A stretch of 64,000 nucleotides of DNA, from NCBI RefSeq assembly GCF_016026235.1, contig NZ_CP065613.1; one strand, written 5' to 3'. The notes beneath the pieces were generated by a model, which worked only from the letters and a program-made list of their open reading frames with translations, was not told the origin of the DNA and did no database searches. A program made the position numbers and the translations under genes. Origin of the DNA: Escherichia coli. GTDB lineage: Bacteria > Pseudomonadota > Gammaproteobacteria > Enterobacterales > Enterobacteriaceae. Positions 1 through 64,000 of the stretch are shown here, piece after piece. Positions within the stretch are counted from its first letter, which is position 1. Every line of letters begins with the position of its first letter.

Positions 1-939
<939 letters not shown>

Positions 940-977
940 CGTTTATGCCGGATGGTATGCCATCCGGCGCGCATGAA

Positions 978-1787
978 TTACTTCTGGCACTGCCGACAAT
1001 AAAACGTTGCCCGCTGCGCATGTTTAGTCGCCACAATCGGCGTACCGCACACCCGACAGGGCTCGCCTTTTCGCCCGTAAACCTGCAATTCCTGAGCGAA
1101 ATAGCCCGGTTTACCATCACTTTGCAGAAAATCTTTCAGCGTTGTACCACCCTGCTCAATCGAACGCAGCAACACCGCTTTAATCACCCGAGCTAACAAT
1201 TCACACTCTGCCAGCGACAGTGATGACGCCAGCCGATCCGGATGGATCCCCGCCGCAAACAGTGATTCGCTGGCATAGATATTCCCTACCCCTACCACCA
1301 GCTTGTTATCCATCAGCCACGGTTTAATCGCCGTTTTTTTCTTCGCGCACTTCTGATGCAGATACTCACCATTGAAATCGTCGCTAAGCGGCTCCGGTCC
1401 AAGATGAGCCAGCACGTTGTGCCCTTCCAGCTCTTTGGTCCACAGCCAGGCACCAAAGCGGCGCGGATCGGTGTAGCGCAGCACTTTGCCGTTGCTCATC
1501 ACCAAATCCACATGGTCATGCTTTTCAGGGGGAAGTTCTTCTGGAAGGATGCGCAGGCTGCCAGACATCCCCAAATGAATGATAATCCAGCCCTCAGGCA
1601 GCTCCAGCAGCAGATATTTAGCCCGCCGCTGCACGCTAAGCACTGGTTGGTCGCTTAAACGGTAGATCTCTTCTGAAACCGGCCAGCGCAAGCGTCCGTT
1701 GCGCACCACCGCATGAAGAATGGTTGCACCAACGAGATGCGGTTCTATGCCGCGGCGGCTGGTTTCAACTTCGGGTAATTCAGGCAT
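978..1787 (-). CDS. mutM: formamidopyrimidine-DNA glycosylase (Fpg/MutM)
   Basis: 269 aa beginning MPELPEVE (N-terminal Pro-Glu catalytic motif) and ending in a C-terminal zinc finger CRVCGTPI...CRQCQ. Confidence 0.95.
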
Positions 1788-1836
1788 AGCATCTCCAGGA
1801 ATGAACAGATGCAGTCAATATGGGGGCAAGCAGATA

Positions 1837-1869
1837 ACAAAAAACCCCGCCGGAGCGAGGTTTTTTGTT
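1837..1869 (-). terminator. rho-independent terminator after rpmG (hairpin plus U-run on the minus strand)
   Basis: Minus-strand CCUCGC-UCCG-GCGGGG hairpin followed by UUUUUUGUU, directly downstream of the rpmG stop. Confidence 0.5.
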
Positions 1870-1884
1870 ACATCAAAGCGAGAA

Positions 1885-2055
<171 letters not shown>

Positions 2056-2072
2056 TTATTTCCTCTAAGTAC

Positions 2073-2330
<258 letters not shown>

Positions 2331-2525
2331 TTAGCTCGAGCTTCGTATGGGGTATTGGCGCCTCGTCAGGCTTTACAGCCCGGTCATCGCAGTTCTATGT
2401 GAACTCTCGATTGCCAGGCCCAAATGCCAAACCCGAGATTCTCAAAGGTGGCGTAGTATACGCTGACTCAGCGATGTGCTCAAGTCCCGAACAGACAAAG
2501 ATCCCGAAGGATCGCGCATAGCGGG

Positions 2526-3200
2526 TTAAATCCAGCCGCGTTCGGCAAAAGAAACATACTCTCCACGCCCAATCACGATATGGTCGAGCACGCGTAAATC
2601 CATGAACTGACAACTCTTTATTATCCGTTCAGTAATGAGTTTATCCGCTTTACTGGGTTCAGCGCAACCCGAAGGGTGATTATGTGCAAGGATCAGCGCC
2701 GAGGCGTTTATTTTTATCGCTTCGCGGATAATTTCCCGAGGATGGACTTCAACATGGTTTAGCGTGCCGGAAAAAAGACGGCTATGCGTTATAACCCGGT
2801 GTTGGGAGTCGAGAAAGATCACCATAAAGATCTCCCGCTCCTCACCCGTGAGCTGGCTTTGTAAAAATTCCCTCGTCATCTCCGGGCTGAGTAAAGGGCT
2901 TTCTTCACGCATCCGCACGTTGTAGTAACGCCGCGCCAGTTCAGCAATCCCCTTTAACTGGGCAAATTTCGCCACGCCAATTCCATGAACGCCACTAAAT
3001 TGTTCATATTCAGAGGTTAACAAGCCATAAAGAGAGCCGAAATTCTCCAGCATCTCTTTTGCCAGGGTTAATACATCTTTACCGCGCGTTCCGGTACGCA
3101 GAAATAGCGCCAGCAGCTCGACATCCGTTAAGGCGCTAATACCAAACTTCAGCATTTTTTCGCGCGGCATCAACAGCTGTGAATTGTTTTTCACCTTCAC
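2526..3200 (-). CDS. yicR: UPF0758/RadC-like JAB-domain protein YicR
   Basis: 224-aa ORF with helix-hairpin-helix N-terminus and JAMM-like HNHPSG motif; the true start may be a few codons downstream of the listed one. Confidence 0.9.
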
Positions 3201-3365
3201 CTCCTTTGTGGTGCTCGCATCCTGTCATAGCCGTTTCGTTAAATCGACGGCCAGTTTTCAATCCTGGAAAGCGCCTCGCAAAGTGAATCTCAGGTGAAGG
3301 CACGACAACAAAAGTATTGTGATAAAATCGCCAACTTCTGGTGTCACCCTACAGGAAAAATCATC

Positions 3366-4586
3366 ATGAGCCTGGCCGGTAAAAAAATCGTTCTCGGCGT
3401 TAGCGGCGGTATTGCTGCCTATAAAACCCCTGAACTGGTGCGTTGTTTGCGCGATCGCGGGGCCGACGTCCGCGTAGCCATGACCGAAGCGGCAAAAGCC
3501 TTTATCACCCCACTTAGCTTGCAGGCGGTTTCTGGTTATCCCGTTTCCGACAGTCTGCTGGACCCGGCAGCCGAAGCCGCTATGGGCCATATTGAGCTGG
3601 GTAAATGGGCTGATTTAGTGATTCTCGCCCCTGCCACGGCAGATTTGATTGCCCGTGTTGCTGCCGGAATGGCGAATGACCTGGTATCGACGATTTGTCT
3701 GGCTACACCTGCGCCTGTAGCCGTGCTCCCCGCCATGAACCAGCAGATGTACCGTGCCGCTGCCACGCAGCATAATTTAGAGGTGCTTGCTTCCCGTGGT
3801 TTGCTCATCTGGGGGCCAGACAGTGGCAGTCAGGCTTGTGGTGATATCGGTCCTGGGCGAATGCTCGATCCGTTAACCATTGTGGATATGGCGGTAGCGC
3901 ATTTTTCGCCCGTCAACGACCTGAAACATCTGAACATTATGATTACCGCCGGCCCGACGCGTGAACCGCTCGATCCCGTGCGTTATATCTCTAATCACAG
4001 CTCCGGCAAGATGGGTTTTGCTATCGCCGCCGCCGCTGCCCGTCGTGGCGCGAACGTCACGCTGGTATCAGGTCCGGTTTCACTACCAACGCCACCGTTT
4101 GTTAAACGTGTTGATGTGATGACCGCGCTGGAAATGGAAGCCGCCGTGAATGCTTCTGTACAGCAGCAAAATATTTTTATCGGCTGCGCCGCCGTGGCGG
4201 ATTATCGCGCAGCTACCGTGGCCCCAGAGAAAATCAAAAAGCAGGCCACGCAGGGTGATGAATTAACAATAAAAATGGTTAAAAACCCCGATATCGTCGC
4301 AGGCGTTGCCGCACTAAAAGACCATCGACCCTACGTCGTTGGATTTGCCGCCGAAACAAATAATGTGGAAGAATACGCCCGGCAAAAACGTATCCGTAAA
4401 AACCTTGATCTGATCTGCGCGAACGATGTTTCCCAGCCAACTCAAGGATTTAACAGCGACAACAACGCATTACACCTTTTCTGGCAGGACGGAGATAAAG
4501 TCTTACCGCTTGAGCGCAAAGAGCTCCTTGGCCAATTATTACTCGACGAGATCGTGACCCGTTATGATGAAAAAAATCGACGTTAA
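3366..4586 (+). CDS. coaBC: bifunctional phosphopantothenoylcysteine decarboxylase / phosphopantothenate-cysteine ligase
   Basis: ATG at 3366 gives 406 aa [21 protein letters not shown]... (flavoprotein N-domain plus CoaB C-domain); the listed ORF 3294..4586 is an upstream extension. Confidence 0.95.
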
Positions 4587-5022
4587 GATTCTGGACCCGC
4601 GCGTTGGGAAGGAATTTCCGCTCCCGACTTATGCCACCTCTGGCTCTGCCGGACTTGACCTGCGTGCCTGTCTCGACGACGCCGTAGAACTGGCTCCGGG
4701 TGACACTACGCTGGTTCCGACCGGGCTGGCGATTCATATTGCCGATCCTTCACTGGCGGCAATGATGCTGCCGCGCTCCGGATTGGGACATAAGCACGGT
4801 ATCGTGCTTGGTAACCTGGTAGGATTGATCGATTCTGACTATCAGGGCCAGTTGATGATTTCCGTGTGGAACCGTGGTCAGGACAGCTTCACCATTCAAC
4901 CTGGCGAACGCATCGCCCAGATGATTTTTGTTCCGGTAGTACAGGCTGAATTTAATCTGGTGGAAGATTTCGACGCCACCGACCGCGGTGAAGGCGGCTT
5001 TGGTCACTCTGGTCGTCAGTAA
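4564..5022 (+). CDS. dut: dUTP diphosphatase
   Basis: [35 protein letters not shown]...; overlaps the coaBC 3-prime end as in K-12. The start could be the second Met at 4567. Confidence 0.95.
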
Positions 5023-5128
5023 CACATACGCATCCGAATAACGTCATAACATAGCCGCAAACATTTCGTTTGCGGTCATAGCGTGGGTGCCGCCTGGCAA
5101 GTGCTTATTTTCAGGGGTATTTTGTAAC

Positions 5129-5725
5129 ATGGCAGAAAAACAAACTGCGAAAAGGAACCGTCGCGAGGAAATACTTCAGTCTCTGGCGCTGATGCTGGAA
5201 TCCAGCGATGGAAGCCAACGTATCACGACGGCAAAACTGGCCGCCTCTGTCGGCGTTTCCGAAGCGGCACTGTATCGCCACTTCCCCAGTAAGACCCGCA
5301 TGTTCGATAGCCTGATTGAGTTTATCGAAGATAGCCTGATTACTCGCATCAACCTGATTCTGAAAGATGAGAAAGACACCACAGCGCGCCTGCGTCTGAT
5401 TGTGTTGCTGCTTCTCGGTTTTGGTGAGCGTAATCCTGGCCTGACCCGCATCCTCACTGGTCATGCGCTAATGTTTGAACAGGATCGCCTGCAAGGGCGC
5501 ATCAACCAGCTGTTCGAGCGTATTGAAGCGCAGCTGCGCCAGGTATTGCGTGAAAAGAGAATGCGTGAGGGTGAAGGTTACACCACTGATGAAACGCTGC
5601 TGGCAAGCCAGTTGCTGGCATTTTGTGAAGGTATGCTGTCACGCTTTGTCCGCAGCGAGTTTAAATACCGCCCGACGGATGATTTTGACGCCCGCTGGCC
5701 GCTAATTGCCGCGCAGTTGCAGTAA
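5129..5725 (+). CDS. slmA: nucleoid occlusion factor SlmA (TetR family)
   Basis: ATG at 5129 gives 198 aa [52 protein letters not shown]... with a TetR-type HTH. Confidence 0.95.
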
Positions 5726-5739
5726 TTCTCCCCTAAACG

Positions 5740-5772
5740 GTCAGGCAGAAACGTCTGCCTGACGCTTTTCTT
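5740..5772 (+). terminator. slmA rho-independent terminator (hairpin could act bidirectionally toward the convergent RT gene)
   Basis: GTCAGGCAGA-AACG-TCTGCCTGAC perfect 10-bp stem followed by GCTTTTCTT. Confidence 0.5.
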
Positions 5773-6730
5773 ACCCTGCAACCAGCATTCGCTTAACACT
5801 CTCTCTCGCCTGTTGAAAGGCCTCATCCTCAGGGTTGATTTGCAATAACCAGTTTATTCTTCCCTGCAAAGCATAAAGATACGCCGTTGCCTGTGCGTGG
5901 AGATCGCCAGAAGGATCAAGTTCACCACGATGACTAAGATGCGAAATAACGCCATATTTTTGGCACAAGTGTACTTCCTGACGCAGCGCCCGGCGCGCTT
6001 CGCGGGCAAGCTGTGGTTTGTGATTAACAACAATCCCGGTTACTTGCTGGCGCTTACAGGCAGCTATCAGGCAGCTTTTGCGTTGATAGAGGCTCAGGCC
6101 CAGCTCCGCTAACAATCCGCACACTTTATTTTTAACCTGGCGGGCATTGAAGTGACCTGAAAAGGTCATGTCATCGCAGTAGCGGGTGTAGGTAATTCCC
6201 CGAGCCTGACACCATTCCCCTATGCGTTCATCAAAACAGCGCATCACAAGATTGGAAATGGCTGGCGAAGTTGGTGCCCCCTGTGGTAACGCGTCGTTAT
6301 AACAACAAATCCAGGTCAGCATGGTTACCACATTACGTGGCAACTGGACCTGGCGAAACACACGCCAGACCTGTAACCAGCTAATGCTATCGAAAAAGTT
6401 TTCGATATCGAGTTTCAGGATCTGCGGCTGTTGGCAGTGTGGCTGCGCGTTGCTGACGATTGGGCAACCTGGTCGGTAGGCTGTAGCAAAAGGGGAAAGC
6501 GGAAATTGTGAAAGGACGTTCTTAAGAATGTTGCGCTGTACGGTTTTGAGCAAGTAATCAGGGGCTAACACCAGCCGCTGACCACCGTGGCGTTTAGAAA
6601 GAATAATGCGTCGGTAATGGCGTCCGGCATGATTACTGAGCGCATACAACCGCTGTATTTCTTTATCGGCGCTCCAGCCCGGCGAGCCGAACAAATCGAG
6701 CGCCAGAAGGGTTATCCGGGTAGCATCCAT
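5771..6730 (-). CDS. retron-type reverse transcriptase, consistent with retron Ec107
   Basis: RT motifs in the translation: LKLDIENFFDSI, LPQGAPTSPAISN, YTRYCDDMTFSG (YxDD box) and the retron-typical VTG motif (QQVTGIVVN). The internal ATG at 6730 gives 319 aa; the listed ORF begins at an upstream GTG. Lies between slmA and pyrE, where retron Ec107 is reported (recalled, not searched). Confidence 0.9.
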   Translation of the reverse strand: MDATRITLLALDLFGSPGWSADKEIQRLYALSNHAGRHYRRIILSKRHGGQRLVLAPDYLLKTVQRNILKNVLSQFPLSPFATAYRPGCPIVSNAQPHCQQPQILKLDIENFFDSISWLQVWRVFRQVQLPRNVVTMLTWICCYNDALPQGAPTSPAISNLVMRCFDERIGEWCQARGITYTRYCDDMTFSGHFNARQVKNKVCGLLAELGLSLYQRKSCLIAACKRQQVTGIVVNHKPQLAREARRALRQEVHLCQKYGVISHLSHRGELDPSGDLHAQATAYLYALQGRINWLLQINPEDEAFQQARESVKRMLVAG

Positions 6731-6763
6731 TCCACTCTCCACATCACGGCGGCCAAAAGAGGT

Positions 6764-6954
6764 GCCAACAGCGGCAATACCATTAAACCATCCCGAAGGC
6801 GCGTAACTGTACTGAGCGCGTCAGCGCGACGTACGCGAAGCGTACTTAAGTACAATGAAGCGACTTTGGGTATATGGACATACTACTGGCGTTAAGTCGG
6901 CGACTCGCCGACCCTCCCGGCACAAAGGCCGGAAACGCTATTGCCACTGCTGGC
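6764..6954 (-). ncRNA. retron msr-msd non-coding RNA (template for msDNA), bounded by a1/a2 inverted repeats; boundaries approximate
   Basis: Minus-strand a1 GCCAGCAGUGGCAAUA (plus 6939-6954) pairs over 16 nt (including 2 G-U wobbles) with a2 UAUUGCCGCUGUUGGC (plus 6764-6779), which sits 34 nt upstream of the RT ATG. Between them are msr hairpins (GUCGGCGA-G-UCGCCGAC) and a palindrome-dense msd stem (GUACUUAAGUAC, GCGC-UGAC-GCGC). Confidence 0.55.
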
Positions 6955-7025
6955 GAAAGCAGATTAACACGATATCTTAAAGCGCATCACGCTGCGCACA
7001 GTAAAAACTTGCGCAGCGCATATTT

Positions 7026-7667
7026 TTAAACGCCGAACTCTTCGCGATAGGCCTTAACCGCCGCCAGATGTTCCGCCATTTCCGGCTTCTCTTCCAGGTA
7101 GGCAATCAGATCTTTCAGGGTGATGATAGAGATCACTTTGCAGTTGTAATCACGCTCAACTTCCTGAATCGCCGAAATCTCGCCGCGCCCGCGTTCCTGA
7201 CGATCAAGCGAAATCAATACGCCAGCAAGCGTCGCGCCATTGGCCTGAATAATTTCCATCGACTCGCGAATCGCCGTTCCGGCGGTGATCACATCATCCA
7301 CCAGCATTACGCGTCCTTGTAACGCGCTACCGACCAGATTGCCGCCTTCACCGTGGTCTTTTGCCTCTTTGCGGTTAAAGCAGTACGGCAGGTCCAGGTC
7401 ATGATGCTCCGCCAGCGCCACGGCGGTTGTGGTAGCAATCGGGATCCCTTTGTAAGCAGGGCCAAACAGCAGATCGAACTCAATGCCGGAATCCACCAAT
7501 GCTTCAGCGTAAAAACGGCCTAACAGTGCCAGATCGCGCCCGGTATTAAACAGCCCGGCGTTGAAGAAATAGGGGCTTTTGCGCCCGGATTTCAGCGTAA
7601 ACTCACCAAACTTTAATACCTGTTTGCTAAGCGCAAATTCAATAAACTGGCGCTGATATGGTTTCAT
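7026..7667 (-). CDS. pyrE: orotate phosphoribosyltransferase
   Basis: ATG at 7667 gives 213 aa [40 protein letters not shown]... with the PRPP-binding motif [13 protein letters not shown]. Confidence 0.95.
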
Positions 7668-7698
7668 GCCTTCGCTCCTCATCTTACTTTTCTACAGA

Positions 7699-7728
7699 CA
7701 AAAAAAAGGCGACTCATCAGTCGCCTTA
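7699..7728 (-). terminator. pyrE attenuator (intrinsic terminator in the rph-pyrE intercistronic leader)
   Basis: Minus-strand hairpin AAGGCGACUGAUGAGUCGCCUU followed by a U9 run, directly after the rph stop and upstream of pyrE. Confidence 0.6.
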
Positions 7729-7732
7729 AAAA

Positions 7733-8449
7733 TCAGTTTGCCAGCGCCGCCTTCTGCGTCGCTACAATGGATTCGATTCCCCCTCGGGCCAGCGCCAACA
7801 AGGTGAGTAACTCTTCATGGGTGAACGGCTCGCCTTCTGCCGTCCCCTGCACTTCAATGATGCGCCCGTCTTCGGTCATCACTACGTTCATGTCGGTCTC
7901 TGCGGCTGAGTCTTCAACGTATTCCAGATCGCAAACCGCTTCGCCGTTCACAATCCCGACAGAAACCGCGGCTACCATCCCTTTCATTGGATTGGTTTTC
8001 AGCTTGCCGTTTTCCACCAGCTTCTGTAGCGCATCTGCCAGCGCCACACAGGCACCCGTAATCGAAGCGGTACGCGTGCCACCATCAGCCTGAAGCACGT
8101 CGCAGTCCAGCGTAATGGTGAACTCACCCAGCGCTTTCAAATCTACTGCCGCACGAAGAGCACGGGCGATCAGACGCTGGATTTCCATTGTGCGTCCACC
8201 CTGCTTACCTTTCGCTGCTTCACGAGCGTTACGGGTGTGGGTAGAACGTGGCAGCATGCCGTATTCTGCGGTGATCCAGCCCTGGCCCTGACCTTTCAGG
8301 AAGCGAGGCACGCCTTCTTCAATAGAGGCGGTACACAATACTTTGGTATCGCCAAATTCGACCAGCACCGAGCCTTCTGCATGTTTTGTATAGTTACGAG
8401 TCAGGGTAACGGGACGCACCTGATTATTGCTACGGCCTGCTGGACGCAT
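7733..8449 (-). CDS. rph: ribonuclease PH, intact full-length reading frame
   Basis: ATG at 8449 gives 238 aa [41 protein letters not shown]..., read through to the natural C-terminus without the K-12 rph-1 frameshift. Confidence 0.95.
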
Positions 8450-8575
8450 ATTGAAATCTCCGGCTTGAAACAAATGTGGCTGCGCATTATACGGACTTCC
8501 GGCGGTTATTCCTATCCTGACAAGGCATCGATGGCTATAATCCTTCCACCTCTCCTTTTATAAACAGGAACGTCT

Positions 8576-9439
8576 ATGATCCGCAGTATGACCGCCTACG
8601 CCCGGCGTGAAATCAAGGGTGAATGGGGGAGCGCAACCTGGGAAATGCGCTCGGTAAACCAGCGTTATCTGGAAACTTACTTTCGTCTGCCGGAGCAGTT
8701 CCGTAGCCTTGAACCTGTCGTTCGTGAGCGTATTCGTTCTCGCCTGACGCGCGGTAAAGTGGAATGTACCCTGCGCTATGAGCCAGATGTTAGCGCGCAA
8801 GGTGAGCTGATCCTCAACGAAAAACTGGCTAAACAGCTGGTAACTGCCGCGAACTGGGTAAAAATGCAGAGTGACGAAGGGGAAATCAACCCGGTTGATA
8901 TTCTGCGCTGGCCGGGCGTGATGGCAGCCCAGGAGCAGGATCTTGACGCCATTGCCGCTGAAATTCTCGCGGCGTTGGATGGCACCCTGGACGACTTTAT
9001 TGTCGCGCGCGAAACCGAAGGTCAGGCACTGAAAGCATTGATCGAGCAGCGTCTGGAAGGCGTCACCGCCGAAGTGGTCAAAGTCCGCTCCCATATGCCG
9101 GAAATCCTGCAATGGCAGCGTGAACGCTTGGTCGCGAAGCTGGAAGATGCTCAGGTGCAGTTGGAAAACAACCGTCTGGAGCAGGAGTTGGTTCTGCTGG
9201 CACAACGAATTGACGTTGCCGAAGAGCTGGACCGCCTCGAAGCGCATGTCAAAGAGACCTACAACATTCTGAAGAAAAAAGAAGCCGTTGGTCGTCGTCT
9301 GGACTTTATGATGCAGGAGTTCAACCGCGAGTCGAACACTCTTGCGTCGAAGTCTATCAATGCCGAAGTGACAAACTCCGCGATTGAGCTGAAAGTGTTG
9401 ATTGAGCAGATGCGCGAGCAGATTCAGAATATTGAATAA
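8576..9439 (+). CDS. yicC: YicC-family stress-induced protein
   Basis: 287 aa MIRSMTAYARREIKGEWGSATWEMRSVNQRYLETYFRLPEQFR... matches the YicC family. Confidence 0.95.
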   Translation: MIRSMTAYARREIKGEWGSATWEMRSVNQRYLETYFRLPEQFRSLEPVVRERIRSRLTRGKVECTLRYEPDVSAQGELILNEKLAKQLVTAANWVKMQSDEGEINPVDILRWPGVMAAQEQDLDAIAAEILAALDGTLDDFIVARETEGQALKALIEQRLEGVTAEVVKVRSHMPEILQWQRERLVAKLEDAQVQLENNRLEQELVLLAQRIDVAEELDRLEAHVKETYNILKKKEAVGRRLDFMMQEFNRESNTLASKSINAEVTNSAIELKVLIEQMREQIQNIE

Positions 9440-9475
9440 CTCGTAACGCCAATTCTTACTTTTCAGCCTTCACAA

Positions 9476-9510
9476 ATGCCGCCCACTCAAACAGAGCGGC
9501 ATTTTTCTTC
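9476..9510 (+). terminator. yicC rho-independent terminator
   Basis: ATGCCGC-(loop)-GCGGCAT hairpin followed by TTTTTCTT. Confidence 0.4.
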
Positions 9511-9599
9511 CCCGCAACTTTCAATTCTGTTTTGCGTGCCTGCTCCAGATTTTGCGATGTCTTTTTGCCCAGCACACTGAGAACGTGAGACACTCACAA

Positions 9600-9615
9600 C
9601 TGTATATAAATACAG
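9600..9615. promoter_or_regulatory. LexA operator (SOS box) in the dinD promoter
   Basis: CTGTATATAAATACAG fits the CTGT-N8-ACAG LexA consensus, about 45 bp upstream of the dinD start. Confidence 0.6.
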
Positions 9616-9660
9616 TTACAGATTTACTTTCTTTGCAATCGATATCACATGGAGTGGGCA

Positions 9661-10484
9661 ATGAACGAACATCATCAACCTTTTGAAGAGATACGGCATT
9701 ATGGCACTGAAGGGCAAGAATTTTGGTCAGCGAGAGAATTGGCACCGTTACTGGATTATCGGGACTGGTGCAATTTTCAAAAGGTACTGACCCGCGCGAC
9801 TCAAGCGTGCGAAGCCAGCAATCAAGCTGCATCTGACCATTTCGTTGAAACCACCAAAATGGTTGTATTAGGTTCAGGGCTCAACGAGAACTTGAAGATG
9901 TTCATCTCTCCCGCTATGCCTGTTACCTGGTAGTACAAAACGGCGACCCTGCGAAACCGGTTATTGCGGCAGGACAAACTTATTTTGCTATCCAGACCCG
10001 ACGGCAGGAGCTGGCTGACGATGAAGCTTTCAGGCAACTTCGTGAAGACGAAAAGCGTCTTTTTCTGAGAAATGAATTGAAAGAACATAACAAACAATTA
10101 GTTGAGGCAGCGCAGCAAGCTAGGGTAGCGACAGCTATCGATTTCGCCATATTTCAGAATCATGGTTACCGGGGGCTGTATGGTGGATTAGATCAGAAAG
10201 CCATCCATCAGCGGAAGGGGCTGAAAAAGAGTCAGAAGATCCTGGATCATATGGGTTCAACAGAACTGGCGGCTAATCTCTTTCGAGCTACCCAAACAGA
10301 AGAAAAACTTAAGCGGGATGGCGTGAATTCAAAACAGCAAGCTAACACCACACACTTTGACGTAGGTCGCAAGGTGAGGCAAACCATTCAGGAACTTGGC
10401 GGAACCATGCCTGAGGAGTTGCCGACCCCGCAGGTCAGCATTAAGCAGTTGGAAAACAGTGTAAAAATTACAGAGAAAAAATAG
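9661..10484 (+). pseudogene. dinD: DNA damage-inducible protein DinD, disrupted by a 1-bp deletion frameshift
   Basis: ORFs 9649..9933 and 10077..10484 are the same protein in two frames. Frame 0 resumes ...[21 protein letters not shown]... right after a GGG run at 9877-9879, which is one G short of the GGGG remembered in the intact K-12 gene. Total span is 824 nt against 825 expected. Confidence 0.75.
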
Positions 10485-10775
10485 CAGAAACTAAAAACTC
10501 TTTTTGTTGATTGAGACACCCGATGCGTAAGCCAAAGTCCAGGTGCGGTGAATACAATAGCTAAACATTGCACCTTTCTTTTCCACCCCTCAGTTTTAAC
10601 CTATTTTTTCTTATGCATTTTCTCAGACAAGAAGTCAGAAGAATGCATCTCCGCTACAGAAAATAGAGATTTCACATAACTACAAGTTATCAATTCCCCC
10701 TCACCTTAAAAAATCTCAATCGTGACAATGCGCACAAATCGCTACCCTGCCAGACAGATTTTTAGGGAGAGAACC

Positions 10776-13118
<2,343 letters not shown>

Positions 13119-13119
13119 G

Positions 13120-13164
<45 letters not shown>

Positions 13165-13205
13165 GAATCGTCTTTATTGCAGTAAATCACAGGCAAATGC
13201 GGAAA

Positions 13206-13953
<748 letters not shown>

Positions 13954-14007
13954 ACCTGATTTCAGTATCATGCCCAGTCATTTCTTCACCTGTGGAGCTT
14001 TTTAAGT

Positions 14008-14283
14008 ATGGCACGCGTAACTGTTCAGGACGCTGTAGAGAAAATTGGTAACCGTTTTGACCTGGTACTGGTCGCCGCGCGTCGCGCTCGTCAGATGCAG
14101 GTAGGCGGAAAGGATCCGCTGGTACCGGAAGAAAACGATAAAACCACTGTAATCGCGCTGCGCGAAATCGAAGAAGGTCTGATCAACAACCAGATCCTCG
14201 ACGTTCGCGAACGCCAGGAACAGCAAGAGCAGGAAGCCGCTGAATTACAAGCCGTTACCGCTATTGCTGAAGGTCGTCGTTAA
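14008..14283 (+). CDS. rpoZ: RNA polymerase omega subunit
   Basis: 91 aa [39 protein letters not shown]... Confidence 0.95.
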
Positions 14284-14301
14284 TCACAAAGCGGGTCGCC
14301 C

Positions 14302-16410
14302 TTGTATCTGTTTGAAAGCCTGAATCAACTGATTCAAACCTACCTGCCGGAAGACCAAATCAAGCGTCTGCGGCAGGCGTATCTCGTTGCACGTGATGCT
14401 CACGAGGGGCAAACACGTTCAAGCGGTGAACCCTATATCACGCACCCGGTAGCGGTTGCCTGCATTCTGGCCGAGATGAAACTCGACTATGAAACGCTAA
14501 TGGCGGCGCTGCTGCATGACGTGATTGAAGATACACCCGCCACCTACCAGGACATGGAACAGCTTTTTGGTAAAAGCGTCGCCGAGCTGGTAGAGGGGGT
14601 GTCGAAACTTGATAAGCTCAAGTTCCGCGATAAGAAAGAGGCGCAGGCCGAAAACTTTCGCAAGATGATTATGGCGATGGTGCAGGATATCCGCGTCATT
14701 CTCATCAAACTTGCCGACCGTACCCACAACATGCGCACGCTGGGCTCACTTCGCCCGGACAAACGTCGCCGCATCGCCCGTGAAACTCTCGAAATTTATA
14801 GCCCGCTGGCGCACCGTTTAGGTATCCACCACATTAAAACCGAACTCGAAGAGCTGGGTTTTGAGGCGCTGTATCCCAATCGTTACCGCGTAATTAAAGA
14901 AGTGGTGAAAGCCGCGCGCGGCAACCGTAAAGAGATGATCCAAAAAATCCTCTCTGAAATCGAAGGGCGTTTGCAGGAAGCGGGAATACCGTGCCGCGTC
15001 AGTGGTCGCGAGAAGCATCTTTATTCGATTTACTGCAAAATGGTGCTCAAAGAGCAGCGTTTTCACTCGATCATGGACATCTACGCTTTCCGCGTGATCG
15101 TCAATGATTCCGACACCTGTTATCGCGTGCTCGGCCAGATGCATAGCCTGTATAAGCCGCGTCCGGGTCGCGTGAAAGACTACATCGCTATTCCAAAAGC
15201 GAACGGCTATCAGTCGTTGCACACCTCGATGATTGGCCCGCACGGCGTGCCGGTTGAGGTCCAAATCCGTACCGAAGATATGGATCAGATGGCGGAGATG
15301 GGTGTTGCCGCGCACTGGGCTTATAAAGAGCACGGCGAAACCAGCACGACTGCACAAATCCGCGCCCAGCGCTGGATGCAAAGCCTGCTGGAGCTGCAAC
15401 AAAGCGCCGGTAGCTCGTTTGAATTTATCGAGAGCGTTAAATCCGATCTCTTCCCGGATGAGATTTACGTTTTCACACCGGAAGGGCGCATTGTCGAACT
15501 GCCTGCCGGTGCAACGCCCGTCGACTTCGCTTATGCAGTGCATACCGATATCGGTCATGCCTGCGTGGGCGCACGCGTCGACCGCCAGCCTTACCCGCTG
15601 TCGCAGCCGCTTACTAGCGGTCAAACCGTTGAAATCATTACCGCACCGGGCGCTCGCCCGAATGCCGCTTGGCTGAACTTTGTCGTTAGCTCGAAAGCGC
15701 GCGCCAAAATTCGTCAGTTGCTGAAAAACCTCAAGCGTGATGATTCTGTAAGCCTGGGCCGTCGTCTGCTCAACCATGCTTTGGGTGGTAGCCGTAAGCT
15801 GAATGAAATCCCGCAGGAAAATATTCAGCGCGAGCTGGATCGTATGAAGCTGGCAACGCTTGACGATCTGCTGGCAGAAATCGGACTTGGTAACGCAATG
15901 AGCGTGGTGGTCGCGAAAAATCTGCAACATGGGGACGCCTCCATTCCACCGGCAACCCAAAGTCACGGACATCTGCCCATTAAAGGTGCCGATGGCGTGC
16001 TGATCACCTTTGCGAAATGCTGCCGCCCTATTCCTGGCGACCCGATTATCGCCCACGTCAGCCCCGGTAAAGGTCTGGTGATCCACCATGAATCCTGCCG
16101 TAACATCCGTGGCTACCAGAAAGAGCCAGAGAAGTTTATGGCTGTGGAATGGGATAAAGAGACGGCGCAGGAGTTCATCACCGAAATCAAGGTGGAGATG
16201 TTCAATCATCAGGGCGCGCTGGCAAACCTGACGGCGGCAATTAACACCACGACTTCGAATATTCAAAGTTTGAATACGGAAGAGAAAGATGGTCGCGTCT
16301 ACAGCGCCTTTATTCGTCTGACCGCTCGTGACCGTGTGCATCTGGCGAATATCATGCGCAAAATCCGCGTGATGCCAGACGTGATTAAAGTCACCCGAAA
16401 CCGAAATTAA
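14302..16410 (+). CDS. spoT: bifunctional (p)ppGpp synthetase/hydrolase SpoT
   Basis: 702 aa starting at a TTG codon (MYLFESLNQLIQTYLPEDQIKRL...), with HD hydrolase, synthetase, TGS and ACT regions. Confidence 0.95.
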   Translation: MYLFESLNQLIQTYLPEDQIKRLRQAYLVARDAHEGQTRSSGEPYITHPVAVACILAEMKLDYETLMAALLHDVIEDTPATYQDMEQLFGKSVAELVEGVSKLDKLKFRDKKEAQAENFRKMIMAMVQDIRVILIKLADRTHNMRTLGSLRPDKRRRIARETLEIYSPLAHRLGIHHIKTELEELGFEALYPNRYRVIKEVVKAARGNRKEMIQKILSEIEGRLQEAGIPCRVSGREKHLYSIYCKMVLKEQRFHSIMDIYAFRVIVNDSDTCYRVLGQMHSLYKPRPGRVKDYIAIPKANGYQSLHTSMIGPHGVPVEVQIRTEDMDQMAEMGVAAHWAYKEHGETSTTAQIRAQRWMQSLLELQQSAGSSFEFIESVKSDLFPDEIYVFTPEGRIVELPAGATPVDFAYAVHTDIGHACVGARVDRQPYPLSQPLTSGQTVEIITAPGARPNAAWLNFVVSSKARAKIRQLLKNLKRDDSVSLGRRLLNHALGGSRKLNEIPQENIQRELDRMKLATLDDLLAEIGLGNAMSVVVAKNLQHGDASIPPATQSHGHLPIKGADGVLITFAKCCRPIPGDPIIAHVSPGKGLVIHHESCRNIRGYQKEPEKFMAVEWDKETAQEFITEIKVEMFNHQGALANLTAAINTTTSNIQSLNTEEKDGRVYSAFIRLTARDRVHLANIMRKIRVMPDVIKVTRNRN

Positions 16411-16416
16411 TGTTTT

Positions 16417-17106
16417 ATGAACCCAACACGTTATGCACGCATCTGCGAAATGCTCGCCAGGCGGCAGCCTGATCTGACCGTCTGCATGGAGCAGGTCCAC
16501 AAACCTCATAACGTTTCTGCGATTATTCGTACCGCAGATGCCGTTGGCGTACATGAAGTTCACGCCGTCTGGCCTGGTAGCCGCATGCGTACCATGGCCT
16601 CTGCGGCGGCGGGTAGCAACAGTTGGGTGCAGGTGAAAACGCACCGCACCATTGGCGATGCCGTCGCTCATCTCAAAGGCCAGGGCATGCAAATTCTGGC
16701 AACCCATCTTTCTGATAACGCTGTCGATTTTCGCGAAATTGATTACACTCGCCCGACCTGCATTTTGATGGGTCAGGAGAAAACGGGCACCACTGAGGAA
16801 GCGTTGGCCCTGGCGGATCGGGACATCATCATTCCGATGATTGGCATGGTGCAATCGCTGAATGTTTCCGTTGCCTCAGCCCTCATTCTTTACGAAGCCC
16901 AGCGCCAGCGGCAAAATGCGGGCATGTACCTGCGTGAAAACAGCATGTTGCCGGAAGCAGAGCAACAACGCCTGTTGTTTGAAGGCGGCTATCCGGTGCT
17001 GGCGAAAGTCGCAAAACGCAAAGGCCTGCCTTACCCCCACGTCAATCAGCAAGGCGAGATCGAAGCTGATGCCGACTGGTGGGCTACTATGCAGGCTGCA
17101 GGGTAA
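16417..17106 (+). CDS. trmH: tRNA (guanosine18-2-prime-O)-methyltransferase
   Basis: 229 aa MNPTRYARICEMLARRQPDLTVCMEQVHKPHNVSAIIRTADAVG..., SpoU family. Confidence 0.95.
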   Translation: MNPTRYARICEMLARRQPDLTVCMEQVHKPHNVSAIIRTADAVGVHEVHAVWPGSRMRTMASAAAGSNSWVQVKTHRTIGDAVAHLKGQGMQILATHLSDNAVDFREIDYTRPTCILMGQEKTGTTEEALALADRDIIIPMIGMVQSLNVSVASALILYEAQRQRQNAGMYLRENSMLPEAEQQRLLFEGGYPVLAKVAKRKGLPYPHVNQQGEIEADADWWATMQAAG

Positions 17107-17111
17107 GTGCC

Positions 17112-19193
17112 ATGAAAGGTCGCCTGTTAGATGCTGTCCCGCTCAGTTCCCTAACGGGCGTTGGCGCAGCGCTTAGTAACAAGCTGGCGAAAATCAACCT
17201 GCAGACTGTGCAGGATCTACTCTTACACCTTCCCCTGCGCTACGAAGATCGCACCCATCTCTACCCCATCGGAGAACTACTACCGGGCGTTTATGCCACG
17301 GTGGAAGGCGAAGTGCTGAATTGCAATATCACCTTCGGCGGCCGCCGGATGATGACCTGCCAGATCAGCGACGGTTCCGGCATTCTCACCATGCGCTTTT
17401 TCAACTTCAACGCGGCAATGAAAAATAGCCTGGCGACGGGCCGCCGTGTGCTGGCCTATGGAGAAGCAAAGCGCGGTAAATATGGTGCGGAGATGATCCA
17501 CCCGGAATACCGCGTGCAGGGCGATCTCAGTACGCCAGAGTTGCAGGAAACGCTCACGCCGGTTTATCCAACAACCGAAGGCGTAAAGCAGGCCACGCTG
17601 CGTAAATTAACCGACCAGGCGCTGGATCTGCTCGACACCTGCGCCATTGAAGAACTCCTGCCGCCGGAACTGTCACAAGGAATGATGACGCTACCGGAAG
17701 CGTTGCGCACTTTGCACCGCCCGCCGCCGACGCTGCAACTTAGCGATCTGGAAACCGGGCAGCATCCGGCGCAACGTCGTCTGATTCTGGAAGAACTGCT
17801 GGCGCATAACCTCAGCATGTTAGCCTTACGCGCCGGAGCGCAACGTTTCCATGCCCAGCCGCTGAGCGCCAATGACACGCTGAAAAATAAACTTCTTGCC
17901 GCCTTACCGTTCAAGCCAACGGGCGCTCAGGCTCGCGTGGTGGCGGAGATCGAGCGCGATATGGCGCTGGATGTGCCGATGATGCGCCTGGTACAGGGCG
18001 ATGTAGGTTCCGGTAAAACGCTGGTCGCTGCCCTCGCCGCGCTGCGTGCGATTGCCCACGGCAAACAGGTGGCATTGATGGCACCAACCGAATTACTCGC
18101 CGAACAGCACGCCAATAACTTCCGTAACTGGTTTGCACCGCTCGGTATCGAAGTGGGCTGGCTCGCCGGTAAGCAGAAAGGTAAAGCGCGGCTGGCACAG
18201 CAGGAAGCCATCGCCAGCGGTCAGGTGCAGATGATTGTCGGAACACACGCCATCTTCCAGGAACAGGTGCAGTTTAACGGCCTGGCGCTGGTGATTATCG
18301 ACGAACAGCATCGCTTTGGCGTGCATCAGCGTCTGGCATTGTGGGAGAAAGGCCAGCAGCAAGGCTTCCATCCGCATCAGTTGATCATGACCGCCACGCC
18401 GATCCCCCGCACGCTGGCGATGACTGCGTATGCCGATCTCGACACCTCGGTCATTGATGAACTGCCGCCAAGCCGCACGCCAGTGACTACGGTCGCTATT
18501 CCTGATACTCGCCGTACCGACATCATTGACCGCGTGCGCCACGCCTGCATAACTGAAGGTCGTCAGGCGTACTGGGTTTGTACGTTGATTGAAGAGTCAG
18601 AGTTACTGGAAGCGCAGGCGGCGGAAGCTACCTGGGAAGAGTTGAAACTGGCGCTACCAGAATTGAATGTTGGCCTGGTACACGGGCGGATGAAACCAGC
18701 CGAGAAACAGGCGGTGATGGCGTCGTTTAAACAAGGTGAGCTACATCTGCTGGTTGCCACTACCGTTATTGAAGTCGGTGTTGATGTGCCTAACGCCAGC
18801 CTGATGATTATCGAAAACCCTGAGCGTCTGGGTCTGGCGCAGTTACACCAGCTGCGCGGGCGCGTAGGTCGTGGCGCGGTGGCTTCTCACTGCGTGCTGC
18901 TCTACAAAACGCCGCTTTCTAAAACGGCGCAAATTCGCCTGCAAGTGCTGCGCGACAGTAACGACGGTTTTGTGATTGCGCAAAAAGATCTGGAGATTCG
19001 CGGCCCTGGCGAATTGTTAGGCACGCGTCAGACGGGTAATGCTGAATTTAAAGTGGCGGATTTACTGCGCGATCAGGCGATGATCCCGGAAGTTCAGCGC
19101 CTGGCGCGACATATTCACGAACGTTACCCACAACAGGCAAAAGCCTTGATAGAACGCTGGATGCCGGAGACGGAACGTTACTCCAACGCATGA
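17112..19193 (+). CDS. recG: ATP-dependent DNA helicase RecG
   Basis: ATG at 17112 gives 693 aa MKGRLLDAVPLSSLTGVGAALSNKLAKINLQTVQDLL... with Walker A GDVGSGKT and the DEQH box. Confidence 0.95.
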   Translation: MKGRLLDAVPLSSLTGVGAALSNKLAKINLQTVQDLLLHLPLRYEDRTHLYPIGELLPGVYATVEGEVLNCNITFGGRRMMTCQISDGSGILTMRFFNFNAAMKNSLATGRRVLAYGEAKRGKYGAEMIHPEYRVQGDLSTPELQETLTPVYPTTEGVKQATLRKLTDQALDLLDTCAIEELLPPELSQGMMTLPEALRTLHRPPPTLQLSDLETGQHPAQRRLILEELLAHNLSMLALRAGAQRFHAQPLSANDTLKNKLLAALPFKPTGAQARVVAEIERDMALDVPMMRLVQGDVGSGKTLVAALAALRAIAHGKQVALMAPTELLAEQHANNFRNWFAPLGIEVGWLAGKQKGKARLAQQEAIASGQVQMIVGTHAIFQEQVQFNGLALVIIDEQHRFGVHQRLALWEKGQQQGFHPHQLIMTATPIPRTLAMTAYADLDTSVIDELPPSRTPVTTVAIPDTRRTDIIDRVRHACITEGRQAYWVCTLIEESELLEAQAAEATWEELKLALPELNVGLVHGRMKPAEKQAVMASFKQGELHLLVATTVIEVGVDVPNASLMIIENPERLGLAQLHQLRGRVGRGAVASHCVLLYKTPLSKTAQIRLQVLRDSNDGFVIAQKDLEIRGPGELLGTRQTGNAEFKVADLLRDQAMIPEVQRLARHIHERYPQQAKALIERWMPETERYSNA

Positions 19194-20044
19194 CCAGACT
19201 CATCACGAGACAAGTCACGCAGTAAATCTTCAATCTGGATAGTGAGGATATCCATTGCCTCATACGCATCCTGTGCAATTCGCGCCGCCATTGCGCCTTC
19301 CGGTTCACCACGCAGAATTTCAGCCGCTGCCTGTACGCCAGCCACAATCATTTCAGGTGTTAACATTTGGCGAAGAAAAGCGCGATTATCAGAGGACCAG
19401 CCATCTTTATGGCCTAATGGATGCCCCCAGCCTATCCATTCTTGCGACCATAACGGATTGGCTTCTATGGGATAAATTAGATGCGCGGCATACTGAATAG
19501 CACACACCGCTTTTCCCGGCGTATCCAGCGCCCACCAGCGCGACCAGAGAGAACGAATTAACGGCGCGGCCCCACCCAGAGTATTGAACACCGCCAGCCA
19601 GCAAAGAACGTTATTGAAACCACGCTCGTTATCCATACGCTGCAACGCGGTGTCCAGTAAAAATTGCCGTACCTGCTGGCGTTGGGAAGCATTCATCATC
19701 TCCTGCCAGAGATAGGGCCGACGCAATGCCTTCATTAAGGATTCTTCGAAGTGATCACCATAACCGCCAGCTAAAACGGTTTCATGCCATTGCGCCAGGC
19801 AGAGCGGAAACAGATAGCGAAACAACTCTATTTGCATCGGTTCGTTATAAACGAGATTGAGTACATAGTAAGCACTCAAATCCCATTCGCTGATCTGCTG
19901 CCACTCTTTAGCCGCCAGCGCCTTGAGTTCGGCATCTGCGTAATCAAATTCCGTTTCCCATACACAGAGCACTGGCGGCTCATCACCAAAAATGTGGCGA
20001 CAGTGTTCACGTAGCGTTTCCGGTTCCTTCCGACGCTTTTTCAT
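19178..20044 (-). CDS. hypothetical protein, no recognisable domain; accessory relative to K-12
   Basis: 288-aa ORF (MKKRRKEPETLREHCRHIFGDEPPVLCVWETEF...) with E. coli-like codon usage; its ATG lies 2 bp after the gltS stop (GGT TAA AA ATG) and its 3-prime end overlaps the recG stop by 16 bp. No TM segment or signal peptide evident; tryptophan-rich. Confidence 0.6.
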   Translation of the reverse strand: MKKRRKEPETLREHCRHIFGDEPPVLCVWETEFDYADAELKALAAKEWQQISEWDLSAYYVLNLVYNEPMQIELFRYLFPLCLAQWHETVLAGGYGDHFEESLMKALRRPYLWQEMMNASQRQQVRQFLLDTALQRMDNERGFNNVLCWLAVFNTLGGAAPLIRSLWSRWWALDTPGKAVCAIQYAAHLIYPIEANPLWSQEWIGWGHPLGHKDGWSSDNRAFLRQMLTPEMIVAGVQAAAEILRGEPEGAMAARIAQDAYEAMDILTIQIEDLLRDLSRDESGHALE

Positions 20045-20046
20045 TT

Positions 20047-21252
20047 TTAACCCGCAAAAATCGGCAACATCAAATACAGCTTAATCACCAGCGCGTTAAC
20101 GATATCAATAAAGAACGCACCGACCATCGGCACTACCAGGAAGGCCATGTGCGACGGGCCAAAACGTTCAGTGATCGCCTGCATGTTGGCGATTGCCGTT
20201 GGTGTTGCACCGAGGCCAAAACCACAGTGACCCGCAGCCAGCACTGCCGCATCGTAGTTTTTGCCCATCATGCGCCAGGTAACGAAGATGGCATACAACG
20301 CCATGAAGATGGTCTGTACCACCAGAATCGCCAGCATCGGCAGCGCCAGCGAAGCCAGCTCCCACAGTTTCAGCCCCATCAACGCCATCGCCAGGAACAA
20401 CGACAAGCTTACGTTACCCAGCACGGATACCGCACGCTCAAAGACGCGGTAAAAGCCCATTATTGACAGACCGTTGCTCAGAATCACGCCAACAAACAGT
20501 ACACAGACGAAGGTCGGCAGTTCAAAAGCAGTGCCAGCCAAAAGTTGCGCAACAATTTTCCCCACCGTCAGGCAGATAGCAATCAGCGCGATAGTTTCAA
20601 TCAGCACCAACGAGGTGATCATGCGGCCCACATCCGGCTTTTCAAACGCCGTCGGGACTTCCTGGTCATCCGGAATACCGTTCGGCGTGGTGGAGTGTTT
20701 CACCAGATAGCGCGCTACCGGACCGCCAATCAAGCCGCCCAGCACCAAACCGAACGTTGCACAGGCCATCGCCACTTCCGTCGCATTGGTGAAGCCATAA
20801 CGTTCAATGAACAATTTACTCCATGCAGCTCCCGTACCGTGACCGCCGGAAAGCGTAATAGAACCGGCCAACAGCCCCATCAGCGGATCAAGCCCTAACA
20901 GGCTAGCCATCCCAATGCCAATGGCATTTTGCATCACCAACAGACCAACAACCACAATCAGGAAGATGCCAACCACACGCCCACCGGCACGCAAACTGGC
21001 AATGTTGGCGTTCAGGCCAATGGTGGCGAAGAATGCCAGCATTAACGGATCGCGCAGGGACATATCAAAGTTGACTTCCCAGCCCATGCTTTTTTTCAGT
21101 ACCAGTAGCGCCAGCGCCACCAACAAACCACCCGCAACAGGTTCCGGTATGGTGTATTTCTTCAAAAAGGAGACGGAATGGACCAACTTACGCCCGAGCA
21201 GCAACGTCAGCGTTGCGGCAACAAGCGTTGCTAAAGTATCGAGATGAAACAT
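20047..21252 (-). CDS. gltS: sodium/glutamate symporter
   Basis: 401 aa MFHLDTLATLVAATLTLLLGRKLVHSVSFLKKYTIPEPVAGGLLVAL..., polytopic. Confidence 0.95.
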   Translation of the reverse strand: MFHLDTLATLVAATLTLLLGRKLVHSVSFLKKYTIPEPVAGGLLVALALLVLKKSMGWEVNFDMSLRDPLMLAFFATIGLNANIASLRAGGRVVGIFLIVVVGLLVMQNAIGIGMASLLGLDPLMGLLAGSITLSGGHGTGAAWSKLFIERYGFTNATEVAMACATFGLVLGGLIGGPVARYLVKHSTTPNGIPDDQEVPTAFEKPDVGRMITSLVLIETIALIAICLTVGKIVAQLLAGTAFELPTFVCVLFVGVILSNGLSIMGFYRVFERAVSVLGNVSLSLFLAMALMGLKLWELASLALPMLAILVVQTIFMALYAIFVTWRMMGKNYDAAVLAAGHCGFGLGATPTAIANMQAITERFGPSHMAFLVVPMVGAFFIDIVNALVIKLYLMLPIFAG

Positions 21253-21531
21253 AGTTACTCCTTTGTATCCGCATCACTCTTTCATACTCGTCATACTTCA
21301 TCGCGCAGTGGCAACTTCATGAACTATGACGGGTATCGAGTTATGCTTTCCTGGGTCAAATTCTCAGCTGTTAATGAAAAAATGGCATGGATTTTAAGCA
21401 GAAAAATACCAAAAGTTATATAAAAAAGTGCATTTATCTCATTTAAATATTTAGATGAGGATGTGGCAAACGTTTGCTTTTCTCTTTCGGTCAGCTAAAA
21501 TGCCCGCTTTGCTACCACGGGATTGTTTTCG

Positions 21532-22923
21532 ATGTCTGTTTCCACCCTCGAGTCAGAAAATGCGCAACCGGTTGCGCAGACTCAAAACAGCGAACTGATT
21601 TACCGTCTTGAAGATCGTCCGCCGCTTCCTCAAACCCTGTTTGCCGCCTGTCAGCATCTGCTGGCGATGTTCGTTGCGGTGATCACGCCAGCGCTATTAA
21701 TCTGCCAGGCGCTGGGTTTACCGGCACAAGACACGCAACACATTATTAGTATGTCGCTGTTTGCCTCCGGTGTGGCATCGATTATTCAAATTAAGGCCTG
21801 GGGTCCGGTTGGCTCCGGGCTGTTGTCTATTCAGGGCACCAGCTTCAACTTTGTTGCCCCGCTGATTATGGGCGGTACCGCGCTGAAAACCGGTGGTGCT
21901 GATGTTCCTACCATGATGGCGGCTTTGTTCGGCACGTTGATGCTGGCAAGTTGCACCGAGATGGTGATCTCCCGCGTTCTGCATCTGGCGCGCCGCATTA
22001 TTACGCCGCTGGTTTCTGGCGTTGTGGTGATGATTATCGGCCTGTCGCTAATTCAGGTGGGGCTGACCTCCATTGGCGGCGGTTACGCAGCCATGAGCGA
22101 TAACACCTTCGGCGCACCGAAAAATCTGCTGCTGGCAGGCGTGGTTTTAGCCTTAATTATCCTGCTTAACCGTCAACGTAACCCTTACTTACGCGTGGCC
22201 TCACTGGTAATTGCGATGGCGGCCGGATATGCGCTGGCGTGGTTTATGGGCATGTTGCCAGAAAGCAACGAACCGATGACGCAAGAACTGATTATGGTGC
22301 CAACGCCGCTCTATTACGGTCTTGGCATTGAATGGAGTCTGCTGCTGCCGCTGATGCTGGTCTTTATGATCACTTCGCTGGAAACCATTGGCGATATCAC
22401 GGCGACCTCTGACGTTTCCGAACAGCCAGTGTCCGGTCCGCTGTACATGAAACGCCTGAAAGGCGGCGTGCTGGCAAACGGCCTGAACTCGTTTGTTTCG
22501 GCGGTGTTTAACACCTTCCCGAACTCCTGCTTCGGGCAAAACAACGGAGTGATCCAGTTGACTGGTGTTGCCAGCCGCTATGTCGGTTTTGTCGTCGCGC
22601 TGATGTTGATCGTGCTGGGTCTGTTCCCGGCAGTGAGCGGTTTTGTACAACACATTCCAGAACCGATTCTGGGCGGCGCAACGCTTGTAATGTTTGGCAC
22701 CATCGCCGCCTCCGGTGTGCGTATCGTTTCTCGTGAGCCGCTGAACCGTCGGGCGATTCTGATTATCGCGCTGTCGCTGGCGGTTGGTCTGGGCGTGTCT
22801 CAGCAGCCGCTGATTTTGCAGTTTGCCCCTGAATGGCTGAAAAACCTGCTCTCCTCCGGGATCGCCGCGGGCGGTATTACTGCCATCGTGCTGAATCTGA
22901 TTTTCCCACCAGAAAAACAGTAA
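21532..22923 (+). CDS. xanP: xanthine permease (NCS2 family)
   Basis: 463 aa from [43 protein letters not shown]... Confidence 0.9.
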
Positions 22924-23043
22924 TTCACTGGCGGCGGTAAGATAATTACCGCCGCAGTCTCACCTCTTTAACCATTCCCGCCTTGAGGATTGCGCGTAAA
23001 TCGTGCATAACTCCCTTATGTGCATTTCACGGGATGGAAGACC

Positions 23044-24753
23044 ATGAAATTTATTGGGAAGCTGCTTCTCTACATTCTCATCGCTCTGTTAGTGGCGATC
23101 GCTGGCCTCTATTTTCTTCTGCAAACCCGCTGGGGAGCAGAACATATCAGCGCATGGGTTTCCGAGAATAGCGACTATCATCTGGCCTTCGGGGCGATGG
23201 ATCACCGTTTTTCCGCGCCATCTCATATCGTGCTGGAGAACGTCACGTTTGGTCGTGATGGCCAGCCCGCGACCCTGGTGGCCAAAAGTGTCGACATTGC
23301 GCTAAGCAGTCGGCAACTGACCGAACCACGCCATGTCGATACCATCCTGCTGGAAAACGGGACGCTGAATCTCACCGACCAGACCGCGCCGCTACCGTTC
23401 AAAGCCGATCGTCTGCAACTGCGTGATATGGCGTTTAATAGCCCGAATAGCGAATGGAAACTGAGCGCGCAGCGGGTAAATGGCGGCGTAGTTCCGTGGT
23501 CACCAAAAGCCGGTAAAGTGCTGGGTACGAAGGCGCAGATTCAGTTTAGTGCCGGATCGCTTTCGCTCAATGATGTTCCTGCCACCAATGTACTGATTGA
23601 AGGCAGTATTGATAACGATCGCGTTACGCTGACTAACCTGGGTGCCGACATCGCCCGCGGGACATTAACCGGAAACGCGCAGCGTAACGCCGACGGCAGC
23701 TGGCAAGTGGAAAACCTGCGCATGGCGGATATACGTCTACAAAGCGAAAAATCGCTAACCGACTTCTTTGCGCCATTACGCTCTGTCCCGTCGTTGCAGA
23801 TTGGTCGCCTGGAAGTGATCGATGCTCGTTTGCAAGGTCCGGACTGGGCGGTGACCGACCTCGATCTCAGCTTGCGCAACATGACCTTCAGTAAAGATGA
23901 CTGGCAGACACAGGAAGGCAAACTGTCGATGAACGCTAGCGAGTTCATTTATGGTTCGCTGCATTTATTTGACCCGATTATAAACGCGGAATTTTCCCCG
24001 CAGGGCGTAGCGCTGCGCCAGTTCACCAGCCGCTGGGAAGGGGGTATGGTCAGAACGTCAGGGAACTGGCTGCGTGACGGGAAAACGTTGATCCTTGATG
24101 ATGCGGCAATTGCCGGGCTGGAATATACCTTGCCGAAAAACTGGCAACAGTTGTGGATGGAAACGACACCCGGTTGGTTAAACAGCCTGCAACTGAAGAG
24201 ATTTAGCGCCAGCCGCAATCTGATCATTGATATCGACCCTGACTTCCCGTGGCAGCTCACCGCGCTCGATGGTTACGGTGCCAACCTGACGCTGGTTACC
24301 GATCATAAATGGGGCGTCTGGAGTGGCTCGGCGAATCTGAATGCCGCCGCCGCGACATTCAATCGTGTTGATGTTCGTCGCCCGTCGCTGGCGCTGACCG
24401 CCAACAGCAGCACGGTGAATATCAGCGAACTGAGTGCATTTACTGAAAAAGGCATTCTGGAAGCCACTGCCAGTGTTTCACAAACGCCACAACGTCAGAC
24501 CCATATCAGCCTGAATGGACGCGGTGTGCCGGTGAATATTTTGCAACAGTGGGGATGGCCTGAATTACCGTTGACTGGCGACGGCAATATTCAGCTTACC
24601 GCCAGTGGCGATATTCAGGCCAATGTCCCGCTGAAACCTACGGTTAGCGGGCAATTGCATGCCGTGAACGCCGCAAAACAGCAAGTGACTCAAACCATGA
24701 ATGCGGGCGTCGTTTCCAGTGGCGAAGTTACATCGACGGAGCCGGTGCAGTAA
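23044..24753 (+). CDS. yicH: AsmA-family protein YicH
   Basis: 569 aa from MKFIGKLLLYILIALLVAIAGLYFLLQTRWGAEHISAW... with an N-terminal membrane anchor. Confidence 0.9.
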   Translation: MKFIGKLLLYILIALLVAIAGLYFLLQTRWGAEHISAWVSENSDYHLAFGAMDHRFSAPSHIVLENVTFGRDGQPATLVAKSVDIALSSRQLTEPRHVDTILLENGTLNLTDQTAPLPFKADRLQLRDMAFNSPNSEWKLSAQRVNGGVVPWSPKAGKVLGTKAQIQFSAGSLSLNDVPATNVLIEGSIDNDRVTLTNLGADIARGTLTGNAQRNADGSWQVENLRMADIRLQSEKSLTDFFAPLRSVPSLQIGRLEVIDARLQGPDWAVTDLDLSLRNMTFSKDDWQTQEGKLSMNASEFIYGSLHLFDPIINAEFSPQGVALRQFTSRWEGGMVRTSGNWLRDGKTLILDDAAIAGLEYTLPKNWQQLWMETTPGWLNSLQLKRFSASRNLIIDIDPDFPWQLTALDGYGANLTLVTDHKWGVWSGSANLNAAAATFNRVDVRRPSLALTANSSTVNISELSAFTEKGILEATASVSQTPQRQTHISLNGRGVPVNILQQWGWPELPLTGDGNIQLTASGDIQANVPLKPTVSGQLHAVNAAKQQVTQTMNAGVVSSGEVTSTEPVQ

Positions 24754-24761
24754 AAATAAGG

Positions 24762-24787
24762 ACGCTAGCGGATATCAGCGCTAGCGT
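24762..24787 (-). terminator. stem-loop between convergent yicH and the last gene of the sugar island; probable terminator of the island operon
   Basis: ACGCTAGCG-(8 nt loop)-CGCTAGCGT perfect 9-bp stem; on the minus strand it is followed by CCUUAUUUUUAC. Confidence 0.4.
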
Positions 24788-24796
24788 TCCCCGTTA

Positions 24797-25477
24797 TTAG
24801 CGCAAAATTCCATACTCACTGCACAATAACCATTTCACCGGTTCATCTTCTTCTATCGCAGGAAAACGTCCTCCCGGCTCAAGAAAATAGTTATCGTGTT
24901 GGTCATCATTTACCATCGAAATTTCCCAGCCGAGAACAAACGCTTTTTCCGCCCAGAAGCGATGATACAGACGCGGCGGCAGGCAAATGCCCTGCCCCGG
25001 CTTTAACACCAGCGTTTCACCAGGTTTCATGGTACGCCGCTGACCATCAACACTCACGGTAATGACTCGTTGATCATCACAGAGACTGGCTTCGTTGGCC
25101 CAGGCCAACTGCATGCATAAGTCTCCACCGCCCCGATTGAGGATATCTTCCATTTTGTGGGTGTGAAAATGCCAGGGAGTCTGCTGATCTTGTTGGATCT
25201 GCAACATTTTCTCAGCATACGGTTTTGGATATGCCGCCGACCCCAGCGCGCCGTTGCGCATCGTTAGCAGTGTTAGTCCCGTTTGGTTGAAATCACCACG
25301 ACCAAAATCGGTGATATCCCAACCGAGCTGTAAGTCGACCACTTCTTGCCAGTTATCCCGTTCCCGCTGCAGCCAGTCATCCACCGTAAAATAGGCGAAC
25401 TCTGGCAAACAAACGCGGAAGGTCTGCGCAATGGCATGTGCTTTATCAATAACATAATTAATTTGTGAACGTTTCAT
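24797..25477 (-). CDS. cupin-fold sugar isomerase-like protein (D-lyxose/D-mannose isomerase family-like)
   Basis: 226 aa from the ATG at 25477 (GGAGAA Shine-Dalgarno 6 nt upstream); MKRSQINYVIDKAHAIAQTF... with a His/Glu-rich cupin core (WHFHTHKMEDIL). The family call is a recalled similarity, not searched. Confidence 0.75.
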   Translation of the reverse strand: MKRSQINYVIDKAHAIAQTFRVCLPEFAYFTVDDWLQRERDNWQEVVDLQLGWDITDFGRGDFNQTGLTLLTMRNGALGSAAYPKPYAEKMLQIQQDQQTPWHFHTHKMEDILNRGGGDLCMQLAWANEASLCDDQRVITVSVDGQRRTMKPGETLVLKPGQGICLPPRLYHRFWAEKAFVLGWEISMVNDDQHDNYFLEPGGRFPAIEEDEPVKWLLCSEYGILR

Positions 25478-26390
25478 TGGCTTCTCCGTTGCGCATAGCA
25501 AGCCAGGCAGCGCCACGCATTCCGCTACTGTCGCCGTGCTGTGCTTTTACAATGGGAGTGGTGAATTGATCGGTGAAAACCAGTGGAGTGACTTCTGCGT
25601 TCAGATCGGTGATAAGCAGTTCCACATTCGAAAGCCCGCCGCCGATCACAATCACGCCAGGGTCAACAACATTAACGATGGTTGCGAGCGTGCGGGCAAG
25701 CTGTTGGCGAAAACGTGCCACCTGCTGCATGGCACAAGCATCACCACGTTGTGCCAGGGTGACAATCGCCGCAGGAGTGAGCAAGTTACCAGTCATCTGT
25801 TGATAGCGTTCACTAAAACCGCTGCCGGAAACAAACGACTCCACGCAGTTGTGTTTGCCGCAATAGCAACTGACTGATGGACCATCTTCCTGCTCCGTAT
25901 AGCCTGGCAACGTGATATGACCGCATTCGGCAGCATTTCCCCAGGCCCCTATAAACGGTCGTTGCTTGATGGCAATGCCACCGCCGCAGCCCGTACCAAG
26001 CGTAATACCAAATACCACGTCATAATCTTGCCCCGCACCGTCGCAAACTTCTGATAGCGCGAAACAGTTACCATCATTGGCTATCACCACCGGTTGCCCA
26101 AGCAATTGCTGCAAATCAGCCTGTAACGCATGACCGTTAATCACCTGAATATTCGCGTTTTTAATCAGGCCAGTGAGTGGCGAGATACTGCCGGGTAAGG
26201 CGATCCCTGTCAGCATCGGTCGTTGAACGTCCCGCCTAATCTGCTCGATAAGTGCCACAACGCATGAGACAAATTGTTGATATGTCGACTTTTGCGTCGG
26301 GCAGCGGTAACGGCGAATCTCCCAGCCATGCGCATCCATGACGACGGCGGCGATTTTGGTCCCACCAATATCCAACCCCAGATAGTGCAT
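25458..26390 (-). CDS. ROK-family sugar kinase
   Basis: ATG at 26390 (AAGGAA Shine-Dalgarno); MHYLGLDIGGTKIAAVVMD... N-terminal ATP-binding motif and a Cys/His zinc motif (CYCGKHNCVE) typical of the ROK family. Confidence 0.85.
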   Translation of the reverse strand: MHYLGLDIGGTKIAAVVMDAHGWEIRRYRCPTQKSTYQQFVSCVVALIEQIRRDVQRPMLTGIALPGSISPLTGLIKNANIQVINGHALQADLQQLLGQPVVIANDGNCFALSEVCDGAGQDYDVVFGITLGTGCGGGIAIKQRPFIGAWGNAAECGHITLPGYTEQEDGPSVSCYCGKHNCVESFVSGSGFSERYQQMTGNLLTPAAIVTLAQRGDACAMQQVARFRQQLARTLATIVNVVDPGVIVIGGGLSNVELLITDLNAEVTPLVFTDQFTTPIVKAQHGDSSGMRGAAWLAMRNGEANETFTN

Positions 26391-26437
26391 ATCTCGTTCC
26401 TTGTTGCGTAAAAGGCGGGTCACCCCGCCCTTCTGGC

Positions 26438-27298
26438 TTAGTACAGTGATGCTTTACCGAGCGAACCGAACAGTTTCATTTTGTGGCGAATGACTTCCCG
26501 CGCCGCGTTAATCGCATCCGGATAGATGACGTTCGGGTCCCACCAGCTCTCTTTAGCGAGAATTTCACGCACTTTCTGGAAATAGGCGTATTTCATATCG
26601 CTGGAGATATTGATTTTGCCGACGCCGAGCGTAACTGATTCAGCAATCTCCGCGTCCGGGTTTGCCGAACCACCGTGTAGTACCAGCGGAATATCAATAC
26701 GTCCGGCAATGTCGCGCAAAATGTTCATTTGCAGCTTCGGTTGCATCCCTTTTGGATAGATGCCATGCGCTGTACCAATCGCCACAGCCAGTGTGTCGGC
26801 ACCTGTACGAGCAATAAAATCGGCGGCCTGCGCCGGATCTGTGTAGGTCACTTGTGAAACACCACCTTCTACCGACGTTCCTGTTTGTCCGATGGTTCCC
26901 AGTTCACCTTCAACCGACACGCCAACCGCGTGAGCGAGGCGAACCACTTCTGCGGTCAGCGCCACGTTTTCTTCATACGGCAGCAGCGAACCGTCGATCA
27001 TTACTGAGGTAAATCCGCAGCGAATCGCACGCAAAACATGCTCTACAGAGGCACCATGATCGAGGTGCAGTACAAACGGGACTGGACTACGCTGGGTAAT
27101 TTCGCGAACGTGAGCGAAAAAGGCATCGCCCACAAAATCATGTTCGCTGGGATGGATGGCAATAATCGCCGGAGTATTTGTCGCTTCTGCTTCATCCACG
27201 ACTGCGCGAAGGAAACAGTTATCCGCCACATTAAATGCGCCAATGGCAAAGCCGTGCTGGCGGGTAGGTTGCAGTAATTCTTTCATCGAAACTAACAT
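26438..27298 (-). CDS. class II ketose-bisphosphate aldolase (GatY/KbaY/FbaA family), copy 1
   Basis: 286 aa with LHLDHGAS metal-binding motif and ...AIGTAHG.. / LVLHGGS motifs. Confidence 0.85.
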   Translation of the reverse strand: MLVSMKELLQPTRQHGFAIGAFNVADNCFLRAVVDEAEATNTPAIIAIHPSEHDFVGDAFFAHVREITQRSPVPFVLHLDHGASVEHVLRAIRCGFTSVMIDGSLLPYEENVALTAEVVRLAHAVGVSVEGELGTIGQTGTSVEGGVSQVTYTDPAQAADFIARTGADTLAVAIGTAHGIYPKGMQPKLQMNILRDIAGRIDIPLVLHGGSANPDAEIAESVTLGVGKINISSDMKYAYFQKVREILAKESWWDPNVIYPDAINAAREVIRHKMKLFGSLGKASLY

Positions 27299-27378
27299 GT
27301 TAAATCTCCAGTTTCAGCGTGTAGTCCGCCCTGCCGGTGCGTTATTGCACTGGCATAAAGGCCATGACAGAAAATGAA

Positions 27379-28230
27379 TCAGGCTTTGCCGATAGAGCCG
27401 CTCGCCTGTAAATACGGTGTAATCGCTTCTTCGAAGGCCAGTTCCATAGCTTTCAGCGCGTCCACCAGTTCAATGGATATATCGTGACAGAGGGTATGCA
27501 GGAGCGCGGATTTCCCCCGTTCAAAAATGGCCGCCCCCACGTTGATTTTTGCTACCCCCAGCGTCGTACAGAGCTGGAGCTGATCGAACGGCGTACCGCT
27601 ACCGCCATGTAATGCCAGAGGCACGCTCGAGCAGTGGAAAATCTCCGCCAGACGCTGAAAATCAATAGCAGGTACAACACCAGGCGCGTACATGCCGTGC
27701 GCCGTACCCACAGAGACAGCCAGTAGATCAATGCCTGTCTGCGCGATAAACGGTTCCACATCAGTGGGTTGCGTCATCATGTCTGCATTGGCGGCCTGGT
27801 CGTAACGCGGCGCATCTGCCAGATGGCCCAGTTCGCCTTCCACGCAGAGCTGCGCGCTGGCGGCGAGTTCCACCACCGCCCTGGTCTGGCGCACGTTTTC
27901 CTCCAGGGGAAAAGCAGAAGCATCAATCATTAATCCGCTGAAACCAGCACGAAACGCCTGACGAATACAGTCCGGATTTTTGCCATGATCAAGCGCCAGA
28001 GTGACCGGTACTGAAGCAGATTCCGCGAGCGTTTTAACCACTGCCGCCGCGACGGGTGCAGGAAAATGCGCCAGATGCCCCTGATATAGATTGAGAATGA
28101 TCGGAGCGCGATTCTTCTCCGCCACGCGGATAGCTGCGTAAGCACTTTCCAGATTCATACAGTTGATCGCCAGCAAGGCGTAATGTTCATGCCAGGCTTT
28201 CATCACCATACTTTTCATATCGGCAAACAT
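27379..28230 (-). CDS. class II ketose-bisphosphate aldolase, copy 2 (divergent paralog)
   Basis: 283 aa with LALDHGKN, SVGTAHG and LALHGGSG motifs; GGAGG Shine-Dalgarno upstream. Confidence 0.85.
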   Translation of the reverse strand: MFADMKSMVMKAWHEHYALLAINCMNLESAYAAIRVAEKNRAPIILNLYQGHLAHFPAPVAAAVVKTLAESASVPVTLALDHGKNPDCIRQAFRAGFSGLMIDASAFPLEENVRQTRAVVELAASAQLCVEGELGHLADAPRYDQAANADMMTQPTDVEPFIAQTGIDLLAVSVGTAHGMYAPGVVPAIDFQRLAEIFHCSSVPLALHGGSGTPFDQLQLCTTLGVAKINVGAAIFERGKSALLHTLCHDISIELVDALKAMELAFEEAITPYLQASGSIGKA

Positions 28231-28241
28231 AGGGCCTCCGG

Positions 28242-29333
28242 TTATTCGAGGGTGAAAGTGATCTCTTCATCTTTCAGCTTTTGATCGCTCAGTTCGTCAA
28301 ACTCTTCGTCGCGTTCCGTTACCGGTTTCTTCCAGAGTGAAAGCATCACGCCACAAATCACCGTGCCTATACCCAGCGCCAGGCAAAACAGCAGAGGATG
28401 GGTGAACAGAGGCACAACAAACATGCCGCCATGCGGAACCGGACTCTCCACGCCCCACACCATGATTAAGCCGCCCGCGACCGCCGATGCCACCACACAA
28501 GATCCCACTACTCGCAGCAGGTCACGCGCGGCGATCGGAATGACTCCTTCAGTGATCATGCAGATCCCCATCGGAAACGCGGCTTTCAGCGCCTCGCGCT
28601 CCGCACGGGTGTATTTATGGCGTGTCAGTAAGAACGAAAGTGTGATGCCAAACGGAGGGATGATTGAGCCGACAAATTTCACGGCTTCTGGTCCGTAGAC
28701 GCCACTGACCAGCAAGCCATCGGAAAACAGCGACATGGTTTTGTTGACCGGACCACCGAAATCGAAGGTTGCCATCGCGCCAAGTATGGCCCCCATCAGG
28801 AAGCGCGATCCGCCCTGCATCGACTCGAGCAAATGAATCAGTGCTTCTTGTAACCAGGCGATGGGTTTACCAATCAGCGTCATCATTAACAGCCCACCGA
28901 TAATGGTGCTTAATACCGGCAACACCATGATTGGCATGAGTCCTTGCATCGACTGCGGCAGGCGGATATAGCGTTTAAGTAGCAAAATGGTGTAGCCCAC
29001 CAGGAAACCACCCAACATACCGCCAATAAATCCGGTATGGATTTGCCCACAGAGAAAGCCGACAATCAGACCCGGGGCAAATCCGGGACGATCGGCAATA
29101 GAATAGGCAATTGCCGCGCTAATCAGCGGCACAATCAGCCCCATTCCCCAGCCGCCAATCTGATTAAGCATCCACGGGATTGTTCCTGTTTTTTCACCAA
29201 CATCTGTACCGCCAAGAACTTGCCCCAACGCAATACATATCCCGGCGGCCACAATAAGGGGTATCATCCACGAGATGCCGGTTAATAAATGTTTTTTAAT
29301 TTCCTGTGAAACCGGAATTTTATTGTCTTTCAT
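28242..29333 (-). CDS. PTS fructose-family EIIC permease component
   Basis: 363 aa, highly hydrophobic and polytopic, adjacent to the EIIB and EIIA genes. Confidence 0.85.
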   Translation of the reverse strand: MKDNKIPVSQEIKKHLLTGISWMIPLIVAAGICIALGQVLGGTDVGEKTGTIPWMLNQIGGWGMGLIVPLISAAIAYSIADRPGFAPGLIVGFLCGQIHTGFIGGMLGGFLVGYTILLLKRYIRLPQSMQGLMPIMVLPVLSTIIGGLLMMTLIGKPIAWLQEALIHLLESMQGGSRFLMGAILGAMATFDFGGPVNKTMSLFSDGLLVSGVYGPEAVKFVGSIIPPFGITLSFLLTRHKYTRAEREALKAAFPMGICMITEGVIPIAARDLLRVVGSCVVASAVAGGLIMVWGVESPVPHGGMFVVPLFTHPLLFCLALGIGTVICGVMLSLWKKPVTERDEEFDELSDQKLKDEEITFTLE

Positions 29334-29357
29334 ATTAAGATCCCTCCAGTATAAGGA

Positions 29358-29672
29358 TCATTTGTTTCCCAGTGATTTTTCGACCTTTTCAAGAAATTGA
29401 ACGGGCGATTTAATGACGATCTCTGTCTTTACTCGCACAATACGTTTATTGGTGAAGCGTTCTTCTCCTTTTATTTTCACATCTACAGCAAGAATCACGA
29501 CGTCAGCAGCAGAGATATCTGCCGCCTGTAATTCATTTTCTGTACCAATGGTTCCCTGGGTTTCAACTTTAATGGTATGGCCCAGAGCTTTTGCTCCTTT
29601 GATTAACTTTTCACGAGCAATATAGGTATGAGCAATACCCGCCGTACAGGCGGCAACACAGACAATATTCAT
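29358..29672 (-). CDS. PTS fructose-family EIIB component
   Basis: 104 aa MNIVCVAACTAGIAHTYIAREKL..., with the phospho-cysteine loop CxxGxAHT. Confidence 0.85.
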   Translation of the reverse strand: MNIVCVAACTAGIAHTYIAREKLIKGAKALGHTIKVETQGTIGTENELQAADISAADVVILAVDVKIKGEERFTNKRIVRVKTEIVIKSPVQFLEKVEKSLGNK

Positions 29673-29689
29673 GACATACTCCCTGTTAT

Positions 29690-30160
29690 TTAGCAGACAT
29701 CGGATTGTGCATACTGACTAAAGAGATCAATGATTTTTTGCGGACTCGTCTCAACTAACAATTGTTCTATGATGTCATCATCCGCCAGCGCGCCCGCGAC
29801 CTGGGAAAGTAAACGGATATGGGTGGTATTTTGATCTTCAAGACGTACCGCAAATAAAATAATACAGCGCACGCTACTACCATCCAGCGTTTCCCAAGGA
29901 ATATCCTGGCGGGTACGGCCAATTGCCAGCGTAGTATTAATTACCGCAGAAGATTTACCATGCGGGATCGCAATATGATTTTCAAAACCAGTCGAGCCTT
30001 CCGCTTCGCGCTGCCAGACATCTTTAATAAAGGTTTCCCGACAATCGATCGCACCATCTTTTTTGAGAAGATTAGTTAATTCTTCAATCGCCTCCGCTTT
30101 ATTCGTCGCTTGCATATCTAAAATAACGCGATTCGTATTCAGGATTTTTGTTATGTCCAT
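29690..30160 (-). CDS. PTS EIIA component (fructose/mannitol type)
   Basis: 156 aa with the phosphorylatable histidine context IAIPHGK. Confidence 0.85.
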   Translation of the reverse strand: MDITKILNTNRVILDMQATNKAEAIEELTNLLKKDGAIDCRETFIKDVWQREAEGSTGFENHIAIPHGKSSAVINTTLAIGRTRQDIPWETLDGSSVRCIILFAVRLEDQNTTHIRLLSQVAGALADDDIIEQLLVETSPQKIIDLFSQYAQSDVC

Positions 30161-30186
30161 TCGTCATACCTCATAAAATTCTGACA

Positions 30187-31740
30187 TTAAATTTCAACGA
30201 CCCGAGACGTCGCATGATGTAATTTTTCCGTAATCACCACTTCAGTGATCCGCTTAATATCGGCATCATTAAAAAAAGCGGTAACATAAGCGACCGGCAT
30301 AGTGACTGTAGGCAAATTAATGGTCGAAATAATCAGTTCGATATTGTCAGGCAAAACCTGTGATAAATTCGCTGCTGAAATAACATCAACAATCGTCCAT
30401 TCAGGAAATGCTCGCAGAATACGGCTTTTCAGTAGATGCGAAGTTCCGATTCCGGTTGAACAGACCAGTAATACACGTTTACGGGCAATTTGCCGCTCCA
30501 TCGCAGCCTGAAAATGAACGGTCAGGTAACCCACTTCATCCTCGCTCACTGCATTCTCACCCCAGGTTTTAAATACCTGATTCACCACATATTGCGTCAA
30601 CCGCCAGACATCCGCTAATTCTGCTTTAATATCTTCCAGCAATGGATTACGGATATGAATACGATAATTTAGTCGGTTAATCAGCGGTTTAATATGCACC
30701 AATAAGCCATCATATAATGCGCTGTCTTCACTAAAATCGCAGTCCACGATGTCACTGAATACCGTAATTAAACGCCAGGTAATAAGACGCGCTTCATTGC
30801 TGGCCTGCATATGTGAAATAATGCTAACATCTTTTTGTCCATCAATCGCCACACCTGATGAAATGATATATTGATAAATAAACCAGACTTCATCATCGGG
30901 CAATGTATGTGCAATTCGTTGTTCTATCTTATGAATCATCTGACTGGCAACATTAAAGATATTTTCATCATATTGCCTGGTTTGATCTTCTTCTCTTGAT
31001 AACGCATTCCCGTGCGTGTTGCGATACATCATAATAAGGATGTGAGTAAAAATGTTAACGTAATAAGGTTCTCCCAAAGACCAACTTAATTCATTTTCCA
31101 TATCCAGTAACAATGACTGGACAAATAACACCTCTTCTTCTCCAAAATAATGGACTAATGCTTTATAACTTCCGGGATCCAGACGTGAATACACGACACC
31201 TTGCGGCTCATTATGGTTAATAATGCCGTTAATCAGTAATGCCATTGCCTGTCGGACTTGCCCTTCACTACCTTCAATATGCGTACCACTTGGGCTGCGG
31301 ATCAACGATAACCCCAACGGCGCAAGCCAGGACTCAATTACTCTCAGGTCATTAACAATAGAGGCTCCGCTGATAAAGTAGCGTTCTGACAATTTACTGA
31401 TCGACGTTTCATTCGGTGTTTCACTTAATAACTGCGACGCTATTTTAACGCGCCTAGCATTATTCATTACACCATCAATCTCTTCACATTCTGCTCCCAA
31501 CAAATGATCAAGATGCAGCAAATCAGCAATATTCTCCGCACTTAACATCACACCCGCGCCAGCACGCTTCTCAACATTTATTCTCCATTGCCCCAGCCAT
31601 TGCTCAAGTAAACGTAAATCACGTTGAATGGTTTTTTCCGAAACATTTAAATAGCCGGCAATCTTAACAATAGTCGTATATTCCCTTCGAGGTAAAAGGA
31701 ATCGTAATAATCTGTTTTGTCGCGAGGTAATCATTTGCAT
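30187..31740 (-). CDS. PTS-regulated transcriptional activator (Mga/BglG-like; HTH plus PRD plus EIIB/EIIA-like domains)
   Basis: 517 aa; N-terminal HTH (YTTIVKIAGYLNVSEKTIQRDLRLLE), central PRD-like regions and a C-terminal PTS EIIB-like segment (RVLLVCSTGIGTSHLL). First gene of the island operon. Confidence 0.8.
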   Translation of the reverse strand: MQMITSRQNRLLRFLLPRREYTTIVKIAGYLNVSEKTIQRDLRLLEQWLGQWRINVEKRAGAGVMLSAENIADLLHLDHLLGAECEEIDGVMNNARRVKIASQLLSETPNETSISKLSERYFISGASIVNDLRVIESWLAPLGLSLIRSPSGTHIEGSEGQVRQAMALLINGIINHNEPQGVVYSRLDPGSYKALVHYFGEEEVLFVQSLLLDMENELSWSLGEPYYVNIFTHILIMMYRNTHGNALSREEDQTRQYDENIFNVASQMIHKIEQRIAHTLPDDEVWFIYQYIISSGVAIDGQKDVSIISHMQASNEARLITWRLITVFSDIVDCDFSEDSALYDGLLVHIKPLINRLNYRIHIRNPLLEDIKAELADVWRLTQYVVNQVFKTWGENAVSEDEVGYLTVHFQAAMERQIARKRVLLVCSTGIGTSHLLKSRILRAFPEWTIVDVISAANLSQVLPDNIELIISTINLPTVTMPVAYVTAFFNDADIKRITEVVITEKLHHATSRVVEI

Positions 31741-32034
31741 TTTTTACCCTTATCACAGATTAAGAAGCCCCATGAGGAAGAGCTTCAGTTGCCATCTCTG
31801 AGGGTAAATATAAAGCAGAATAATTTCACAACAATACTAAAATCTGTCCGTAATCCGGACAGTGATAAAACAAAGCAAGGCGGTTAAGGGATATTTTTCA
31901 GCACAGATCACATTTTCGCGATGAATAATCGTGATCATGCTCGCAAATACGATGGAAGAAATATTTATTACCAGATGTGAGATTATTTACCGGATACGAC
32001 ACGAAACCATTCGTATCCGGCATTCTTCAATAGA

Positions 32035-34353
32035 TTACAACGTAATTGTCAGCGCATTCCCTTGAGGAGTCACCACCAGTCCCTGCTCACTTTCAGCCTG
32101 CGAACCGCCTTGCAGACCATTTACTTTCACAACATTGCGCAAGCACAGCGTCCAGTTCTTCGCCTCGCCCGCACCAGTCACAGTAATCGTGTTGCCAGTA
32201 CGTGCTGCTTTTAAAGTAAAGATCACCGAACCGTCAGCAGCGGGCACTTCACAGACGGCTTCATGCCCGTCTTGCAGTTTAAAGAGCTGGAATGCCGTAC
32301 CTTCGTGCCACGCGTAATCGGGACGTTGATCGTTGTTGCCCAGCGCCAGTAGGGTGTTATCACGCACATAAACGGGCAGACTCAGGAAGCCGTGCTGCTG
32401 TTTATGCCAGCGACTACCGTCGAGCTCATCGTTGTGCCACAGGTGTGTCCAGCGACCTTCCGGCAAGTAGAACTGCACCTCGCCCTCCTCAGTGAACACC
32501 GGAGCAACCATCACGTTGTCGCCTAGCATGTATTGACGGTCAAGGTAATCACAAGCCGGATCGTCCGGGAACTCCATCATCATGGCCCGCATCATCGGCG
32601 TACCCCGCGCGTTCGCACGCGCAGCTTCACGATACAGATACGGCATCATGCGGCATTTCAGTTGCGTGAAGAAGCGCACCACATCACAGGACTCATCATC
32701 GTAGGCCCACGGCACACGATAAGATTTGCTGCCATGTAAACGACTATGGCTGGAGAGCAAACCAAACGCGCACCAGCGTTTGTAAACGTGCGCCGGCGCG
32801 GTATTCTCAAAGCCGCCGATATCGTGGCTCCAGAAGCCAAAACCTGAAAGGCCAATAGACAAACCACCGCGCAGGCTTTCCGCCATTGATTCGTAGTTAG
32901 CGTAACAGTCGCCACCCCAGTGTACCGGGAATTTCTGCGCACCGACGGAGGCCGAGCGGGCAAACAAGACAGCTTCTTCCTCACCAACGGTGTCCTTGAG
33001 CACGTTCCACACCAGTTCGTTGTAGATGTACGCATAATGGTTATGCATTTTCTGCGGATCGGAACCGTCAAACCACTGAACATCAGTTGGGATACGTTCG
33101 CCAAAGTCGGTCTTAAAGCAATCAACGCCCATCGCGACCAGACCTTTCAGTTTGTCGGCGTACCATTTGCAGGCATCCGGATTGGTAAAGTCATAAATCG
33201 CCAGACCTGGCTGCCATTTATCCCACTGCCATAGCGAACCGTCCGGGCGTTTGAGTAAATAGCCTTTCTCTTGTAACTCTTTAAAGACGGGGGATTTTTG
33301 ACCGATATAGGGGTTAATCCAGACGCAGATTTTCAGCCCTTTCGCTTTCAGGCGGCGGATCATCCCTTCCGGGTCAGGGAAAGTCAGCGGGTCCCACTCA
33401 AAATCGCACCACTGGAAGGCTTTCATCCAGAAACAGTCAAAGTGGAAAACATGCAGCGGCAGATTGCGTTCCGCCATACCATCGATAAAGCTGTTTACCG
33501 TCGCTTCGTCGTAGTTGGTGGTAAATGAAGTGGTTAGCCACAGGCCGAAGGACCACGCGGGCGGCAGCGCCGGACGACCAGTAAAGCGGGTATAACGATC
33601 AAGTACCGCTTTCGACGTCGGGCCGTCGATAACAAAGTATTCGAGATATTCACTCTCAACGCTGAACTGCACTTTGGAGACTTTCTCCGATCCCACTTCA
33701 AAAGAGACACACTGGGGATGATTGACCAGTACCCCATAACCACGGTTAGTCATGTAGAACGGGATATTTTTATACGCCTGTTCAGTACTTGTGCCGCCGT
33801 CCCGGTTCCAGGTCTCTACCGTCTGGCCATTGCGCACCAGGGCAGTAAAGCGCTCTCCCAGACCGTAAACTGTTTCGCCAACGCCAAGATCAAGCCGCTC
33901 AAACATATAATTGCGTTGATTATTCGTGTCCTGCACGTAGCCATTATTTTTCACCTGACTACCGGTAATACGTTCGCCGTTGCGCAGAAAATCCAGTGAC
34001 CAGAACTCACCTTTGCTGACACGCGCGCTTAAGTTGCCACTTTTAAACTCAGCATAACGTTCTGTGTTTTCGATTGTGACCTTCACGTCCTGCAAAATAT
34101 TGAGCGGATAATGAGGGCCGTTATTCAGCGCCCCCTGAAAATGCTCAATCCGCACCCCGACAATACCTTCCTGTGGGGAGAAAAAGCGCAGCGTAAATAA
34201 AGGCGTGTCAAGCTGCCATGTACGTTCACGTACATCACGGGGGGCAGCATAGACCACCATTTCATTACCCTGCTGTTCAACCTCGAACACCTGAAGCGGG
34301 TGAATCAAATTGAGGCCAGGTTGAATCAACCAGTTTCCATCGCTAATTTTCAT
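32035..34353 (-). CDS. yicI: alpha-xylosidase (GH31)
   Basis: 772 aa [38 protein letters not shown]... with the GH31 catalytic region (WINPY..., KTDFGE). Confidence 0.95.
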
Positions 34354-34362
34354 TGCCGTTCC

Positions 34363-35745
34363 TTAGTTCTGCACTTCTTGAGAGGTGAATTGTTGCTGGC
34401 AACGGCGTTTGCCCTGAGCCAGCTGTTCCATAACGGTTTTCAGATTGTGCGTCGTGAGTGAGTAGTAGCGTTTAGCGATAATCGCGCTCAGCAAATAACA
34501 GATCGCCGGAACAATCGTGAATAGCGCGATAATGATGCTAATCGTGGCGCTGTTCTGCGCTTTTTCTGCCGCATCATATCCGCCATAAGCCAGCATCCAG
34601 CCGATAAGAGCGCCGCCGAAGGCCAACCCCAGTTTGAGCACAAACAGCGTGCCAGCAAAACTGATCCCGGTCAGGCGTTTACCATTGCACCACTCGCCGT
34701 AATCGACGGTATCGGACATCATTACCCACTGGATAGGTGTCACCAGTTGATGCAACACACCAATCACGAAGATGAAGACAAACATAGTGATGCTGGCCTG
34801 CATGGGAACAAAGAACATTGCGAGGCTAATCACTGCCAGCAGGGCGTTCGTCCACCAGAAGATAGTGACTTTACATTTCCAGTCGGTCAGCGGTTTTGCC
34901 AGTGCGGAACCAATCAGGTTACCCACGCAATAAGTGGTGAGAAAAGCGACAAACACTTCCGGCGTACCCAAAATCCATGTGACGTAATACATCATCGCCC
35001 CACCGCGTACGCACACCGCCAGGATATTGAAAATGGTTAGTAAACCGACAATCCGCCACTGGTCGTTTTGCCAGATATCACGTAAATCTTCCCGCATAGA
35101 CGTCGTTGTAGGTGGTGCTTCAACGCGTTCTTTAGTGGTGAAGAAACAGAATGCCAGCATCATGAATGCCACCACGGAAAGGACCGCGATACCGCCCTGG
35201 AAACCGAGTGGTTTATTATCACCACCAATTAAATTAACCAGTGGCATCATCAGAACAGTAGAGAGCATGCCTCCCGCGGTCGCCAGCACAAAACGCCAGA
35301 ATTGCAGCGAGATACGCTGAGTCGGGTCATTGGTGATTACACCACCCAATGCGCAGTAAGGGATATTGACGACGGTATAAAGTAAGGTAAGTAGGGTGTA
35401 AGTAATTGCTGCATAGATCATTTTTCCGTTCATAGTGAGATCTGGCGTGCTATAGGCCAGTACACAGACGATCCCGAATGGCAGTGCGCCAAACAGTACC
35501 CACGGACGAAATTTACCCCAGCGAGAGCGCGTTCGATCGGCCAACAATCCCATGCAAGGATCGGAAATCGCATCCAGTGCACGAGCGACCAAAAACATGG
35601 TTCCGACAAATCCGGCAGGAATGCCAAAAATATCGGTATAAAAGAACATCATATATAACATTACGTTATCGAAAATAATGTGGCTGGCGGCGTCTCCCAT
35701 GCCATAACCAATTTTCTCTTTAACGGACAACACTTCACTCTTCAT
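34363..35745 (-). CDS. yicJ: GPH-family sugar:cation symporter
   Basis: 460 aa from MKSEVLSVKEKIGYGMGDAASHIIFDNVMLYMMFFYTDIFGI...; the listed ORF extends 19 codons upstream. Confidence 0.9.
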   Translation of the reverse strand: MKSEVLSVKEKIGYGMGDAASHIIFDNVMLYMMFFYTDIFGIPAGFVGTMFLVARALDAISDPCMGLLADRTRSRWGKFRPWVLFGALPFGIVCVLAYSTPDLTMNGKMIYAAITYTLLTLLYTVVNIPYCALGGVITNDPTQRISLQFWRFVLATAGGMLSTVLMMPLVNLIGGDNKPLGFQGGIAVLSVVAFMMLAFCFFTTKERVEAPPTTTSMREDLRDIWQNDQWRIVGLLTIFNILAVCVRGGAMMYYVTWILGTPEVFVAFLTTYCVGNLIGSALAKPLTDWKCKVTIFWWTNALLAVISLAMFFVPMQASITMFVFIFVIGVLHQLVTPIQWVMMSDTVDYGEWCNGKRLTGISFAGTLFVLKLGLAFGGALIGWMLAYGGYDAAEKAQNSATISIIIALFTIVPAICYLLSAIIAKRYYSLTTHNLKTVMEQLAQGKRRCQQQFTSQEVQN

Positions 35746-36037
35746 CTGCTTTTCCTTGATGCTATAGGGGTGCTGAGACCGATAACGCATTTTGTAAACC
35801 ATCCCTGTGAGAGCGAATATTCCGATATCTGGTTATTAATTTATGATTCTTGTTTTATGTGATCGTGGTAGCGTTAATTCCGCTCATATATCATTGTAAA
35901 ATATGGGTTTTATATGAACTATAATGCTTTCGTGATAATACGCTGCGTGTATTAGGCGGAAAAAACTGATCTGGGGGATGTAGAAACTCAAGGAAGTAGC
36001 TATAATGCGCCCCGCCTCCATGTAGCAATCGAGGCGC

Positions 36038-36132
36038 GGAAGATCGTCGTCTCCGGTGAGGCGGCTGGACTTCAAATCCAGTTGGGGCCGCCAGCGGTCC
36101 CGGGCAGGTTCGACTCCTGTGATCTTCCGCCA
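36038..36132 (+). tRNA. selC: tRNA-Sec (selenocysteine tRNA)
   Basis: GGAAGATCGTCGTCTCCGGTGAGGCGGCTGGACTTCAAATCCAGT...GATCTTCCGCCA: 95 nt, long acceptor stem and extended variable arm, TCA anticodon in the loop (CTTCAAATC), genomically encoded CCA. Confidence 0.9.
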
Positions 36133-36769
36133 AAATGCCTCTTCTGACGTTCTCCAATCCCTTGTAATACTGTCAATCCAGATATTTTCTACTGCTCAAT
36201 ATTCAATCGGCTTCAGGAATACCTGGTCAAAGGTTTTGTGATGGACGATGAGCAGCTGAAGAATCCGCCTGTCGGTTCTTCTGTCCTCGAACGCATCCGC
36301 GATATTCGCGCCAGCATGCGCCGTGTTTATTTGCAGGTGATTTGCCCCCCTGCTGACTCTCAGCCAACTGTATCGCCATTAAGGTGAAGATGTTGTTTTA
36401 CACGCTCCAGAACACCCTTTTTTATACGACTATTCTATTCCTTTAACAGCTGGCGAAAAAAACTGACCTATAAACCTCACCAATAATCAGACTGCCATCA
36501 AGATTAATTTGTTAATTTAATATATCAAATCAACTTGTTTTATTTTTACTATCAAAAATAGCTCATTGCCTTACTATAATTAATATATAAATTCGGTAAT
36601 TAATTCTTAACATGCTTTTGCTAATAATCTCAATTGCTGGCCCTATAATATTGCGCTAGCATTGCTTTCTGGTTGTATCAGCGATACTCAAAAATTCTTA
36701 ATACAATACTCATTCGACTGGTACTTATTTGTAACTCAGTTATATTTTGTCGCTCGGTGATTCAGAAGA

Positions 36770-37954
36770 ATGCAAAAAACGGCTACCACTCCATCAAAAA
36801 TACTTGATCTCACTGCCGCGGCATTTTTACTTGTCGCCTTTCTGACGGGTATTGCGGGCGCTCTTCAGACTCCTACCCTAAGTATATTCCTCGCAGATGA
36901 ACTGAAAGCCCGTCCTATAATGGTAGGTTTTTTCTTCACCGGTAGCGCTATTATGGGAATTCTGGTCAGTCAATTTCTGGCAAGGCACTCCGATAAACAA
37001 GGCGACCGTAAATTACTGATTCTGCTATGTTGCTTATTTGGAGTGCTGGCCTGCACGCTTTTTGCGTGGAATCGCAACTACTTCATTCTGCTCTCAACGG
37101 GCGTACTTCTGAGTAGTTTTGCTTCCACCGCAAACCCGCAAATGTTCGCCCTCGCCCGTGAACACGCCGATAGAACAGGCCGTGAGACGGTCATGTTCAG
37201 TACATTTTTACGTGCTCAGATCTCGCTTGCCTGGGTTATCGGGCCACCGCTCGCTTATGAACTGGCAATGGGATTTAGTTTTAAAGTGATGTATCTCACC
37301 GCTGCCATCGCATTTGTTGTTTGCGGGCTGATAGTCTGGTTGTTTTTGCCATCAATACAAAGAAATATTCCTGTCGTTACCCAACCCGTAGAAATTTTAC
37401 CCTCCATCCATAGAAAGCGAGATACGCGGCTACTTTTTGTGGTTTGTTCAATGATGTGGGCGGCGAATAATCTCTACATGATAAATATGCCGCTATTTAT
37501 TATTGATGAACTGCATCTAACCGATAAACTGGCTGGAGAAATGATTGGTATCGCTGCCGGTCTGGAAATTCCGATGATGTTAATCGCAGGCTATTACATG
37601 AAACGTATTGGCAAGCGACTATTAATGCTCATTGCTATCGTGAGTGGAATGTGTTTTTACGCCAGCGTACTCATGGCGACGACTCCGGCGGTTGAGCTGG
37701 AATTGCAAATTCTTAATGCCATCTTCCTTGGTATTCTCTGTGGTATCGGCATGCTTTATTTTCAGGACTTGATGCCTGAAAAAATAGGCTCTGCGACAAC
37801 GTTATATGCAAATACTTCACGCGTCGGCTGGATTATCGCCGGCTCTGTTGACGGAATTATGGTTGAAATCTGGAGCTACCATGCGTTGTTCTGGCTGGCG
37901 ATAGGGATGTTGGGTATTGCGATGATTTGCCTGCTGTTTATTAAAGATATTTAG
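36770..37954 (+). CDS. setC: sugar efflux transporter SetC (MFS)
   Basis: 394 aa MQKTATTPSKILDLTAAAFLLVAFLTGIAGALQTPTLSIFLADELKARP... Confidence 0.9.
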   Translation: MQKTATTPSKILDLTAAAFLLVAFLTGIAGALQTPTLSIFLADELKARPIMVGFFFTGSAIMGILVSQFLARHSDKQGDRKLLILLCCLFGVLACTLFAWNRNYFILLSTGVLLSSFASTANPQMFALAREHADRTGRETVMFSTFLRAQISLAWVIGPPLAYELAMGFSFKVMYLTAAIAFVVCGLIVWLFLPSIQRNIPVVTQPVEILPSIHRKRDTRLLFVVCSMMWAANNLYMINMPLFIIDELHLTDKLAGEMIGIAAGLEIPMMLIAGYYMKRIGKRLLMLIAIVSGMCFYASVLMATTPAVELELQILNAIFLGILCGIGMLYFQDLMPEKIGSATTLYANTSRVGWIIAGSVDGIMVEIWSYHALFWLAIGMLGIAMICLLFIKDI

Positions 37955-38064
37955 CTCACCAGTCTGGGCTAAGAAAAATCGGCGTGGCGCAAACAGAGCC
38001 ATCCTCGCCATTTTTGCTATCATGCCTGCATACATAAACGACAAAACAGTATGCAGAGGGAAAA

Positions 38065-38988
38065 ATGGGTTCCACCAGAAAGGGGATGCTGAACGTTCTG
38101 ATTGCCGCCGTGTTGTGGGGAAGTTCAGGGGTCTGCGCGCAATACATCATGGAGCAAAGCCAGATGTCGTCGCAGTTTTTGACTATGACGCGTTTGATAT
38201 TCGCCGGTTTGATTCTACTGACGCTGTCATTTGTTCATGGCGATAAAATCTTTTCTATTATTAACAATCATAAAGATGCCATTAGCCTGCTGATTTTTTC
38301 CGTGGTTGGCGCGCTAACTGTACAGCTCACTTTTTTGCTAACCATCGAAAAATCGAACGCAGCCACGGCAACGGTGCTGCAATTCCTCTCACCGACGATT
38401 ATCGTCGCCTGGTTCTCACTGGTGCGTAAATCGCGCCCGGGCATTCTGGTTTTCTGCGCTATTTTGACATCGCTGGTCGGGACTTTTTTATTGGTGACAC
38501 ACGGTAATCCGACGTCATTATCGATCTCTCCTGCCGCGTTGTTCTGGGGCATTGCCTCGGCATTTGCTGCTGCATTCTATACCACCTATCCCTCAACGCT
38601 AATTGCCCGCTATGGCACGTTACCAGTCGTCGGCTGGAGTATGCTGATTGGCGGTCTGATTCTGTTGCCTTTTTATGCCAGACAAGGAACAAACTTTGTC
38701 GTTAACGGCAGTTTGATTCTGGCGTTTTTTTATTTGGTGGTCATTGGTACGTCCCTGACATTTAGTCTGTACCTGAAAGGAGCACAATTAATTGGCGGTC
38801 CAAAAGCCAGCATTTTGAGCTGTGCAGAACCATTAAGTAGCGCGCTACTCTCTTTGCTGTTGCTGGGGATCACGTTCACATTACCGGACTGGCTGGGAAC
38901 GCTGCTGATTCTGTCATCGGTGATTTTGATTTCAATGGATTCCCGTCGCCGCGCCAGAAAAATAAATCGTCCGGCGCGGCATGAGTGA
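38065..38988 (+). CDS. yicL: EamA/DMT-family transporter YicL
   Basis: 307 aa [33 protein letters not shown]..., about 10 TM segments. Confidence 0.9.
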
Positions 38989-38991
38989 GAA

Positions 38992-39810
38992 TTACCAGCC
39001 AGGCACCGCGCCACCGTTAAAAATGGTTTCTGCCGCTTTAGCGACTTCGGGTGATTGATAAGATTGCAGAAATTCCTTCACGTTTTCTGCATTCTTATTA
39101 TCTTCCCGTGCCACCAAAATATTCACATACGGCGAATTCTTATCTTCAATAAATACGCTGTCGTGCACCGGAGAAAGCCCTGTCTGCTGAATGTAAGTGG
39201 TGCTGATAATCGCTACATCAACTTTGGGATCATCCAGTACGCGCGGAAGCTGCGCCCCCTCGAGTTCCATAATCTGCAAATGACGAGGATTATCGGTTAT
39301 ATCCAGCGCGGTAGGTAATAACCCTTTTCCCTCTTTCAGAGTAATTAGCTTCTCTTTTTGCAACAGTAAAAGTGCGCGACCAAGGTTGGTCGGGTTGTTG
39401 GGGATCGCCACTGTCGCGCCTTCTTTTATTTGCGCCACGGTTGTGATTTTTTTGGAATAACCCGCCATAGGGAAGACAAACGTATTTCCCACCGCTACCA
39501 GTTTATAACCATGCGCCTGATTATCTTGTTCAAGAAAGGGTCGATGCTGGAAGACATTCGCATCAAGTTCGCCATGATTTGTCGCATCGTTCGGTAGCAA
39601 CGAACCGCTAAATCCTACCAGTTCAACATCGAGGCCATATTTCTCTTTTGCCACCTTTTTAGCGACTTCCGCGACATCTTGTTCTGCGCCATTTATAACG
39701 CCAACTTTAATGTGTTTTGCATCGCTGCTACTCTGGTCGCAACCTGCCAGCAGAATTCCGGCCAGCAATAATGCGGCCCCTGTCCGTAGATGATGTGTTG
39801 TCAGTTTCAT
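38992..39810 (-). CDS. nlpA: lipoprotein 28 (MetQ/NlpA family)
   Basis: 272 aa with lipobox LLAGC at the signal peptide end. Confidence 0.95.
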   Translation of the reverse strand: MKLTTHHLRTGAALLLAGILLAGCDQSSSDAKHIKVGVINGAEQDVAEVAKKVAKEKYGLDVELVGFSGSLLPNDATNHGELDANVFQHRPFLEQDNQAHGYKLVAVGNTFVFPMAGYSKKITTVAQIKEGATVAIPNNPTNLGRALLLLQKEKLITLKEGKGLLPTALDITDNPRHLQIMELEGAQLPRVLDDPKVDVAIISTTYIQQTGLSPVHDSVFIEDKNSPYVNILVAREDNKNAENVKEFLQSYQSPEVAKAAETIFNGGAVPGW

Positions 39811-40031
39811 TTTTTTATCCTTTTATTAATGATTACCTGACTATAGCGGTAAGGTCGCTGCGGTTTAAAAAACGAAACGCTATCGATAAGAATAAAAAGG
39901 AATAAAAGTGGAATATAAAGTCTGGCACTTCTTACTGACCACGCAAGCGCGTTTCGTACAGCATGATGAGAGCGATGAAAGCAAACTACACTTATGCTTC
40001 ATTCGATACACATTTGTAAAAGGTTGAATCC

Positions 40032-40325
40032 ATGAAACCAACGACACTACTGCTTATTTTCACTTTTTTCGCTATGCCAGGCATCGTATACGCCGAGTCG
40101 CCTTTTAGCTCACTGCAGTCCGCAAAAGAGAAAACCACGGTATTACAAGATTTACGTAAAATTTGCACGCCACAGGCGTCATTATCAGATGAAGCGTGGG
40201 AAAAGTTAATGTTGTCAGATGAAAACAATAAACAACATATACGCGAGGCCATCGTGGCGATGGAACGTAATAATCAGAGCAATTATTGGGAAGCGTTGGG
40301 TAAGGTAGAATGCCCGGATATGTAA
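40032..40325 (+). CDS. yicS: small secreted protein YicS
   Basis: 97 aa MKPTTLLLIFTFFAMPGIVYAESPFSSLQ... with a signal peptide. Confidence 0.85.
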   Translation: MKPTTLLLIFTFFAMPGIVYAESPFSSLQSAKEKTTVLQDLRKICTPQASLSDEAWEKLMLSDENNKQHIREAIVAMERNNQSNYWEALGKVECPDM

Positions 40326-40365
40326 GAACAGCAACAACTACTGACCAACGCTTCTTTACCTGATA

Positions 40366-41556
40366 TCAGGATTTCTTCATTTTCACCTTTGCAGTAACCA
40401 ACAATGCAGTCAGCAACATCAATGTGCCGGACAACATCAACGGCGAAGTCAGACCAATATTATCCAGCGCATAACCGCCGATTGCCGCACCACAGGTATT
40501 AGCAAGCTGAATAACCGCCACCTGAATAGACCCGGCTTTTTCTGCCTGATCGGCCAGCGAGCGGGTGATCCACGTTGACCAGCCGACGGGAACCAATGCA
40601 AAAGTTAGCCCCCAGATAATCGCCACGCCGGTAGCAACGATTTTATCGCTTCCCCACAACGTCAGTACCAACGCACTCACAGCCAGTATTAACGGCGCGC
40701 CTGCTAAGGCCAGTTTTACCGAACGTTTAAGAATGAACGACGAAAGCGACGTACCAATAAAGCTGGCGATACCAAAACTCAACAGCACCAGCGTTAAGCC
40801 ATCCACGCCGAATCCCGCCAGGTTCATATACACCGGGCGAATATACGTGAAGAAAGCAAACTGCCCGGCGAAAGACATGAAGATGGCGATCATCCCTGCC
40901 ATCACACCCGGACGTTGTAATAAGCGGAAAGTATTTTGTTTCTGATGCGAGGGTTCGCCTGGCAGCGAAGGCAATGATTTGATAATCCAGAAAATACACA
41001 ACACGCCCATCACCGCCGCCGCATTAAAGACATTGCGCCAACCGATAAGCTCGCCTAAAAAACTGCCCAACGGCGCGGCAATCACCAGCGCAATAGAAAC
41101 CGCGCCGAAGATCACCGACAGCGCCTTCGGCACCGTACGCGGCGGTACCAGACGCATGGTCAGCGACGCCGACATCGCCCAGAACCCGCCCAGCGCCAGC
41201 CCCAGACAGGCACGACCGATTAAAAGCAAACTGAATGAGTTAGCAAAGGAAACCAGCAAACAGGAGAGCGTCAGCAAAACGGCAAATAAAATAACAACGT
41301 AGCGGCGGTCAGTAGCCTGAATTGTCTGGGTAATAAACAAACTGGCAAACATTGCCACAAAGGCGGTCACGGTCACCGATTGCCCGGCAACCCCTTCCGA
41401 AATGCCTAAATCCTGGGCCATTGGCGTCAACAAACTGACGGGCAAAAACTCAACGATAATCAGACAGGCGACGCAAAACGCCACCGAGAAAACGGCTGAC
41501 CAGTTCGGTCGGGTGATGGCATCCGCGCCGCGGTTTTCGGCAATAAATTCACTCAT
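40366..41556 (-). CDS. nepI: purine ribonucleoside efflux pump NepI (MFS)
   Basis: 396 aa from [40 protein letters not shown]...; the listed ORF extends upstream to an earlier start. Confidence 0.9.
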
Positions 41557-41783
41557 GGTGTTACCCGTGGCATGTTTCAGGGGAAAAGCCGACCACTTTA
41601 ACATTGAAATGTGTGACGCATTTAACGTTTTTGCAACTTTTACGGTGTTGTGGGAAAAGTTCGAGGCTGCTCGAAGAAACAAAAATCATAGGGCAAGCTG
41701 ATATGCATTTTCGCGATTGGGTTGGGAATAAGGGATAAAGTATTGCACTTGGTGATATACTTTAATAACAGGACCTCAACGAT

Positions 41784-42143
41784 ATGCGCGTGTTTAAAAC
41801 CAAATGGTTTGCAAGGGAAGCCAGGTCTCATGCAATAACAGATGAAGAGTTGTGCCGGGCCATTTTAGAAACGGAGCAAGGTAAAGCTGATGCACTTGGT
41901 GGTGGCGTTTTTAAAAAGCGCCTTCACCAAAATCGTGAGCGTGCAATTATTCTGGCAAAAGGGGGAAGCAATTGGTTTTACACGTTTTTATATGCAAAAC
42001 AGGATATGTCGAACATCAATAGTCAGGAACTGGCTGGGTTTCGTGAACTTGCAAAGCATTATGCCTTCCTGACGAAAGCCCAGCTAACAGCAATGATTAA
42101 CACTAAAGAACTGACAGAGATCTGCTATGACTGCAAAAACTAA
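41784..42143 (+). CDS. HigB-like toxin (RelE/ParE superfamily) of a type II toxin-antitoxin pair
   Basis: 119 aa; the motif ...LGGGVFKKRLHQNRERAIILAKGGSNWFYTFLYAKQDMSNINSQEL... parallels the HigB pattern GxGGLRKxRxxxxGKGKRGGxRxIYYF...KNEMSDL (recalled). Toxin-first order with a 17-bp overlap onto the following HTH gene. Confidence 0.7.
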   Translation: MRVFKTKWFAREARSHAITDEELCRAILETEQGKADALGGGVFKKRLHQNRERAIILAKGGSNWFYTFLYAKQDMSNINSQELAGFRELAKHYAFLTKAQLTAMINTKELTEICYDCKN

Positions 42144-42450
42144 ATTTAAAAGTCCTGCATTTGAGGCTATTCACAGCGCAGCGGCTGGATTGTCCAGCGT
42201 CGATGCTATTTCTGCCGAAACAATGCGTACTTTTGACAAAGCCTGCCTGACCAGCGTGCAAGACTTACAACCTGTTGAGATAAAAGCACTGCGGGAAAAA
42301 TTAAAAGTGAGTCAGCCCGTCTTCGCTCACTATCTCAATACCAGCGTTTCAACTGTACAAAAATGGGAAAGTGGCGCTAAACGCCCCAATGGCATTTCAT
42401 TAAAACTGCTCAGCATTGTGCAAAAACACGGGCTGGATGTGCTGCTGTAA
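42127..42450 (+). CDS. HigA-like antitoxin (XRE-family helix-turn-helix)
   Basis: 107 aa; ...LKVSQPVFAHYLNTSVSTVQKWESGAKRPNGISLKLLSIVQKHG... matches the HigA-type HTH (VSQPVFA...STVQSWEQG...LRLLQIV, recalled). Confidence 0.7.
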   Translation: MTAKTKFKSPAFEAIHSAAAGLSSVDAISAETMRTFDKACLTSVQDLQPVEIKALREKLKVSQPVFAHYLNTSVSTVQKWESGAKRPNGISLKLLSIVQKHGLDVLL

Positions 42451-42475
42451 ATAGAACGTAGATAATGCGTCACCT

Positions 42476-42560
42476 ACTGTCAGTTCCGATACCGGATGCG
42501 GCGTGAACGTCTTATCCACCCACCAGCTCAGGCGCGGTCTGTAGGCTGATAAGACGAAGC
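42476..42560. repeat. REP-like (repetitive extragenic palindromic) element(s)
   Basis: CCGGATGCGGCGTGAACGTCTTATCC ... GTAGGCTGATAAGACGAAGCGG resembles the REP consensus GCCGGATGCGGCGTAAACGCCTTATCCGGCCTAC. Confidence 0.4.
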
Positions 42561-42564
42561 GGTT

Positions 42565-43017
42565 TTAATGCAGCCAGTGAACGCCCTCGGCAGGCTGAAA
42601 GAATGCGTTATAGCGCATCTGAAAAGCATTAATATCCTGCATTTCAGGTTCAGTTTCGCGCAGAAAACCCAGCGCCAGCCTGACCTGAGCATCGGTAATC
42701 GGCGCGGCAAGGCGGGCTTTTTGTAAAATCCGATGCCATTGCAGCAGGTTCTGTTCGCTACCATCGACAATGACAATTTGCCAGATGAGCAACACCTGCG
42801 CGGCGTTTTGCAGGTGCGACTCATCCGGACGATGCAAATAACGTAAAAATTCGTCACCAGCTGACTTTCCCATTTGATCGACCATCGACTCCACGGGTAC
42901 GACATCGATATTCAGCCGATCGCTGAGACGGCGAATCGCTTTTCTGGCCCCGGATGTCAGCACCCGAAAACCAACCACAAACACTACCGCCAGCGTGGCG
43001 AGCATTATCCAGATCAT
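42565..43017 (-). CDS. yicN: DUF1198-family protein YicN
   Basis: 150 aa from MIWIMLATLAVVFVVGFRVLTSGARKAIRRLSD...; the listed ORF has an upstream extension. Confidence 0.85.
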   Translation of the reverse strand: MIWIMLATLAVVFVVGFRVLTSGARKAIRRLSDRLNIDVVPVESMVDQMGKSAGDEFLRYLHRPDESHLQNAAQVLLIWQIVIVDGSEQNLLQWHRILQKARLAAPITDAQVRLALGFLRETEPEMQDINAFQMRYNAFFQPAEGVHWLH

Positions 43018-44301
43018 GAGTTCTCCTGCGTAATCAAAACTCATGATATCTGGAAACCCTCGCCAGTTACTAATCCACCAGAATAATCTTGAGTGCAAAC
43101 AGAGCTGCGACCACCACCACACACAGGTTCAGATCGCGCCAGCGCCCGGTGCACACTTTCATGATGCAGTACGACATAAAGCCGAGTGCAATCCCTTCGG
43201 TGATCGAGAAAGTAAAGGGCATCATCACCGTGGTAATAAACGCAGGCACCGATTCGGTAAAATCATCCCAGTTAACGCGCGCCAGGCTCGAAGTCATCAG
43301 CACGCCAACAAAGATTAACGCTCCAGCGGTTGCGTAAGGAGGAACCATCGCCACCAGCGGTGAGAAGAACATAACCAACAGGAACATAACGCCAACCACA
43401 ACCGCAGTCAGCCCCGTGCGGCCACCCACTGCCACGCCAGAAGTACTTTCAATATAGGCGGTAACAGACGAGGTGCCGATAAACGCACCCGCCACCGAAC
43501 TCACGCTATCAACATACAGCGCCTTATTCATATTGGGGAATTTACCGTTACTATCTATTAAGCCAGCTTTATCAGTCACACCAATTAATGTTCCTGATGA
43601 ATCAAATAGGTTGATCAGCATAAAGGAGAAAATGATACCGGCGAGTTCAAGTGTTAACGCGCCGCTCAAATCCACTTCACCAATGACGCCGCTAATATCA
43701 GGCGGAATGGAATAGACACCGCTAAAATGAACATCACCGAAAAATAATCCACAGCAAGACGTCACCACAATAGAAACCAGCACCGCGGCATGAAAATGAC
43801 GTGATGACAACACGGTTATAATAAAAAACCCTAAAATACCTAACAACACGCCGTGAGAACTTAAATCGCCAATCATCACCAGAGTGTCTTTATTGGCGAC
43901 AATAACGCCAGTATTTTTTAATCCCATTAAGGCGATAAATAATCCAATTCCGCTGGTGATACCAATACGTAAACTTAATGGAATGTTGGAGATCATCCAG
44001 TACCGGATACGAAACAGCGTGAGCAAAAATAGTCCAATTGCACCCCAGAATATTGCGCCCATCCCGGTCTGCCATGAGATCCCCATCGCCCCCACGACCA
44101 CGAAGGCAAAGAAGGCGTTCAGCCCCATTGCCGGAGCCAGCGCCACAGGTAAGTTAGCAAATATCCCCATCGCAATGCTGCCGATACCGGCAATCAAACA
44201 GGTGGTAACAAACACCACTTTCGGGTCCATTTGTGCCGCGCCGAGAATTTGCGGGTTCACAAAAACGATGTACACCATGGTTAAAAAAGTGGTCATCCCC
44301 T

Positions 44302-45589
44302 GAGGGATCCCCAGAAAATTTAGTAAACCATTATCATATTGGTATACCGTTGCTGTAGAACTTTCAGCCCTGCGTCAAGTGACAGTGTGTTTAGTATGAG
44401 TGGAGAATGTCGAATCACATTCTCCGCCAGTTTTAATAACGAGATGACTCGCCTGTGCTTCACTGTATTTGCCTGATATTTATGATGTATCCCTTTGTTT
44501 TCCAGGCTGAAACCGCTTAACCACATAATGATACTGGCTAATGTTGCGATCAGACTCAATACCGTGACCCGCCCGGATGAATGACTGGCACCAAACCGTA
44601 GTCCAAATCCCCAGCGAGGATTTTTTCATCCCTGAAATTTTGCTCAATTTGCATTCTACGGCTGTATAATTTCATTACCTGTTTTGGCGAGAACTCAGTA
44701 CTGTTTGTGAAAATAAACCATGGTGATTTCCCGGCAGTACGAGCTTTAGCCGTCACCGATGGTCTGGTTGCTCTTTCCTTCGAGCGTTTAAATCTACGAC
44801 CTTTAGACTTACTTTTATAAAGATAAAAATGCCCTTCATGTTGTGCATTTTTATCTCGACCCAGCAGGCCTTCATCTAAATAAATTGCTGTCGTTGATGC
44901 TTTTGTGCCTGAGTCCGACACCTTTTCCCAGCCATTACCAACATTGTAATAATGATTGCCCAGTACCCGGCAAATATAGGTCCAGCCACGGGAGCGGAGC
45001 TGTTGGAACCATCGCCCCTGAAAACCGGCATCTGTAATAACAATGACATCAGTCCCGGGGGAAAAGCACTCAGCAAGCGATTCCAGAAAACGCTCATGTA
45101 CATCTGCATTCGCTGTCTGTGATGATGGAACGACACAACTCATCAACGGTAAAGAACGCCCGTCACATGCCAGGCTTGCCCGCAAAAGCTGAAAACGAGA
45201 GGCATGATAAGCACTCCAGTCAATGAGTATCACAACACGAGACATTCCCCGCGTAATCTTTTGGGTAATTCGCTGAAAAATGGTGGAAACCTCATTTTGC
45301 AAATGTCGATTCCCCAACAGTCGATCCACCCGCTTTATTTTGTTTTTAACTGATGCCGTACCGGTTAAATGACGCCCGATACTGGTAAGTGTGAGGGAAG
45401 CGCCATTTATTACAGCATTAGTTGCGTCAATCAGTGATTTTTGACGGTAAAGATGCAAAGGGGCCAGTATGTTGTTAAGGAAATTTTGGCATAATGAACG
45501 TGCAGGCATAGTGGTGATCTCCTTGAAATTGTTAGCACAATCAATTAGATCACATCTCACTATGCCTGTCTTGTTTTCTGGGGATTCCT
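44302..45589 (-). mobile_element. IS4-family insertion sequence (IS10-like transposase), about 1.29 kb, with imperfect terminal inverted repeats and a 13-bp target site duplication
   Basis: Ends TGAGGGATCCCCAGAAAA (left) and, as reverse complement, GAGGAATCCCCAGAAAA (right); flanked by direct repeats AGTGGTCATCCCC at 44289-44301 and 45590-45602; encodes an IS10-like transposase. Confidence 0.8.
44320..45509 (-). pseudogene. IS4-family (IS10-like) transposase, reading frame broken by a frameshift in an A6 run
   Basis: MPARSLCQNFL...NKIKRVDRLLGNRHL...DAGF...YLYKSKSKGRRF...LYSRRMQIEQNFRDEK parallels IS10 transposase up to plus-strand 44621-44626 (TTTTTT). The homologous continuation ...NPRWGFGLRFGASHSS...HKYQANTVKHRRVISLL... 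is in another frame, ending at 44320. Confidence 0.7.
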
Positions 45590-45881
45590 CAGTGGTCATC
45601 CCCGCAATCAATTCTGTGCGGACGGTGGTCCCATGCTGAGGTAGTTTAAATAATCGCGAAAGCGTCCCTGATTCATTACTCACGTAATCGGTATTGTCAT
45701 TATTCATTTTTTTGTCCATTGGAGGAGATTTAATCCCTTGCTTTTGTAAAACAAATGACAACAACGGTTCAGTGATAATTATCACATTTCAATTGCACAT
45801 TAATGGATATTCTTTAATAATCTCGCGACGTTTCTTTATGATAAATAATAATCAAATTGATAAAATCAAAATGAGAAAAAT

Positions 45882-47648
45882 ATGAATAATTCTATTAACC
45901 ATAAATTTCATCACATTAGCCGGGCTGAATACCAGGAATTGTTAGCCGTTTCCCGTGGCGACGCTGTTGCCGATTATATTATTGATAATGTCTCTATTCT
46001 CGACCTGATCAATGGCGGAGAAATTTCCGGCCCAATTGTGATTAAAGGACGTTACATTGCCGGTGTTGGCGCAGAATACACTGATGCTCCGGCTTTGCAG
46101 CGGATTGATGCCCGCGGCGCAACGGCGGTGCCAGGGTTTATTGATGCTCACCTGCATATTGAATCCAGCATGATGACGCCGGTCACCTTTGAAACCGCTA
46201 CCCTGCCGCGTGGCCTGACGACCGTTATTTGCGACCCTCATGAAATCGTCAACGTGATGGGCGAAGCCGGATTCGCCTGGTTTGCCCGCTGTGCCGAACA
46301 GGCAAGGCAAAACCAGTACTTACAGGTCAGCTCTTGCGTACCCGCCCTGGAAGGCTGCGATGTTAACGGTGCCAGTTTTACCCTTGAACAGATGCTCGCC
46401 TGGCGGGACCATCCGCAGGTTACCGGCCTTGCAGAAATGATGGACTACCCTGGCGTAATTAGCGGGCAGAATGCGCTGCTCGATAAACTGGATGCATTTC
46501 GCTACCTGACGCTGGACGGTCACTGTCCGGGTTTGGGTGGCAAAGAACTTAACGCCTATATTGCTGCGGGTATTGAAAACTGCCACGAAAGTTATCAGCT
46601 GGAAGAAGGACGGCGGAAATTACAACTCGGCATGTCGTTGATGATCCGCGAAGGGTCCGCTGCCCGCAATCTCAACGCACTGGCACCGTTGATCAACGAA
46701 TTTAACAGCCCGCAATGCATGCTCTGTACCGATGACCGTAACCCGTGGGAAATCGCTCATGAAGGGCATATCGATGCCTTAATTCGCCGCCTGATCGAAC
46801 AACACAATGTGCCGCTGCATGTGGCATATCGCGTCGCCAGCTGGTCGACGGCGCGCCACTTTGGTCTGAATCACCTGGGCTTACTGGCACCCGGTAAGCA
46901 GGCTGATATCGTCCTGTTGAGCGATGCGCGTAAGGTCACGGTGCAGCAGGTACTGGTGAAAGGCGAACCGATTGACGCACAAACCTTACAGGCGGAAGAG
47001 TCGGCGAGACTGGCGCAGTCTGCCCCGCCATTTGGCAATACCATTGCCCGCCAGCCAGTTTCCGCCAGCGACTTTGCCCTGCAATTCATGCCCGGAAAAC
47101 GCTATCGGGTCATTGACGTCATCCATAACGAATTGATTACGCACTCCCGCTCCAGCGTCTATAGCGAAAATGGTTTTGATCGCGATGATGTGTGCTTTAT
47201 TGCCGTACTTGAGCGTTACGGGCAACGGCTGGCTCCGGCCTGTGGTTTGCTCGGCGGCTTTGGCCTGAATGAAGGTGCGCTGGCTGCGACGGTCAGCCAT
47301 GACAGCCATAATATTGTGGTGATCGGTCGCAGTGCGGAAGAGATGGCGCTGGCGGTCAATCAGGTGATTCAGGATGGCGGCGGGCTGTGCGTGGTACGTA
47401 ACGGCCAGGTACAAAGTCATCTACCGTTGCCCATTGCCGGGCTGATGAGCACCGACACGGCGCAGTCGCTGGCCGAGCAAATTGACGCCTTGAAAGCCGC
47501 CGCCCGTGAATGCGGTCCGTTACCCGATGAGCCGTTTATTCAGATGGCGTTTCTTTCTCTGCCAGTGATCCCCGAGCTAAAACTAACCAGTCAGGGGCTA
47601 TTTGATGGCGAGAAGTTTGCCTTCACCACGCTAGAAGTCACGGAATAA
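45882..47648 (+). CDS. ade: adenine deaminase
   Basis: 588 aa [41 protein letters not shown]... with amidohydrolase metal-binding motif ([10 protein letters not shown]). Confidence 0.95.
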
Positions 47649-47690
47649 AAAAAGCCCGGCGTCATGCCGGGCAAAAGTCACCAGTTACGT

Positions 47691-49082
47691 TTATGCCACT
47701 GTCAACTGCTGAATTTTTTTCTCGCGGCGGATTTTGCGTTCTTCCATCACCGCCACTATCGCCATCAGGCAGATACAACCAATCGCGGCGATATCCAGCG
47801 CGGCGAAGGTGCCTGCCCAGCCGGTAAGGCCGAATACCGGCGTCCCATCGGCAATCATTCCCAGACCTAACTTGGCAAAGCTGTCACCAATCAGGTAAGC
47901 AAAGGTGCCTTTAATACCATCGGCAGCGCCAATCGCTTTTTTAGGTACAAAGCCAACAGCAGCCACACCAATCAACAATTGCGGGCCAAAGACCAGGAAA
48001 CCCAACGCAAAGAGAGAAGCCAGATAGATATATTGATTGCTGGCATGTTGATACACACCGAGCGTGGCGATAATCAGCGCCAGCGCGATGCAGGCCACCA
48101 GGCCACGGCGACCGTTCGCCAGATCAGAGAGCCAGCCCCACAGCAGCGTACCGACCAGCGCACCGGCTTCAAACAGCGTAAAGCCCTGAATCGCCACCGC
48201 TTTAGAGAGTTTCAGTTCCTGGAACGCGTACACGGTTGACCACTGGTCGATACCAATACGCACCACATAGAGGAAAATGTTGGCGAAGCACAGCAGCCAG
48301 ATCACTTTGTTTTTCAGCACATACTCAACAAAGATCTGCCACTTGGTCATATCGGTAGATTCAGTCTCTTTGTCCTCTTCGCTGATCTCCTCGCCGAACA
48401 GCTCTTCAGCTTTGCCGAGGCCATAAGATTCCGGGGAGTCGCTGCCGTAACGCAGGCCGATAAAACCAACAATCAGCGCGATAATCGACGGGAAGATAAA
48501 CATGCCGATGACATGGCCATCGAACAGGTAATTTGCACCGAACAGCGCCACACCTGCTGCGCCTGCACCGCCAAGGTTGTGAGAAATATTCCAGAAACCG
48601 AGGAATGTCCCGCGTTTACGACGCGGCGTCCATTTGGTGATGGTGGAGTAACTGCACGAACCGCCGGTACTCTGGAAAAAGCCGCTTAAGGCGTAGAAGG
48701 CAATCATCAGGAACAGGCTAACCGAGCCGCTGCCCATACTGGCACTGAAGCCCAGCATACAAATGGCAGACAGGATAAGCATAAACGGCAGGAATTGTTT
48801 GGTGTTTTTGCCGTCGGCGTAGTAGGAAACCAGCGTTTTACCCACGCCATAAGTGATGGAGAAACCCAGGCCGATCATCCCCAGCTGCGTCATGCTCAAC
48901 CCGTAGGTCGAAATCATGTCGTTCTGCGCGATGTTAAAGTTCTTGCGAATCAGGTACATCGTCAGGTAGCCGATAAAGACCACCAGGTAGGATTGCATGA
49001 ACGGTTTGAACCACATTTTGCGCCGCACTTCGAGCGGAAGGTCCAGGGTCGGCTTGCGAACCTGGTTTAGGAAAGCCAGCAT
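47691..49082 (-). CDS. uhpT: hexose-6-phosphate:phosphate antiporter
   Basis: 463 aa [40 protein letters not shown]... Confidence 0.95.
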
Positions 49083-49219
49083 GGGTTACTCCTGAAATGA
49101 ATACCTGCGTGAGGCATGCATTGTAAAAATCAGCAGCAAATCAGGCCTGAGATAGCGTCCAGGCAAAACCTGGAAAATTTCTTAGTTTTGCCGGATATGA
49201 AGTGAAAAGGTGAGATGCA

Positions 49220-50539
49220 TCACGCTTCGCGCGGTGTCTGGGCGTTCAAAAAGGGCAGTAACAGCAGTGCGGAAACCCCGGCGGCGATAGAGATAACCAC
49301 AAAAAATCCGCTCCAGTGCCAGGTATCGAGTACTTTCGCCAGCGGCCAACCAGCAAGCGACGCCCCCAGATAAGCAAACAAGCCGACAAACCCCGTCGCC
49401 GCCCCTGCCGCCTCTTTGTGGGAACACTCTGCCGCCGCCATGCCGATTAACATCTGCGGGCCAAAGACAAAAAAACCAATGGTGAAGAAGCAGGTTGCCT
49501 GCATCACGTAGCTGGCAAATGGCATCAGCCACAGCGAGCCGACTGAAAGCAAAATTCCGGCGGCGAAAATCAAATTCATCGGCCCACGGTTGCCGTTAAA
49601 CAATTTGTCCGAGCCCCAACCCGCTACCAGCGCACCGATAAATCCACCCAGTTCAAACATCGTCACTGCCGTATTCGCCGTGACCAGATCGACGCCCAGC
49701 GTCTCGGACATATACAAATTGCCCCAGTCGTTGATCGCCGCCCGGACCACATAGACCAGCACATAGCAAAACGAAAGCAGCCAGATATACGGATTCAGCA
49801 ACACATATTTGGTGAGGATCTCTTTACGCGTCAGCCCTGCCCCTTCTTGTTGTTGAGCAATCTCCAGCGCGTCGTGCCGCCATTCACCGACCGCCGGTAA
49901 ACCTAACGCCTGCGGGCGATCGCGCAGCCGCCAGCAGAGAAAAATCCCCACGACGATCGCCATACAACCAGCAATCATCATCCCGGCACGCCAGCCGTAA
50001 TGTAGTGCAGCCGCTGCCATCACAATGGGAATGAGTGCGCCGCCGACGTTATGCGCCGTGTTCCATAATGCCCACCAACCGCCGCGCTCGGTACGAGAAT
50101 ACCAAGCGGTTAACAGACGCGCACACACCGGTGAACCCCAGCCCTGGAAAAAGGCGTTCAGCACCCAGAGCACGGCAAACGCCCATAGCGACGTCGAGAA
50201 GCCAAACAGAATGTTGATGATGCCCGTGGCAATAAGCCCTATCCCCATAAAATAACGGGCATTTGAACGATCGCTGACAATGCCGGAGACAAACTTCGAC
50301 ACGCCGTAAGTAATGTAAAACAGGGTCGCTAACAGGCCGATATCGCTACGGCTGAGCACGCCGTTAGCAAGGATTTCTGGTACGGCGGCGTTAAAACTTT
50401 TACGCGTGAAGTAAAACAGCGCGTAACCCAGCCAGATGGTCAGCAGAATATGCCGACGCCAGTAGCGATAACGGGCATCAATTTCATGTTTATCAGTCAT
50501 TAATGGCGCATCGGCAGGCGCTTTCAGAAACGGCAACAT
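49220..50539 (-). CDS. uhpC: glucose-6-phosphate sensor protein UhpC
   Basis: 439 aa from MLPFLKAPADAPLMTDKHEIDARYRYWRRHILLTIWLGYALFYF... Confidence 0.95.
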   Translation of the reverse strand: MLPFLKAPADAPLMTDKHEIDARYRYWRRHILLTIWLGYALFYFTRKSFNAAVPEILANGVLSRSDIGLLATLFYITYGVSKFVSGIVSDRSNARYFMGIGLIATGIINILFGFSTSLWAFAVLWVLNAFFQGWGSPVCARLLTAWYSRTERGGWWALWNTAHNVGGALIPIVMAAAALHYGWRAGMMIAGCMAIVVGIFLCWRLRDRPQALGLPAVGEWRHDALEIAQQQEGAGLTRKEILTKYVLLNPYIWLLSFCYVLVYVVRAAINDWGNLYMSETLGVDLVTANTAVTMFELGGFIGALVAGWGSDKLFNGNRGPMNLIFAAGILLSVGSLWLMPFASYVMQATCFFTIGFFVFGPQMLIGMAAAECSHKEAAGAATGFVGLFAYLGASLAGWPLAKVLDTWHWSGFFVVISIAAGVSALLLLPFLNAQTPREA

Positions 50540-50548
50540 CATCGAACC

Positions 50549-52051
50549 TTAGACATAACGTTGAGGTAGAGAAACGCTGACACGCGTGCCGTGCAGACAG
50601 GAAATGTGTAATGTGCCGCCCAGCGCCGTTACGCGCTCGCGCATTCCGGTGAGGCCAAAACCTTGTTGCCCGAAACCCGGCGGCAAACCGCTGCCATCGT
50701 CTTCAATCACCAGCATCAACCGTTCATCCTGCTGCCAGCCTTGCAGCGTGACCGCGCTGGCATCAGCATGTTTCACAATGTTGTTCAGCCCTTCCTGGCA
50801 GACACGAAACAGCGTCACGCGCTGGTTTTCACTTAATGCTGATTCATCGATTCGCCATTCGAGATGGCTGACAATGCCGCGCCCTTCCAGCTCCATTTCC
50901 CGCATCAGTGAGCGGATGGCCTGCTCCAGGGTGAGATCATCCAACTGGCGCGGACGTAACCGTCCTAATAAACGGCGCACCGCGTCGTAAACGCCCAGCG
51001 ACAGTTGTTCGATGAGCTGTCCGCTCTGCTTCACACTGGCGTTATCTGCCGCCAGTCGCTGAACAATGCCCGCCTGAGTACGAATAGCAGTGATGGTCTG
51101 ACCGATATCATCATGCAGCTCACGCGCCACATCACGACGCACGCTCTCTTCGGTTTCCAGCAACCGTTCAGCCAGATGCTGATTGCGCGCCAGTTCCTTT
51201 TGCAGCGACTGGTTAAGTTCACGCAACCGCTGGATGCCAGCGCCCAGTAACAACCCTGTCAGACTTTGCACCAGCAACGAGAGCAATAAATCCACCGGAT
51301 GATCGCGCCAGGTTTGACTGGCGATCAGCGCGATGGCGTTCATCAACGTCGCGATCAGCGCCCCTTGCCAACCGTAGTGCCAGGCCAGCGCGATAATCGG
51401 CAGCGCCAGGCAGAATGGCGTAAAGCGCGACAGTTCGTCCGGCAATCCCAACTGGAGCCAGAGACTAATAACAAACAACAGCAAGTACCAGACCAGATGC
51501 CGCCCGCGCCAGTTGATCGGTTGAGAAACCAGTGACGGGCCGAGCGGCAGCCAGGTGTTATTGGCGAGATAGTGCCAGAACACCAGACATATCGGGGCCA
51601 GCGTCAGGCCGCCAGTTAAAGTCAGCAACAGCGCATTCCACGACTCTTTGCCGTGCCAAAGCCAGGGCAGCGACTGCAACAACGCCGCCGCCGTTAACGC
51701 CGTCCCCTGTAACAGCAAGGTGCGCCAGTCACGCTGATGGCGATAGCGCGAGATCAGCGCTACGGGCAGTAACGTCAGTAAACTACCGATCATCAATAAC
51801 GGAAAATGGGTTAAACCGACCGCCTGCGTTAGCCAGTAAATCAGCAGCCATTCCGCACCCAGCAATACGGGCCAGTATCCGCGCGGGCATTGCAGCATTA
51901 GCCCTAGCCGCAGACCAAACGGAAATAACAGCACCGCCATATCAGGGCGCTCAACCAGGTGCAGGCTGATACTCCACAGGCAAAACCATGCGGCAGAGAA
52001 GATAAAAAAGCAGGCAATAACGGTAATTAAGCGGGAGAACAACGTCTTCAT
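50549..52051 (-). CDS. uhpB: sensor histidine kinase UhpB
   Basis: 500 aa from [22 protein letters not shown]...; HisKA_3-type H-box (ELHDDIGQT) and ATPase domain. Confidence 0.95.
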
Positions 52052-52641
52052 CACCAGCCATCAAACATGCGGCGCGCCAGTTCTACGTCGTTACTGACGC
52101 CCAGTTTTTCCATCAGATTGGCGCGATGGACGTGTACCGTTTTCGGTGACAAGCCCAGTTCGGCGGCAATCTCTTTCACCGCCATTCCTTGCGCCAGTTT
52201 TTCCGCCACCTGGCGTTCACGTTTGGTTAGCGGGTCCTGACGACCGGATGCCAGTTTAATGGCAATATCCGCCGTCAGATAACAGCCGCCCGTGGCAACC
52301 GTATGCACCGCAGCAATGAGTTCATCCGGGCTACAGCGTTTGGAAAGAAAGCCACGTGCCCCCGCGTTAAGCGCCTGCTCAACCAGCGCAGGACTGTCGT
52401 GAACGGAGAGCATAATCGTCGCCATACCTTTCGGCAGCTGGCTTAGCAGCTCCAGACCGGAGATATCGGGCATGGAGATATCGCAAATACACACCTGCAC
52501 ACCGCGCCCCGGCAGCCCCGCCAGCGCCTCGCGCCCCGAACCAAACTCGGCAACTACCTGCAAATCAGGTTCCAGCCCCAGCAGCTGCGCAAAGCCGGAG
52601 CGGACGATGAGGTGATCGTCTATAAGGGCAACGGTGATCAT
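52051..52641 (-). CDS. uhpA: response regulator UhpA (NarL/FixJ family)
   Basis: 196 aa from [21 protein letters not shown]...; C-terminal LuxR-type HTH; its stop overlaps the uhpB start. Confidence 0.95.
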
Positions 52642-52715
52642 GGTCTTGTCCTGGCGGGTAAAAAAAAACGCGCTTACCTTAACGATAAGCGCGATGTTGT
52701 TCAAGCCTTGAGCGG

Positions 52716-53006
52716 TTACTGAAAAAACACCGCGATCTTGTTAAACATCGTCGGATCGGACTGATTACGCTGCACTTTCACGACATCTTCCAGCTTATCG
52801 ATTTGGCTTATCATCTGCTCCAGACGCTGGTCGTCATTGACCAGTAGCCAGATATGGCTTTTGTCGCTGTCCTGAATCGGCAGACAAAGAATGCCTTCAA
52901 CGTTAAAAGCGCGGCGGGCAAAAAGGCCACAAACGTGGGTCATTACGCCCGGATGGTTGCGAACGGTGAGCTCCAGAATTACGTTGTTATGAGTTGTGTT
53001 TTGCAT
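52716..53006 (-). CDS. ilvN: acetolactate synthase I small (regulatory) subunit
   Basis: 96 aa [40 protein letters not shown]... (ACT domain). Confidence 0.95.
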
Positions 53007-53009
53007 GGC

Positions 53010-54698
53010 TTATTCCCCCACCATTTCAGTATTCGCCGCACCTGGCGGCACCATCGGGTAAACTTTTTCTTCGGCATCAATGCGCACATGGATCAGCGCC
53101 GGGCCAGGGCGATTGATGATTTCCTGCAATGCAGCCTGCGGATCGGCTTCGTTATTCAAATCACAGGTTTCGAGGCCGAATCCGGCGGCAATCTGCATAA
53201 AGTTGATTTTGCCCGGATAGGTGGCGGCAAAAACGCCTTGCTCGTAGAACAGACTCTGTTGCTGATGCACCAGCCCCAGCGCTTCGTTGTTCATCAGAAT
53301 GATTTTGACATCCAGCTGATTTTCACTGGCGGTCGCCATCTCCTGAATATTCATCATCAGGCTGCCGTCGCCGGAGAAACACAACACTTTGCGATCCAGG
53401 TTCGCCAGCGCCGCGCCAATCGCCGCAGGCAGGCCAAAACCCATCGTGCCCAGCCCACCGGAGGTCAGCCACTGGCGTGGGCGATTGAGCGGATAAGCTT
53501 GCGCGGTCCACATCTGATGCTGACCCACATCGGTGGTGATAATCGCATTGTCATCGACACAGGCGGCAACGGCGTTGATCAGGCCGTAATGGCTTAATGG
53601 ATCGCACGCTTTCGGGATTGGACACGGGAATTCGCGCTGCAAATCCGCTACCAACTGGTGCCACTCTGCACGCGGTTGCGCTTCCACCTGCGGGATCAAT
53701 TGCGCCAGCACGTCATCAACATCAGCCTGAATCGCCACATGCGGCTGCTTGATTTTACCCAGCTCTGCGCGATCGATATCGACATGAATAATTTTGGCAT
53801 TCGGACAGAACTGCTCGGTTTTGCCAATCGCCCGGTCATCAAAACGCGCACCGAGCACTATCAACAAATCCGCCTCCTGCAAAATATAGTTGGTGCTGCG
53901 CACGCCGTGCATCCCCAGCATACCCAGCGACAACGGATGCGCTTTTGGCAACATGCCCAGCGCCATTAAAGTCATGGTGGTAGGCAGTTGCGCTTTCTCC
54001 GCCAGTTCACGCACCCGTGCGGGCGCATTGATCACACCGCCGCCCAGATAAAGCACCGGGCGTTTGGCAGCGTTAATCATCGCCGCTGCGTCACGAATGC
54101 TTTCTTCGCTAAAGGCGGGGGCGGCGGCTTTTTCTGCCATAGCGGGCTGTGTTTCAATCTCAAAAACTGCCGTTTGCACATCCTTAGGAATGTCTATCCA
54201 CACCGGGCCTGGGCGGCCTGATTGCGCAATGCGGAAGGCATCGCTCATGACCTGCGGGAGTTCTTCGATATGTCTGACCAGATAGTTGTGTTTGGTGATG
54301 GGGATAGAGATGCCGTAGGTGTCCACTTCCTGGAAGGCGTCGGTGCCGATCATCGAGGCGAGAACCTGACCGGTGATGCAAATCAGCGGGATGGAGTCCA
54401 GCCGCGCATCGGCAATGGCGGTCACCAGGTTAGTCGCACCCGGTCCGCTACAGGCCATACAGACCGCCGGTTTACCGTCGGTGCGCGCCATCCCCTGAGC
54501 GATAAATCCCGCGCCCTGTTCATGACGGGCCAGAATATGGCGGATTTGCGTGCTTTGGCTTAAGGCATCGTAAACAGGCAGGATAGAACCGCCCGGAATG
54601 CCCGTCACAATCTTAATGCCCTGCTGTTCCAGGAAATGAACGATAAATTCTGCGCCGGTAAAGCGCTTACGCGTCGATGTTGTGCCCGAACTTGCCAT
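53010..54698 (-). CDS. ilvB: acetolactate synthase I large subunit
   Basis: 562 aa MASSGTTSTRKRFTGAEFIVHFLEQQGIKIVTGIPGGSILPVYDAL..., ThDP-dependent enzyme. Confidence 0.95.
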   Translation of the reverse strand: MASSGTTSTRKRFTGAEFIVHFLEQQGIKIVTGIPGGSILPVYDALSQSTQIRHILARHEQGAGFIAQGMARTDGKPAVCMACSGPGATNLVTAIADARLDSIPLICITGQVLASMIGTDAFQEVDTYGISIPITKHNYLVRHIEELPQVMSDAFRIAQSGRPGPVWIDIPKDVQTAVFEIETQPAMAEKAAAPAFSEESIRDAAAMINAAKRPVLYLGGGVINAPARVRELAEKAQLPTTMTLMALGMLPKAHPLSLGMLGMHGVRSTNYILQEADLLIVLGARFDDRAIGKTEQFCPNAKIIHVDIDRAELGKIKQPHVAIQADVDDVLAQLIPQVEAQPRAEWHQLVADLQREFPCPIPKACDPLSHYGLINAVAACVDDNAIITTDVGQHQMWTAQAYPLNRPRQWLTSGGLGTMGFGLPAAIGAALANLDRKVLCFSGDGSLMMNIQEMATASENQLDVKIILMNNEALGLVHQQQSLFYEQGVFAATYPGKINFMQIAAGFGLETCDLNNEADPQAALQEIINRPGPALIHVRIDAEEKVYPMVPPGAANTEMVGE

Positions 54699-54742
54699 GC
54701 TCCAGTCCTTTTCTTCTGGGCCGACTTTCCGGGAGGTGCTTA

Positions 54743-54780
54743 AACGAAAAACCCCGCCCGGTTTGCGCCGGCGGGGTTTT
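54743..54780 (-). terminator. ilvB attenuator terminator
   Basis: Minus-strand AAAACCCCGCCGGCGCAAACCGGGCGGGGUUUUUCGUUU hairpin plus U-run between the ivbL leader and ilvB. Confidence 0.6.
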
Positions 54781-54803
54781 GGAATCGTGTGTTGTTCCAG
54801 TCC

Positions 54804-54902
54804 CTACGGCGCATTGCCGACGACCACCACCACACGCACGACGACCACTGCGGCGGATGGCGCAGTTGGTAGTAGTTTTGCGTTGAACATGGAAGTAGTC
54901 AT
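54804..54902 (-). CDS. ivbL: ilvB operon leader peptide
   Basis: Hand-translated 32-aa ORF MTTSMLNAKLLPTAPSAAVVVVRVVVVVGNAP with Val/Leu-rich regulatory codons. Confidence 0.85.
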   Translation of the reverse strand: MTTSMFNAKLLPTAPSAAVVVVRVVVVVGNAP

Positions 54903-55028
54903 TGGGGACCTTGTTGGTTTTGTGTTTAACAATATTTATACAAGCACAGCTTTACAGGGGAGACAATGGAAAATTTTTCAGCAAGGGAAAATTGAGGGGT
55001 TGATCACGTTTTGCACTGAATTGCAGGT

Positions 55029-55170
55029 AACAAAAAACCCCGCCGGAGCGAGGTTTCGTCAGCCGCCTGCGGCTGGTAACCGCAAAGCACACTGTATTAT
55101 GTCAACACTGAAAGTATACCTGTTCCGCGCAGAACGCGCAATTTCGGCACGAATTTTGACGTATTTAGTA
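55029..55170 (-). ncRNA. istR: IstR small RNA (antitoxin RNA of the tisB type I toxin system); boundaries approximate
   Basis: Minus-strand terminator at 55029-55058; the segment GCACACTGTATTATGTCAACA (55087-55107) is a near-identical direct repeat of 55345-55365 in the tisB leader, as needed for a divergently encoded RNA to pair with tisB mRNA. Confidence 0.45.
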
Positions 55171-55212
55171 CATAGTTGAGTATCGATCACAGTTTGCGTT
55201 TTGTCCAAAAAT

Positions 55213-55232
55213 TACTGTTTATTTATACAGTA
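55213..55232. promoter_or_regulatory. LexA operator controlling the tisAB/istR-2 promoters
   Basis: TACTGTTTATTTATACAGTA fits CTGT-N8-ACAG, with a TATAAT -10 box immediately downstream (55241-55246). Confidence 0.6.
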
Positions 55233-55466
55233 AACTTCTATAATATCACTGTACGCAATGTGTTATGCGGGGGCCGCATCGTTACCCGGCGCACTAAGTC
55301 CTGGCTGAAACGGGTGGTGCCGTCAGCGCCTTAACCCCGCGTGAGCACACTGTGTTATGTCAACAAGCACAACGTTTCTCCTTGAGATACCGCGTGCACA
55401 ACAGCTGGCAACAGGCAGCGGAAAGGTACGTCAGCTGGCAGTGCTCCTGAACCACAGGAGACGCGT

Positions 55467-55556
55467 ATGAGCCTGGTGGATATCGCCATTCTTATCCTCA
55501 AACTCATTGTTGCAGCACTGCAACTGCTTGATGCTGTTCTGAAATACCTGAAGTAA
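55467..55556 (+). CDS. tisB: type I toxin TisB (SOS-induced membrane peptide)
   Basis: Hand-translated 29-aa ORF MSLVDIAILILKLIVAALQLLDAVLKYLK. Confidence 0.85.
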   Translation: MSLVDIAILILKLIVAALQLLDAVLKYLK

Positions 55557-55575
55557 TTCAGATTCAAGTCGCACC

Positions 55576-55604
55576 AAAGGGGAGCGGGTAACCGCTCCCC
55601 TTTT
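55576..55604 (+). terminator. tisB rho-independent terminator
   Basis: AAAGGGGAGCGG-GTAA-CCGCTCCCCTTTT hairpin directly after the tisB stop. Confidence 0.5.
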
Positions 55605-55974
55605 ATATTTAGCGTGCGGGTTGGAGTTGGGGGCTTCTTCTACCAGCAGAATGTTTGCACCTGCGCTGCCTGTGCCCCTCACCCTAGCCCTCTCCCCAAA
55701 GGGGCGAGGGGACCGTCCCGTGCAATGTTTAGCTCATTTTCTGAAAGGGAACGGTGGTTTCCCCCTCGCCCTTTCAGGGAGAGGGTTACAGTTCGCACGT
55801 AATCCCTTCCGGCAACATTTATTGCCGCTTTTGTTTACATATTCTGCCGTTTTGCTTTTCGCCATTCCCGGCACATATCTGGCTAACATTCATCAATGTG
55901 ATAGATTCCTCTCCCGCATTTATGGGAATGCGTAGTGACTTATTCTAATTATTTTTATAAAAGCATCCGTGATA

Positions 55975-57159
55975 ATGAAAAGGCATAGAAACGTCAATTT
56001 GTTATTGATGTTGGTATTACTCGTGGCCGTCGGTCAGATGGCGCAAACCATTTATATTCCAGCTATTGCCGATATGGCGCGCGATCTCAACGTCCGTGAA
56101 GGGGCGGTGCAGAGCGTAATGGGCGCTTATCTGCTGACTTACGGTGTCTCGCAGCTGTTTTATGGCCCGATATCCGACCGCGTGGGTCGCCGACCAGTGA
56201 TCCTCGTCGGAATGTCCATTTTTATGCTGGCAACGCTGGTCGCGGTCACGACCTCCAGTTTGACGGTATTGATTGCCGCCAGCGCGATGCAGGGGATGGG
56301 CACCGGCGTTGGCGGCGTAATGGCGCGTACTTTGCCGCGTGATTTATATGAACGGACACAGTTGCGCCATGCTAACAGCCTGTTAAACATGGGGATTCTT
56401 GTTAGTCCGTTGCTCGCACCGCTAATCGGCGGTCTGCTGGATACGATGTGGAACTGGCGCGCCTGTTATCTCTTTTTGTTGGTTCTTTGTGCTGGTGTGA
56501 CCTTCAGTATGGCCCGCTGGATGCCGGAAACGCGTCCGGTCGATGCACCGCGCACGCGCCTGCTTACCAGTTATAAAACGCTTTTCGGTAACGGCGGTTT
56601 TAACTGTTATTTGCTGATGCTGATTGGCGGTCTGGCCGGGATTGCCGCCTTTGAAGCCTGCTCCGGCGTGCTGATGGGCGCGGTGTTAGGGCTGAGCAGT
56701 ATGACGGTCAGTATTTTGTTTATTCTGCCGATTCCGGCGGCATTTTTTGGGGCATGGTTTGCCGGGCGTCCTAATAAACGCTTCTCAACGTTGATGTGGC
56801 AGTCGGTTATCTGCTGCCTGCTGGCTGGCTTGCTGATGTGGATCCCCGACTGGTTTGGCGTGATGAATGTCTGGACGCTGCTTGTTCCCGCCGCGCTGTT
56901 CTTTTTCGGTGCCGGGATGCTGTTTCCGCTGGCGACCAGCGGCGCGATGGAGCCGTTCCCCTTCCTGGCGGGCACGGCTGGCGCGCTGGTCGGCGGTCTG
57001 CAAAACATTGGTTCCGGCGTACTGGCGTCGCTCTCAGCGATGTTGCCGCAAACCGGTCAGGGCAGCCTGGGGTTGTTGATGACCTTAATGGGATTGTTGA
57101 TCGTGCTGTGCTGGCTACCGCTGGCAACGCGGATGTCGCATCAGGGGCAGCCCGTTTAA
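55975..57159 (+). CDS. emrD: multidrug efflux MFS transporter EmrD
   Basis: 394 aa from MKRHRNVNLLLMLVLLVAVGQMAQTIYIPAIADMARDLNV... Confidence 0.9.
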   Translation: MKRHRNVNLLLMLVLLVAVGQMAQTIYIPAIADMARDLNVREGAVQSVMGAYLLTYGVSQLFYGPISDRVGRRPVILVGMSIFMLATLVAVTTSSLTVLIAASAMQGMGTGVGGVMARTLPRDLYERTQLRHANSLLNMGILVSPLLAPLIGGLLDTMWNWRACYLFLLVLCAGVTFSMARWMPETRPVDAPRTRLLTSYKTLFGNGGFNCYLLMLIGGLAGIAAFEACSGVLMGAVLGLSSMTVSILFILPIPAAFFGAWFAGRPNKRFSTLMWQSVICCLLAGLLMWIPDWFGVMNVWTLLVPAALFFFGAGMLFPLATSGAMEPFPFLAGTAGALVGGLQNIGSGVLASLSAMLPQTGQGSLGLLMTLMGLLIVLCWLPLATRMSHQGQPV

Positions 57160-57166
57160 GTTCACG

Positions 57167-57664
57167 TCACCGCAGCATCGTCATCAGCTCCATGGGAGAA
57201 CGATGCTGCTTTATCAGATCACGCATTACCCGCATATGCGGTGCGGAGTAAGAATAAAACGCCTGATAGCCCGCACAAAGCACGTTGTCTGGCGTCTCCT
57301 CCCGAGCGTGCGGACACAGCCGATGCCAGTCGCACGCCTGGCAGTCACGGCGCGATTGCGGGTTTTCGCTGCCACACCATTTTTGTAGGGTGGCGTCAAA
57401 AAGCTCAATCGAAATACGACTGATATCTGCCCGCACCCAACACTCAAACAGGGCAATTAAAAATTTCCCCCACAGCTCTGCTGTCACCGAAGCGGCCGTC
57501 ATATCGCCCCAGTCATCAAATTCAAGATGGGGAATAAGCTGTACGGAGCGGATGCCCCGCTGTTTGAAATTGTGATAAAAATCGGCAGGTTGCAGAGTAT
57601 CCTTATACTCTACAACCAGTTTATGCCTGTCCTCTTCAGCATCAATGACCTGACTTCCTGTCAT
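57167..57664 (-). CDS. yidF: YidF (Cys-rich protein, putative radical-SAM/anaerobic sulfatase maturase-related)
   Basis: 165 aa with several Cys clusters; position conserved relative to yidG/yidH. Confidence 0.8.
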   Translation of the reverse strand: MTGSQVIDAEEDRHKLVVEYKDTLQPADFYHNFKQRGIRSVQLIPHLEFDDWGDMTAASVTAELWGKFLIALFECWVRADISRISIELFDATLQKWCGSENPQSRRDCQACDWHRLCPHAREETPDNVLCAGYQAFYSYSAPHMRVMRDLIKQHRSPMELMTMLR

Positions 57665-58023
57665 GCGACTCTCTCAATAAATACGATAAGTTGATGTATA
57701 TGCGTTACAGCAAACAGTATTGCGAGAGATAACACCGCGAGGGAGATCAAAAATTTGTCACGGACTACGTGAAATTGGGAAAAATCGCTATTCGTGACAT
57801 CCATTAAATTGCGATTACGAGTGTAGTGCCAGAGGATCAGCGCCACGATGGCGAGGATGCCAATCGAAATCCAGAATAACATGCCCGCCTGGTGCCAGTT
57901 GTGTTTGATAGCCAACGCCATCAACGCGCCGTAGCCCAGCATGGTACGAAACCACGCCAGTGATGTACGCTCCGGCTGCAGCCCTGGGTCGGCAATGCGT
58001 CTGGCTTTGCGGCTATCCGGCAT
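57661..58023 (-). CDS. yidG: inner membrane protein YidG
   Basis: 120 aa, 3 predicted TM segments; 4-bp overlap with the yidF start. Confidence 0.85.
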   Translation of the reverse strand: MPDSRKARRIADPGLQPERTSLAWFRTMLGYGALMALAIKHNWHQAGMLFWISIGILAIVALILWHYTRNRNLMDVTNSDFSQFHVVRDKFLISLAVLSLAILFAVTHIHQLIVFIERVA

Positions 58024-58360
58024 ACAACACCAGTCCCATAACGATCACTGCTACGACCATCAATATTAAGCTGATGATTAATAAGCTGTTGGTGTAGGGC
58101 AGGTCCTCTTTCAGACGCATCGCTTTTTCATTGCGTAACCAGCGCAAGTAGCCATACATCGCTAACCCGCCGGAAAACAGACACAACAACAACGCCAGCA
58201 GTTCGCGAATGACGGGCGTGGCGAAATCTGGCGCAAGTTGATCAAGCCCAACCCCCGCCGCCAGAAATCCTAGTGCAGTACGGATCCACGCCAGAAAAGT
58301 ACGCTCATTAGCCAGCGAGAAGCGGTAATCGGGCGCTTCTCCGAGGCGGGAAATTTTCAT
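58013..58360 (-). CDS. yidH: DUF202-family inner membrane protein YidH
   Basis: 115 aa MKISRLGEAPDYRFSLANERTFLAWIRTALGFLAAGVGL...; overlaps the yidG start by 11 bp. Confidence 0.85.
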   Translation of the reverse strand: MKISRLGEAPDYRFSLANERTFLAWIRTALGFLAAGVGLDQLAPDFATPVIRELLALLLCLFSGGLAMYGYLRWLRNEKAMRLKEDLPYTNSLLIISLILMVVAVIVMGLVLYAG

Positions 58361-58468
58361 TGTTGCTCCTTTGCAATTTCACTAACGCTCTACCTTTAGC
58401 GGTTTTTTTTAAGAATTTCGTCCGCCCGTTTCCTGATATGCTTTTGCCATCCGCTACAAGGAGGTCAG

Positions 58469-58918
58469 ATGGGTATCATAGCTCAAAATAAAATCAGTTC
58501 ATTGGGCATGCTGTTCGGTGCCATCGCTTTAATGATGGGGATTATCCACTTTTCATTCGGCCCTTTCTCCGCACCACCGCCAACGTTTGAAAGCATCGTG
58601 GCGGACAAAACGGCTGAAATTAAAAGAGGTCTTCTCGCCGGAATAAAAGGCGAAAAAATTACCACCGTGGAGAAAAAAGAGGACGTAGATGTCGATAAAA
58701 TCCTCAATCAAAGCGGTATCGCACTGGCCATTGCTGCGCTACTTTGCGCATTTATTGGCGGTATGCGTAAGGAAAATCGCTGGGGCATTCGCGGCGCGCT
58801 GGTTTTTGGCGGCGGGACGCTGGCTTTCCATACCTTGCTTTTTGGTATCGGCATCGTGTGCAGCATTTTGCTGATATTCCTTATCTTTTCCTTCCTGACT
58901 GGCGCTTCACTGGTTTAA
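58469..58918 (+). CDS. yidI: inner membrane protein YidI
   Basis: 149 aa, hydrophobic. Confidence 0.85.
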   Translation: MGIIAQNKISSLGMLFGAIALMMGIIHFSFGPFSAPPPTFESIVADKTAEIKRGLLAGIKGEKITTVEKKEDVDVDKILNQSGIALAIAALLCAFIGGMRKENRWGIRGALVFGGGTLAFHTLLFGIGIVCSILLIFLIFSFLTGASLV

Positions 58919-58964
58919 GCAGCCTGAATAATGCCCGCCGGGTGTTCATCAGCGGGCATTATCG

Positions 58965-60458
58965 TCAGAACTTCTGTTTTTTCTCTTCCACCTTCACCCC
59001 TTGTGTCGGCAGGCCGGTGTCATAGTCGCGTACCACTGGCGAATAACCATCTTGTGGGCGTGGACGAAATGCCCCCATCCAGCGCGGCTGTGCATCTTTA
59101 CGCCACGGACGCAGGCTCCATTGGTAACTGCGGAACGGATCGCGAATTTTGTCCATATAATCCAATAAGGCATCATGCATTTTGCTGCGAACGTCGGCAA
59201 AATGGGCATCATCGATCAGGTTATGCATTTCATTTGGATCATTACGGCGATCGTAAAGTTCATCACTGGTGAAGAGGTTGAGCACCAGTTTAAAGTCATC
59301 CGTCACCCAGCAACGCACCGGAATAAAACCGCCAAAGCTGTCATGCTCAATCTCATAGCGGTTAAATTCCACCATCACGCCGCGTGGCTCTTTCACGGCA
59401 AGGATATTTTCCCCCGGCAGAATCTCTGGTTTTTCAATATCTGCCAGCGCCATCATTGTCGGCAGTAAATCGATATGACTGACTGGCGTATTGACCTGTC
59501 GCCGCTCCCCTTGCGGCGAACGGATGATCAGCGGAATACGGGTGATGTCGTCATACATCGCCGCTCCTTTACTGATCAGCTTATGTGCGCCCATCATTTC
59601 GCCGTGATCGGATGTATAAATAACCCACGTATTTTCACGTTGCTCTGGCGTTAAGGCATTGATGACCCGTCCTATTTGGTCATCAACAAAGTCATTACAG
59701 GCAAAATAGAGCGGATGGTGATAAAGCCCGTCATCACCGACTGGCGATGGCATCGCCTGCGCCCATAAGCGGTGATGTTCTGGTTTGTTCGCCAGGTCAT
59801 CCTGTGCTTTCTCGCCCAGCTCGTAGTAAAAATCAGCGTATTTCTCTAAATACTCCACCGGACAGGTGAACGGGTGATGCGGCTCATCATACGAAACCAC
59901 CATCAGGAAGGGTTCCTCGGTGCGCGCGGGCTGTTGCAGAAAATCCACCGCCCGATTGCTGATGCGGTGCGCCCAGGTGAAGGTTTCGTCAATATGGTTC
60001 GCCTGTAAATCTTCGACGCTGTTTAGGCCATTGCGCCACAGGCTAATCTCTTTTTCCGTCAGTTCGCTAAGATAGTTCGCCCCATCGAACCAGTAATCAG
60101 CATCCCACTCCGGCGGACACTCGCCAGTGCCGAAATAGTCATGTCCATCGAGATGCCATTTGCCGATGTAACAGGTGTGATAGCCGGCATCCTTAAAGTA
60201 GCGCCCCATAGTAGAGATGTTTTTGCCTGGCGCGACGTTGTTGGTCCACGGGCCGGACTGGTTAGCGTAGATACCGGTAAACAGCCCGGCGCGTGCAGGC
60301 GTACAAACCGGTGAACAGGTGTAGGCGGAATTAAAGCGAATACCTTCCGCCGCCAGACTATCAATATTTTGCGTATTCAGCGGGTTACCGCTATAGCACC
60401 CGACCATATTGGTGGCCTGGGTATCGGTCATGATGAACAGAAAATTGGGGCGTTTCAT
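58965..60458 (-). CDS. yidJ: sulfatase-family protein YidJ
   Basis: 497 aa with sulfatase signature C-x-P-x-R context (YTCSPVCTPARAGLFTG). Confidence 0.9.
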   Translation of the reverse strand: MKRPNFLFIMTDTQATNMVGCYSGNPLNTQNIDSLAAEGIRFNSAYTCSPVCTPARAGLFTGIYANQSGPWTNNVAPGKNISTMGRYFKDAGYHTCYIGKWHLDGHDYFGTGECPPEWDADYWFDGANYLSELTEKEISLWRNGLNSVEDLQANHIDETFTWAHRISNRAVDFLQQPARTEEPFLMVVSYDEPHHPFTCPVEYLEKYADFYYELGEKAQDDLANKPEHHRLWAQAMPSPVGDDGLYHHPLYFACNDFVDDQIGRVINALTPEQRENTWVIYTSDHGEMMGAHKLISKGAAMYDDITRIPLIIRSPQGERRQVNTPVSHIDLLPTMMALADIEKPEILPGENILAVKEPRGVMVEFNRYEIEHDSFGGFIPVRCWVTDDFKLVLNLFTSDELYDRRNDPNEMHNLIDDAHFADVRSKMHDALLDYMDKIRDPFRSYQWSLRPWRKDAQPRWMGAFRPRPQDGYSPVVRDYDTGLPTQGVKVEEKKQKF

Positions 60459-62170
60459 AGGCTATCCTTTGCATCGGGAGTAAAGGTTACGGCTGGGTCG
60501 TGACGATGCCGCCAGCTGTCAAAAATCAGGTAGACAATCACTACGGCGGCAATGAAATAACTGATCATCGCTAACCAGCGCGTACCGTAGCCGCCGAATT
60601 CAGCCAGCCCGGCATAGACGCCAATCATCGCGAACAGGATGCCAATTGACGCGATCTTGACGTTTTTCCACGGTTTCATGTCCACCGCAAACGCATCTTT
60701 GAAGGTGAACGGCGTGGCGCGCGGTTTGATAAAACCGATCACCAGCATCACGACCACGTTGATGCAGAACGTACAGGCCAGCACATAGAGGAAATGGAAG
60801 TCGAACTTCACCAGATAGTTGATGGTGATATAGCTGATTATGCCAATCCCCATCGCCACTTTTGCCGCCAGCGCCGGGATGCGCGGGAAGAAAAAGCCCA
60901 TAATGATGATGGTAACCAGCGGCACGTTGTAAATGCCGTTGAGCTGTTTCATCCAGCTATACAGCCCCTGCGGCGCGTTGGCGATCCACGGCGCTACCAG
61001 CACCGAAACGATAGCGATAAAGAAACCAAATTTGCGCCCGACGGTGACCAGCTGCTGCGGCTCGGCATTCTGGTTAATGATGCGACGGTAAATACCCATA
61101 CTGAATAACGTACTGGCGCTATTCAGAAAGCCGTTGAAGGTACTGATCACCGCACCAAATAACACCGCGCCGAAGAAACCCACCAGTGGCACTGGCAGAA
61201 CGTTATTGACCAGCGTCGGGTAGGCCATGTCGGCTTTCGGTAGATCCTGATACAGATGAAACGCAATCAACCCTGGCAGCACCAGTACCAGCGGGTCGAG
61301 CATTTTCAGCACCGCCGTTAACAGCGCCCCCTTTTGCCCTTCCGCCAGGCTTTTTGACGCCAGCGTGCGTTGCACGATGCCCTGATTTGTACACCAGTAA
61401 AAGGTGTTCACCAGAATTAAACCGGTAAATGCCGCGCCAATCGGCAAGGGATCGGTCGGGCCACCGACTGAGTTTAATTTCTCGGCGTGAACGGTGGTAA
61501 TTTGCTCAATGCCCTGCATAAAGCTGCCCTTGCCCATCGCGATCAGGCCAAATACCGGCACCATCAACCCGCCGATAACCAGCCCAATACCGTTGATGGA
61601 GTCCGCCACTGCCATTGCGCGCAGTCCGCCGATCACCGCATACAAAATTCCCGCCAGACCAAGCAAAATTACCAGTAGCCAGATAGCCGCACCGTGAGAA
61701 ATCTGTAGCGATTCCCCGACGTGAAACAGGCTGTTGAGCGCCAACGCGCCGGAGTAGAGAACAATCGGCAGAAAGCAGACGCCGGTGGCAATGAGGAAGC
61801 AGAAGTCGATGATAATACGCGTCGTTTTATCATAACGTTCCTCCAGAAAATCGGGGATGGTGGCAATGCCGCGCTTCAGATAGCGCGGTAAAAAGATTAG
61901 CGCGAGGAAGATCAGCGTCACCGCTGAAGTGACTTCCCAGCCCATCACCGACATGCCGCTTTTGTAGGCCTGCCCGGAAAGACCAACCAGTTGTTCCGTG
62001 GAAAGGTTGGTTAACATTAACGAAGCGGCAATAACCGGCGCTTTTAGTGAACGTCCGGCAAGAAAATAGCCTTGTTGCGATCCGGTATCTGTTTTGCGAA
62101 CCTTCCACCAGGTGATGACCGCCACCAGCAGCGTAAAACCGACAAAACTCAAGATTTGTAACGAATTCAT
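60455..62170 (-). CDS. yidK: sodium:solute symporter family transporter YidK
   Basis: 571 aa, polytopic; its stop overlaps the yidJ start. Confidence 0.9.
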   Translation of the reverse strand: MNSLQILSFVGFTLLVAVITWWKVRKTDTGSQQGYFLAGRSLKAPVIAASLMLTNLSTEQLVGLSGQAYKSGMSVMGWEVTSAVTLIFLALIFLPRYLKRGIATIPDFLEERYDKTTRIIIDFCFLIATGVCFLPIVLYSGALALNSLFHVGESLQISHGAAIWLLVILLGLAGILYAVIGGLRAMAVADSINGIGLVIGGLMVPVFGLIAMGKGSFMQGIEQITTVHAEKLNSVGGPTDPLPIGAAFTGLILVNTFYWCTNQGIVQRTLASKSLAEGQKGALLTAVLKMLDPLVLVLPGLIAFHLYQDLPKADMAYPTLVNNVLPVPLVGFFGAVLFGAVISTFNGFLNSASTLFSMGIYRRIINQNAEPQQLVTVGRKFGFFIAIVSVLVAPWIANAPQGLYSWMKQLNGIYNVPLVTIIIMGFFFPRIPALAAKVAMGIGIISYITINYLVKFDFHFLYVLACTFCINVVVMLVIGFIKPRATPFTFKDAFAVDMKPWKNVKIASIGILFAMIGVYAGLAEFGGYGTRWLAMISYFIAAVVIVYLIFDSWRHRHDPAVTFTPDAKDSL

Positions 62171-62336
62171 CTCATAGCCCTTATTTATGTTTATGTCCCG
62201 GACGCATGAATATAGGGAGAGGTAAAATGCGTCGGGTCAGGCAGTCAGATTCTTAAAATACAAACGTCGTATCCCTGAACGGATTGTTTTCTGTTAAGTT
62301 CAGGTTGTGAGCATAATTCGCTGGAGGGATATTAAA

Positions 62337-64000
<1,664 letters not shown>

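Follow-up and report, generated by a model that had tools for sequence, protein, structure and literature searches.

The frz operon of extraintestinal pathogenic Escherichia coli at the yicH-yicI site: locus identity, predicted control elements and conserved core

The segment at positions 24754-32034 of the analysed stretch of E. coli DNA (the window, 64,000 nucleotides) is, with little room for doubt, the frz operon of extraintestinal pathogenic E. coli (ExPEC), a chromosomal, non-mobile unit of eight genes for PTS-dependent sugar catabolism that is located between yicH and yicI. As the diagnostic primers, the amplicon sizes and the site and size of the yicH-yicI segment all agree with frz, this is an operon that was already known and not a novel one. 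What the present work adds is a motif composed of a palindrome and a promoter, and the distinction of a conserved core, consisting of the PTS and one aldolase type, from a ROK kinase and a cupin protein that are add-ons.

Identity and gene set of the locus

A sequence-only reading of this DNA had proposed the frz operon of ExPEC, and the comparison with that locus bore the proposal out. Two published pairs of diagnostic frz primers match the window with 0 mismatches. The frzorf4 pair delimits 565 bp at 28625-29189, inside gene 4 (EIIC), and the frz pair 843 bp at 30493-31335, inside gene 1 (the regulator), both sizes being as published. From the yicH stop to the yicI stop the window contains 7,281 bp, and the same site in the avian ExPEC strain BEN2908, described as GR27, measures 7,283 bp and includes the frz operon (PMC12928451). 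No difference of substance from the BEN2908 frz was found; compared with other E. coli copies, the allele in the window shows a divergence of about 1-2%. The 2009 description of frz by Rouquet et al. in J Bacteriol reportedly gives, in its abstract, the same gene content as the window.

Bounded by the yicH stop (24753) on one side and the yicI stop (32035) on the other, eight ORFs lie on the minus strand, in the order PRD activator, EIIA, EIIB, EIIC, two class II aldolases, ROK kinase and cupin isomerase. Their co-directional and tightly spaced layout, as claimed before, is evident from intergenic gaps of 26, 17, 24, 11, 80 and 47 nt (gene 1 to gene 7) and from an overlap of 20 nt between genes 7 and 8, and a Shine-Dalgarno-like sequence is found 5' of each gene. 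In RefSeq, a 99.9%-identical genome and strain E24 are annotated with this gene set in this order. None of the eight genes is disrupted in the window, whereas in the closest genome, FDAARGOS_943, EIIA contains a stop and EIIC a frameshift. The earlier gene calls stand with respect to the number and families of the genes, but not for two start codons: the ROK kinase and the cupin protein had been started at the GTG codons of the longest ORFs, but 26390 and 25477 are the most likely start positions; RefSeq uses these, and Shine-Dalgarno sequences precede them.

The assigned families were recovered with NCBIfam matches far beyond chance. Gene 2 (29690-30160) encodes a fructose-family EIIA of 156 aa (TIGR00848, 127 bits, above the cut-off) with His67 in an IPHG motif, gene 3 (29358-29672) a fructose-family EIIB of 104 aa (TIGR00829, 100 bits, above the cut-off) with Cys9 in a CTAGIAHT motif, and gene 4 (frz orf4, 28242-29333) a fructose-family EIIC of 363 aa (TIGR01427, 312 bits, above the cut-off). 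Gene 5 (27379-28230) encodes a divergent class II aldolase of 283 aa, here aldolase-1, which stays below every NCBIfam cut-off (best model TIGR01859, 209 bits), and gene 6 (26438-27298) a class II aldolase of 286 aa, here aldolase-2. The two are only 33% identical, match family profiles with E-values of 1e-61 and 5e-158, and both possess the DHG, GTAHG and LHGGS metal/catalytic motifs; structures of AgaY and KbaY are among their best PDB matches. Gene 7 (25458-26390, with the RefSeq start) encodes a ROK-family sugar kinase of 310 aa with a DIGGT ATP motif (family E-value 2e-94), for which the closest NCBIfam model is the fructokinase NF007108 with 316 bits versus a cut-off of 443. Gene 8 (24797-25477) encodes a cupin protein of 226 aa from the D-lyxose/D-mannose isomerase family (family E-value 6e-81; NF051472, 271 bits, below the cut-off of 350) with preserved HFH, E and YH.FW motifs. 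All catalytic and phospho-acceptor motifs of the island proteins are retained according to a motif check. The differing codons of the island genes in two E. coli lineages are mostly synonymous (42 versus 16 non-synonymous), and the enzymes are under purifying selection.

Distribution and origin

The segment occurs in 1,602 of 5,426 complete E. coli genomes (30%), and the remainder match the flanks only. Its absence from the K-12 junction was correctly predicted, as K-12-like genomes possess a yicH-yicI spacer of 52 nt at this place. A hairpin on the minus strand directly past the yicI stop (31990-32021) is homologous to the hairpin of that K-12 spacer, and therefore the extra DNA proper is confined to approximately 24757-31989. 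The sequence-only reading had also called the island inserted. The presence/absence polymorphism stands, but insertion is only one way to read it, given that the yicI-frz-...-yicH order also exists in Klebsiella aerogenes.

It is thus conceivable, if somewhat doubtful, that no insertion into an ExPEC ancestor took place and that yicI-frz-yicH is an old arrangement of the Enterobacteriaceae that was lost in K-12-like lineages or moves from strain to strain by homologous recombination in the flanks. The K. aerogenes locus reads yicJ-yicI-frz (8 genes)-rpiR-GH4-EIICB-yicH in the same orientation, and a Salmonella contig also joins frz with yicJI. In addition, the E. coli segment contains no integrase or transposase genes and has no direct repeats at its borders, and the low G+C content of the genes for the regulator, EIIA and EIIB is a family-wide property and no sign of a recent import. 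The divergence between the window and E24 is at odds with such an ancestral state, as it amounts to 0.3-1.4% in the island and to 2.6-3.3% in the flanking yicH and yicI, which fits a later spread of the island. Also at odds with it are the presence of the same 8-gene cluster at the mltB-recA site in another enterobacterium, the 6-gene form that Pectobacterium and Pantoea carry between parC and parE, and the fact that only 30% of the complete E. coli genomes contain the segment.

Across phyla, EIIC is accompanied by an aldolase of the aldolase-2 type. EIIC is 73-77% identical to its Firmicute counterparts, and three Firmicute loci each have a single aldolase, with which aldolase-2 shares 69-71% identity. 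Aldolase-1 is found in the Enterobacterales versions only, among the loci examined. The PTS and one aldolase type thus form the conserved core of the system, and the ROK kinase and the cupin protein are an add-on.

Regulator, predicted control elements and role

Gene 1 (30187-31740, minus strand) encodes a PRD-containing activator of 517 aa, here FrzR, as seen from Pfam domains, a homologue alignment and the primers. That a Mga-type activator with PRDs heads the operon had been proposed before, and Pfam now resolves two HTH_11/Mga domains, two PRDs and an EIIB-like domain, and detects neither a CAT RNA-binding domain nor a C-terminal EIIA domain. An alignment of 15 homologues, the most distant with 38% identity, shows no variation at H233, H349 and C427. 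Structure matches are weak and point to AtxA, AcpB and the PRDs of LicT. The Firmicute relatives of FrzR are about 40% identical and 130-170 residues longer; in the Firmicute loci examined, the regulator measures 653-675 aa, only one aldolase is encoded and the TGTCC/GGACA palindrome is absent.

The predicted FrzR operator (31831-31861, minus strand) is the palindrome TGTCC-N7-GGACA (31861-31845) followed by TTTAGTATTGT (31841-31831), and this element abuts the -35 hexamer of a predicted sigma-70 promoter (31807-31834, minus strand; -35 TTGTTG at 31834-31829, 16-nt spacer, -10 TATATT at 31812-31807). Each of the nine proteobacterial frz-like loci examined contains one copy of TGTCC-N7/8-GGACA followed by ATTTAGTATTGT, in every case upstream of the regulator gene. 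The motif occurs a single time in the 64-kb window, and it is found neither in the empty yicH-yicI site nor in the three Firmicute loci. A simple consensus scan did not flag the promoter. An equivalent arrangement of TTGTnn, 16-17 nt and TAnATT, placed behind the palindrome, is present in seven genera. Farther upstream, a conserved block (31904-31945, minus strand) comprises a CRP-like TGCGA-N6-TCACG (31945-31930), an inverted repeat, GATCAC-N19-GTGATC (31936-31906), and AAATGTGATCTG (31915-31904). The predicted 5' untranslated leader contains a stem-loop GAAGC...GCUUC (31764-31786, minus strand) with no T run behind it. Four genera have a hairpin in this position, for which covariation gives weak evidence. 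At the other end, an intrinsic-terminator-like hairpin (24762-24787, minus strand) of 9 pairs (6 G-C) lies directly after the cupin gene and is followed by the T run CCTTATTTTT; 9 nt separate it from the convergent yicH stop. It marks the operon end, in line with the stem-loop noted earlier. The yicI-proximal hairpin at 31990-32021 has no T run on the minus strand and therefore does not qualify as a canonical terminator between yicI and the regulator gene.

In the likely mechanism, FrzR would be a DNA-binding activator that binds TGTCC-N7-GGACA next to the -35 hexamer and turns on its own operon. By analogy to MtlR, ManR and LicR, HPr-dependent phosphorylation of PRD2 (H349) would activate it, and phosphorylation of its EIIB-like domain (C427) would keep it inactive as long as the Frz PTS has no substrate. 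The phosphate would pass from EI and HPr to His67 of EIIA, to Cys9 of EIIB and on to a sugar that enters via EIIC. The class II aldolases could then split the phosphorylated ketose, directly or following a second phosphorylation, into dihydroxyacetone phosphate and a second fragment, and the ROK kinase and cupin may form an accessory branch that converts a free aldose (mannose- or lyxose-like) to the phosphorylated ketose. All steps of this scheme are inferred, and its promoter, operator and phosphorylation sites are predictions; established in this work are the locus identity, the domains, the intactness of the genes, conservation and distribution. Two observations complicate the route from the PTS product to the aldolase substrate: a PfkB-type 1-phosphate kinase is absent among the operon genes, and the 5- and 6-gene frz versions of other bacteria lack any kinase.

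In the literature, frz is described to favour type 1 fimbriae production and, when oxygen is restricted, survival in late stationary phase. The BEN2908 genome paper reports that fitness, adhesion and internalisation are likewise favoured, and that frz is associated with virulent strains (PMC12928451). Frz could be mainly a sensory or regulatory PTS that signals the host or nutrient state to other genes, for example the fim switch or yicJI, via FrzR or PTS phosphorylation, and that does not serve growth on a sugar. The reported phenotypes are stress fitness and fim switch orientation and name no growth sugar, a 2021 review still places frz under "unknown/not clearly known functions", and read-through from yicJI is possible because the yicI-proximal hairpin lacks a T run. 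Nevertheless, we consider a mainly sensory role unlikely. The enzymes are intact and under purifying selection, the high identity of EIIC and aldolase-2 to their Firmicute counterparts points to a conserved catalytic job, and the operator motif occurs only once in the 64-kb window. A sensory role does not exclude sugar catabolism, with which it is compatible.

Substrate and comparison with known systems

The earlier statement that the substrate is not evident was corroborated: all the enzymes score below the cut-offs of those NCBIfam equivalog and subfamily models that specify a substrate. Aldolase-2 is the sole enzyme above a cut-off (NF006042/PRK08185, 525 bits versus 405), and its PRK08185 subfamily carries no substrate name. 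No substrate assignment for frz was found in the literature searched, and a full-text literature search found no functional study of frz after the 2021 review. That the genes belong to another, already defined operon (the galactitol/tagatose or N-acetylgalactosamine pathway with GatYZ/KbaYZ, fru for fructose, mng for mannosylglycerate, one of the fructose-like frv/frw/fry systems of K-12 or the D-lyxose isomerase cluster of O157) is highly improbable: FruA, MngA, GatY and KbaY are among the best NCBIfam models and the cupin matches Z5688, but all such models stay far below their cut-offs. Thus the two aldolases reach only 148 and 184 bits with the KbaY model (cut-off 542) and 185 and 246 bits with the GatY model (383), FruA IIBC scores 297 versus 793 and the D-lyxose/D-mannose isomerase model 271 versus 350 bits, the segment contains no GatZ/KbaZ-like and no PfkB-type kinase gene, and the published frz primers match the window exactly.

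Like the GatYZ/KbaYZ pathways for tagatose-1,6-bisphosphate, frz has a PTS followed by a class II aldolase, and these aldolases belong to one Pfam family. Unlike those pathways, it has no GatZ/KbaZ partner and no PfkB-type kinase, and its PTS is of the fructose family, whereas the gat and aga systems have galactitol- and mannose-family transporters. The cryptic K-12 operons frv, frw and fry resemble frz in their split fructose-family EIIA, EIIB and EIIC and in the unassigned substrate, and their models are the next-best matches, albeit below cut-off (NF007787 263 versus 426, NF007783 108 versus 135, NF007389 91 versus 151 bits). The operons frv, frw and fry are not known to contain aldolases, a ROK kinase or a cupin.

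The Listeria monocytogenes cluster lmo2133-lmo2138 was reported as a frz homologue and as product of a horizontal transfer between Enterobacteriaceae and Listeria. By description it comprises a BglG-family regulator, a fructose-like PTS and two class II aldolases, but the gene list of that paper contains no ROK kinase and no cupin. The frz cupin aligns end-to-end with the D-lyxose isomerase Z5688 of E. coli O157:H7 (PDB 3KMH/3MPB; E-value 1e-63), with which it shares the cupin fold family and identical HFH, E and YH.FW positions. As a predicted isomerase, it is a paralogue of Z5688 that sits in another gene neighbourhood and scores below the NCBIfam cut-off (271 versus 350 bits). FrzR, finally, stops after its EIIB-like domain without the C-terminal EIIA-like domain of the MtlR/ManR/LicR group of Bacillus subtilis, but it has the two N-terminal HTH/Mga domains, two PRDs and EIIB-like domain of these regulators and of Mga, AtxA and AcpB. 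Its invariant PRD2 histidine and EIIB-like cysteine parallel His342 and Cys419 of MtlR.

The frz operon at the yicH-yicI junction

Between the stop codons of yicH (24753, plus strand) and yicI (32035, minus strand) lie eight co-directional open reading frames on the minus strand, which with the RefSeq start codons encode a regulator, here named FrzR (30187-31740), the PTS components EIIA (29690-30160), EIIB (29358-29672) and EIIC (28242-29333), two class II aldolases designated aldolase-1 (27379-28230) and aldolase-2 (26438-27298), a ROK kinase (25458-26390) and a cupin isomerase (24797-25477). All eight reading frames are uninterrupted in the window, and each is preceded by a Shine-Dalgarno-like sequence. 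The gene spacings are, in order, 26, 17, 24, 11, 80 and 47 nt, there is an overlap of 20 nt between the last two genes, and a nine-pair hairpin with a T run behind it (24787-24762, minus strand) ends the unit 9 nt short of the yicH stop codon. The same genes in the same order are found in the RefSeq annotation of FDAARGOS_943, the genome closest to the window (99.9% identity over 24000-33000), and of the urinary isolate E24. In K-12-like genomes, the gap between yicH and yicI measures 52 nt and contains one hairpin. As this hairpin is retained beside yicI in the window according to the alignment (32021-31990), the extra DNA proper spans approximately 24757-31989. At least 80% of the 24000-33000 query is present in 1,602 of 5,426 complete E. 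coli genomes, while the others match the flanks only. The sequence-only reading had described a tightly spaced, partly overlapping unit of eight minus-strand genes that is absent from the K-12 junction and closes with a stem-loop just before the convergent yicH stop, and in all these points it holds.

This island is the frz operon of extraintestinal pathogenic E. coli (ExPEC), and as such an already known feature, in agreement with the sequence-only reading. The identity was examined by mapping two published frz diagnostic primer pairs on the window. The frzorf4 primers match at 28625-28644 and 29170-29189, inside the fourth gene, and the frz-FP/RP primers at 31316-31335 and 30493-30512, inside the regulator gene; both pairs match without a single mismatch and give the published amplicon sizes of 565 bp and 843 bp, and shuffled window sequences contained no primer matches. 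The idea that the locus could represent another already defined sugar operon is rejected, since the frz primers match exactly and models with a named substrate remain below their cut-offs. The abstract of Rouquet et al. from 2009 is said to list a PTS activator, EIIA, EIIB and EIIC of the fructose family, two class II ketose-bisphosphate aldolases, a ROK kinase and a cupin protein, all of which are represented in the island. The genome paper on the avian ExPEC strain BEN2908 (PMC12928451) gives genomic region 27, “yicH..yicI”, as 7,283 bp holding a 7,227-bp frz operon, and describes the region as complete in the compared ExPEC and AIEC strains and missing from K-12; the corresponding interval in the window is 7,281 bp. 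According to papers citing Rouquet et al. 2009, frz forms a single transcriptional unit, supports survival when oxygen is restricted in late stationary phase, enhances fitness, adhesion and internalisation, favours the production of type 1 fimbriae via the fim switch, and is more common in virulent avian strains.

Some further observations concern the closest relative and the remainder of the window. In FDAARGOS_943 (7243-9160 and 11035-15000 of the comparison locus), frz is decaying, with an internal stop in the EIIA gene and a frameshift in the EIIC gene, and yicI is cut short by an IS66-family element; yicI and both PTS genes are intact in the window. The tRNA-Sec gene selC (36038-36132, plus strand), a classic integration site of pathogenicity islands, lies just beyond yicJ without a large attached island; a setC-like MFS gene (36770-37954) comes next, and then yicL, nlpA and other genes usual for the core genome. 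In the nearest relative, a rhuM fragment is annotated directly after selC and is possibly the vestige of an island. An IS4-family insertion sequence of 1,290 bp (44301-45590, or 44288-45603 with its target duplication) has terminal inverted repeats of 22 nt, a 13-bp target duplication (AGTGGTCATCCCC) and a transposase that matches NF033591 with 262 bits. The insertion disrupts adeQ, which encodes an adenine permease, close to the 5' end of the gene, at a site that is free of the element in the otherwise 99.9% identical FDAARGOS_943. Two small overlapping reading frames between nepI and yicN (approximately 41784-42450, plus strand) are annotated in the nearest relative as a RelE/ParE-family toxin and an HTH antitoxin.

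The regulator FrzR and its upstream region

FrzR consists of two HTH_11/Mga domains, two PRDs and one EIIB-like domain (residues 422-494), so that a PRD-containing, Mga-like activator indeed opens the operon, as the sequence-only reading had stated. A domain search over the whole protein revealed neither a CAT RNA-binding domain nor a C-terminal EIIA-like domain, the latter because the protein ends at residue 517. This architecture places FrzR among the PRD activators that bind DNA, such as Mga, MtlR and ManR, and the RefSeq label “BglG family transcription antiterminator” is a generic name. An RNA-binding antiterminator such as BglG, SacY or LicT can be dismissed, as the CAT domain is missing, the N-terminus is of the HTH_11/Mga type and the leader hairpin is not followed by a T run. 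The NCBIfam models of LicT and GlcT match FrzR over the PRDs only, with 46-65 bits against cut-offs of 300-320, and an Rfam search of 24000-37000 returned tRNA-Sec as the sole match. Three residues are invariant in 15 homologues down to 38% identity, namely H233 in PRD1, H349 in PRD2 and C427 in the VCSTG motif of the EIIB-like domain. In the Bacillus subtilis regulator MtlR, HPr activates the protein by acting on a PRD2 histidine, and the cognate PTS inactivates it via a cysteine in the EIIB-like domain. By analogy, this mode of control via a PRD2 histidine and an EIIB-like cysteine most likely applies to FrzR as well.

The gap of 294 nt between yicI and the regulator gene is well conserved in comparison with Klebsiella aerogenes, a Salmonella contig and another enterobacterial contig. 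Its strongest conserved element is the palindrome TGTCC-N7-GGACA (31861-31845, minus strand), which is followed by the likewise conserved TTTAGTATTGT (31841-31831, minus strand). Pectobacterium, Pantoea and Vibrio possess the palindrome with an 8-nt spacer and then ATTTAGTATTGT, also upstream of the regulator gene. Among 13 loci compared, all nine proteobacterial frz-like loci have a single copy of the pattern, and it was found neither in the empty K-12-like site nor in the three Firmicute loci; in the 64-kb window, it is observed once against 0.24 expected occurrences. In every genus, a TAnATT follows 16 or 17 nt downstream of the TTGTnn inside this combined motif. In the window, these hexamers correspond to TTGTTG (31834-31829) and TATATT (31812-31807), both on the minus strand, and they are predicted to constitute a weak -35 and a -10 element, with a predicted activator site adjoining the -35. 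A simple consensus promoter scan did not report this candidate promoter. The predicted transcript would start near 31800 and have a leader of approximately 60 nt. A hairpin in the leader (31786-31764, minus strand) occurs at the matching place in four genera, with weak covariation and no T run.

Further upstream, a conserved block contains the CRP-like sequence TGCGA-N6-TCACG (31945-31930, minus strand) as well as an inverted repeat GATCAC-N19-GTGATC. The CRP-like site lies approximately 137 nt upstream of the predicted start, which is an unusual distance, so we assign no role to this block. Since no T run follows the yicI-proximal hairpin on the minus strand, read-through from yicJI into frz is plausible. 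Reperant et al. reportedly described in 2011 the co-transcription of yicJI and frz, and also a palindromic motif common to both promoter regions. A motif shared by the upstream regions of frz and yicJI in the window was sought by local alignment, which gave weak matches only (scores 16-20); as the TGTCC/GGACA palindrome moreover occurs just once in the window, the shared motif is not reproduced.

The PTS, the enzymes and a possible pathway

Protein families were assigned with NCBIfam models and their curated cut-offs. EIIA (TIGR00848, 127 bits against 103.5), EIIB (TIGR00829, 100 against 76.9) and EIIC (TIGR01427, 312 against 157.6) all exceed the thresholds, and by these matches the three proteins are assigned to the fructose subfamily of the PTS fructose-mannitol family (TC 4.A.2). 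The phospho-acceptors are present as His67 of EIIA (IPHG) and Cys9 of EIIB (CTAGIAHT). Aldolase-2 belongs to the unnamed PRK08185 subfamily of class II aldolases (525 bits against a cut-off of 405), whereas aldolase-1 remains under every NCBIfam cut-off, the best match being a class II fructose-bisphosphate aldolase model with 209 bits. The two share 33% identity, and both retain DHG, GTAHG and LHGGS, the Asp-His pair and the two further metal-ligand histidines that serve as criterion for Pfam F_bP_aldolase. Both match structures of class II fructose-bisphosphate and tagatose-bisphosphate aldolases with E-values of 1e-40 to 1e-58. In the comparison with GatY and KbaY, a tagatose-1,6-bisphosphate aldolase is rejected for either paralog, as all GatY, KbaY and tagatose-aldolase models stay below cut-off and the locus has no GatZ-like gene. 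The ROK kinase carries DIGGT (the DxGxT ATP motif) and the zinc motif CYCGKHNC, and with 316 bits against a cut-off of 443 for its nearest model, Mak/fructokinase NF007108, it is not an equivalog. The nearest model of the cupin is the D-lyxose/D-mannose isomerase NF051472 (271 bits against 350). Over its full length, the protein can be aligned with the E. coli O157 D-lyxose isomerase Z5688 of known structure (3KMH, E 1e-63), with which it shares the HFH, E and YH.FW positions. The earlier assignment of a fructose-family PTS, two different aldolase paralogs, a ROK kinase and a cupin isomerase is thus confirmed, for the latter two at the level of the family.

The same reading considered the substrate not evident, which is borne out by the named-substrate models that stay below cut-off, by a 2021 review that places frz among genes with “unknown/not clearly known functions”, and by a literature search (frz genes, D-lyxose isomerase and PTS, yicJI, phosphotransferase) in which no substrate study for frz was found. 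In the most likely mechanism, the phosphate would pass from PEP via EI and HPr to His67 of EIIA and Cys9 of EIIB, and from there to the sugar entering through EIIC. A sugar that drains phosphate from the PTS would in turn lead FrzR to switch the operon on. The aldolases would then convert a ketose phosphate to dihydroxyacetone phosphate and a second fragment. None of the frz versions compared contains a PfkB-type sugar-1-phosphate kinase; a bisphosphate could be formed by a housekeeping kinase, or the monophosphate could be cleaved directly. IolJ and YdjI, which belong to the Pfam family of the frz aldolases, act on monophosphates. A free sugar would be fed in or salvaged by the ROK kinase and the cupin; the closest characterised relatives use free fructose or mannose in the case of the kinase, and lyxose or mannose in that of the cupin. 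A further proposal, which we put forward as speculative and rather improbable, is that the PTS and the PRK08185-type aldolase form an uncharacterised route. In this route, a ketose-1-phosphate made by the PTS would be cleaved directly, with dihydroxyacetone phosphate and an aldehyde or aldose in free form as the products. The enterobacterial ROK kinase and cupin would salvage the free aldehyde or aldose, and the sugar would be of host, plant or gut origin.

Origin of the island and comparison with related loci

The island had been described as inserted between yicH and yicI; the polymorphism of presence and absence stands, and insertion is one possible reading of it. Neither integrase or transposase genes nor flanking direct repeats were found in the E. 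coli island. The genes of the regulator, EIIA and EIIB have a G+C content of 41-44% and the other island genes of 49-55%, but a mosaic origin is rejected because the same pattern is seen in the Klebsiella, Salmonella and Pectobacterium clusters, and the low G+C is therefore no evidence of recent import. In a comparison of the window with E24, divergence is 0.3-1.4% for the island genes, against 3.3% and 2.6% for the flanking parts of yicH and yicI, which fits a spread of the island after the lineages had split. The codon differences of the island between two E. coli lineages amount to 42 synonymous versus 16 non-synonymous ones. The identical neighbourhood in K. aerogenes, on the other hand, points toward an old arrangement or an exchange through the conserved flanks. 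As the evidence on gain and loss conflicts, “inserted” is to be read as “present or absent”.

Homologues of the regulator with 52-78% identity occur in Salmonella, K. aerogenes, Citrobacter, Phytobacter, Buttiauxella, Pectobacterium, Brenneria, Pantoea, Erwinia and Vibrio, and longer versions (653-684 amino acids, approximately 40% identity) in Bacillaceae and Paenibacillus. The K. aerogenes locus reads yicJ-yicI-frz-rpiR-GH4-EIICB-yicH, with all eight frz genes in the neighbourhood and orientation known from E. coli. The three additional sugar genes between frz and yicH (17018-21181 of that locus), which encode an RpiR/SIS regulator, a GH4 glycosidase and a PTS EIICB, suggest that the interval between yicI and yicH is a recurrent site for sugar-utilisation cassettes. 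On a Salmonella contig, a transposase fragment precedes the eight frz genes and yicJ-yicI follows, and another enterobacterium has all eight between mltB and the recA region. Pectobacterium and Pantoea possess a six-gene form without ROK kinase and cupin, located between parC and parE. In the Vibrio locus (10001-14394), EIIA, EIIB and a FrzR-like regulator (59% identity) are present, but the EIIC is an unrelated one (36% identity), and a gene of the ribulose-phosphate 3-epimerase family replaces those of the aldolases. The locus also contains the TGTCC-N8-GGACA/ATTTAGTATTGT motif, and the frz regulatory module seems to be re-used there for a different sugar.

Two Paenibacillus loci consist of the regulator, EIIA, EIIB, EIIC and one aldolase. 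In Paenibacillus pabuli (161-5474 of the locus), mannan-utilisation genes (ABC transporter, GH130, GH113) are found a few genes upstream of this five-gene core, with a kinase-like gene and a glycosyltransferase gene in between; this proximity, which may be coincidental, hints weakly at a substrate related to mannose. In a Peribacillus locus, the regulator is divergently transcribed and lies next to EIIA, EIIB, EIIC and one aldolase, and genes for DJ-1, ROK, a type I phosphomannose isomerase and a small Lyx_isomer-like protein are found nearby. The EIIC proteins of Paenibacillus and Peribacillus are 73-77% identical to that of E. coli. The one aldolase of the Firmicute loci shares 69-71% identity with aldolase-2 but only 31-32% with aldolase-1, so that the conserved core consists of the PTS and the PRK08185-type aldolase. 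In these comparisons, aldolase-1 is an addition seen in the loci of Enterobacterales, and the pair of ROK kinase and cupin is a further one in Enterobacteriaceae. A relationship of frz to Listeria lmo2133-2138 and horizontal transfer between Enterobacteriaceae and Listeria have already been described.

The locus itself is therefore not new; under this name, frz has been known since 2009 as a fitness and typing marker of ExPEC and APEC, diagnostic PCR schemes make use of it, and our comparative predictions leave its classification unchanged. What the comparison with the related systems provides are handles on the frz sugar and on the link to type 1 fimbriae, in the form of the predicted operator and promoter, the three invariant residues of the regulator, and the minimal PTS-aldolase core that is shared with Firmicutes.

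Follow-up and report, generated by a model that had tools for sequence, protein, structure and literature searches.

The 294-bp AT-rich region that separates frzR from yicI in a 64-kb stretch of Escherichia coli DNA (the window hereafter) probably holds two unrelated elements: a hairpin that closes the yicJI transcript, and the operator and promoter of the frz operon. Both are of ordinary kinds, the first being a hairpin of the transcript-end type and the second an operator for an activator, fused with a promoter, and neither is a new mechanism. What is apparently new is an operator/promoter model with unusually deep conservation, together with a corrected boundary and history of frz. A wider reading is held more tentatively, at a little under even confidence: TGTCC-N8-GGACA-N3-TTTAGTATTG may be a FrzR-family operator fused to the -35 element, kept nearly unchanged from E. 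coli to Vibrio and, with an N10 spacer, into Paenibacillus and Peribacillus; and frz may be an old partner of yicJI that was lost by 70% of E. coli, the yicI hairpin being symmetric, i.e. bidirectional, either as a result acquired after the loss or as a state that preceded the presence of frz. If true, no operator for an AtxA/Mga-like PRD activator would have been defined earlier in Gram-negative bacteria, and this one would provide a direct handle on the switching-on of an ExPEC fitness and invasion operon.

The accessory cluster to which this promoter region belongs is frz, an operon already published from extraintestinal pathogenic E. coli, and the locus was thus already known. It is a fitness and invasion operon of ExPEC and APEC, and was reportedly described in the avian ExPEC strain BEN2908 by Rouquet et al. 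in 2009 (J Bacteriol 191:4427). The frz-specific DNA contains the promoter region and frzR, followed in downstream order by the genes for EIIA, EIIB, EIIC, two class II aldolases, a ROK kinase and a lyxose isomerase/cupin protein; the convergent yicH gene comes next. The same set (PRD/Mga-type activator, EIIA, EIIB, EIIC, two class II aldolases, ROK kinase and cupin, between yicH and yicI) is found in the frz operon of BEN2908 and in GR27. No operon-level difference from the BEN2908 operon was seen, and the window holds one more example of that locus. From yicH to yicI the distance is about 7.28 kb in the window and 7,283 bp for GR27 (yicH..yicI), under which name frz is listed in PMC12928451. 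The frz intergenic region was found in 1,603 of 5,426 complete E. coli genomes (30%) and a K-12-type yicH-yicI junction in 3,817, so that the two forms together account for 5,420 of the 5,426. In the literature searched, a search that lay outside the primary frz paper, no mention of the frz promoter palindrome or of the yicI hairpin was found. Likewise, the inducing sugar and the regulation of frz were not given in that literature, the primary frz and yicJI papers being outside the search. The features used below are the following.

24754-31989, minus strand: frz-specific DNA, absent from K-12-type genomes.
24760-24789, unstranded: second hairpin (GGACGCTAGCG-N8-CGCTAGCGTCC-like), flanked by the stop codons of yicH and of the last frz gene; dG -19.8 (plus) and -19.3 (minus).
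30187-31740, minus strand: frzR, 517 aa, PRD-containing activator of the Mga/AtxA-MtlR type.
31743-31752, minus strand: frzR ribosome-binding region TAAGGGTAAA, in which TAAGGGT is invariant in 22 sequences.
31807-31812, minus strand: putative -10 element TATATT, with a spacer of 16 nt in the window (17 nt in other genera); start predicted near 31800.
31829-31834, minus strand: putative -35 element TTGTTG; the homologous position reads TTGnnn in all 21 loci examined.
31831-31841, minus strand: invariant block TTTAGTATTGT, set 3 nt away from the palindrome on the downstream side; the putative -35 starts with its TTG.
31844-31862, unstranded: 7-bp palindrome CTGTCCG-N5-CGGACAG, with the core TGTCC-N7-GGACA at 31845-31861; candidate frz operator centred near -54.
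31891-31916, minus strand: conserved block B, AAAATGTGATCTGTGCTGAAAAATAT (AAAATGTGATC...), with a CRP-like left half-site; TGTGATC is invariant in 23 sequences.
31930-31945, unstranded: conserved block A, a CRP-like site TGCGA-N6-TCACG in the minus reading; TTTGnGAnCnnnnTCAC is invariant in 23 Enterobacteriaceae sequences.
31988-32022, minus strand: yicI-proximal hairpin, the perfect 10-bp repeat plus two further pairs in minus-strand RNA, allelic to the K-12 yicH/yicI intergenic hairpin.
32035-34353, minus strand: yicI (alpha-xylosidase), the stop codon of which is 14 nt from the hairpin.

The intergenic region (31741-32034, 38% G+C) is bounded by the yicI stop codon (TTA, 32035-32037, minus strand) and by the ATG of the regulator gene (31740, minus strand). 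A previous sequence-only reading had described it as a 294-bp AT-rich promoter region upstream of the regulator gene of an accessory cluster adjoining yicI, and was right in this. Both palindromes that it had reported were recovered at the claimed positions, 31844-31862 and 31990-32020, the second lying 14 nt downstream of the yicI stop. An Rfam scan of 31400-32400 at a permissive E-value returned nothing relevant.

The arms of the 7-bp palindrome (31844-31850 and 31856-31862) are separated by the 5-nt spacer TAATC. Stems of at least 7 bp were obtained in 17.7% of dinucleotide-preserving shuffles, and 47 such stems are present in the 64-kb window. Because these statistics are at chance level, the palindrome takes its meaning only from its conservation in other genomes. 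Its core occurs once in the window, and no copy was found upstream of yicJ, which had been considered as another FrzR target. The composite motif TGTCC-N7/8-GGAC[A/T]-N3-TTTAGTATTG was present upstream of a frzR homologue in 31/31 sequences, taken from 29 gammaproteobacterial loci. These are 23 Enterobacteriaceae sequences aligned upstream of frzR and eight more distant loci with FrzR proteins 54-73% identical; FrzR identity across the 29 loci was 54-99%. The genera are Escherichia, Citrobacter, Kosakonia, Phytobacter, Superficieibacter, Buttiauxella, Klebsiella, Mangrovibacter, Pectobacterium, Brenneria, Erwinia, Pantoea, Vibrio and Celerinatantimonas, the last eight of which supplied the more distant loci, and the genomic contexts of the locus differ among them. 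The T:A, G:C, T:A, C:G and C:G pairs of the palindrome were essentially invariant and showed no covariation. The outermost C:G pair, which brings the stem to 7 bp, was restricted to the lineage of the window, ST38 and MOD1 having 6 bp. Sixteen distinct spacers were counted in the 31 sequences and their pairing was not kept. Downstream of the palindrome, TTTAGTATTG was identical in 31/31 sequences, and the eleventh base of the block was T in all but Erwinia persicina.

Spacer length was N8 in 27/31 sequences and N7 in Escherichia and Erwinia, and the motif forms a perfect 18-bp palindrome in Superficieibacter and Klebsiella aerogenes. The N7 spacer of Escherichia, compared with N8, changes the spacing of the half-sites, and the operator model offers no explanation for it. 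Two Firmicutes loci, encoding homologues 39-42% identical with an extra EIIA domain, both carried an N10 variant. In Peribacillus, ATGTCC-N10-GGACA-TAT-TTTAGTATG faces the PTS genes and a degenerate copy stands before the regulator gene; in Paenibacillus, TGACC-N10-GGACA-TAT-TTTAGTATTT stands before the regulator gene.

The frz promoter of E. coli was recovered by phylogenetic footprinting. A sigma-70 scan reported no promoter in the E. coli frz region because the -35 element is weak, with only 3/6 matches. The same scan gave TTGTGA-17-TATATT at the homologous position in Superficieibacter (locus L018). In all 21 loci examined, a -10-like TAnnnT hexamer (TATATT, TAGATT, TACATT, TATCTT or TATGCT) followed the -35 element after 17 nt, or 16 nt in Escherichia. 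The centre of the palindrome, at 31853, falls near -54 relative to the predicted start. A weak -35 element fits an activator-dependent promoter. As is expected of operators of PRD activators of the MtlR/ManR type, a dyad site just upstream of a weak -35, with conserved flanks reaching to it, was found in each of the 21 loci.

FrzR is the only regulator encoded in the frz module, the ROK protein having no HTH domain. Pfam domains HTH_11, Mga, two PRD domains and an EIIB-like domain (PTS_IIB) were detected in it, and its N-terminus resembles AtxA and AcpB. No CAT RNA-binding domain was found in FrzR, only its PRD part matching LicT and GlcT; the RefSeq label 'BglG family transcription antiterminator' is misleading for a protein without a CAT domain. 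The site and the regulator occurred together in the 31 gammaproteobacterial sequences (31/31) and, in the N10 form, in both Firmicutes loci. The palindrome is most likely the FrzR operator, since the palindrome-promoter architecture matches that of the Bacillus MtlR operator. A FrzR dimer would sit on TGTCC-N7/8-GGACA, centred near -54, and its contacts would extend as far as the -35. The operator would be joined by a fixed 3-nt linker to TTTAGTATTG, the TTG of which would provide the weak -35, and FrzR would activate its own operon, i.e. frzR and the rest of frz. By analogy with MtlR, ManR and LicR, FrzR activity would be controlled by PTS phosphorylation.

In B. subtilis, MtlR recognizes a short palindrome with conserved flanks that extend to within 7 bp of the -35, and it is autoregulated (PMC3217849). 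It has been proposed to be a class II-type activator controlled by phosphorylation through HPr and EII (PMC3217849). The frz arrangement resembles PmtlA and PmtlR (PMC3217849) in having a short palindrome in conserved flanks near a weak -35, the distance being 7 bp in mtl and 10 bp in frz. FrzR and the regulators of MtlR systems share the HTH, Mga, PRD and EIIB-like domains. Autoregulation, as at PmtlR (PMC3217849), would be a further likeness, with a second operator copy before the regulator gene where the genes are divergent (Peribacillus). The two systems differ in their half-sites, which are TTGTCACA/TGTGCCAA in mtl and TGTCC/GGACA in frz. Gammaproteobacterial FrzR lacks the C-terminal EIIA domain of MtlR-type regulators and of the Firmicutes homologues (517 aa vs about 650-690 aa). 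In addition, the hosts of the candidate frz operator are Gram-negative, and CRP-like sites take the place of cre.

Other roles for the palindrome were weighed against the FrzR operator. It could be the operator of some other protein, such as a global carbon regulator or a repressor encoded elsewhere: the arms do not vary between E. coli and Vibrio, with FrzR only 54-60% identical over that distance, a pattern more typical of a conserved global factor, and CRP-like blocks are close by. The invariance of the arms does not by itself identify the protein that binds. This is unlikely, though it deserves the most weight of these alternatives, for the motif travels with the frzR-PTS module through varied contexts, and into Firmicutes, which lack CRP and Cra. 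A single copy in the window, with none before yicJ, and the status of FrzR as the sole regulator of a module whose ROK protein lacks an HTH also speak against another binder, as does the second Peribacillus copy placed before the regulator gene, which is what autoregulation predicts (cf. PmtlR, PMC3217849). A role as RNA is somewhat less probable still. The palindrome would then be a small intrinsic terminator (the stem, then AUUUUAGUAUUGUUG) in the yicI-sense transcript, shielding the frz promoter from yicJI read-through. It was indeed the sole terminator-like site flagged in 31500-32300 (7 pairs, five of them G:C, with a 5-nt loop, followed by ATTTTAG), with a dG of -12.4 kcal/mol and z = -2.2; it lies just upstream of the putative -35, a useful place for an insulator, and the one-base-shorter Escherichia spacer lengthens the stem to 6-7 bp. 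However, barring chance pairing within the spacer, only a 5-bp stem with an 8-nt loop can form in 27/31 sequences, the hairpin-only dG is -5 to -6.5 in 21/31 sequences, and the motif was not flagged in Kosakonia, Citrobacter or Superficieibacter. The arms are kept as sequence, with zero covariation, while spacers vary and pairs are lost. Conservation is equal where no yicI lies upstream (Kosakonia, Pectobacterium, Vibrio and Pantoea), and stems of this size are as common in shuffled sequence as reported above. Antitermination of the BglG/LicT type, in which the regulator would bind a RAT-like RNA overlapping the small hairpin and allow read-through, has very little left in its favour. The RefSeq 'BglG family' annotation, the two PRD domains of the regulator, and a hairpin with a T-run upstream of frzR would suggest it. 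It is largely refuted by the domain content of FrzR (no CAT domain; an N-terminus with HTH_11 and Mga, AtxA/AcpB-like). Moreover, the hairpin lies upstream of the conserved -35 and -10, hence outside the predicted leader, and its structure is not conserved.

Upstream of the candidate FrzR operator, two further blocks are conserved. Block A matches TGTGA-N6-TCACA at 8/10 positions in the window, a chance frequency there (24 found vs 25 expected), and at 9/10 in Superficieibacter (TGTGA-N6-TCACT). Block B was also found in Klebsiella aerogenes, Mangrovibacter, Erwinia and Brenneria. The CRP-like reading of both blocks is supported by conservation only, because their match quality is at chance level. 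These upstream sites probably add catabolite control. On the leader side, RNAalifold predicted no consensus pairs for the frzR leader. A long leader fold sequestering the frzR ribosome-binding site was considered and dropped as not conserved, its z being -3.6 in E. coli as against values between -0.1 and -0.7 in other genera.

The second element is the 10-bp inverted repeat, composed of CCGGATACGA (31990-31999) and TCGTATCCGG (32011-32020) with an 11-nt spacer. It is above chance by itself, because perfect stems of at least 10 bp with a loop of 3-12 nt were obtained in only 0.25% of dinucleotide-preserving shuffles of 31741-32034. The hairpin has a dG of -20.4 kcal/mol (z = -4.2) on the minus strand, i.e. 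in yicI-sense RNA, and of -15.5 on the plus strand. Regulator binding had also been proposed for this repeat. That is not borne out, the repeat being missing from frz loci that do not adjoin yicI; the 7-bp palindrome, with its conserved TGTCC-N7/8-GGACA, is the better candidate for such a site.

Alignment with the K-12 junction placed the same hairpin in the empty site. The 52-bp spacer between yicH and yicI, in MG1655 as in other genomes without frz, reads TAA-ACATCAATCTCG-CCGGGTACG-ACTCAGA-CGTACCCGG-CATTCCATCAATAGAT-TTA, in which the hairpin has another loop and differs from that of the window by one stem pair (G:C to A:T). The 10-bp repeat is therefore core DNA and not island DNA, and its two alleles track the absence and the presence of frz. 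Stem pair 5 is G:C in frz- genomes and A:T in frz+ E. coli. In Escherichia sp. MOD1 (MOD1-EC7003), a frz+ member of a cryptic lineage, it is A.C on the plus strand, equivalent to G.U in minus-strand, yicI-sense RNA; a second wobble of the same A.C/G.U sort is present in this hairpin. The arms were invariant in five frz+ and nine frz- sampled E. coli, save for one outer C to T. For both alleles, the repeat was found at a median of one place per genome (5,426 genomes). The presence of both palindromes in uninterrupted K-12 DNA had been named as what would speak against the earlier reading; the 10-bp repeat is present there and the 7-bp palindrome is not.

I read the 10-bp repeat as the probable 3'-end hairpin of the yicJI transcript. 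It would act in yicI-sense RNA as a weak terminator devoid of a U-tract and/or as a barrier to 3' exonucleases. A stable G+C-rich stem-loop directly 3' of yicI is what is expected of an intrinsic terminator, and canonical terminators occupy that position in other genera. Of the 13 other loci folded, in which frz comes after yicI, 12 have a strong hairpin immediately after the yicI stop codon (the Phytobacter ursingii stop was not located), and so has Klebsiella aerogenes. Most of the Citrobacter hairpins are REP-like; a canonical stem with a T-run is found after yicI in Citrobacter MGH106, two Superficieibacter species and K. aerogenes. The hairpin of the window differs from Rho-independent terminators in that no U-run was found 3' of the stem on either strand (tails UAAAUAAUCUC, minus, and CAUUCUUCAAUAG, plus), the defining second half being missing, and a terminator scan did not report it. 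Because of this lack, termination is probably leaky, and some read-through from yicJI into frz would be likely. Thus, of the proposal that the repeat terminates or insulates the yicJI transcript, a role at the transcript end is plausible in view of the hairpins and terminators of other genera, but efficient insulation is doubtful. In frz-less genomes, where yicH and yicI are convergent, RNA stability is symmetric (-20.4/-20.9 kcal/mol), as in bidirectional terminators common to two convergent genes. In frz+ genomes, the yicI sense is favoured (-18.0 to -20.4 vs -7.0 to -15.5). Few alleles stand behind this strand asymmetry, and in one frz- variant (GTCGGG) the wobble is in the opposite direction and the plus strand is favoured. 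On the other side of the cluster, the hairpin at 24760-24789 takes over from the shared hairpin as the yicH-side transcript end in frz+ DNA.

REP/BIME elements reportedly stabilize upstream mRNA, according to Newbury, Higgins and colleagues in 1987. The yicI hairpin resembles them as an imperfect palindrome with GCCGGAT...ATCCGG ends just 3' of a gene, and clear REP-like hairpins occur at the homologous Citrobacter position; it is unlike them in being single-copy, with an internal sequence off the REP consensus. These REP-like ends, with real REP-like hairpins there in Citrobacter, would also suit a functionless relic, i.e. a decayed REP-like element or leftover symmetry, or a site acting at the DNA level (gyrase, IHF, recombination) and not as an RNA hairpin. 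The missing U-tract agrees with this, and given the low diversity of E. coli, invariant arms in 14 sampled genomes are a weak sign of selection. We regard such a relic or DNA site as improbable. The change from G:C to A:T is compensatory and its G.U intermediate pairs only in yicI-sense RNA; the stability asymmetry is confined to frz+ genomes, with the reservation made above on alleles and on the frz- variant; the repeat is single-copy, with no REP annotation at the yicH-yicI hairpin in MG1655; and in four other species this place after yicI is taken by canonical terminators. Far less probable is the idea that a palindrome is a scar or attachment site, in which the repeat would have been created by or used in the integration of frz. 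One of the palindromes had been thought to mark the insertion boundary, and frz-specific DNA does stop exactly at the distal arm of the 10-bp repeat (31989/31990). The restriction of frz to 30% of genomes would also be in keeping with an insertion, as would a low G+C content (40-45%) at the frzR-EIIA end of a cluster with otherwise ordinary G+C. However, the complete hairpin pre-exists in K-12 and in the 3,817 frz-less genomes, so that it is neither a product nor a mark of insertion. Searches of the frz ends for direct repeats, terminal inverted repeats, an integrase, a transposase or a tRNA found none. The synteny of yicJ, yicI and frz in Citrobacter, K. aerogenes, P. ursingii, Superficieibacter, Mangrovibacter and cryptic Escherichia fits an old linkage followed by loss at least as well.

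The yicI hairpin, read as a transcript-end element, thus only abuts the boundary and is common to frz+ DNA and the empty site, and for this reason the frz-specific DNA is set at 24754-31989. The alignment with K-12 defined these two edges, 24754 and 31989. It does not allow the indel history to be reconstructed, as 12 nt (ACATCAATCTCG) stand in K-12 in place of the 7.2 kb, with no counterpart in the window, and border repeats are absent. The term 'island' is itself questionable for frz: the cluster encodes metabolic, PTS and regulatory functions only, mobility genes, flanking repeats and tRNA genes are absent from its ends, and the arrangement recurs in five other genera. The order yicJ-yicI-frzR, in the same orientation, was found in ten Citrobacter species, Phytobacter ursingii, two Superficieibacter species and Klebsiella aerogenes, and also in Mangrovibacter (with one gene between) and in the cryptic Escherichia lineage. 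Protein identities are 87-89% for yicI and 72-79% for FrzR, values which we judge compatible with vertical descent. Insertion is no more plausible than an old linkage that many E. coli have since lost, and the direction could be either.

The hairpin result corrects the boundary of the island and makes yicJI and frz an old syntenic pair, a pairing that bears on whether both operons are transcribed together. For the regulator, a bounded candidate operator/promoter (31807-31862, with TGTCC and GGACA half-sites and a natural N7 vs N8 contrast) opens FrzR regulation to direct test. With the motif as a query, further FrzR targets can be sought as well, for example behind the reported link with type 1 fimbriae. 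Beyond yicJ, selC lies 4 kb off.

In the Pectobacterium locus, a third half-site follows the candidate operator upstream of frzR, the gene of the PRD-containing activator. It lies over the -35 element, the whole arrangement being TGTCC-N8-GGACA-N11-TGTCC, roughly 144-173 nt 5' of the ATG. The corresponding position is occupied by TGTTG or TGTCG in other genera. Judged from this third half-site, the regulator may contact three half-sites.

Natural variants of the frzR leader and promoter were found in several genomes. A 12-bp deletion (GATTAAGAAGCC, plus strand; window 31758-31769) is carried by strains 25DN and JCM 5491, and removes part of the leader hairpin directly upstream of the ribosome-binding site. 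In five Citrobacter species (L012, L013, L016, L017 and L021), the leader contains an insertion of 120-200 bp between the promoter and the ATG. The inserted DNA resembles ERIC/IRU repeats (...GAATCCCCTGAGCGTACATAAGTACGTGACTGGGGTGAGCG...) and shifts the candidate operator, which comes to lie at -254 to -332 relative to the frzR ATG. In strain GN04171, an IS1 element has deleted the entire promoter region, to about window 31970, along with the 5' portion of frzR; the frz-type hairpin that follows the yicI stop is still present.

Folding models of the predicted frzR leader allow a small two-level structure at window 31765-31800 on the minus strand, with the following elements.

Outer pairing, minus strand: CAGAGAU/AAUCUGUG in the window; CACGGAUU/AAUCUGUG in other genera.
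Inner hairpin, minus strand: GAAGCUC.../...GGGGCUUC in the window; GGAGC/GCUUC elsewhere.

In minimum-free-energy folds, both levels were seen again in Escherichia, Kosakonia and Phytobacter, and the inner hairpin alone was kept in the Citrobacter leader. No consensus structure of the frzR leader was returned by RNAalifold. The long leader fold gave z = -3.6 in E. coli and was not significant in other genera. By complementarity, TTTACCCT (31801-31808, directly 3' of the putative -10) can pair with AGGGTAAA (31743-31750) within the ribosome-binding site; this pairing would matter only if transcription started upstream of 31808.

At the other border of frz, the stop codons of yicH and of the last frz gene flank a strong separate hairpin (24760-24789; each strand folds with a dG near -19.5 kcal/mol). 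Where frz is present, this hairpin takes over from the one after yicI (31990-32020, present in an allelic form in K-12) the role that the latter has for yicH in K-12. Two frz-less strains, FDAARGOS_433 and WCHEC035125, carry the K-12-type hairpin, yet the stretch from this hairpin to the yicI stop has the frz+-type sequence CATTCT-TCAAT. Because these two sequence types occur together, recombination breakpoints very near the yicI hairpin are suggested in both strains.

The yicI gene itself is broken in two strains, FDAARGOS_943 (an IS66-family element) and CUPF12 (ISEc52). The frz EIIC and EIIA genes of FDAARGOS_943 are annotated as pseudogenes; despite this, the strain is 100% identical to the 601-bp query (window 31600-32200).

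The G+C content is 40-45% at the frzR-EIIA end of the cluster (window 29500-31999) vs 52-56% in the remaining frz DNA and the flanks. Beyond yicI, two features were located.

36038-36132: tRNA-Sec gene (selC), upstream of yicJ.
36770-37954, plus strand: 394-aa ORF, after selC.

Together, these resemble the beginning of a selC-associated island.

Follow-up and report, generated by a model that had tools for sequence, protein, structure and literature searches.

Introduction

The tRNA-Sec gene selC is the tRNA target of a number of integrated islands, including the LEE, PAI-I of strain 536, SHI-2, SPI-3 and the CP4-like elements. Islets and islands linked to selC typically carry genes of the RhuM family (Pfam PF13310, Virulence_RhuM). 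In Salmonella, the selC-proximal end of SPI-3 is occupied by rhuM, which is often missing, deleted or fragmented among serovars (PMC5966662, PMC9251186, PMC3680342), and the gene for the 345-aa E. coli member of the family (WP_001280586) is likewise located directly downstream of selC. The family has also been connected with phage defence. One gene of the PDC-S05 type, which has a RhuM domain, is reported to lower the plating of T7 and T5 on E. coli B by about 1,000-fold and that of T4 by about 10-fold (bioRxiv 10.1101/2024.09.26.614923), although the gene used in that assay comes from a cold-seep organism and not from E. coli.

Here we describe the selC locus in a 64-kb stretch of Escherichia coli DNA (the window, to which coordinates refer unless another sequence is named). 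A first-pass annotation had described selC as unoccupied and had pointed to a GC-rich 48-codon ORF in the spacer downstream, which was offered either as a small protein or as the residue of an earlier integration event. We conclude that the ORF, which corresponds to the K-12 pseudogene yicT, represents the longest stretch still open in a defunct gene of the RhuM family, and that it is a decaying internal fragment that is best treated as inert (probability about 0.9).

Results

selC, its neighbours and the absence of an island

The features of the locus are listed in Table 1. ARAGORN finds the tRNA-Sec gene as the sole tRNA gene across the 64-kb window and Rfam agrees on its placement. The gene order is yicI, yicJ, selC, setC, yicL, nlpA, which is syntenic with K-12. 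The spacer between selC and setC is 637 bp, in agreement with the earlier estimate of about 640 bp. As had been reported, neither the ORF list nor the synteny with K-12 shows any integrase near selC. There is also no repeat of the selC 3′ end: the terminal 24-mer is single-copy in the window at up to three mismatches, and a permissive short-word search found no degenerate attR copy in the strain-variable segment or elsewhere in the window.

Table 1. Features of the selC-yicL region in the window
Feature	Coordinates	Strand	Evidence and remarks
selC, tRNA-Sec (UCA) gene	36038-36132	+	ARAGORN; Rfam RF01852, 83.8 bits; identical to K-12 selC
Last sequence common to the compared E. coli locus types, 15 nt after selC	36133-36147	+	Other types match only to 36147; local alignment with KMS2005 (L004) stops there
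Strain-variable segment, from the conserved selC end to the conserved yicL upstream region	36148-38035		Limits of homology to other locus types
Remnant of the ancestral rhuM leader (5′ untranslated region)	36148-36210	+	80-83% identity to L121 and L055
rhuM pseudogene fragment, residues 121-185 of the 345-aa RhuM, with internal deletions of 8 aa and 3 aa	36211-36372	+	tblastn, Pfam, PGAP; includes yicT (36241-36372)
Reported 48-codon ORF	36241-36387	+	ATG at 36241, TGA at 36385-36387; first 33-35 residues in the RhuM frame, tail is decayed sequence
AT-rich (31% GC) remainder of the spacer	36388-36769		Composition; no detectable relation to rhuM
setC, sugar efflux transporter	36770-37954	+	ORF and annotation; inside the strain-variable segment
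yicU (K-12 b4797), 19-aa small protein gene	38459-38518	-	Antisense inside yicL; intact, translation identical to K-12

Thus, of the features of an occupied island, the integrase and the attR direct repeat are absent and strain-variable neighbouring content is present. In contrast with the selC islands, the window lacks integrase, attR and island cargo alike, and only an old relic and setC are found there. The description of the site as empty and free of foreign genes therefore holds for a modern island but not for 36148-38035, which, setC included, is replaced in other Escherichia. Because this segment varies between strains, the selC site is without a modern island and yet is not pristine; the 'empty' site is itself a small strain-variable segment that opens with a gene relic.

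The ORF is a fragment of a RhuM-family gene

The 48-codon ORF is present and its translation is exactly as had been quoted; a GTG start at 36238 would lengthen it by one codon. The surrounding 5 kb holds dozens of ORFs of at least 25 aa, so the length of the ORF alone is not beyond chance and its significance lies in its homology to RhuM. At 54% GC the ORF is GC-rich in comparison with the 31% of the spacer remainder but not against the window average of 51% (setC has 46%).

Comparison of 36211-36372 with the intact RhuM of E. coli KMS2005 (L004:9196-10233) by tblastn gives 65% identity with E = 3e-21, and at the DNA level the identity to the same gene is about 92% over 36210-36339 outside a 24-nt gap. 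The ORF alone matches PF13310 with 24.8 bits (E = 1.5e-5), which is under the gathering cut-off. The extended frame 36148-36387 scores 46.3 bits and exceeds the cut-off of 33.7, although it covers only profile positions 50-98 of 252 and so falls short of a complete domain. The tail of the ORF shows marginal similarity to rhuM (z = 3.7), and a marginal collinear match extends to about 36412. For 36388-36769 as a whole the alignment score against rhuM is no better than that of shuffled sequences; this part presumably holds the setC promoter. An NCBIfam scan of the ORF gave no match.

These matches bear directly on whether the ORF might be a chance frame in a non-coding spacer, with no gene ancestry. 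Frames of such length are indeed common by chance, but the homology to RhuM is highly significant for both protein and DNA; a chance origin is refuted and we give it practically no credence. The clear homology to residues 121-185 places the fragment with the RhuM family (PF13310, SPI-3 rhuM, WP_001280586). In comparison with intact RhuM, however, it represents about 19% of the protein, has internal deletions and lacks both the N and the C terminus, and it is not a functional member of the family.

The fragment is the annotated pseudogene yicT

Spacer alignment with K-12, which had been proposed as a check, shows about 98% identity in a three-way alignment, which is near-identity, and the K-12 locus carries an annotated pseudogene. 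This is yicT (b4653) of MG1655, at 3836425-3836556, which corresponds to 36241-36372 of the window and has the same start codon as the ORF. Like the window ORF, yicT lies between selC and setC and starts 109 nt after selC. The window allele differs from yicT in having Q5 for R5 and R23 for H23. It also has AAA at 36229-36231, three codons upstream of the GTG, where K-12 has TAA, and because of this change the RhuM frame is open upstream to 36148 in the window.

When 36038-36769 was compared with 5,426 complete E. coli genomes, 5,424 of them matched, and the annotated features under the matches are 'tRNA-Sec' and 'rhuM: RhuM family protein'. In all 11 of the E. coli genomes with the same spacer that were opened, PGAP places a partial rhuM pseudogene at these coordinates. 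FORC_042 has a pseudogene there that carries the flags 'internal stop; incomplete; missing N-terminus and C-terminus', and the near-identical strain FDAARGOS_943 has a PGAP pseudogene at the same coordinates. The ORF is therefore the already annotated pseudogene yicT and not a new small protein, and in this respect it is an ordinary finding. Literature searches on yicT and b4653 returned no discussion of the pseudogene, the only matches being econometric notation and catalogue numbers.

FDAARGOS_943 (L013:889-1586) matches the selC-spacer sequence of the window at 99.9-100%. In this strain an IS1 interrupts the AT-rich part of the spacer, setC is truncated and yicJ has an internal stop; there is no IS1 in the window.

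The ORF shows no sign of selection

We aligned the ORF with ten further E. coli alleles and inspected an eleventh, that of EC17CM2, separately. In six of the ten, a 1-nt deletion in the run of C at 36345-36350 causes a -1 frameshift that alters the final 13-15 residues, so that the tail PPADSQPTVSPLR becomes LLALSQLYRH and the ORF has 46 rather than 48 codons. In five of the ten there is a TAA in the upstream RhuM frame. Point changes in the ORF are nonsynonymous at seven positions (Q5R, L6Q, I22M, R23H, R27C, C35F and D39G) and synonymous at two. In this small sample segregating sites make up 6.1% of the ORF, against 6.3% of the leader and 6.8% of the remaining spacer. The ORF thus shows no sign of selection and its polymorphism is that of the flanking non-coding DNA. 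The internal deletions are common to all aligned alleles, so the decay happened once and has been followed by drift.

The suggestion of a small protein is not supported by these data, since the frame is not conserved across strains and the near-identical K-12 spacer holds a pseudogene. A functional protein of 46-48 aa, which might be a truncated RhuM module with a new role, would be in keeping with an ORF that is open in 11 of 11 alleles examined, with an ATG that has a weak AAGG 7 nt upstream and with the fairly good preservation of the first 33 or so residues. The AAGG, though, is simply the Lys-Gly codons of RhuM, the C-terminal third is the part that the frameshift swaps, and nonsynonymous changes outnumber synonymous ones at a polymorphism density equal to that of the flanks. 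The 49 of 252 Pfam positions that are retained are taken from mid-domain. There is no promoter-like site on the + strand and no structure signal, both K-12 and PGAP annotation call the sequence a pseudogene, and the papers searched make no mention of yicT in this sense. We consider such a function very improbable. Translation of a junk peptide from the ORF may nevertheless occur, given the ATG, the weak AAGG and a frame that stays open in all alleles examined.

An alternative is that the DNA rather than the peptide is retained, for instance for 3′-end formation of the selC transcript or for regulation of setC, and that the ORF is incidental. In favour of such a cis role, the stretch is found in about 3,600 of 5,426 genomes and has a tRNA gene on one side and the upstream region of setC on the other. 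A scan of 35800-36900 for promoters and terminators, however, gave nothing above shuffle expectation, and neither 36133-36240 nor 36365-36430 folds better than shuffled controls (z = 0.68 and -0.32). At a permissive E-value the only Rfam match in 35800-36900 is tRNA-Sec. Polymorphism is as high as in the adjacent DNA and the stretch is missing altogether from about 1,800 genomes. A cis role is therefore hard to credit, and the relic most likely does nothing.

A deletion fused the leader of rhuM to codon 121

There is a second remnant between selC and the fragment. The window sequence 36133-36210 is 80-83% identical to the sequence that follows selC in E. whittamii (L121) and in E. coli L055. 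In E. whittamii the leader runs about 45 nt further, up to the start codon of rhuM (MSDKRLTQSPTGEF), and E. coli CUPF09 matches the full E. whittamii leader and rhuM start at 84%. As the leader match runs on to the start of rhuM in E. whittamii, the window carries a deletion of about 400 bp. The leader (…TTCAATCGGCTT) is joined to codon 121 (CAGGAATACCTG…), and GCTT is present in both parental sequences at the junction. The relic is thus in its original place, adjoining selC.

The following history best explains this anatomy. An intact rhuM would once have been located directly downstream of selC in an ancestor of Escherichia. In the lineage that leads to K-12 and to the window, the deletion of about 400 bp would have fused the leader to codon 121 at the 4-nt GCTT microhomology. 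Further deletions would have removed 8 and 3 codons from the surviving piece, and nothing beyond about codon 185 would be left, either through loss or through replacement by the AT-rich DNA upstream of setC. The remaining 19% or so of the protein, with both termini gone, would now drift neutrally. The core of the fragment is 94-98% identical to the intact E. coli gene and is better preserved than the tail; this could reflect later gene conversion rather than simple decay.

Arrangements between selC and yicL in E. coli

The selC-yicL interval takes several forms among the 5,426 genomes. The junction query 35990-36300 is contiguous, which corresponds to the empty arrangement, in 2,488 genomes, and 3,609 have the entire spacer, so about 1,100 genomes with the spacer have an island inserted in selC. 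In this island-bearing type, of which MB98 and EC17CM2 are examples, a partial selC repeat is followed by the same relic and setC. About 1,800 genomes match only to 36147, 15 nt past selC. Full-length rhuM directly follows selC in 845 of 5,426 genomes, including the type strain ATCC 11775.

KMS2005 and ATCC 11775 have the same selC-yicL type. Downstream of the intact rhuM, KMS2005 (L004:9159-10650) carries a degenerate copy of the selC 3′ end (30 of 34 nt; 10345-10374), then another, degraded piece of rhuM (residues 166-245), a gene for a 122-aa hypothetical protein and yicL. Only from 38036 on, 29 nt upstream of the yicL ATG, is the window again homologous to KMS2005. CUPF09 (L134:6001-7429) has the leader, the first 14 or so codons of rhuM, fliB on the opposite strand and yicL. 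There is no setC between selC and yicL in KMS2005 or CUPF09, and none of the loci scanned from other species has a SetC homologue beside selC. The arrangement of CUPF09 is shared by E. whittamii (L121), and fliB is the gene for flagellin lysine-N-methylase.

This variation raises the question of whether the fragment was imported together with the setC-bearing DNA as one segment, in which case it would record the import of setC and not an older rhuM resident at selC. The fragment and setC do share the strain-variable segment 36148-38035, and among the loci scanned setC adjoins selC only in E. coli. On the other hand, the leader relic is contiguous with selC and is common to E. whittamii and CUPF09, in which a different rhuM stub precedes fliB and setC is lacking. 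Additionally, all aligned alleles of the ΨrhuM-setC type share the 24-nt internal deletion, so the decay happened once, either before or after the arrival of setC. A leader that is contiguous with selC and common to types without setC argues for an ancestral rhuM that was resident at selC and lost its distal part to different replacements in different lineages, and we regard joint import with setC as unlikely.

Polymorphism is unusually high in the 15 nt after selC (36133-36147), where 4 of 15 sites vary. At island ends, the selC repeats (the attR copies of L006 and L004) read GACTCCTGTGATC-GCCAA and lack the TTCC of the genuine tRNA end. The form of the attR copies and the polymorphism of 36133-36147 are consistent with repeated recombination at exactly that point.

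rhuM recurs next to selC across the Enterobacterales

An exact-match scan with the 3′ 25-mer of selC, using one genome per species, gave 120 Enterobacterales loci, and the count of rhuM proximity was limited to the 96 loci with at least 1.3 kb downstream. A rhuM gene or fragment starts within 1 kb of selC on the same strand in 11 of these 96 species loci, which include Pseudescherichia, Enterobacter, Kosakonia, Morganella (two species), Providencia (two species), Xenorhabdus, Photorhabdus and Erwinia. The background rate past the first kilobase is five such rhuM loci in 394 kb. Two shorter loci, from Klebsiella sp. and Hafnia, also have rhuM near selC, and in E. albertii rhuM lies 1.7 kb downstream of selC.

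In Pseudescherichia vulneris NBRC 102420 (L032:882-2303) the 16-mer CTGTGATCTTCCGCCA is found at the selC end and again 115 nt after rhuM. The islet is about 1.4 kb and consists of rhuM alone between perfect 16-nt repeats with no integrase inside, and it may be a minimal cassette that is mobilised in trans.

Klebsiella sp. BIGb0407 (L023) has, in the first 250 nt past selC, a stub in which residues 108-137 or so are fused to the last few C-terminal codons. This stub formed independently of the E. coli one, so the decay of rhuM beside selC has happened more than once.

Four metagenome-assembled contigs labelled Bacillota, Sphingobacterium, Clostridiales and Wohlfahrtiimonas (L026, L064, L065 and L088) contain an exact match to the enterobacterial selC 3′ end, and L026 and L064 also carry a rhuM about 78% identical to the E. 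coli gene. All four are probably binning contaminants.

The parent gene

Intact E. coli RhuM contains the full PF13310 domain (393 bits) and matches the single-gene PADLOC phage-defence candidate PDC-S05 with 573 bits. The ORF matches the middle of the PDC-S05 profile (E = 9e-9). A plasmid-annotated Enterobacter copy of rhuM adjoins genes for Drt3, HicB and SymE. A sequence search with intact RhuM matched no solved structure.

Discussion

The data are best read as showing that the parent of the relic was a selC-associated RhuM, a candidate phage-defence gene. The window holds only a fragment (19%) of it and no defence activity is expected. Of the two origins that the first-pass annotation had offered for the ORF, the residue of an earlier integration event is the correct one, as seen from the homology to RhuM and the identity with yicT, neither of which that annotation had recognised. 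The arrival of the ancestral gene by site-specific integration at selC, and the order of the events that followed, are inferred. There is no attR repeat in the window, so the case for integration comes from other genomes.

The recurrence of rhuM beside selC allows a broader, speculative proposal. RhuM (PDC-S05) could be a minimal integrase-less defence cassette that sits at selC between selC 3′ repeats and depends for its movement on integrases that larger selC islands supply in trans. The yicT of K-12 and of the window would then represent the loss of a candidate anti-phage gene from most E. coli, with about 16% of strains keeping it. The perfect 16-nt repeats in P. vulneris, the degenerate repeat in E. 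coli and the presence of rhuM or its stubs beside selC in many genera fit such a cassette. We hold this proposal as a whole to be improbable.

In summary, the yicT ORF should not be listed as a candidate small protein. The K-12-like 'empty' selC site is not ancestral bare DNA but a small variable segment, at the start of which lie the remains of a RhuM-family gene. Strains of E. coli differ in whether they have an intact rhuM at selC, and the RhuM family has one experimentally supported anti-phage member. These observations provide a context for the use of the selC-setC junction as a PCR marker of the unoccupied site and for the turnover of defence genes at tRNA hotspots.

Follow-up and report, generated by a model that had tools for sequence, protein, structure and literature searches.

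We consider it likely that the two overlapping genes located between nepI and yicN in the Escherichia coli window (the whole stretch of 64,000 nucleotides analysed here) make up a type II toxin-antitoxin operon on the chromosome, belonging to the HigBA2 (ToxP/AntitoxP) family, and are old residents of this spacer. The pair is already annotated in RefSeq, with the products 'type II toxin-antitoxin system RelE/ParE family toxin' and 'helix-turn-helix domain-containing protein', and is structurally not novel; the family has already been characterised in Vibrio cholerae and Coxiella. The present analysis adds a precise family assignment, to the HigB2/ToxP lineage as opposed to canonical HigB, and a predicted operator and active site that are usable for experiments. 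The features of the locus are listed below.

40366-41556, minus strand: nepI, the flanking gene on one side of the pair
41650-42489, no strand: segment of 840 bp absent from K-12-type genomes, where it is replaced by an unrelated 42-bp filler
41743-41757, no strand: candidate operator, imperfect palindrome TTGCAC-TTG-GTGATA, the core of a wider inverted repeat (41736-41764)
41753-41761, plus strand: candidate extended -10 element TGaTATACT, read from the sequence; the palindrome's right half extends over it
41770-41773, plus strand: ribosome-binding site AGGA, 10 nt before the ATG at 41784 and just 3' of the inverted repeat
41784-42143, plus strand: toxin gene, ATG start, 119 aa, PF06296 (HigB2/ToxP family, RelE/ParE superfamily)
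42127-42450, plus strand: antitoxin gene, ATG start, 107 aa, with an N-terminal two-helix region and a C-terminal XRE helix-turn-helix (HTH)
42490-42560, no strand: inverted repeat of REP type that follows the pair, marking the right boundary of the indel and also present in K-12
42565-43017, minus strand: yicN, the flanking gene on the other side of the pair

An earlier note on this DNA had described two overlapping plus-strand reading frames of 119 and 107 aa with a 17-bp overlap (42127-42143). Its coordinates were exact, and the peptide motifs that it quoted were found in both proteins. Both are real genes and not chance open reading frames, as confirmed by the Pfam match of the toxin (E 1e-41), the dN/dS values and the recurrence on public contigs, at least 1000 of which carry the exact toxin and at least 1000 the exact antitoxin. 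Within Escherichia, dN/dS was 0.07-0.13 for both genes, which indicates that both are maintained by selection. RefSeq places the toxin start at GTG 41790 (117 aa). Since ATG 41784, with AGGA 10 nt upstream, is kept in all genera compared, the 119-aa form appears more likely than the 117-aa form. The positions of the neighbouring genes bore out nepI and yicN as the flanks that the note had named. It had also suggested that K-12 has no such pair at this junction, and this proved correct: the nepI-yicN spacer is 1008 bp in the window and 210 bp in K-12, where it contains no gene.

The toxin gave a single match in Pfam, PF06296 ('RelE'; E 9.8e-42), which extended over model positions 1-120 of 120. 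As Pfam reported PF06296 alone, neither PF05015 (HigB of Rts1) nor PF09907 (HigB of K-12) was matched; the toxin also had no match in NCBIfam and matched 0 families of PADLOC. According to a survey of the RelE/ParE superfamily, PF06296 represents HigB2-type toxins, i.e., ribosome-dependent mRNA-cleaving toxins encoded in toxin-first order (PMC11980606). HigB2 of V. cholerae, the only PF06296 member found among solved structures, also matched this family (E 3.3e-8), over model positions 8-96 of 120 only, and its identity to the window toxin was weak (about 20%). Searches of solved structures with the toxin, as a single sequence and as a profile, yielded nothing useful, and a profile-profile comparison with HigB2 returned a probability of only 4%. 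Accordingly, it is the Pfam match, the fold comparison and the family alignment that connect the toxin to HigB2.

In the family alignment bridging to HigB2, the HigB2 residues K49, R51, R64, Y82, and K84, known to be important for activity (PMC5416850, PMC10098735), aligned with K44, R46, R53, Y70, and K72 of the toxin. These putative active-site residues were well conserved among 259 distinct homologues: R46 in 250, R53 in 256, and K72 in 245, with Tyr or Phe at position 70 in 247 (139 Tyr and 108 Phe). The structural model of the toxin had the RelE/ParE (BECR) fold, and the nearest solved structure was HigB2, ahead of ParE toxins; the gyrase-inhibiting ParE toxins (PF05016) provided neither a profile match nor the closest structural similarity. 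The toxin is assigned to the HigB2 lineage, distinct from canonical HigB (PF05015 or PF09907).

The C-terminal part of the toxin, approximately 25 residues, is present in the family model and absent from HigB2. It was predicted to contain a helix (residues 98-106) and a strand (110-115) with a near-invariant Glu at position 112. Cys24 and Cys114 occurred together in 171 homologues, were both missing in 33, and occurred singly in 25; these are raw counts, uncorrected for phylogeny. Their co-occurrence suggests a contact or a disulfide bond between the two positions. The C-terminal extension of PF06296 toxins might have a regulatory role, acting for instance as a lock that responds to redox state or as an additional interaction surface, although we regard this idea as speculative and rather unlikely. 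If it were true, most PF06296 toxins would have a control mechanism or a target unseen in V. cholerae HigB2.

The antitoxin consists of two regions. The C-terminal one (about residues 46-105) is an XRE HTH, which matched HTH_3 of Pfam at residues 52-96, and its best solved relative was V. cholerae HigA2 (E 9e-10 by sequence and 3.7e-14 by profile, the HTH domain only). In PADLOC, the antitoxin had only weak generic HTH matches. The N-terminal 45 residues were strongly conserved across phyla (FEAIHSxA..L...G.I...TMR.FD), with invariant His16 and Asp37; this region could not be aligned to HigA2 and is conserved with AntitoxP of Coxiella. A model of a toxin-linker-antitoxin fusion, built with 33 paired sequences, reached a pTM of 0.67 despite a disordered linker of 30 residues and placed helices at antitoxin residues 10-24 and 30-40 with pLDDT above 90. 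The model, in which the interface itself is not displayed, fits the idea that these N-terminal helices are the toxin-binding segment.

The HTH of the antitoxin also resembled the C-terminal domain of MqsA. The match to the C-terminal part of MqsA in Pfam was weaker (E 1e-5), and the NCBIfam models TIGR03830 (MqsA) and NadS were matched at E 1.5e-10 with 41 bits, compared with curated cut-offs of 61.8 and 60. Only the C-terminal parts of the MqsA models were matched (positions 47-119 of 127 and 53-123 of 131). Identification as MqsA (TIGR03830) was rejected, as the match was below the cut-off and covered model positions 47-119 only, leaving the N-terminal CxxC zinc domain without a match. The window toxin is not MqsR.

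The two genes behave as a unit. The set of module-bearing loci comprised 80 loci from a scan of species-representative genomes, nine added separately, and the window itself. An antitoxin homologue lay directly downstream of the toxin gene in 89/89 of the module-bearing loci, and the 17-bp overlap was kept in 64 of the 89. The core reading of the earlier note, a toxin-first type II pair resembling HigBA and variable among E. coli, gains support from the PF06296 assignment, the HigB2-like model and the HigA2-like HTH. Its label 'HigB/HigA-like' holds for the toxin-first order and the full-length PF06296 match and fails for the canonical HigB families, which were unmatched. The search against RelE/ParE profiles that it had proposed placed the toxin in PF06296, shared with HigB2, and not in a non-toxin family.

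Among characterised systems, the closest is ToxP/AntitoxP of Coxiella burnetii (CBUA0028/CBUA0027; plasmid QpH1), likewise a toxin-first, overlapping operon (PMC10098735). Over an alignment of 114 residues that takes in the C-terminal extension, ToxP and the window toxin were 31% identical; AntitoxP and the window antitoxin were 55% identical from end to end, the N-terminal region included. Experiments on the Coxiella pair have established that ToxP is toxic, that its toxicity is rescued, that it inhibits cell-free translation, and that AntitoxP binds both the toxin and the promoter (PMC10098735). ToxP/AntitoxP is plasmid-borne and stabilises its plasmid, whereas the window pair is chromosomal, and ToxP differs from the window toxin in having a long basic beta2-beta3 loop and in lacking C24 and C114. 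HigB2/HigA2 of V. cholerae (VCA0468/0469; PDB 5JA8, 5JAA, and 8A0X; PMC5416850, PMC11006873) is a toxin-first pair of the same family, PF06296. HigB2 is the best structural match and has active-site residues identical to those of the window toxin, but it has a longer basic loop and lacks the last ~25 residues of the family model; HigA2 is homologous to the window antitoxin in its C-terminal HTH, whereas its N-terminal region is unalignable. Unlike the window pair, HigB2/HigA2 is located in a superintegron. The canonical HigB/HigA systems (Proteus Rts1, PF05015; K-12 HigB/YgjN, PF09907) share with the pair the toxin-first order, the RelE/ParE superfamily fold, and an HTH antitoxin. In our search of the literature by locus, protein accession, and O157 locus, no experimental work on the E. 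coli pair came up, and this pair appears to be uncharacterised.

The region upstream of the toxin gene contained a candidate operator. The imperfect palindrome at 41743-41757 is embedded in the inverted repeat TAAAGTATTGCAC-TTG-GTGATATACTTTA (41736-41764), and a cleaner palindrome, TATAGCAC-N3-GTGCTATA, was found at the same aligned place in Citrobacter, Klebsiella, and Salmonella. In other taxa, TAGCAC-N3-GTGCTA lay upstream of the toxin gene, and the core GCAC-N3-GTGC was present within 70 nt upstream of it at 66 of the 89 loci. These 66 loci came from several phyla, with Acetobacteraceae, Betaproteobacteria, Rhizobiales, and Gemmatimonadota among them, and their genomic surroundings were unrelated; therefore, the palindrome belongs to the module and not to the locus. 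Neither TAGCAC-N3-GTGCTA nor GCAC-N3-GTGC was found upstream of toxP on Coxiella QpH1. All Escherichia alleles had a degenerate palindrome with two mismatches in 12 positions to the consensus (TTGCAC-TTG-GTGATA or TCGCAC-TTA-GTGATA). Despite this degenerate operator, the Escherichia antitoxin HTH (residues 61-87) had only two differences from the family consensus.

TGcTATA(C/G)T was found in other genera at the same position as the candidate -10 element, and ACAGGA before the ATG was conserved in all syntenic genera. A scan of the spacer for consensus sigma-70 promoters and terminators found no -35/-10 pair and no terminator; accordingly, the promoter position is one that we infer. HigA2 binds a single inverted repeat reaching over the -10 element (PMC11006873), and AntitoxP binds its own promoter (PMC10098735). 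The HigA2 operator resembles the present one in this arrangement and differs in sequence (TGTACGC-N5-GCGTACA). Based on these two precedents, occlusion of the -10 element by the antitoxin is the likely mechanism of autorepression.

By analogy with the characterised members of the family, we infer toxicity, neutralisation, DNA binding, and RNA cleavage for the E. coli pair. The free toxin would enter the ribosomal A site and cleave translating mRNA, leading to a stop of translation and growth. The N-terminal part of the antitoxin would wrap the toxin and block its activity, and the antitoxin dimer, alone or together with the toxin, would bind the palindrome and repress the operon.

The earlier note had regarded the pair as inserted between nepI and yicN, and a comparison of this spacer among E. 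coli genomes, as it had suggested, showed that the pair is variable. The module was annotated, always as a single chromosomal copy, in about 1716 of the 5426 complete E. coli genomes, O157:H7 and ST131 among them. The sequence in common with K-12 extends to 41649 and resumes at 42490, the left edge of the REP inverted repeat; between these points, K-12 has the 42-bp filler CTTGAGCTGGAGTTAAGATCGAAACGGAACAGGGCAAAGATTA (positions 1851-1892 of our K-12 locus L002), which directly adjoins the REP element and matched nothing in the window or in other genera. Among the matches listed, the module-less E. coli (n = 16) had one identical junction with the same match span of 1003 bp. The pair also lay between nepI and yicN orthologues in Citrobacter koseri, C. 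amalonaticus, six Klebsiella species, one further Enterobacteriaceae genome, and two further Escherichia lineages, and it adjoined nepI in Salmonella. Within Escherichia, dS was 0.16-0.26 for the pair and 0.29-0.43 for the flanks, values that we regarded as comparable; between E. coli and Citrobacter, dS was saturated for the pair and likewise for the flanks. Since the pair is syntenic in Citrobacter, Klebsiella, and Salmonella and as diverged as its flanks, the K-12 state looks like a loss. These comparisons point to a long residence at nepI-yicN with loss in K-12-type lineages, which is probably the correct history, and make insertion improbable; about two thirds of E. coli, including K-12, most likely lost the pair. 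This matters for studies that define 'accessory' genes by reference to K-12. As for the REP-like repeats that the note had cited for an accessory module, a REP-type repeat is indeed present at about 42490-42560, for which Rfam gave only sub-threshold naRNA4/REP matches. Because it is common to K-12, the repeat is not part of the module and is uninformative on mobility.

Rare deviating states of this locus were seen in two E. coli strains: HS-02 had a decayed copy (79% nucleotide identity) with a frameshifted toxin, and in GF130 a larger deletion had taken out the module together with the 5' end of nepI. At other sites, the family is mobile. It occurred in other contexts in Dickeya and Morganella, with an integrase adjacent in Morganella, and relatives were found on 183 plasmid records, most of them from rhizobia or Coxiella, two of the records being chromosome-sized E. 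coli and Klebsiella pneumoniae entries. In a metagenome-assembled genome of Collinsella sp., two contigs of ~1 kb (L013 and L049) carried the module with fragments of yicN or nepI. Their module copies, one of E. coli type (toxin 97% identical to that of the window) and one of Klebsiella type (65%), most likely represent enterobacterial contamination of the bin.

We then weighed other readings of the pair. It could be a real toxin-antitoxin pair whose toxin acts through its C-terminal extension on another target, for instance a cellular enzyme such as RNase III, as in SehA, or gyrase, as in ParE. Salmonella SehA is an inhibitor of RNase III and not an RNase, and its extra C-terminal helix carries residues required for toxicity (PMC12817084); therefore, prediction of a target from the fold can fail, and the mRNA target of the window toxin stands as a prediction. 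The conserved C-terminal helix and strand, E112, and the covarying C24/C114, all absent from HigB2, would also be in keeping with another target. However, the five active-site residues of HigB2 are all kept and strongly conserved, HigB2 precedes ParE toxins as the nearest structure, and Coxiella ToxP, which has the same C-terminal extension, inhibits cell-free translation (PMC10098735). In addition, SehA shows ~40% identity to K-12 HigB with a different order of secondary structures (PMC12817084); it thus resembles the K-12/Proteus HigB proteins and, by its authors' description, is not a close relative of the window toxin. We consider another target unlikely, with a small but appreciable chance. 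SehA/SehB was rejected as the Salmonella orthologue on the same description (PMC12817084); the true orthologue is a different 119-aa protein adjoining nepI.

A domesticated or attenuated module, in which the HTH protein would mainly regulate transcription, perhaps that of the divergent nepI, and the 'toxin' would be a harmless co-repressor, seemed distinctly unlikely. It agrees with the higher conservation of the antitoxin between genera (about 80-86%, versus 65-73% for the toxin), the 227-bp divergent intergenic region common to the pair and nepI, the degenerate Escherichia operator, and the loss of the module from most E. coli without obvious consequence. Nevertheless, purifying selection acts on the toxin (dN/dS about 0.1), its active-site residues are kept, and the conserved region proximal to nepI (41557-41649) is retained in module-less K-12. 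Moreover, the palindrome and the pair occur together in unrelated genomic contexts, and therefore the regulator serves its own operon. A module for abortive infection or other anti-phage defence, which the earlier note had offered together with an addiction module, is very improbable in our view. Defence toxins do exist in the RelE/ParE superfamily (PMC11980606), the Morganella pair adjoins integrase and helicase-type genes, and many plasmids carry relatives. Nonetheless, the toxin has no match in PADLOC, in E. coli, Citrobacter, and Klebsiella the pair has housekeeping transporter genes on both sides and no defence island around it, and the sole match in the phage collection was a contig of a Salmonella genome. 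The defence part of that earlier reading was thus dropped, and the HigBA2-type toxin-antitoxin operon remains our preferred reading. As such, the E. coli pair would make an easy model of the full-length form of the family.

Beyond yicN in the window, an IS4-like element, ISEc60 (44290-45606), interrupts the 5' part of adeQ (43070 to about 45720, minus strand). The N-terminus of AdeQ (MNNDNTDYVSNESGTL...) is fused to IS sequence in an open reading frame at 44556-45785, and the remaining part of adeQ forms another at 43070-44296. In the closest complete genome, FDAARGOS_943, adeQ is intact, ISEc60 is found elsewhere in many copies (36 matching places), and an IS1 lies between nlpA and yicS.

Follow-up and report, generated by a model that had tools for sequence, protein, structure and literature searches.

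The region described here belongs to a 64,000-nucleotide stretch of Escherichia coli DNA (the window; contig NZ_CP065613.1 of assembly GCF_016026235.1). The adenine permease gene adeQ (yicO) lies on the minus strand in two portions, codons 1-39 at 45593..45707 and codons 37-444 with the stop codon at 43070..44299, and between them is an insertion sequence. The adenine deaminase gene adeD (ade, yicP) follows on the plus strand at 45882..47648. It forms an uninterrupted ORF of 588 codons, as the initial annotation had said in calling it intact; the 588-aa product carries the Pfam domains Amidohydro_1 and Adenine_deam_C, and differs from its counterpart in E. coli ES5 by six substitutions and no stop codons.

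When the element and one copy of the flanking repeat were excised in silico (43070-44299 joined to 45603-45707), a 444-aa AdeQ was restored that is 100% identical to WP_001362489.1 of E. coli ES5. The earlier placement of the split after codon 39 is correct, and no other damage was found in adeQ. The 3' portion encodes a 408-aa product that matches Pfam Xan_ur_permease; the program-called ORF for this remnant begins MTTFLT... with Met37, whose ATG (44296) is part of the left copy of the target duplication.

Identity, ends and target site of the element

The inserted DNA (44300-45592, 1293 bp), whose transposase gene lies on the minus strand, is an ISEc60 element and belongs to the IS10 group of the IS4 family. 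It is 99.8% identical across its whole length to copies annotated as 'IS4-like element ISEc60 family transposase' (transposase WP_001111632.1), and three differences, one deletion and two substitutions, separate it from the canonical 1294-bp sequence. Copies with this level of nucleotide identity occur in E. coli CFSAN029787, RMDEC332/364, VL46 and FDAARGOS_943 and on E. albertii plasmids. The name ISEc60 is taken from the NCBI annotation of these near-identical copies and not from the ISfinder entry itself. Assignment to the IS4 family, already proposed, was borne out by matches of the transposase to Pfam DDE_Tnp_1 and NCBIfam NF033591. Its description as IS10-like likewise held, as the terminal 13 bp are nearly the same as in IS10A and the transposases of the two elements (IS10A: WP_001206290.1) are 36% identical across 372 aa (E = 5e-76). 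That identity is, on the other hand, too low for IS10 itself or a Tn10 remnant, and both were ruled out. A composite transposon with a second ISEc60 copy in the window was also ruled out, as the end motif is present only twice.

The element is bounded by 19-bp inverted repeats of the form CTGAGG(G/A)ATCCCCAGAAAA, which begin with the 5'-CT typical of the IS4 family and match each other at 18 of 19 positions; the two matches in the window compare with 0.01 expected by chance. The transposase-distal repeat, CTGAGGGATCCCCAGAAAA (44300..44318, plus strand), contains a GATC site, and the transposase-proximal repeat, CTGAGGAATCCCCAGAAAA when read as the reverse complement (45574..45592, minus strand), does not. 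Imperfect terminal repeats had been noted before, correctly, but with boundaries two bases too far in, as the ends begin further out with CTGAGG... The corresponding ends of IS10A are CTGAAGGATCCCC (distal) and CTGAAGAATCCCC (proximal). Over the terminal 13 bp the two elements are nearly identical, with CTGA(A/G)GAATCCCC at the proximal end and CTGA(A/G)GGATCCCC, including the GATC, at the distal end. ISEc60 therefore has the CTGA..ATCCCC termini of the IS10 group with GATC at the transposase-distal end only, and the A/G asymmetry that creates this single site is common to both elements. ISSfl1, an IS4-family element of the Shigella flexneri virulence plasmid, also has inverted repeats that are nearly identical to those of ISEc60 over their first 19-20 bp.

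Comparison with the empty site and with other ISEc60 copies defined a 10-bp target duplication, TGGTCATCCC, at 44290..44299 on the left and 45593..45602 on the right. In E. coli ES5 the same 10-mer is present once, at position 2391 of the ES5 locus. The initial annotation described a 13-bp target duplication, and a 13-bp direct repeat does exist (AGTGGTCATCCCC, at 44288-44300 and 45591-45603, one base away from where it had been put). However, three of the 13 bases, the AG and the C, belong to the termini of ISEc60 (...CCTCAG and CTGAGG...), and they lengthen the repeat only because the flanking target has the same bases there by coincidence. With a duplication of 10 bp, the earlier element length of 1288 bp and the earlier repeat boundaries are also incorrect.

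The length of the duplication was assessed in 19 other distinct ISEc60 copies. A 10-bp duplication was perfect in 13 of them and had one mismatch in three more, and 10 bp was the only length that fitted every copy with intact flanks. Models of 12 and 13 bp failed at three independent sites, and a 9-bp register gave two to seven mismatches in every copy. The value lies within the range of about 9-13 bp for the IS4 family but departs from the 9-bp duplication of IS10; ISSfl1 also had 9 bp in the one copy examined. ISEc60 prefers targets of the form G(G/A)GWWATCCC, and the site in adeQ fits. In its inverted repeats, duplication length and target preference, the window copy is the same as other ISEc60 copies. 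The 10-bp duplication with its GGG..CCC preference is a modest addition to the record of this little-studied element.

Judging from its family membership, ISEc60 would have transposed by cut-and-paste into TGGTCATCCC, within adeQ codons 37-40, and duplicated the target in doing so.

Transposase gene, start-codon hairpin and fusion frame

As written, the transposase gene of the window copy is frameshifted, a point that the initial annotation missed together with the reason why the called ORF stops at 44556. The truncated ORF (44556..45509, minus strand) encodes 296 native residues followed by 21 frameshifted residues and a stop. The cause is a 1-bp deletion in a run at 44621..44626, which is T6 instead of the canonical T7 (A6 instead of A7 on the coding strand) and shifts the frame directly after Lys296. 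The last 100 residues (297-396) remain as an out-of-frame segment at 44320..44620 (minus strand), in which frame 2 reads NPRWGFGLRFGASHSSGRVTVLSLIATLA...NMIMVY, the exact C-terminal sequence of WP_001111632.1, with its stop codon at 44320-44322. The two substitutions that account for the rest of the divergence from canonical ISEc60 are G>A at 44807 (Pro235 to Ser) and C>T at 44875 (Gly212 to Asp), and both residues are conserved in IS10A.

The truncated product retains D97, D160 and E289 and the Y282/R285/E289/K296 motif. The Y-(2)-R-(3)-E-(6)-K signature of the IS4 family reads Y282-S-R-R285-M-Q-I-E289-Q-N-F-R-D-E-K296 and aligns with the same block of IS10A; the motif YSRRMQIEQNFRDEK is present in the ISEc60 transposase. 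In the canonical copy, DDE_Tnp_1 (PF01609) covers residues 98-302 (E = 2.8e-20), a stretch over which the window protein is identical except for G212D and P235S. NF033591 (transpos_IS4_2, cut-off 152) scored 360.5 bits with the canonical protein and 262.2 bits with the truncated window product, which covers only model positions 1-245 of 340. The IS10A transposase is likewise a DDE enzyme of about 400 aa, and its D97, D160/161 and YREK block align with those of ISEc60, although protein identity is only 36%. Besides ISEc60 copies, the closest named relative is ISSfl1, a separate element with 51.6% transposase identity and DNA about 71% identical to ISEc60 at the 5' end. A search of solved structures in the PDB for a transposase relative gave no significant sequence match. 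The window does not contain an intact 396-aa transposase as an autonomous copy would, and as written this copy should be unable to move by itself; its ends are intact and could still be used by transposase made in trans from another copy.

The start of the transposase gene is overlapped by a stem-loop. Its ATG (45509-45507, minus strand) lies within a plus-strand hairpin at 45502..45572 (minimum free energy -32 kcal/mol, z = -4.07) that is a candidate RNA-OUT-like antisense RNA. In an alignment with eight relatives, 95.4% of cells were paired, compared with 20-49% when the pairing partners were slid, and two compensatory pairs were present; ISSfl1 has the same hairpin with compensatory changes. 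These data lend modest support to a conserved and stable hairpin antisense to the start of the transposase gene, modest because only eight related sequences contribute. All 70 positions of the Rfam RNA-OUT model (RF00240) aligned, in the expected location and on the expected strand, with 16.8 bits and E = 9.1. As this is below the gathering score of 41, membership in RF00240 was rejected; the equivalent position of IS10A scores 85.9 bits. IS10 likewise has a stem-loop of about 70 nt at the corresponding position across its transposase start codon, and it is the only element in which Dam and antisense control have been demonstrated; for ISEc60 we infer both. On the sense strand, the fold-back may hide the transposase start codon in read-through transcripts. 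A conserved RNA-OUT-like hairpin in the ISEc60/ISSfl1 group would be a modest addition to the record.

The program-called ORF at 44556..45785 (minus strand) is chimeric, as had been recognized from the start: it joins the adeQ N-terminus (MNNDN...AGMTT, 39 codons) through 27 codons of IS leader to the transposase frame. Because no stop codon interrupts reading from adeQ codon 1 across the IS tip into the transposase, we considered whether AdeQ(1-39)-linker-transposase could be a functional fusion, in which translation from the adeQ start opens the start-hiding hairpin and deregulates transposase synthesis. The position of the transposase start codon in the 3' arm of the conserved sense-strand stem suits this proposal, as does a full-length version in another assembly, GCA_900449985.1, where the gene caller gives 462 aa (39 + 27 + 396), which puts 66 extra residues at the N-terminus of the transposase. 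However, an insertion falls in the right frame by chance one time in three, 27 stop-free codons are not unusual, and the transposase part is frameshifted in the window. adeQ, moreover, has AT-rich surroundings and a neighbour that H-NS silences, and its expression may be weak. We therefore regard a functional fusion as very improbable, and the in-frame AdeQ'-transposase ORF is most probably an accidental by-product of the insertion frame.

Reality and distribution of the insertion

Insertion sequences are frequent sites of misassembly, and the interruption could in principle be an artefact, if a repeat had been wrongly placed in adeQ or the contig were chimeric. Two further assemblies, found through protein-collection matches to the 408-aa AdeQ remnant, bear on this. 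GCA_900449985.1 has the same junction on a 4.56-Mb contig and aligns with the window over 9227 bp with a single gap. The draft assembly GCA_001907545.1 also has the junction and is 100% identical up to the end of its contig within the IS. As at least two other public assemblies carry the same insertion, it is not an artefact of this one. In addition, both junctions in the window are clean, the 10-mer found once in the empty site is duplicated there without a mismatch, and the length of the duplication and the target sequence match the habit of ISEc60 at 16 other sites. Set against the one homopolymer discrepancy between the window and GCA_900449985.1, these observations, the shared junctions above all, render misassembly very unlikely.

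That discrepancy does bear on the transposase gene. GCA_900449985.1 shares both substitutions (44807 and 44875) and has the T7 run and an intact transposase gene. As this assembly agrees with the window in insertion and substitutions and yet has A7, the missing A in the window may be a homopolymer error of sequencing or assembly.

Among 5426 complete E. coli genomes, full-length ISEc60 was found in 11, and none covered at least 80% of a query spanning the adeQ-ISEc60 junction. The junction was also not found in GTDB representative genomes, and four candidate translations that include the transposase, namely the truncated protein by itself and three versions with different chimeric starts, had no match in the protein collection. 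The insertion is, on these comparisons, apparently a recent event in a single lineage, because adeQ is otherwise undamaged and the junctions occur in a few near-identical assemblies and in 0 of the 5426 complete genomes.

Predicted consequences for adeQ and adeD

The insertion parts the promoter, the ribosome-binding site and the first 39 codons of adeQ from the remaining 405 codons, and the strain is therefore predicted to be without the AdeQ adenine permease. The surviving 408-aa ORF from Met37 lacks its own promoter, and the sole stretch that resembles a Shine-Dalgarno sequence (GGGG) stands immediately next to the ATG; expression of this remnant is unlikely. Taken together, the features of the locus make it very probable that ISEc60 inserted recently in adeQ within a confined lineage, with loss of AdeQ, a transposase that is frameshifted as written and an accidental fusion ORF. 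The insertion is an ordinary knock-out of adeQ by a catalogued mobile element. As another adenine permease, AdeP/PurP, exists in E. coli, the strain is not expected to lose adenine uptake, and the biological consequence of losing adeQ should be small. The gene name adeP is used for an adenine permease in PMC13274399.

The initial annotation treated adeQ as lost and the neighbouring ade gene simply as intact. ade is indeed intact; this may nevertheless not be the whole consequence, as published activation of adeD had been overlooked and insertions here are a published route to activation of the cryptic gene. PMC2753651, citing Petersen 2002, describes IS5 and other IS elements as activating cryptic ade by relieving H-NS repression, and both PMC13274399 and PMC2753651 report activation of adeD by insertions of this kind. 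A yicO::kan insertion oriented toward yicP gave apparent ade activation, whereas the opposite orientation gave none (PMC3809563). The window insertion lies likewise upstream of adeD, 289 bp from its ATG, within adeQ codons 37-40. It resembles the alleles of Petersen, Moller and Valentin-Hansen 2002 (J Biol Chem 277:31373) in its position in the adeQ start and in AT-rich DNA, but those were lab-selected insertions of IS5 and other K-12 elements with measured activation, whereas the window holds ISEc60 in a natural isolate.

We therefore weighed whether the insertion is mainly a gain of function that activates a silent, H-NS-repressed adeD, with the loss of adeQ as collateral. Activation could proceed by moving the AT-rich silencing DNA upstream away from the adeD promoter, by pOUT-like readout, or by both. 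The transposase-proximal end of the IS faces adeD, no intrinsic terminator was predicted from the IS end to adeD, and the adeQ-adeD spacer is 27% G+C. An extended -10-like sequence, TGGCATAAT (45487..45495), on the adeD strand is a candidate outward-reading promoter of the pOUT type. It ends 7 nt before the base of the hairpin, the position that IS10A uses for RNA-OUT, and CATAAT or CATACT occurs at the same spacing in ISSfl1 and in a Salmonella relative. A sigma-70 consensus scan called no promoter at the IS end facing adeD; such a scan misses TGGCATAAT because it has no -35 hexamer.

Other features weigh against activation. A U-rich tract, UCUUGUUUUCU, follows the hairpin, and most outward transcripts may therefore terminate within the IS. 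As the target fits the sequence preference of ISEc60, no selection is needed to explain the site. The activating insertions in Petersen's work are said to lie between roughly -145 and +13 relative to the start of ade transcription, and the window insertion may lie further upstream than this interval. Papers citing Petersen 2002 gave no coordinates for adeQ/adeD insertions. On balance, we consider it unlikely that activation of adeD is the main effect. It is similarly doubtful, though conceivable, that this ISEc60 insertion is the natural-isolate counterpart of the lab-selected ade activations, by which the lineage would have gained conversion of adenine to hypoxanthine rather than just losing a redundant permease.

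For annotation, adeQ should be recorded as a pseudogene interrupted by ISEc60, the 409-aa ORF should not be taken as a gene, and the transposase of the window copy should carry a frameshift flag until the reads have been checked. Because IS insertions at this locus are known to wake the H-NS-silenced adenine deaminase, the strain could also serve as a natural test case for the waking of adeD and for outward transcription from an IS10-like element.

Identity and boundaries of the element in adeQ

Across window positions 44200-45700, we found a 1293-bp block that ends in 19-bp inverted repeats, the left at 44300-44318 (CTGAGGGATCCCCAGAAAA) and the right at 45574-45592 (the reverse complement of CTGAGGAATCCCCAGAAAA). 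The repeat motif occurred exactly twice in the window, compared with 0.01 occurrences expected by chance. The boundaries of the element are 44300-45592; the initial annotation had recognized the terminal repeats but placed the coordinates one base off and made the repeats 2 bases too short. The transposase reading frame begins with an ATG at 45509 on the minus strand. The ORF at 44556..45785, previously described as chimeric, is indeed so: it opens upstream of adeQ, reads adeQ codons 1-39 and then 27 IS-leader codons, and continues in the transposase frame.

A megablast search of 5426 complete E. coli genomes returned full-length matches with 99.8% identity, labeled by NCBI as 'IS4-like element ISEc60 family transposase' (WP_001111632.1, 396 aa). 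On sequence identity, the element is ISEc60, a name taken from the NCBI annotation of these near-identical copies. Five copies of the canonical element, taken from different strains and replicons, were mutually identical and each 1294 bp long. ISEc60 is rare, as only 11 of the 5426 genomes contained full-length copies and 264 contained fragments.

The ISEc60 transposase contained a Pfam DDE_Tnp_1 domain, scored 360.5 bits with the NCBIfam IS4 model NF033591 (cut-off 152), and carried the IS4 signature Y282-x2-R285-x3-E289-x6-K296, preceded by D97 and D160. It shared 36% identity with the IS10A transposase over 372 residues (E = 5e-76) and 51.6% with that of ISSfl1. The ends of ISEc60 and IS10A are almost the same, both proximal to the transposase (CTGAGGAATCCCC versus CTGAAGAATCCCC) and distal to it (CTGAGGGATCCCC versus CTGAAGGATCCCC), and in each element a GATC site is found at the distal end only. 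The earlier assignment as an IS10-like member of the IS4 family was therefore correct by domain matches, signature, transposase and termini.

Target duplication and effects on adeQ and adeD

A 13-bp target duplication had been proposed for this insertion; its real length is 10 bp (TGGTCATCCC, 44290-44299 and 45593-45602), as judged from 19 distinct ISEc60 copies and their flanking sequence (one copy being an 85% variant) and from E. coli ES5, whose uninterrupted adeQ contains this 10-mer once. Thirteen of the 19 copies had a perfect 10-bp duplication and three had one mismatch, two of the latter being halves of one tandem pair. Another two copies had unrelated flanks, presumably as a result of recombination between copies. 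A 9-bp duplication produced 2-7 mismatches in every copy, and a 12-bp duplication, with the element one base shorter per end, failed at three independent sites (the shared L004/L005 locus, L006 and L008). In the 13-mer (AGTGGTCATCCCC, 44288-44300 and 45591-45603), the extra AG and C belong to the element itself, as its final two bases (...CCTCAG) and its first base (CTGAGG...), and match the bases adjoining the target. The match is explained by the target preference: pooled targets read G-(G/A)-G-W-W-A-T-C-C-C, mostly with g before and c after, so that the repeat appears longer than 10 bp in most copies.

The GGGG..CCCC palindrome of the target resembles the element's own tip, GGGATCCCC, and several targets adjoin hok/ibs toxin loci or look stem-loop-like. 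Head-to-tail tandem copies separated by just the 10-bp target GGTAAATCCC were also seen (locus L001, positions 290/301; loci L021 and L022), which suggests either an IS-dimer intermediate or a renewed insertion into the hot target once duplicated.

In-silico removal of 44300-45602 restored a 444-aa protein that matches AdeQ WP_001362489.1 at 100% identity; therefore, the insertion is the sole lesion of adeQ and is recent. As initially reported, adeQ is split after codon 39. The insertion cuts off the promoter, the ribosome-binding site and the first 39 codons from the remainder of the gene. The residual 408-codon ORF starts at Met37 within the duplicated target. As its only Shine-Dalgarno-like bases (GGGG) sit directly against the ATG and it lacks its own promoter, we infer that this remnant would not be expressed. 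Many truncated AdeQ products are recorded in the AdeQ protein cluster (Shigella boydii, S. sonnei, S. flexneri and several E. coli), and adeQ seems to be repeatedly disrupted or split in nature.

The adjacent adeD (45882-47648) is intact, as previously noted, with 588 codons and six substitutions relative to ES5. Although rather unlikely, its activation by the insertion is a plausible candidate effect, because the outward-facing end of ISEc60 is directed at adeD across 289 bp of AT-rich DNA (with a spacer of 27% G+C) that has no predicted terminator, and ade activations have been published. A passage of PMC2753651, citing Petersen 2002, describes cryptic ade as H-NS-silenced and activated by IS insertion, and yicP seemed to be activated by a yicO::kan cassette only with the cassette promoter facing it (PMC3809563). 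Against such activation, a U-rich tract after the hairpin described below may stop outward transcripts.

Elsewhere in the window, the interval between nepI and yicN holds two overlapping plus-strand genes, one for a RelE/ParE-type toxin (41784-42143; Pfam RelE) and one for an HTH antitoxin (42127-42450; Pfam HTH_3), a pair also annotated in ES5. tRNA-Sec (selC, 36038-36128, plus strand) has no obvious island behind it, and the ORFs directly after it match K-12 setC, yicL and nlpA in size. At 55032-55161 (minus strand), the window also contains istR, the small RNA of the tisB/istR locus.

Transposase frameshift and a candidate regulatory hairpin

The window copy differed from canonical ISEc60 at three positions: G>A at 44807 (Pro235Ser), C>T at 44875 (Gly212Asp), and loss of one T from the T7 run at 44621-44626, which is A7 in the coding orientation. 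At both substituted positions, IS10A has the canonical residue. The frame shifts directly after K296, the final residue of the catalytic motif, giving 296 native and 21 aberrant residues with the last 100 out of frame; the product spans only positions 1-245 of the 340 in NF033591. The frameshift either arose very recently or reflects a homopolymer error.

On the sense strand, the transposase ATG lies in the 3' arm of a 70-nt stem-loop at 45502-45572 (MFE -32 kcal/mol, z = -4.07). Among eight relatives, including ISSfl1, Salmonella, E. fergusonii and E. albertii copies, stem pairing was retained in 95.4% of cells versus 20-49% with partners slid, and two stem pairs had compensatory changes. This pairing pattern lends modest but consistent support to a conserved stem-loop. 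The Rfam RNA-OUT model matched at full length, on the exact interval and strand, but it scored 16.8 bits where the gathering threshold is 41, and the hairpin is therefore not a demonstrable member of that family; IS10A scored 85.9 bits at the equivalent position. By analogy with IS10, the ISEc60 hairpin is nonetheless a candidate that probably acts in an RNA-OUT-like manner. An extended -10-like sequence, TGGCATAAT (45487-45495, plus strand), ends 7 nt short of the stem, and related elements keep CATAAT or CATACT at equal spacing. In ISSfl1 (locus L017, 319-416; alignments A1/A2), two stem positions are now G-U on the antisense strand and would be A-C mismatches on the sense strand, a hint that the antisense, RNA-OUT-like strand may be the one under selection. 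A decayed fragment (L036) showed the pattern opposite to the ISSfl1 stem changes.

The same insertion in other assemblies

The insertion was found in none of the 5426 complete E. coli genomes, nor was its junction found among GTDB representative genomes. The 408-aa AdeQ remnant is recorded in public collections and points to GCA_900449985.1 (contig UGFA01000002.1, 4.56 Mb), where a single gap was the one difference from the window across 9227 bp. This assembly shares the insertion and both substitutions with the window but keeps the A7 run intact, and a 462-aa AdeQ'-transposase fusion is called. GCA_001907545.1 (LSGK01000004.1), a draft assembly from a near-identical strain, was 100% identical up to its contig end, 270 bp inside the element (window 44569). 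As both assemblies carry the insertion, it is not an assembly artefact, a concern raised in the initial annotation.

The event is an ordinary one: within a single E. coli lineage, adeQ recently received an insertion of ISEc60, a rare member of the IS10 group that is already known. The draft contig break inside the IS of GCA_001907545.1 suggests that the lineage has further ISEc60 copies, which, if present, could provide transposase in trans.

Follow-up and report, generated by a model that had tools for sequence, protein, structure and literature searches.

The IS4 family of insertion sequences is defined by the absence of a frameshift in its transposase, whose catalytic residues follow the spacing D(60-110)D(100-150)E, and members of its IS10 subgroup measure 1200-1350 bp, have 5′-CT ends and generate 9-bp direct repeats (PMC2266710, Table 1). 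ISEc60, the element treated here, is mentioned by name in only two papers of the literature searched and is the subject of neither. The window, by which we mean the whole 64,000-nucleotide stretch of Escherichia coli DNA that was analysed, contains one ISEc60 copy, at 44300-45592 on the minus strand, within adeQ. A megablast comparison with 5426 complete E. coli genomes found this element to be 99.2-99.6% identical to full-length copies annotated by PGAP as 'IS4-like element ISEc60 family transposase'. By ISfinder convention, elements carry the same IS name at roughly >95% nucleotide identity, and the window element is ISEc60 as judged by its near-identity to the PGAP-named copies. Its length is 1293 bp, against 1294 bp in the other full-length copies measured, with a boundary that is ambiguous by 1 nt; both ends begin CTGAGG, and the flanking duplication is 9 or 10 bp, as in the IS10 subgroup.

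The transposase carries the residues expected of the family. A match to the Pfam domain DDE_Tnp_1 (E = 1.5e-20) and an alignment of 12 family sequences place the DDE triad at D97, D160, and E289, with spacings of 62 and 128 that fall within the IS4 ranges, and all three residues are invariant in that alignment. The Y-(2)-R-(3)-E-(6)-K signature is found at Y282, R285, E289, and K296 within YSRRMQIEQNFRDEK, is likewise invariant across the 12 sequences, and lies wholly upstream of the frameshift described below. Most of the best 120 protein-cluster representatives are 395-397 aa long, relatives down to about 50% identity are single ORFs of that same length, and intact ISEc60 copies are annotated as a single 396-aa ORF without a frameshift. 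An earlier note, made from the DNA letters, had called the element IS10-like and had held that IS4 transposases are normally a single ORF; the DDE and YREK residues, the CT ends, the size, and the 395-397-aa relatives all bear this out. A search of the PDB with the frame-restored protein returned nothing significant.

In the window this single reading frame is broken. Frame A opens at an ATG at 45509, downstream of AAGGAG, and encodes transposase codons 1-296 on the minus strand (44622-45509), from M1 to K296 (44622-44624), with the native end ...MQIEQNFRDEK. The break falls at a run of six A on the minus strand (plus-strand T6, 44621-44626), where the plus strand reads ...GAGG A TTTTTT C ATCCC... 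and the minus strand GAT GAA AAA A|TC. If A6 is real, translation continues out of frame for 21 codons (ILAGDLDYGLVPVIHPGGSRY) and a stop (44556-44621, minus strand; stop codon 44556-44558), which yields a product of 317 aa with 296 native and 21 foreign residues. This tail is unmatched by any family member: against the best 120 representatives of protein clusters, the truncated product aligned over no more than its first 93%, which marks the remainder as foreign to the family. The missing part of the protein, codons 297-396 and the stop (NPRWGFGL...MIMVY), lies in frame B at 44320-44622 on the minus strand, where it reads NPRWGFGLRFGASHSS...HKYQANTVKHRR...MIMVY with a stop at 44320-44322; translation, the NF033591 match, and alignment conservation identify it as the conserved C-terminal 100 residues.

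Insertion of one A into the run in silico restores a single protein of 396 aa. This protein scores 357.1 bits with the NCBIfam equivalog model NF033591 (IS4 family transposase), for which the cutoff is 152, in a match that spans positions 1-339 of the 340 in the model, and differs from the annotated intact ISEc60 transposase WP_001111632.1 (gene 1191 bp, 396 aa) only by G212D and P235S. The full-length model match and the near-identity to WP_001111632.1 indicate that the homology across the run is real and not due to chance, so the earlier note was right that it passes from frame A to frame B exactly at the A run. The substitution behind P235S lies 181 nt from the run, at 44807, where the plus strand has A and the consensus has G; the one behind G212D lies at 44875, with T in place of the consensus C. 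Residue 212 is Gly in all 11 other aligned family members and Asp in the window copy. An exact-sequence look-up of the restored 396-aa variant found none on record.

The length of the run is unusual among ISEc60 copies. In an alignment of seven sequences, which includes three copies flagged 'frameshifted' elsewhere and an 85%-identical relative, A6 occurs in the window copy only and all others have A7; ten further copies from two assemblies are A7 as well, which makes A7 the state of 16/16 other aligned or counted copies. With an 80-nt probe that has the run at its centre, 98 places were located in 29 complete E. coli records; the best of these are all 98.8% identical (equivalent to one gap), and 0/98 match the A6 80-mer exactly. 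Among GTDB species representatives, neither the A6 nor the A7 form of a 40-mer across the run had a match. The A7 tract encodes GAA-AAA-AAT (E295-K296-N297). Across the copies compared, these results show an ancestral run of A7, from which the window is one A short, and the window copy is best described as a one-base-deletion derivative of the single-ORF IS4 organisation. Other database copies with a 'frameshifted' flag likewise have their breaks at short runs or in A-rich tracts. The same A7-to-A6 change, at the identical position, was seen in an ISEc60-like copy on plasmids pRHB38-C24_4 and pRHB30-C10_5, from two strains of pig-farm E. coli. That copy is long dead, with 97% identity, a 17-bp deletion that removes the start codon, and 15 substitutions, whereas the window copy is otherwise nearly pristine; its contraction is probably genuine, since the identical decayed copy recurs in both records. 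CP091400.1, a noisy plasmid assembly from human E. coli, has the same A6 along with three further indels in one copy.

A natural two-ORF organisation was considered as a candidate and rejected, as ISEc60 copies and their relatives are single ORFs. Very little credence is given to a reading in which the two frames are joined on purpose, by programmed −1 ribosomal frameshifting or by transcriptional slippage, to provide a low, regulated level of full-length transposase, the way IS1, IS3 and certain further IS families do. As read from the sequence, a −1 slip of tRNA-Lys on A_AAA would give exactly the ancestral ...DEKNPRW..., and A_AAA is among the tetramers able to frameshift given a stimulator (PMC4066793). 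However, the zero frame GAU GAA AAA AUC offers the tetramer A_AAA only and no X_XXZ_ZZN heptamer, tetramers without a stimulator remain at background (0.147% vs. 0.112%), A_AA.A ranks lowest among the six active tetramers (PMC4066793), and the 81 nt that follow show no folding advantage over shuffled sequence (z = +0.41). Transcriptional slippage that is exploited needs runs of about 9 (PMC1088944), against 6 here and 7 in the intact copies. Every other copy, together with relatives to about 50% identity, is moreover a single ORF of 395-397 aa, in keeping with a family defined by the absence of a frameshift (PMC2266710). Programmed recoding is thus excluded in practice.

Assemblies that carry the same insertion narrow down when the base could have been lost. 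A look-up of a junction-specific AdeQ fragment led to the NCTC assembly GCA_900449985.1, which has the same adeQ::ISEc60 and, over the 21,227 bp of the comparison (window positions 33,070-54,295), is identical to the window save for an extra A in the run; its copy is A7 and has both of the copy-specific substitutions at 44807 and 44875. Look-ups outside this interval with GltS, the PTS EIIC protein, the 571-aa symporter and YicI returned other clone-mates and not the NCTC contig. In GCA_031665325.1 the same adeQ insertion is A7 with the consensus bases at 44807 and 44875, and outside the IS a single SNP and one IS1 insertion separate this assembly from the window in ~21 kb. The three assemblies form a nested series, from the consensus (GCA_031665325.1) through the addition of two substitutions (NCTC) to the addition of the frameshift (window). 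The presence of A7 at the same insertion in two clone-mate assemblies means that the frameshift is at most strain- or assembly-specific. The window is matched at 100% identity by the Illumina draft GCA_001907565.1 across 22,319 bp and by the clone-mate L047 across 11,726 bp, and five other relatives show SNPs only and no indels. From 22,035 to 62,180 of the window, the run length is the only private difference from the closest clone-mates, and with no other private difference over ~40 kb the branch available for a real mutation is very short. The clone drafts break inside the IS short of the run, with contig ends at 44357-44569 and 45406-45574, and so are uninformative on A6 versus A7.

The element is abundant in this lineage. 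Beyond the adeQ copy itself, the contig of a clone-mate with the same insertion contains at least 7 more intact copies of ISEc60. The close relative FDAARGOS_943, which is without the adeQ insertion and is 99.94% identical to the window at ~62171-62180, has ISEc60 at 32-38 places. At ~62171-62180, GCA_031665325.1 has an IS1 (encoding a 232-aa IS1 transposase) upstream of a 571-aa symporter gene that is absent in the window, and at this position FDAARGOS_943 is longer by ~770 bp; by sequence comparison, this is an IS polymorphism within the clone. Several ISEc60 copies (L034/L035, L002, L045) stand in direct tandem with only a shared 10-bp duplication between them. Two copies in GCA_031665325.1 (L038, L040) have non-matching flanks, which would imply recombination between copies and genome rearrangement in the lineage.

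The absence of the 44807 and 44875 substitutions from GCA_031665325.1 makes change roughly 30 times more frequent inside the IS than in the flanks (1 SNP in ~21 kb), which suggests either gene conversion between copies or a homogenisation of the copies when that assembly was polished. Taken further, homogenisation of IS copies in polishing could have introduced A7 into the sibling assemblies in error, with A6 the true state throughout the clone, and GCA_031665325.1 does have the consensus at all three distinctive positions while its flanks differ by only one SNP and the IS1 in ~21 kb, a pattern that multi-mapped reads could produce in polishing. We consider this the least probable of all the readings weighed here: the NCTC assembly retains both copy-specific substitutions and yet has A7, so it was not homogenised, and the error would have to restore the ancestral frame exactly.

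Two readings carry most of the weight. The comparisons establish the A7 ancestry of the run, the assembly-private nature of the change, and the location of the run in a multicopy element; on this basis we infer, with a probability of roughly 55%, that the frameshift is a consensus miscall in a multicopy repeat, a fault of the base call and not of the cell. Under this reading, the non-programmed contraction of the A7 tract (GAA-AAA-AAT, E295-K296-N297) to A6, seen only in the window assembly, would be a homopolymer-length miscall left in the consensus of the repeat, and the true adeQ element would be an intact 1294-bp ISEc60 with a 396-aa transposase. The miscall is favoured because A7 and a single 396-aa ORF are found in 16/16 other copies and A7 in two clone-mates, and because the sole discrepancy is a one-base homopolymer shortening inside an element that is multicopy in the lineage. 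It is also favoured because the truncated products are absent from the record: an exact look-up of the 317-aa product and of the 383-aa product of an adeQ fusion, described below, found none among 153 billion gene positions. The occurrence of the same A6 in the noisy CP091400.1 argues in the same direction. The discrepancy also belongs to the class of residual error reported after short-read polishing, where homopolymer-length errors are described as the most common, errors in repeats as often remaining, and short reads as aligning unreliably in repeats (PMC8812927).

The other reading, a genuine and very recent replication-slippage deletion from A7 to A6 in this strain's adeQ copy, which would leave the copy non-autonomous, is a serious contender at somewhat below even odds. 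Set beside the Illumina drafts, the window is free of indels across 22 kb, and in the ~30 kb that were compared with other E. coli none of its conserved genes is broken; an assembly this clean is not generally error-prone, which counts against a miscall. So does the same contraction in the independent decayed copy on the two pig-farm plasmids, which suggests that the run may be a real mutational hotspot. The breakage of other 'frameshifted' copies at short runs or A-rich tracts also speaks for a mutation. The adeQ copy already had G212D, at a nearly invariant Gly, and P235S, both common to the NCTC assembly, and a change at this conserved Gly fits a copy drifting without constraint; the three assemblies moreover form a nested series to which the contraction adds one further step. 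Strong conservation of the C-terminal 100 aa extends to relatives at 52% identity, so that loss of this part would inactivate the protein. However, a slippage deletion has to be placed on a terminal branch that is otherwise without change over ~40 kb, the resulting allele at the adeQ locus is absent from every other assembly or gene call, and both the multicopy-repeat location and the direction of change are typical of consensus errors (PMC8812927). The earlier note had offered a decayed copy or a homopolymer error as its alternatives; the change is indeed a one-base homopolymer change and one of those two, and is now narrowed to an assembly-private event for which a miscall is the somewhat better supported cause and a mutation the next.

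The insertion itself is simple and well preserved. The 19-nt terminal inverted repeats, CTGAGGRATCCCCAGAAAA, are intact at both ends: the left, transposase-proximal repeat, CTGAGGAATCCCCAGAAAA, lies at 45574-45592 on the minus strand and the right repeat, CTGAGGGATCCCCAGAAAA, at 44300-44318 on the plus strand, and neither differs from the corresponding end of any aligned copy. Direct repeat comparison and the empty adeQ site delimit two copies of the target-site duplication, TGGTCATCCC, at 44290-44299 and 45593-45602; owing to the 1-nt boundary ambiguity, the duplication is 9 or 10 bp, TGGTCATCC(C). Three metagenome or SRA assemblies (L008, L009, L011) have the empty adeQ site with a single copy of the duplicated sequence, and an uninterrupted adeQ with one such copy proves a simple insertion of ISEc60. 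These IS-free alleles have one C fewer at ~45619-45621 (GTGCGGA-GGTGG); they thus have a 5′ frameshift of their own and are called as the same 408-aa product as the adeQ 3′ fragment of the window. The adeQ::ISEc60 location is absent from all 5426 complete E. coli genomes searched by megablast.

ISEc60 is co-directional with adeQ on the minus strand. The adeQ 3′ fragment (43070-44299, minus strand) opens at an internal ATG that the junction has generated and is an ORF of 408 aa, with a match to Xan_ur_permease, and the 5′ fragment (45593-45707, minus strand) has its start codon at 45707 or 45695 and continues across the IS end in the reading frame of the transposase. From the adeQ start codon the frame runs across the inverted repeat and the leader into the transposase without a stop (44556-45707, minus strand), and forms an AdeQ′-transposase fusion ORF that is called at 462 aa in the NCTC assembly and would be 383 aa in the window. 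The ISEc60 insertion sites compared (window 44284-44299 / 45593-45608, L001-L006, and L033-L042) resemble a G+C-rich palindrome, GCGGGGA-N3-TCCCCGC, as exemplified by GGCGGGGATTTTCCCCGCC in L003, and all duplications start with G; only the left half of the palindrome is matched at the adeQ site (GCGGGGATGACCA). This suggests that ISEc60 selects hairpin- or REP-like sequences as targets, unlike the IS10 hotspot.

The transposase leader is predicted to fold into a strong hairpin (45503-45568, minus strand), with 11-nt arms CAGGCAUAGUG / CACUAUGCCUG and an inner stem, that pairs the Shine-Dalgarno sequence and the transposase AUG with a segment near the IS end and thus buries both. Its predicted energy is −38.5 kcal/mol (z = −5.5), and 0/200 shuffles fold as well. 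In IS10, fold-back inhibition works through a leader hairpin over the start codon that forms in read-in transcripts, and the ISEc60 hairpin is similar to it: it would form only in transcripts that read in from outside, and it may keep AdeQ′-transposase read-through from translation. An Rfam search at E ≤ 1 returned no family, including no RNA-OUT-type antisense RNA, and a promoter scan gave only weak 9-of-12 matches. A terminator-like hairpin, an 11-pair stem followed by a T-rich tail, lies at 44400-44427 on the plus strand, opposite the 3′ part of the transposase gene; from its sequence, it could stop transcription that enters the IS from the adeQ 3′ side.

As assembled, the window copy has no intact transposase and so is not autonomous, a statement that holds only if the base call is correct. 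If A6 is real, the shift comes directly behind K296, with which the YREK signature ends, so that D97, D160, E289, and YREK are retained and residues 297-396 are lost. The lost segment includes the invariant residues R299, G301, G303-L304-R305, R314, W330, Y345-Q346-A347-N348, R367-H368, and others, and, as a lead only, is collinear with the C-terminal part of the IS10 transposase. Work on Tn5/Tn10, by Davies et al. in 2000 and by Kwon, Chalmers and Kleckner in 1995, reportedly found the transposase C-terminal regions to be needed for synaptic-complex formation. Given this analogy and the loss of a conserved C-terminus, the truncated protein should be inactive. The copy would then be non-autonomous, yet mobilisable by the transposase of other copies through its two intact ends, and such supply in trans is probably available, because the ends are intact and intact copies are present in the clone-mate (at least 7), with ISEc60 at 32-38 places in the relative.

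The earlier note had further proposed that, if the break is real, nothing short of mobilisation of the element in trans could undo the adeQ disruption. This proposal is not supported: a transposase in trans is probably at hand, and its action would do little for adeQ. Genetic studies of Tn10/IS10 by Foster et al. in 1981 and Morisato et al. in 1983 are said to show that the target gene stays unrestored after cut-and-paste excision and that rare precise excision is independent of transposase; rare precise excision of IS10-type elements is host-mediated. Whether the transposase gene is whole or broken therefore matters little for adeQ. A more elaborate proposal, in which the A7 tract acts as a reversible contingency switch and the contracted product as a trans-dominant inhibitor that damps transposition among dozens of ISEc60 copies, is a long shot. 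That product would retain the N-terminal part with the catalytic DDE/YREK core and be without the conserved last 100 residues; were the proposal true, the recurrence of the contraction in the unrelated plasmid copy would reflect more than neutral decay.

The biological weight of the frameshift is small, as one copy of a highly amplified IS is either miscalled by one base or freshly dead, with many intact copies in the lineage. For annotation, the gene should be labelled an ISEc60 transposase pseudogene (frameshifted), or be corrected after a check of the reads, and the window frameshift should not serve as evidence of ISEc60 decay in the genome or of an irreversible adeQ disruption. Single-base homopolymer differences in multicopy IS elements are the least trustworthy of the differences between otherwise identical assemblies.

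Set against known systems, the adeQ element is a known IS, and what it presents is no new kind of feature and an ordinary one-base homopolymer discrepancy. The nearest counterpart is ISEc60 as annotated by PGAP on replicons of E. coli, E. albertii, and Shigella dysenteriae, which has the same inverted repeats, the same length but for one base, and a transposase that differs at 2/396 residues; the window copy is set apart by the missing A of A7, by the substitutions at 44807 and 44875, and by its adeQ location. The IS10R/Tn10 transposase is 36% identical to that of the window (E = 2e-74) and collinear over 1-369 across the frameshift, a comparison that is a lead only. The two elements have in common the CT ends, a length of ~1.3 kb, a duplication of the 9-bp class, and the YREK signature, and differ in target preference, which looks like a G+C-rich palindrome for ISEc60 and is the consensus NGCTNAGCN for IS10. 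With the programmed −1 frameshifting of IS1 and IS3, the locus shares an A-rich run at the junction of overlapping frames and a −1 slip that leads to a full-length protein; ISEc60 was rejected as an element of this type since it is without the conserved two ORFs, the in-frame heptamer, and the stimulatory structure, and as one of the transcriptional-slippage type since its run falls short of the A or T run of about 9 or more found there. The frameshift itself resembles the residual homopolymer errors of long-read or hybrid assemblies, with which it shares a one-base shortening in a multicopy IS that is the sole discrepancy between siblings over tens of kb.
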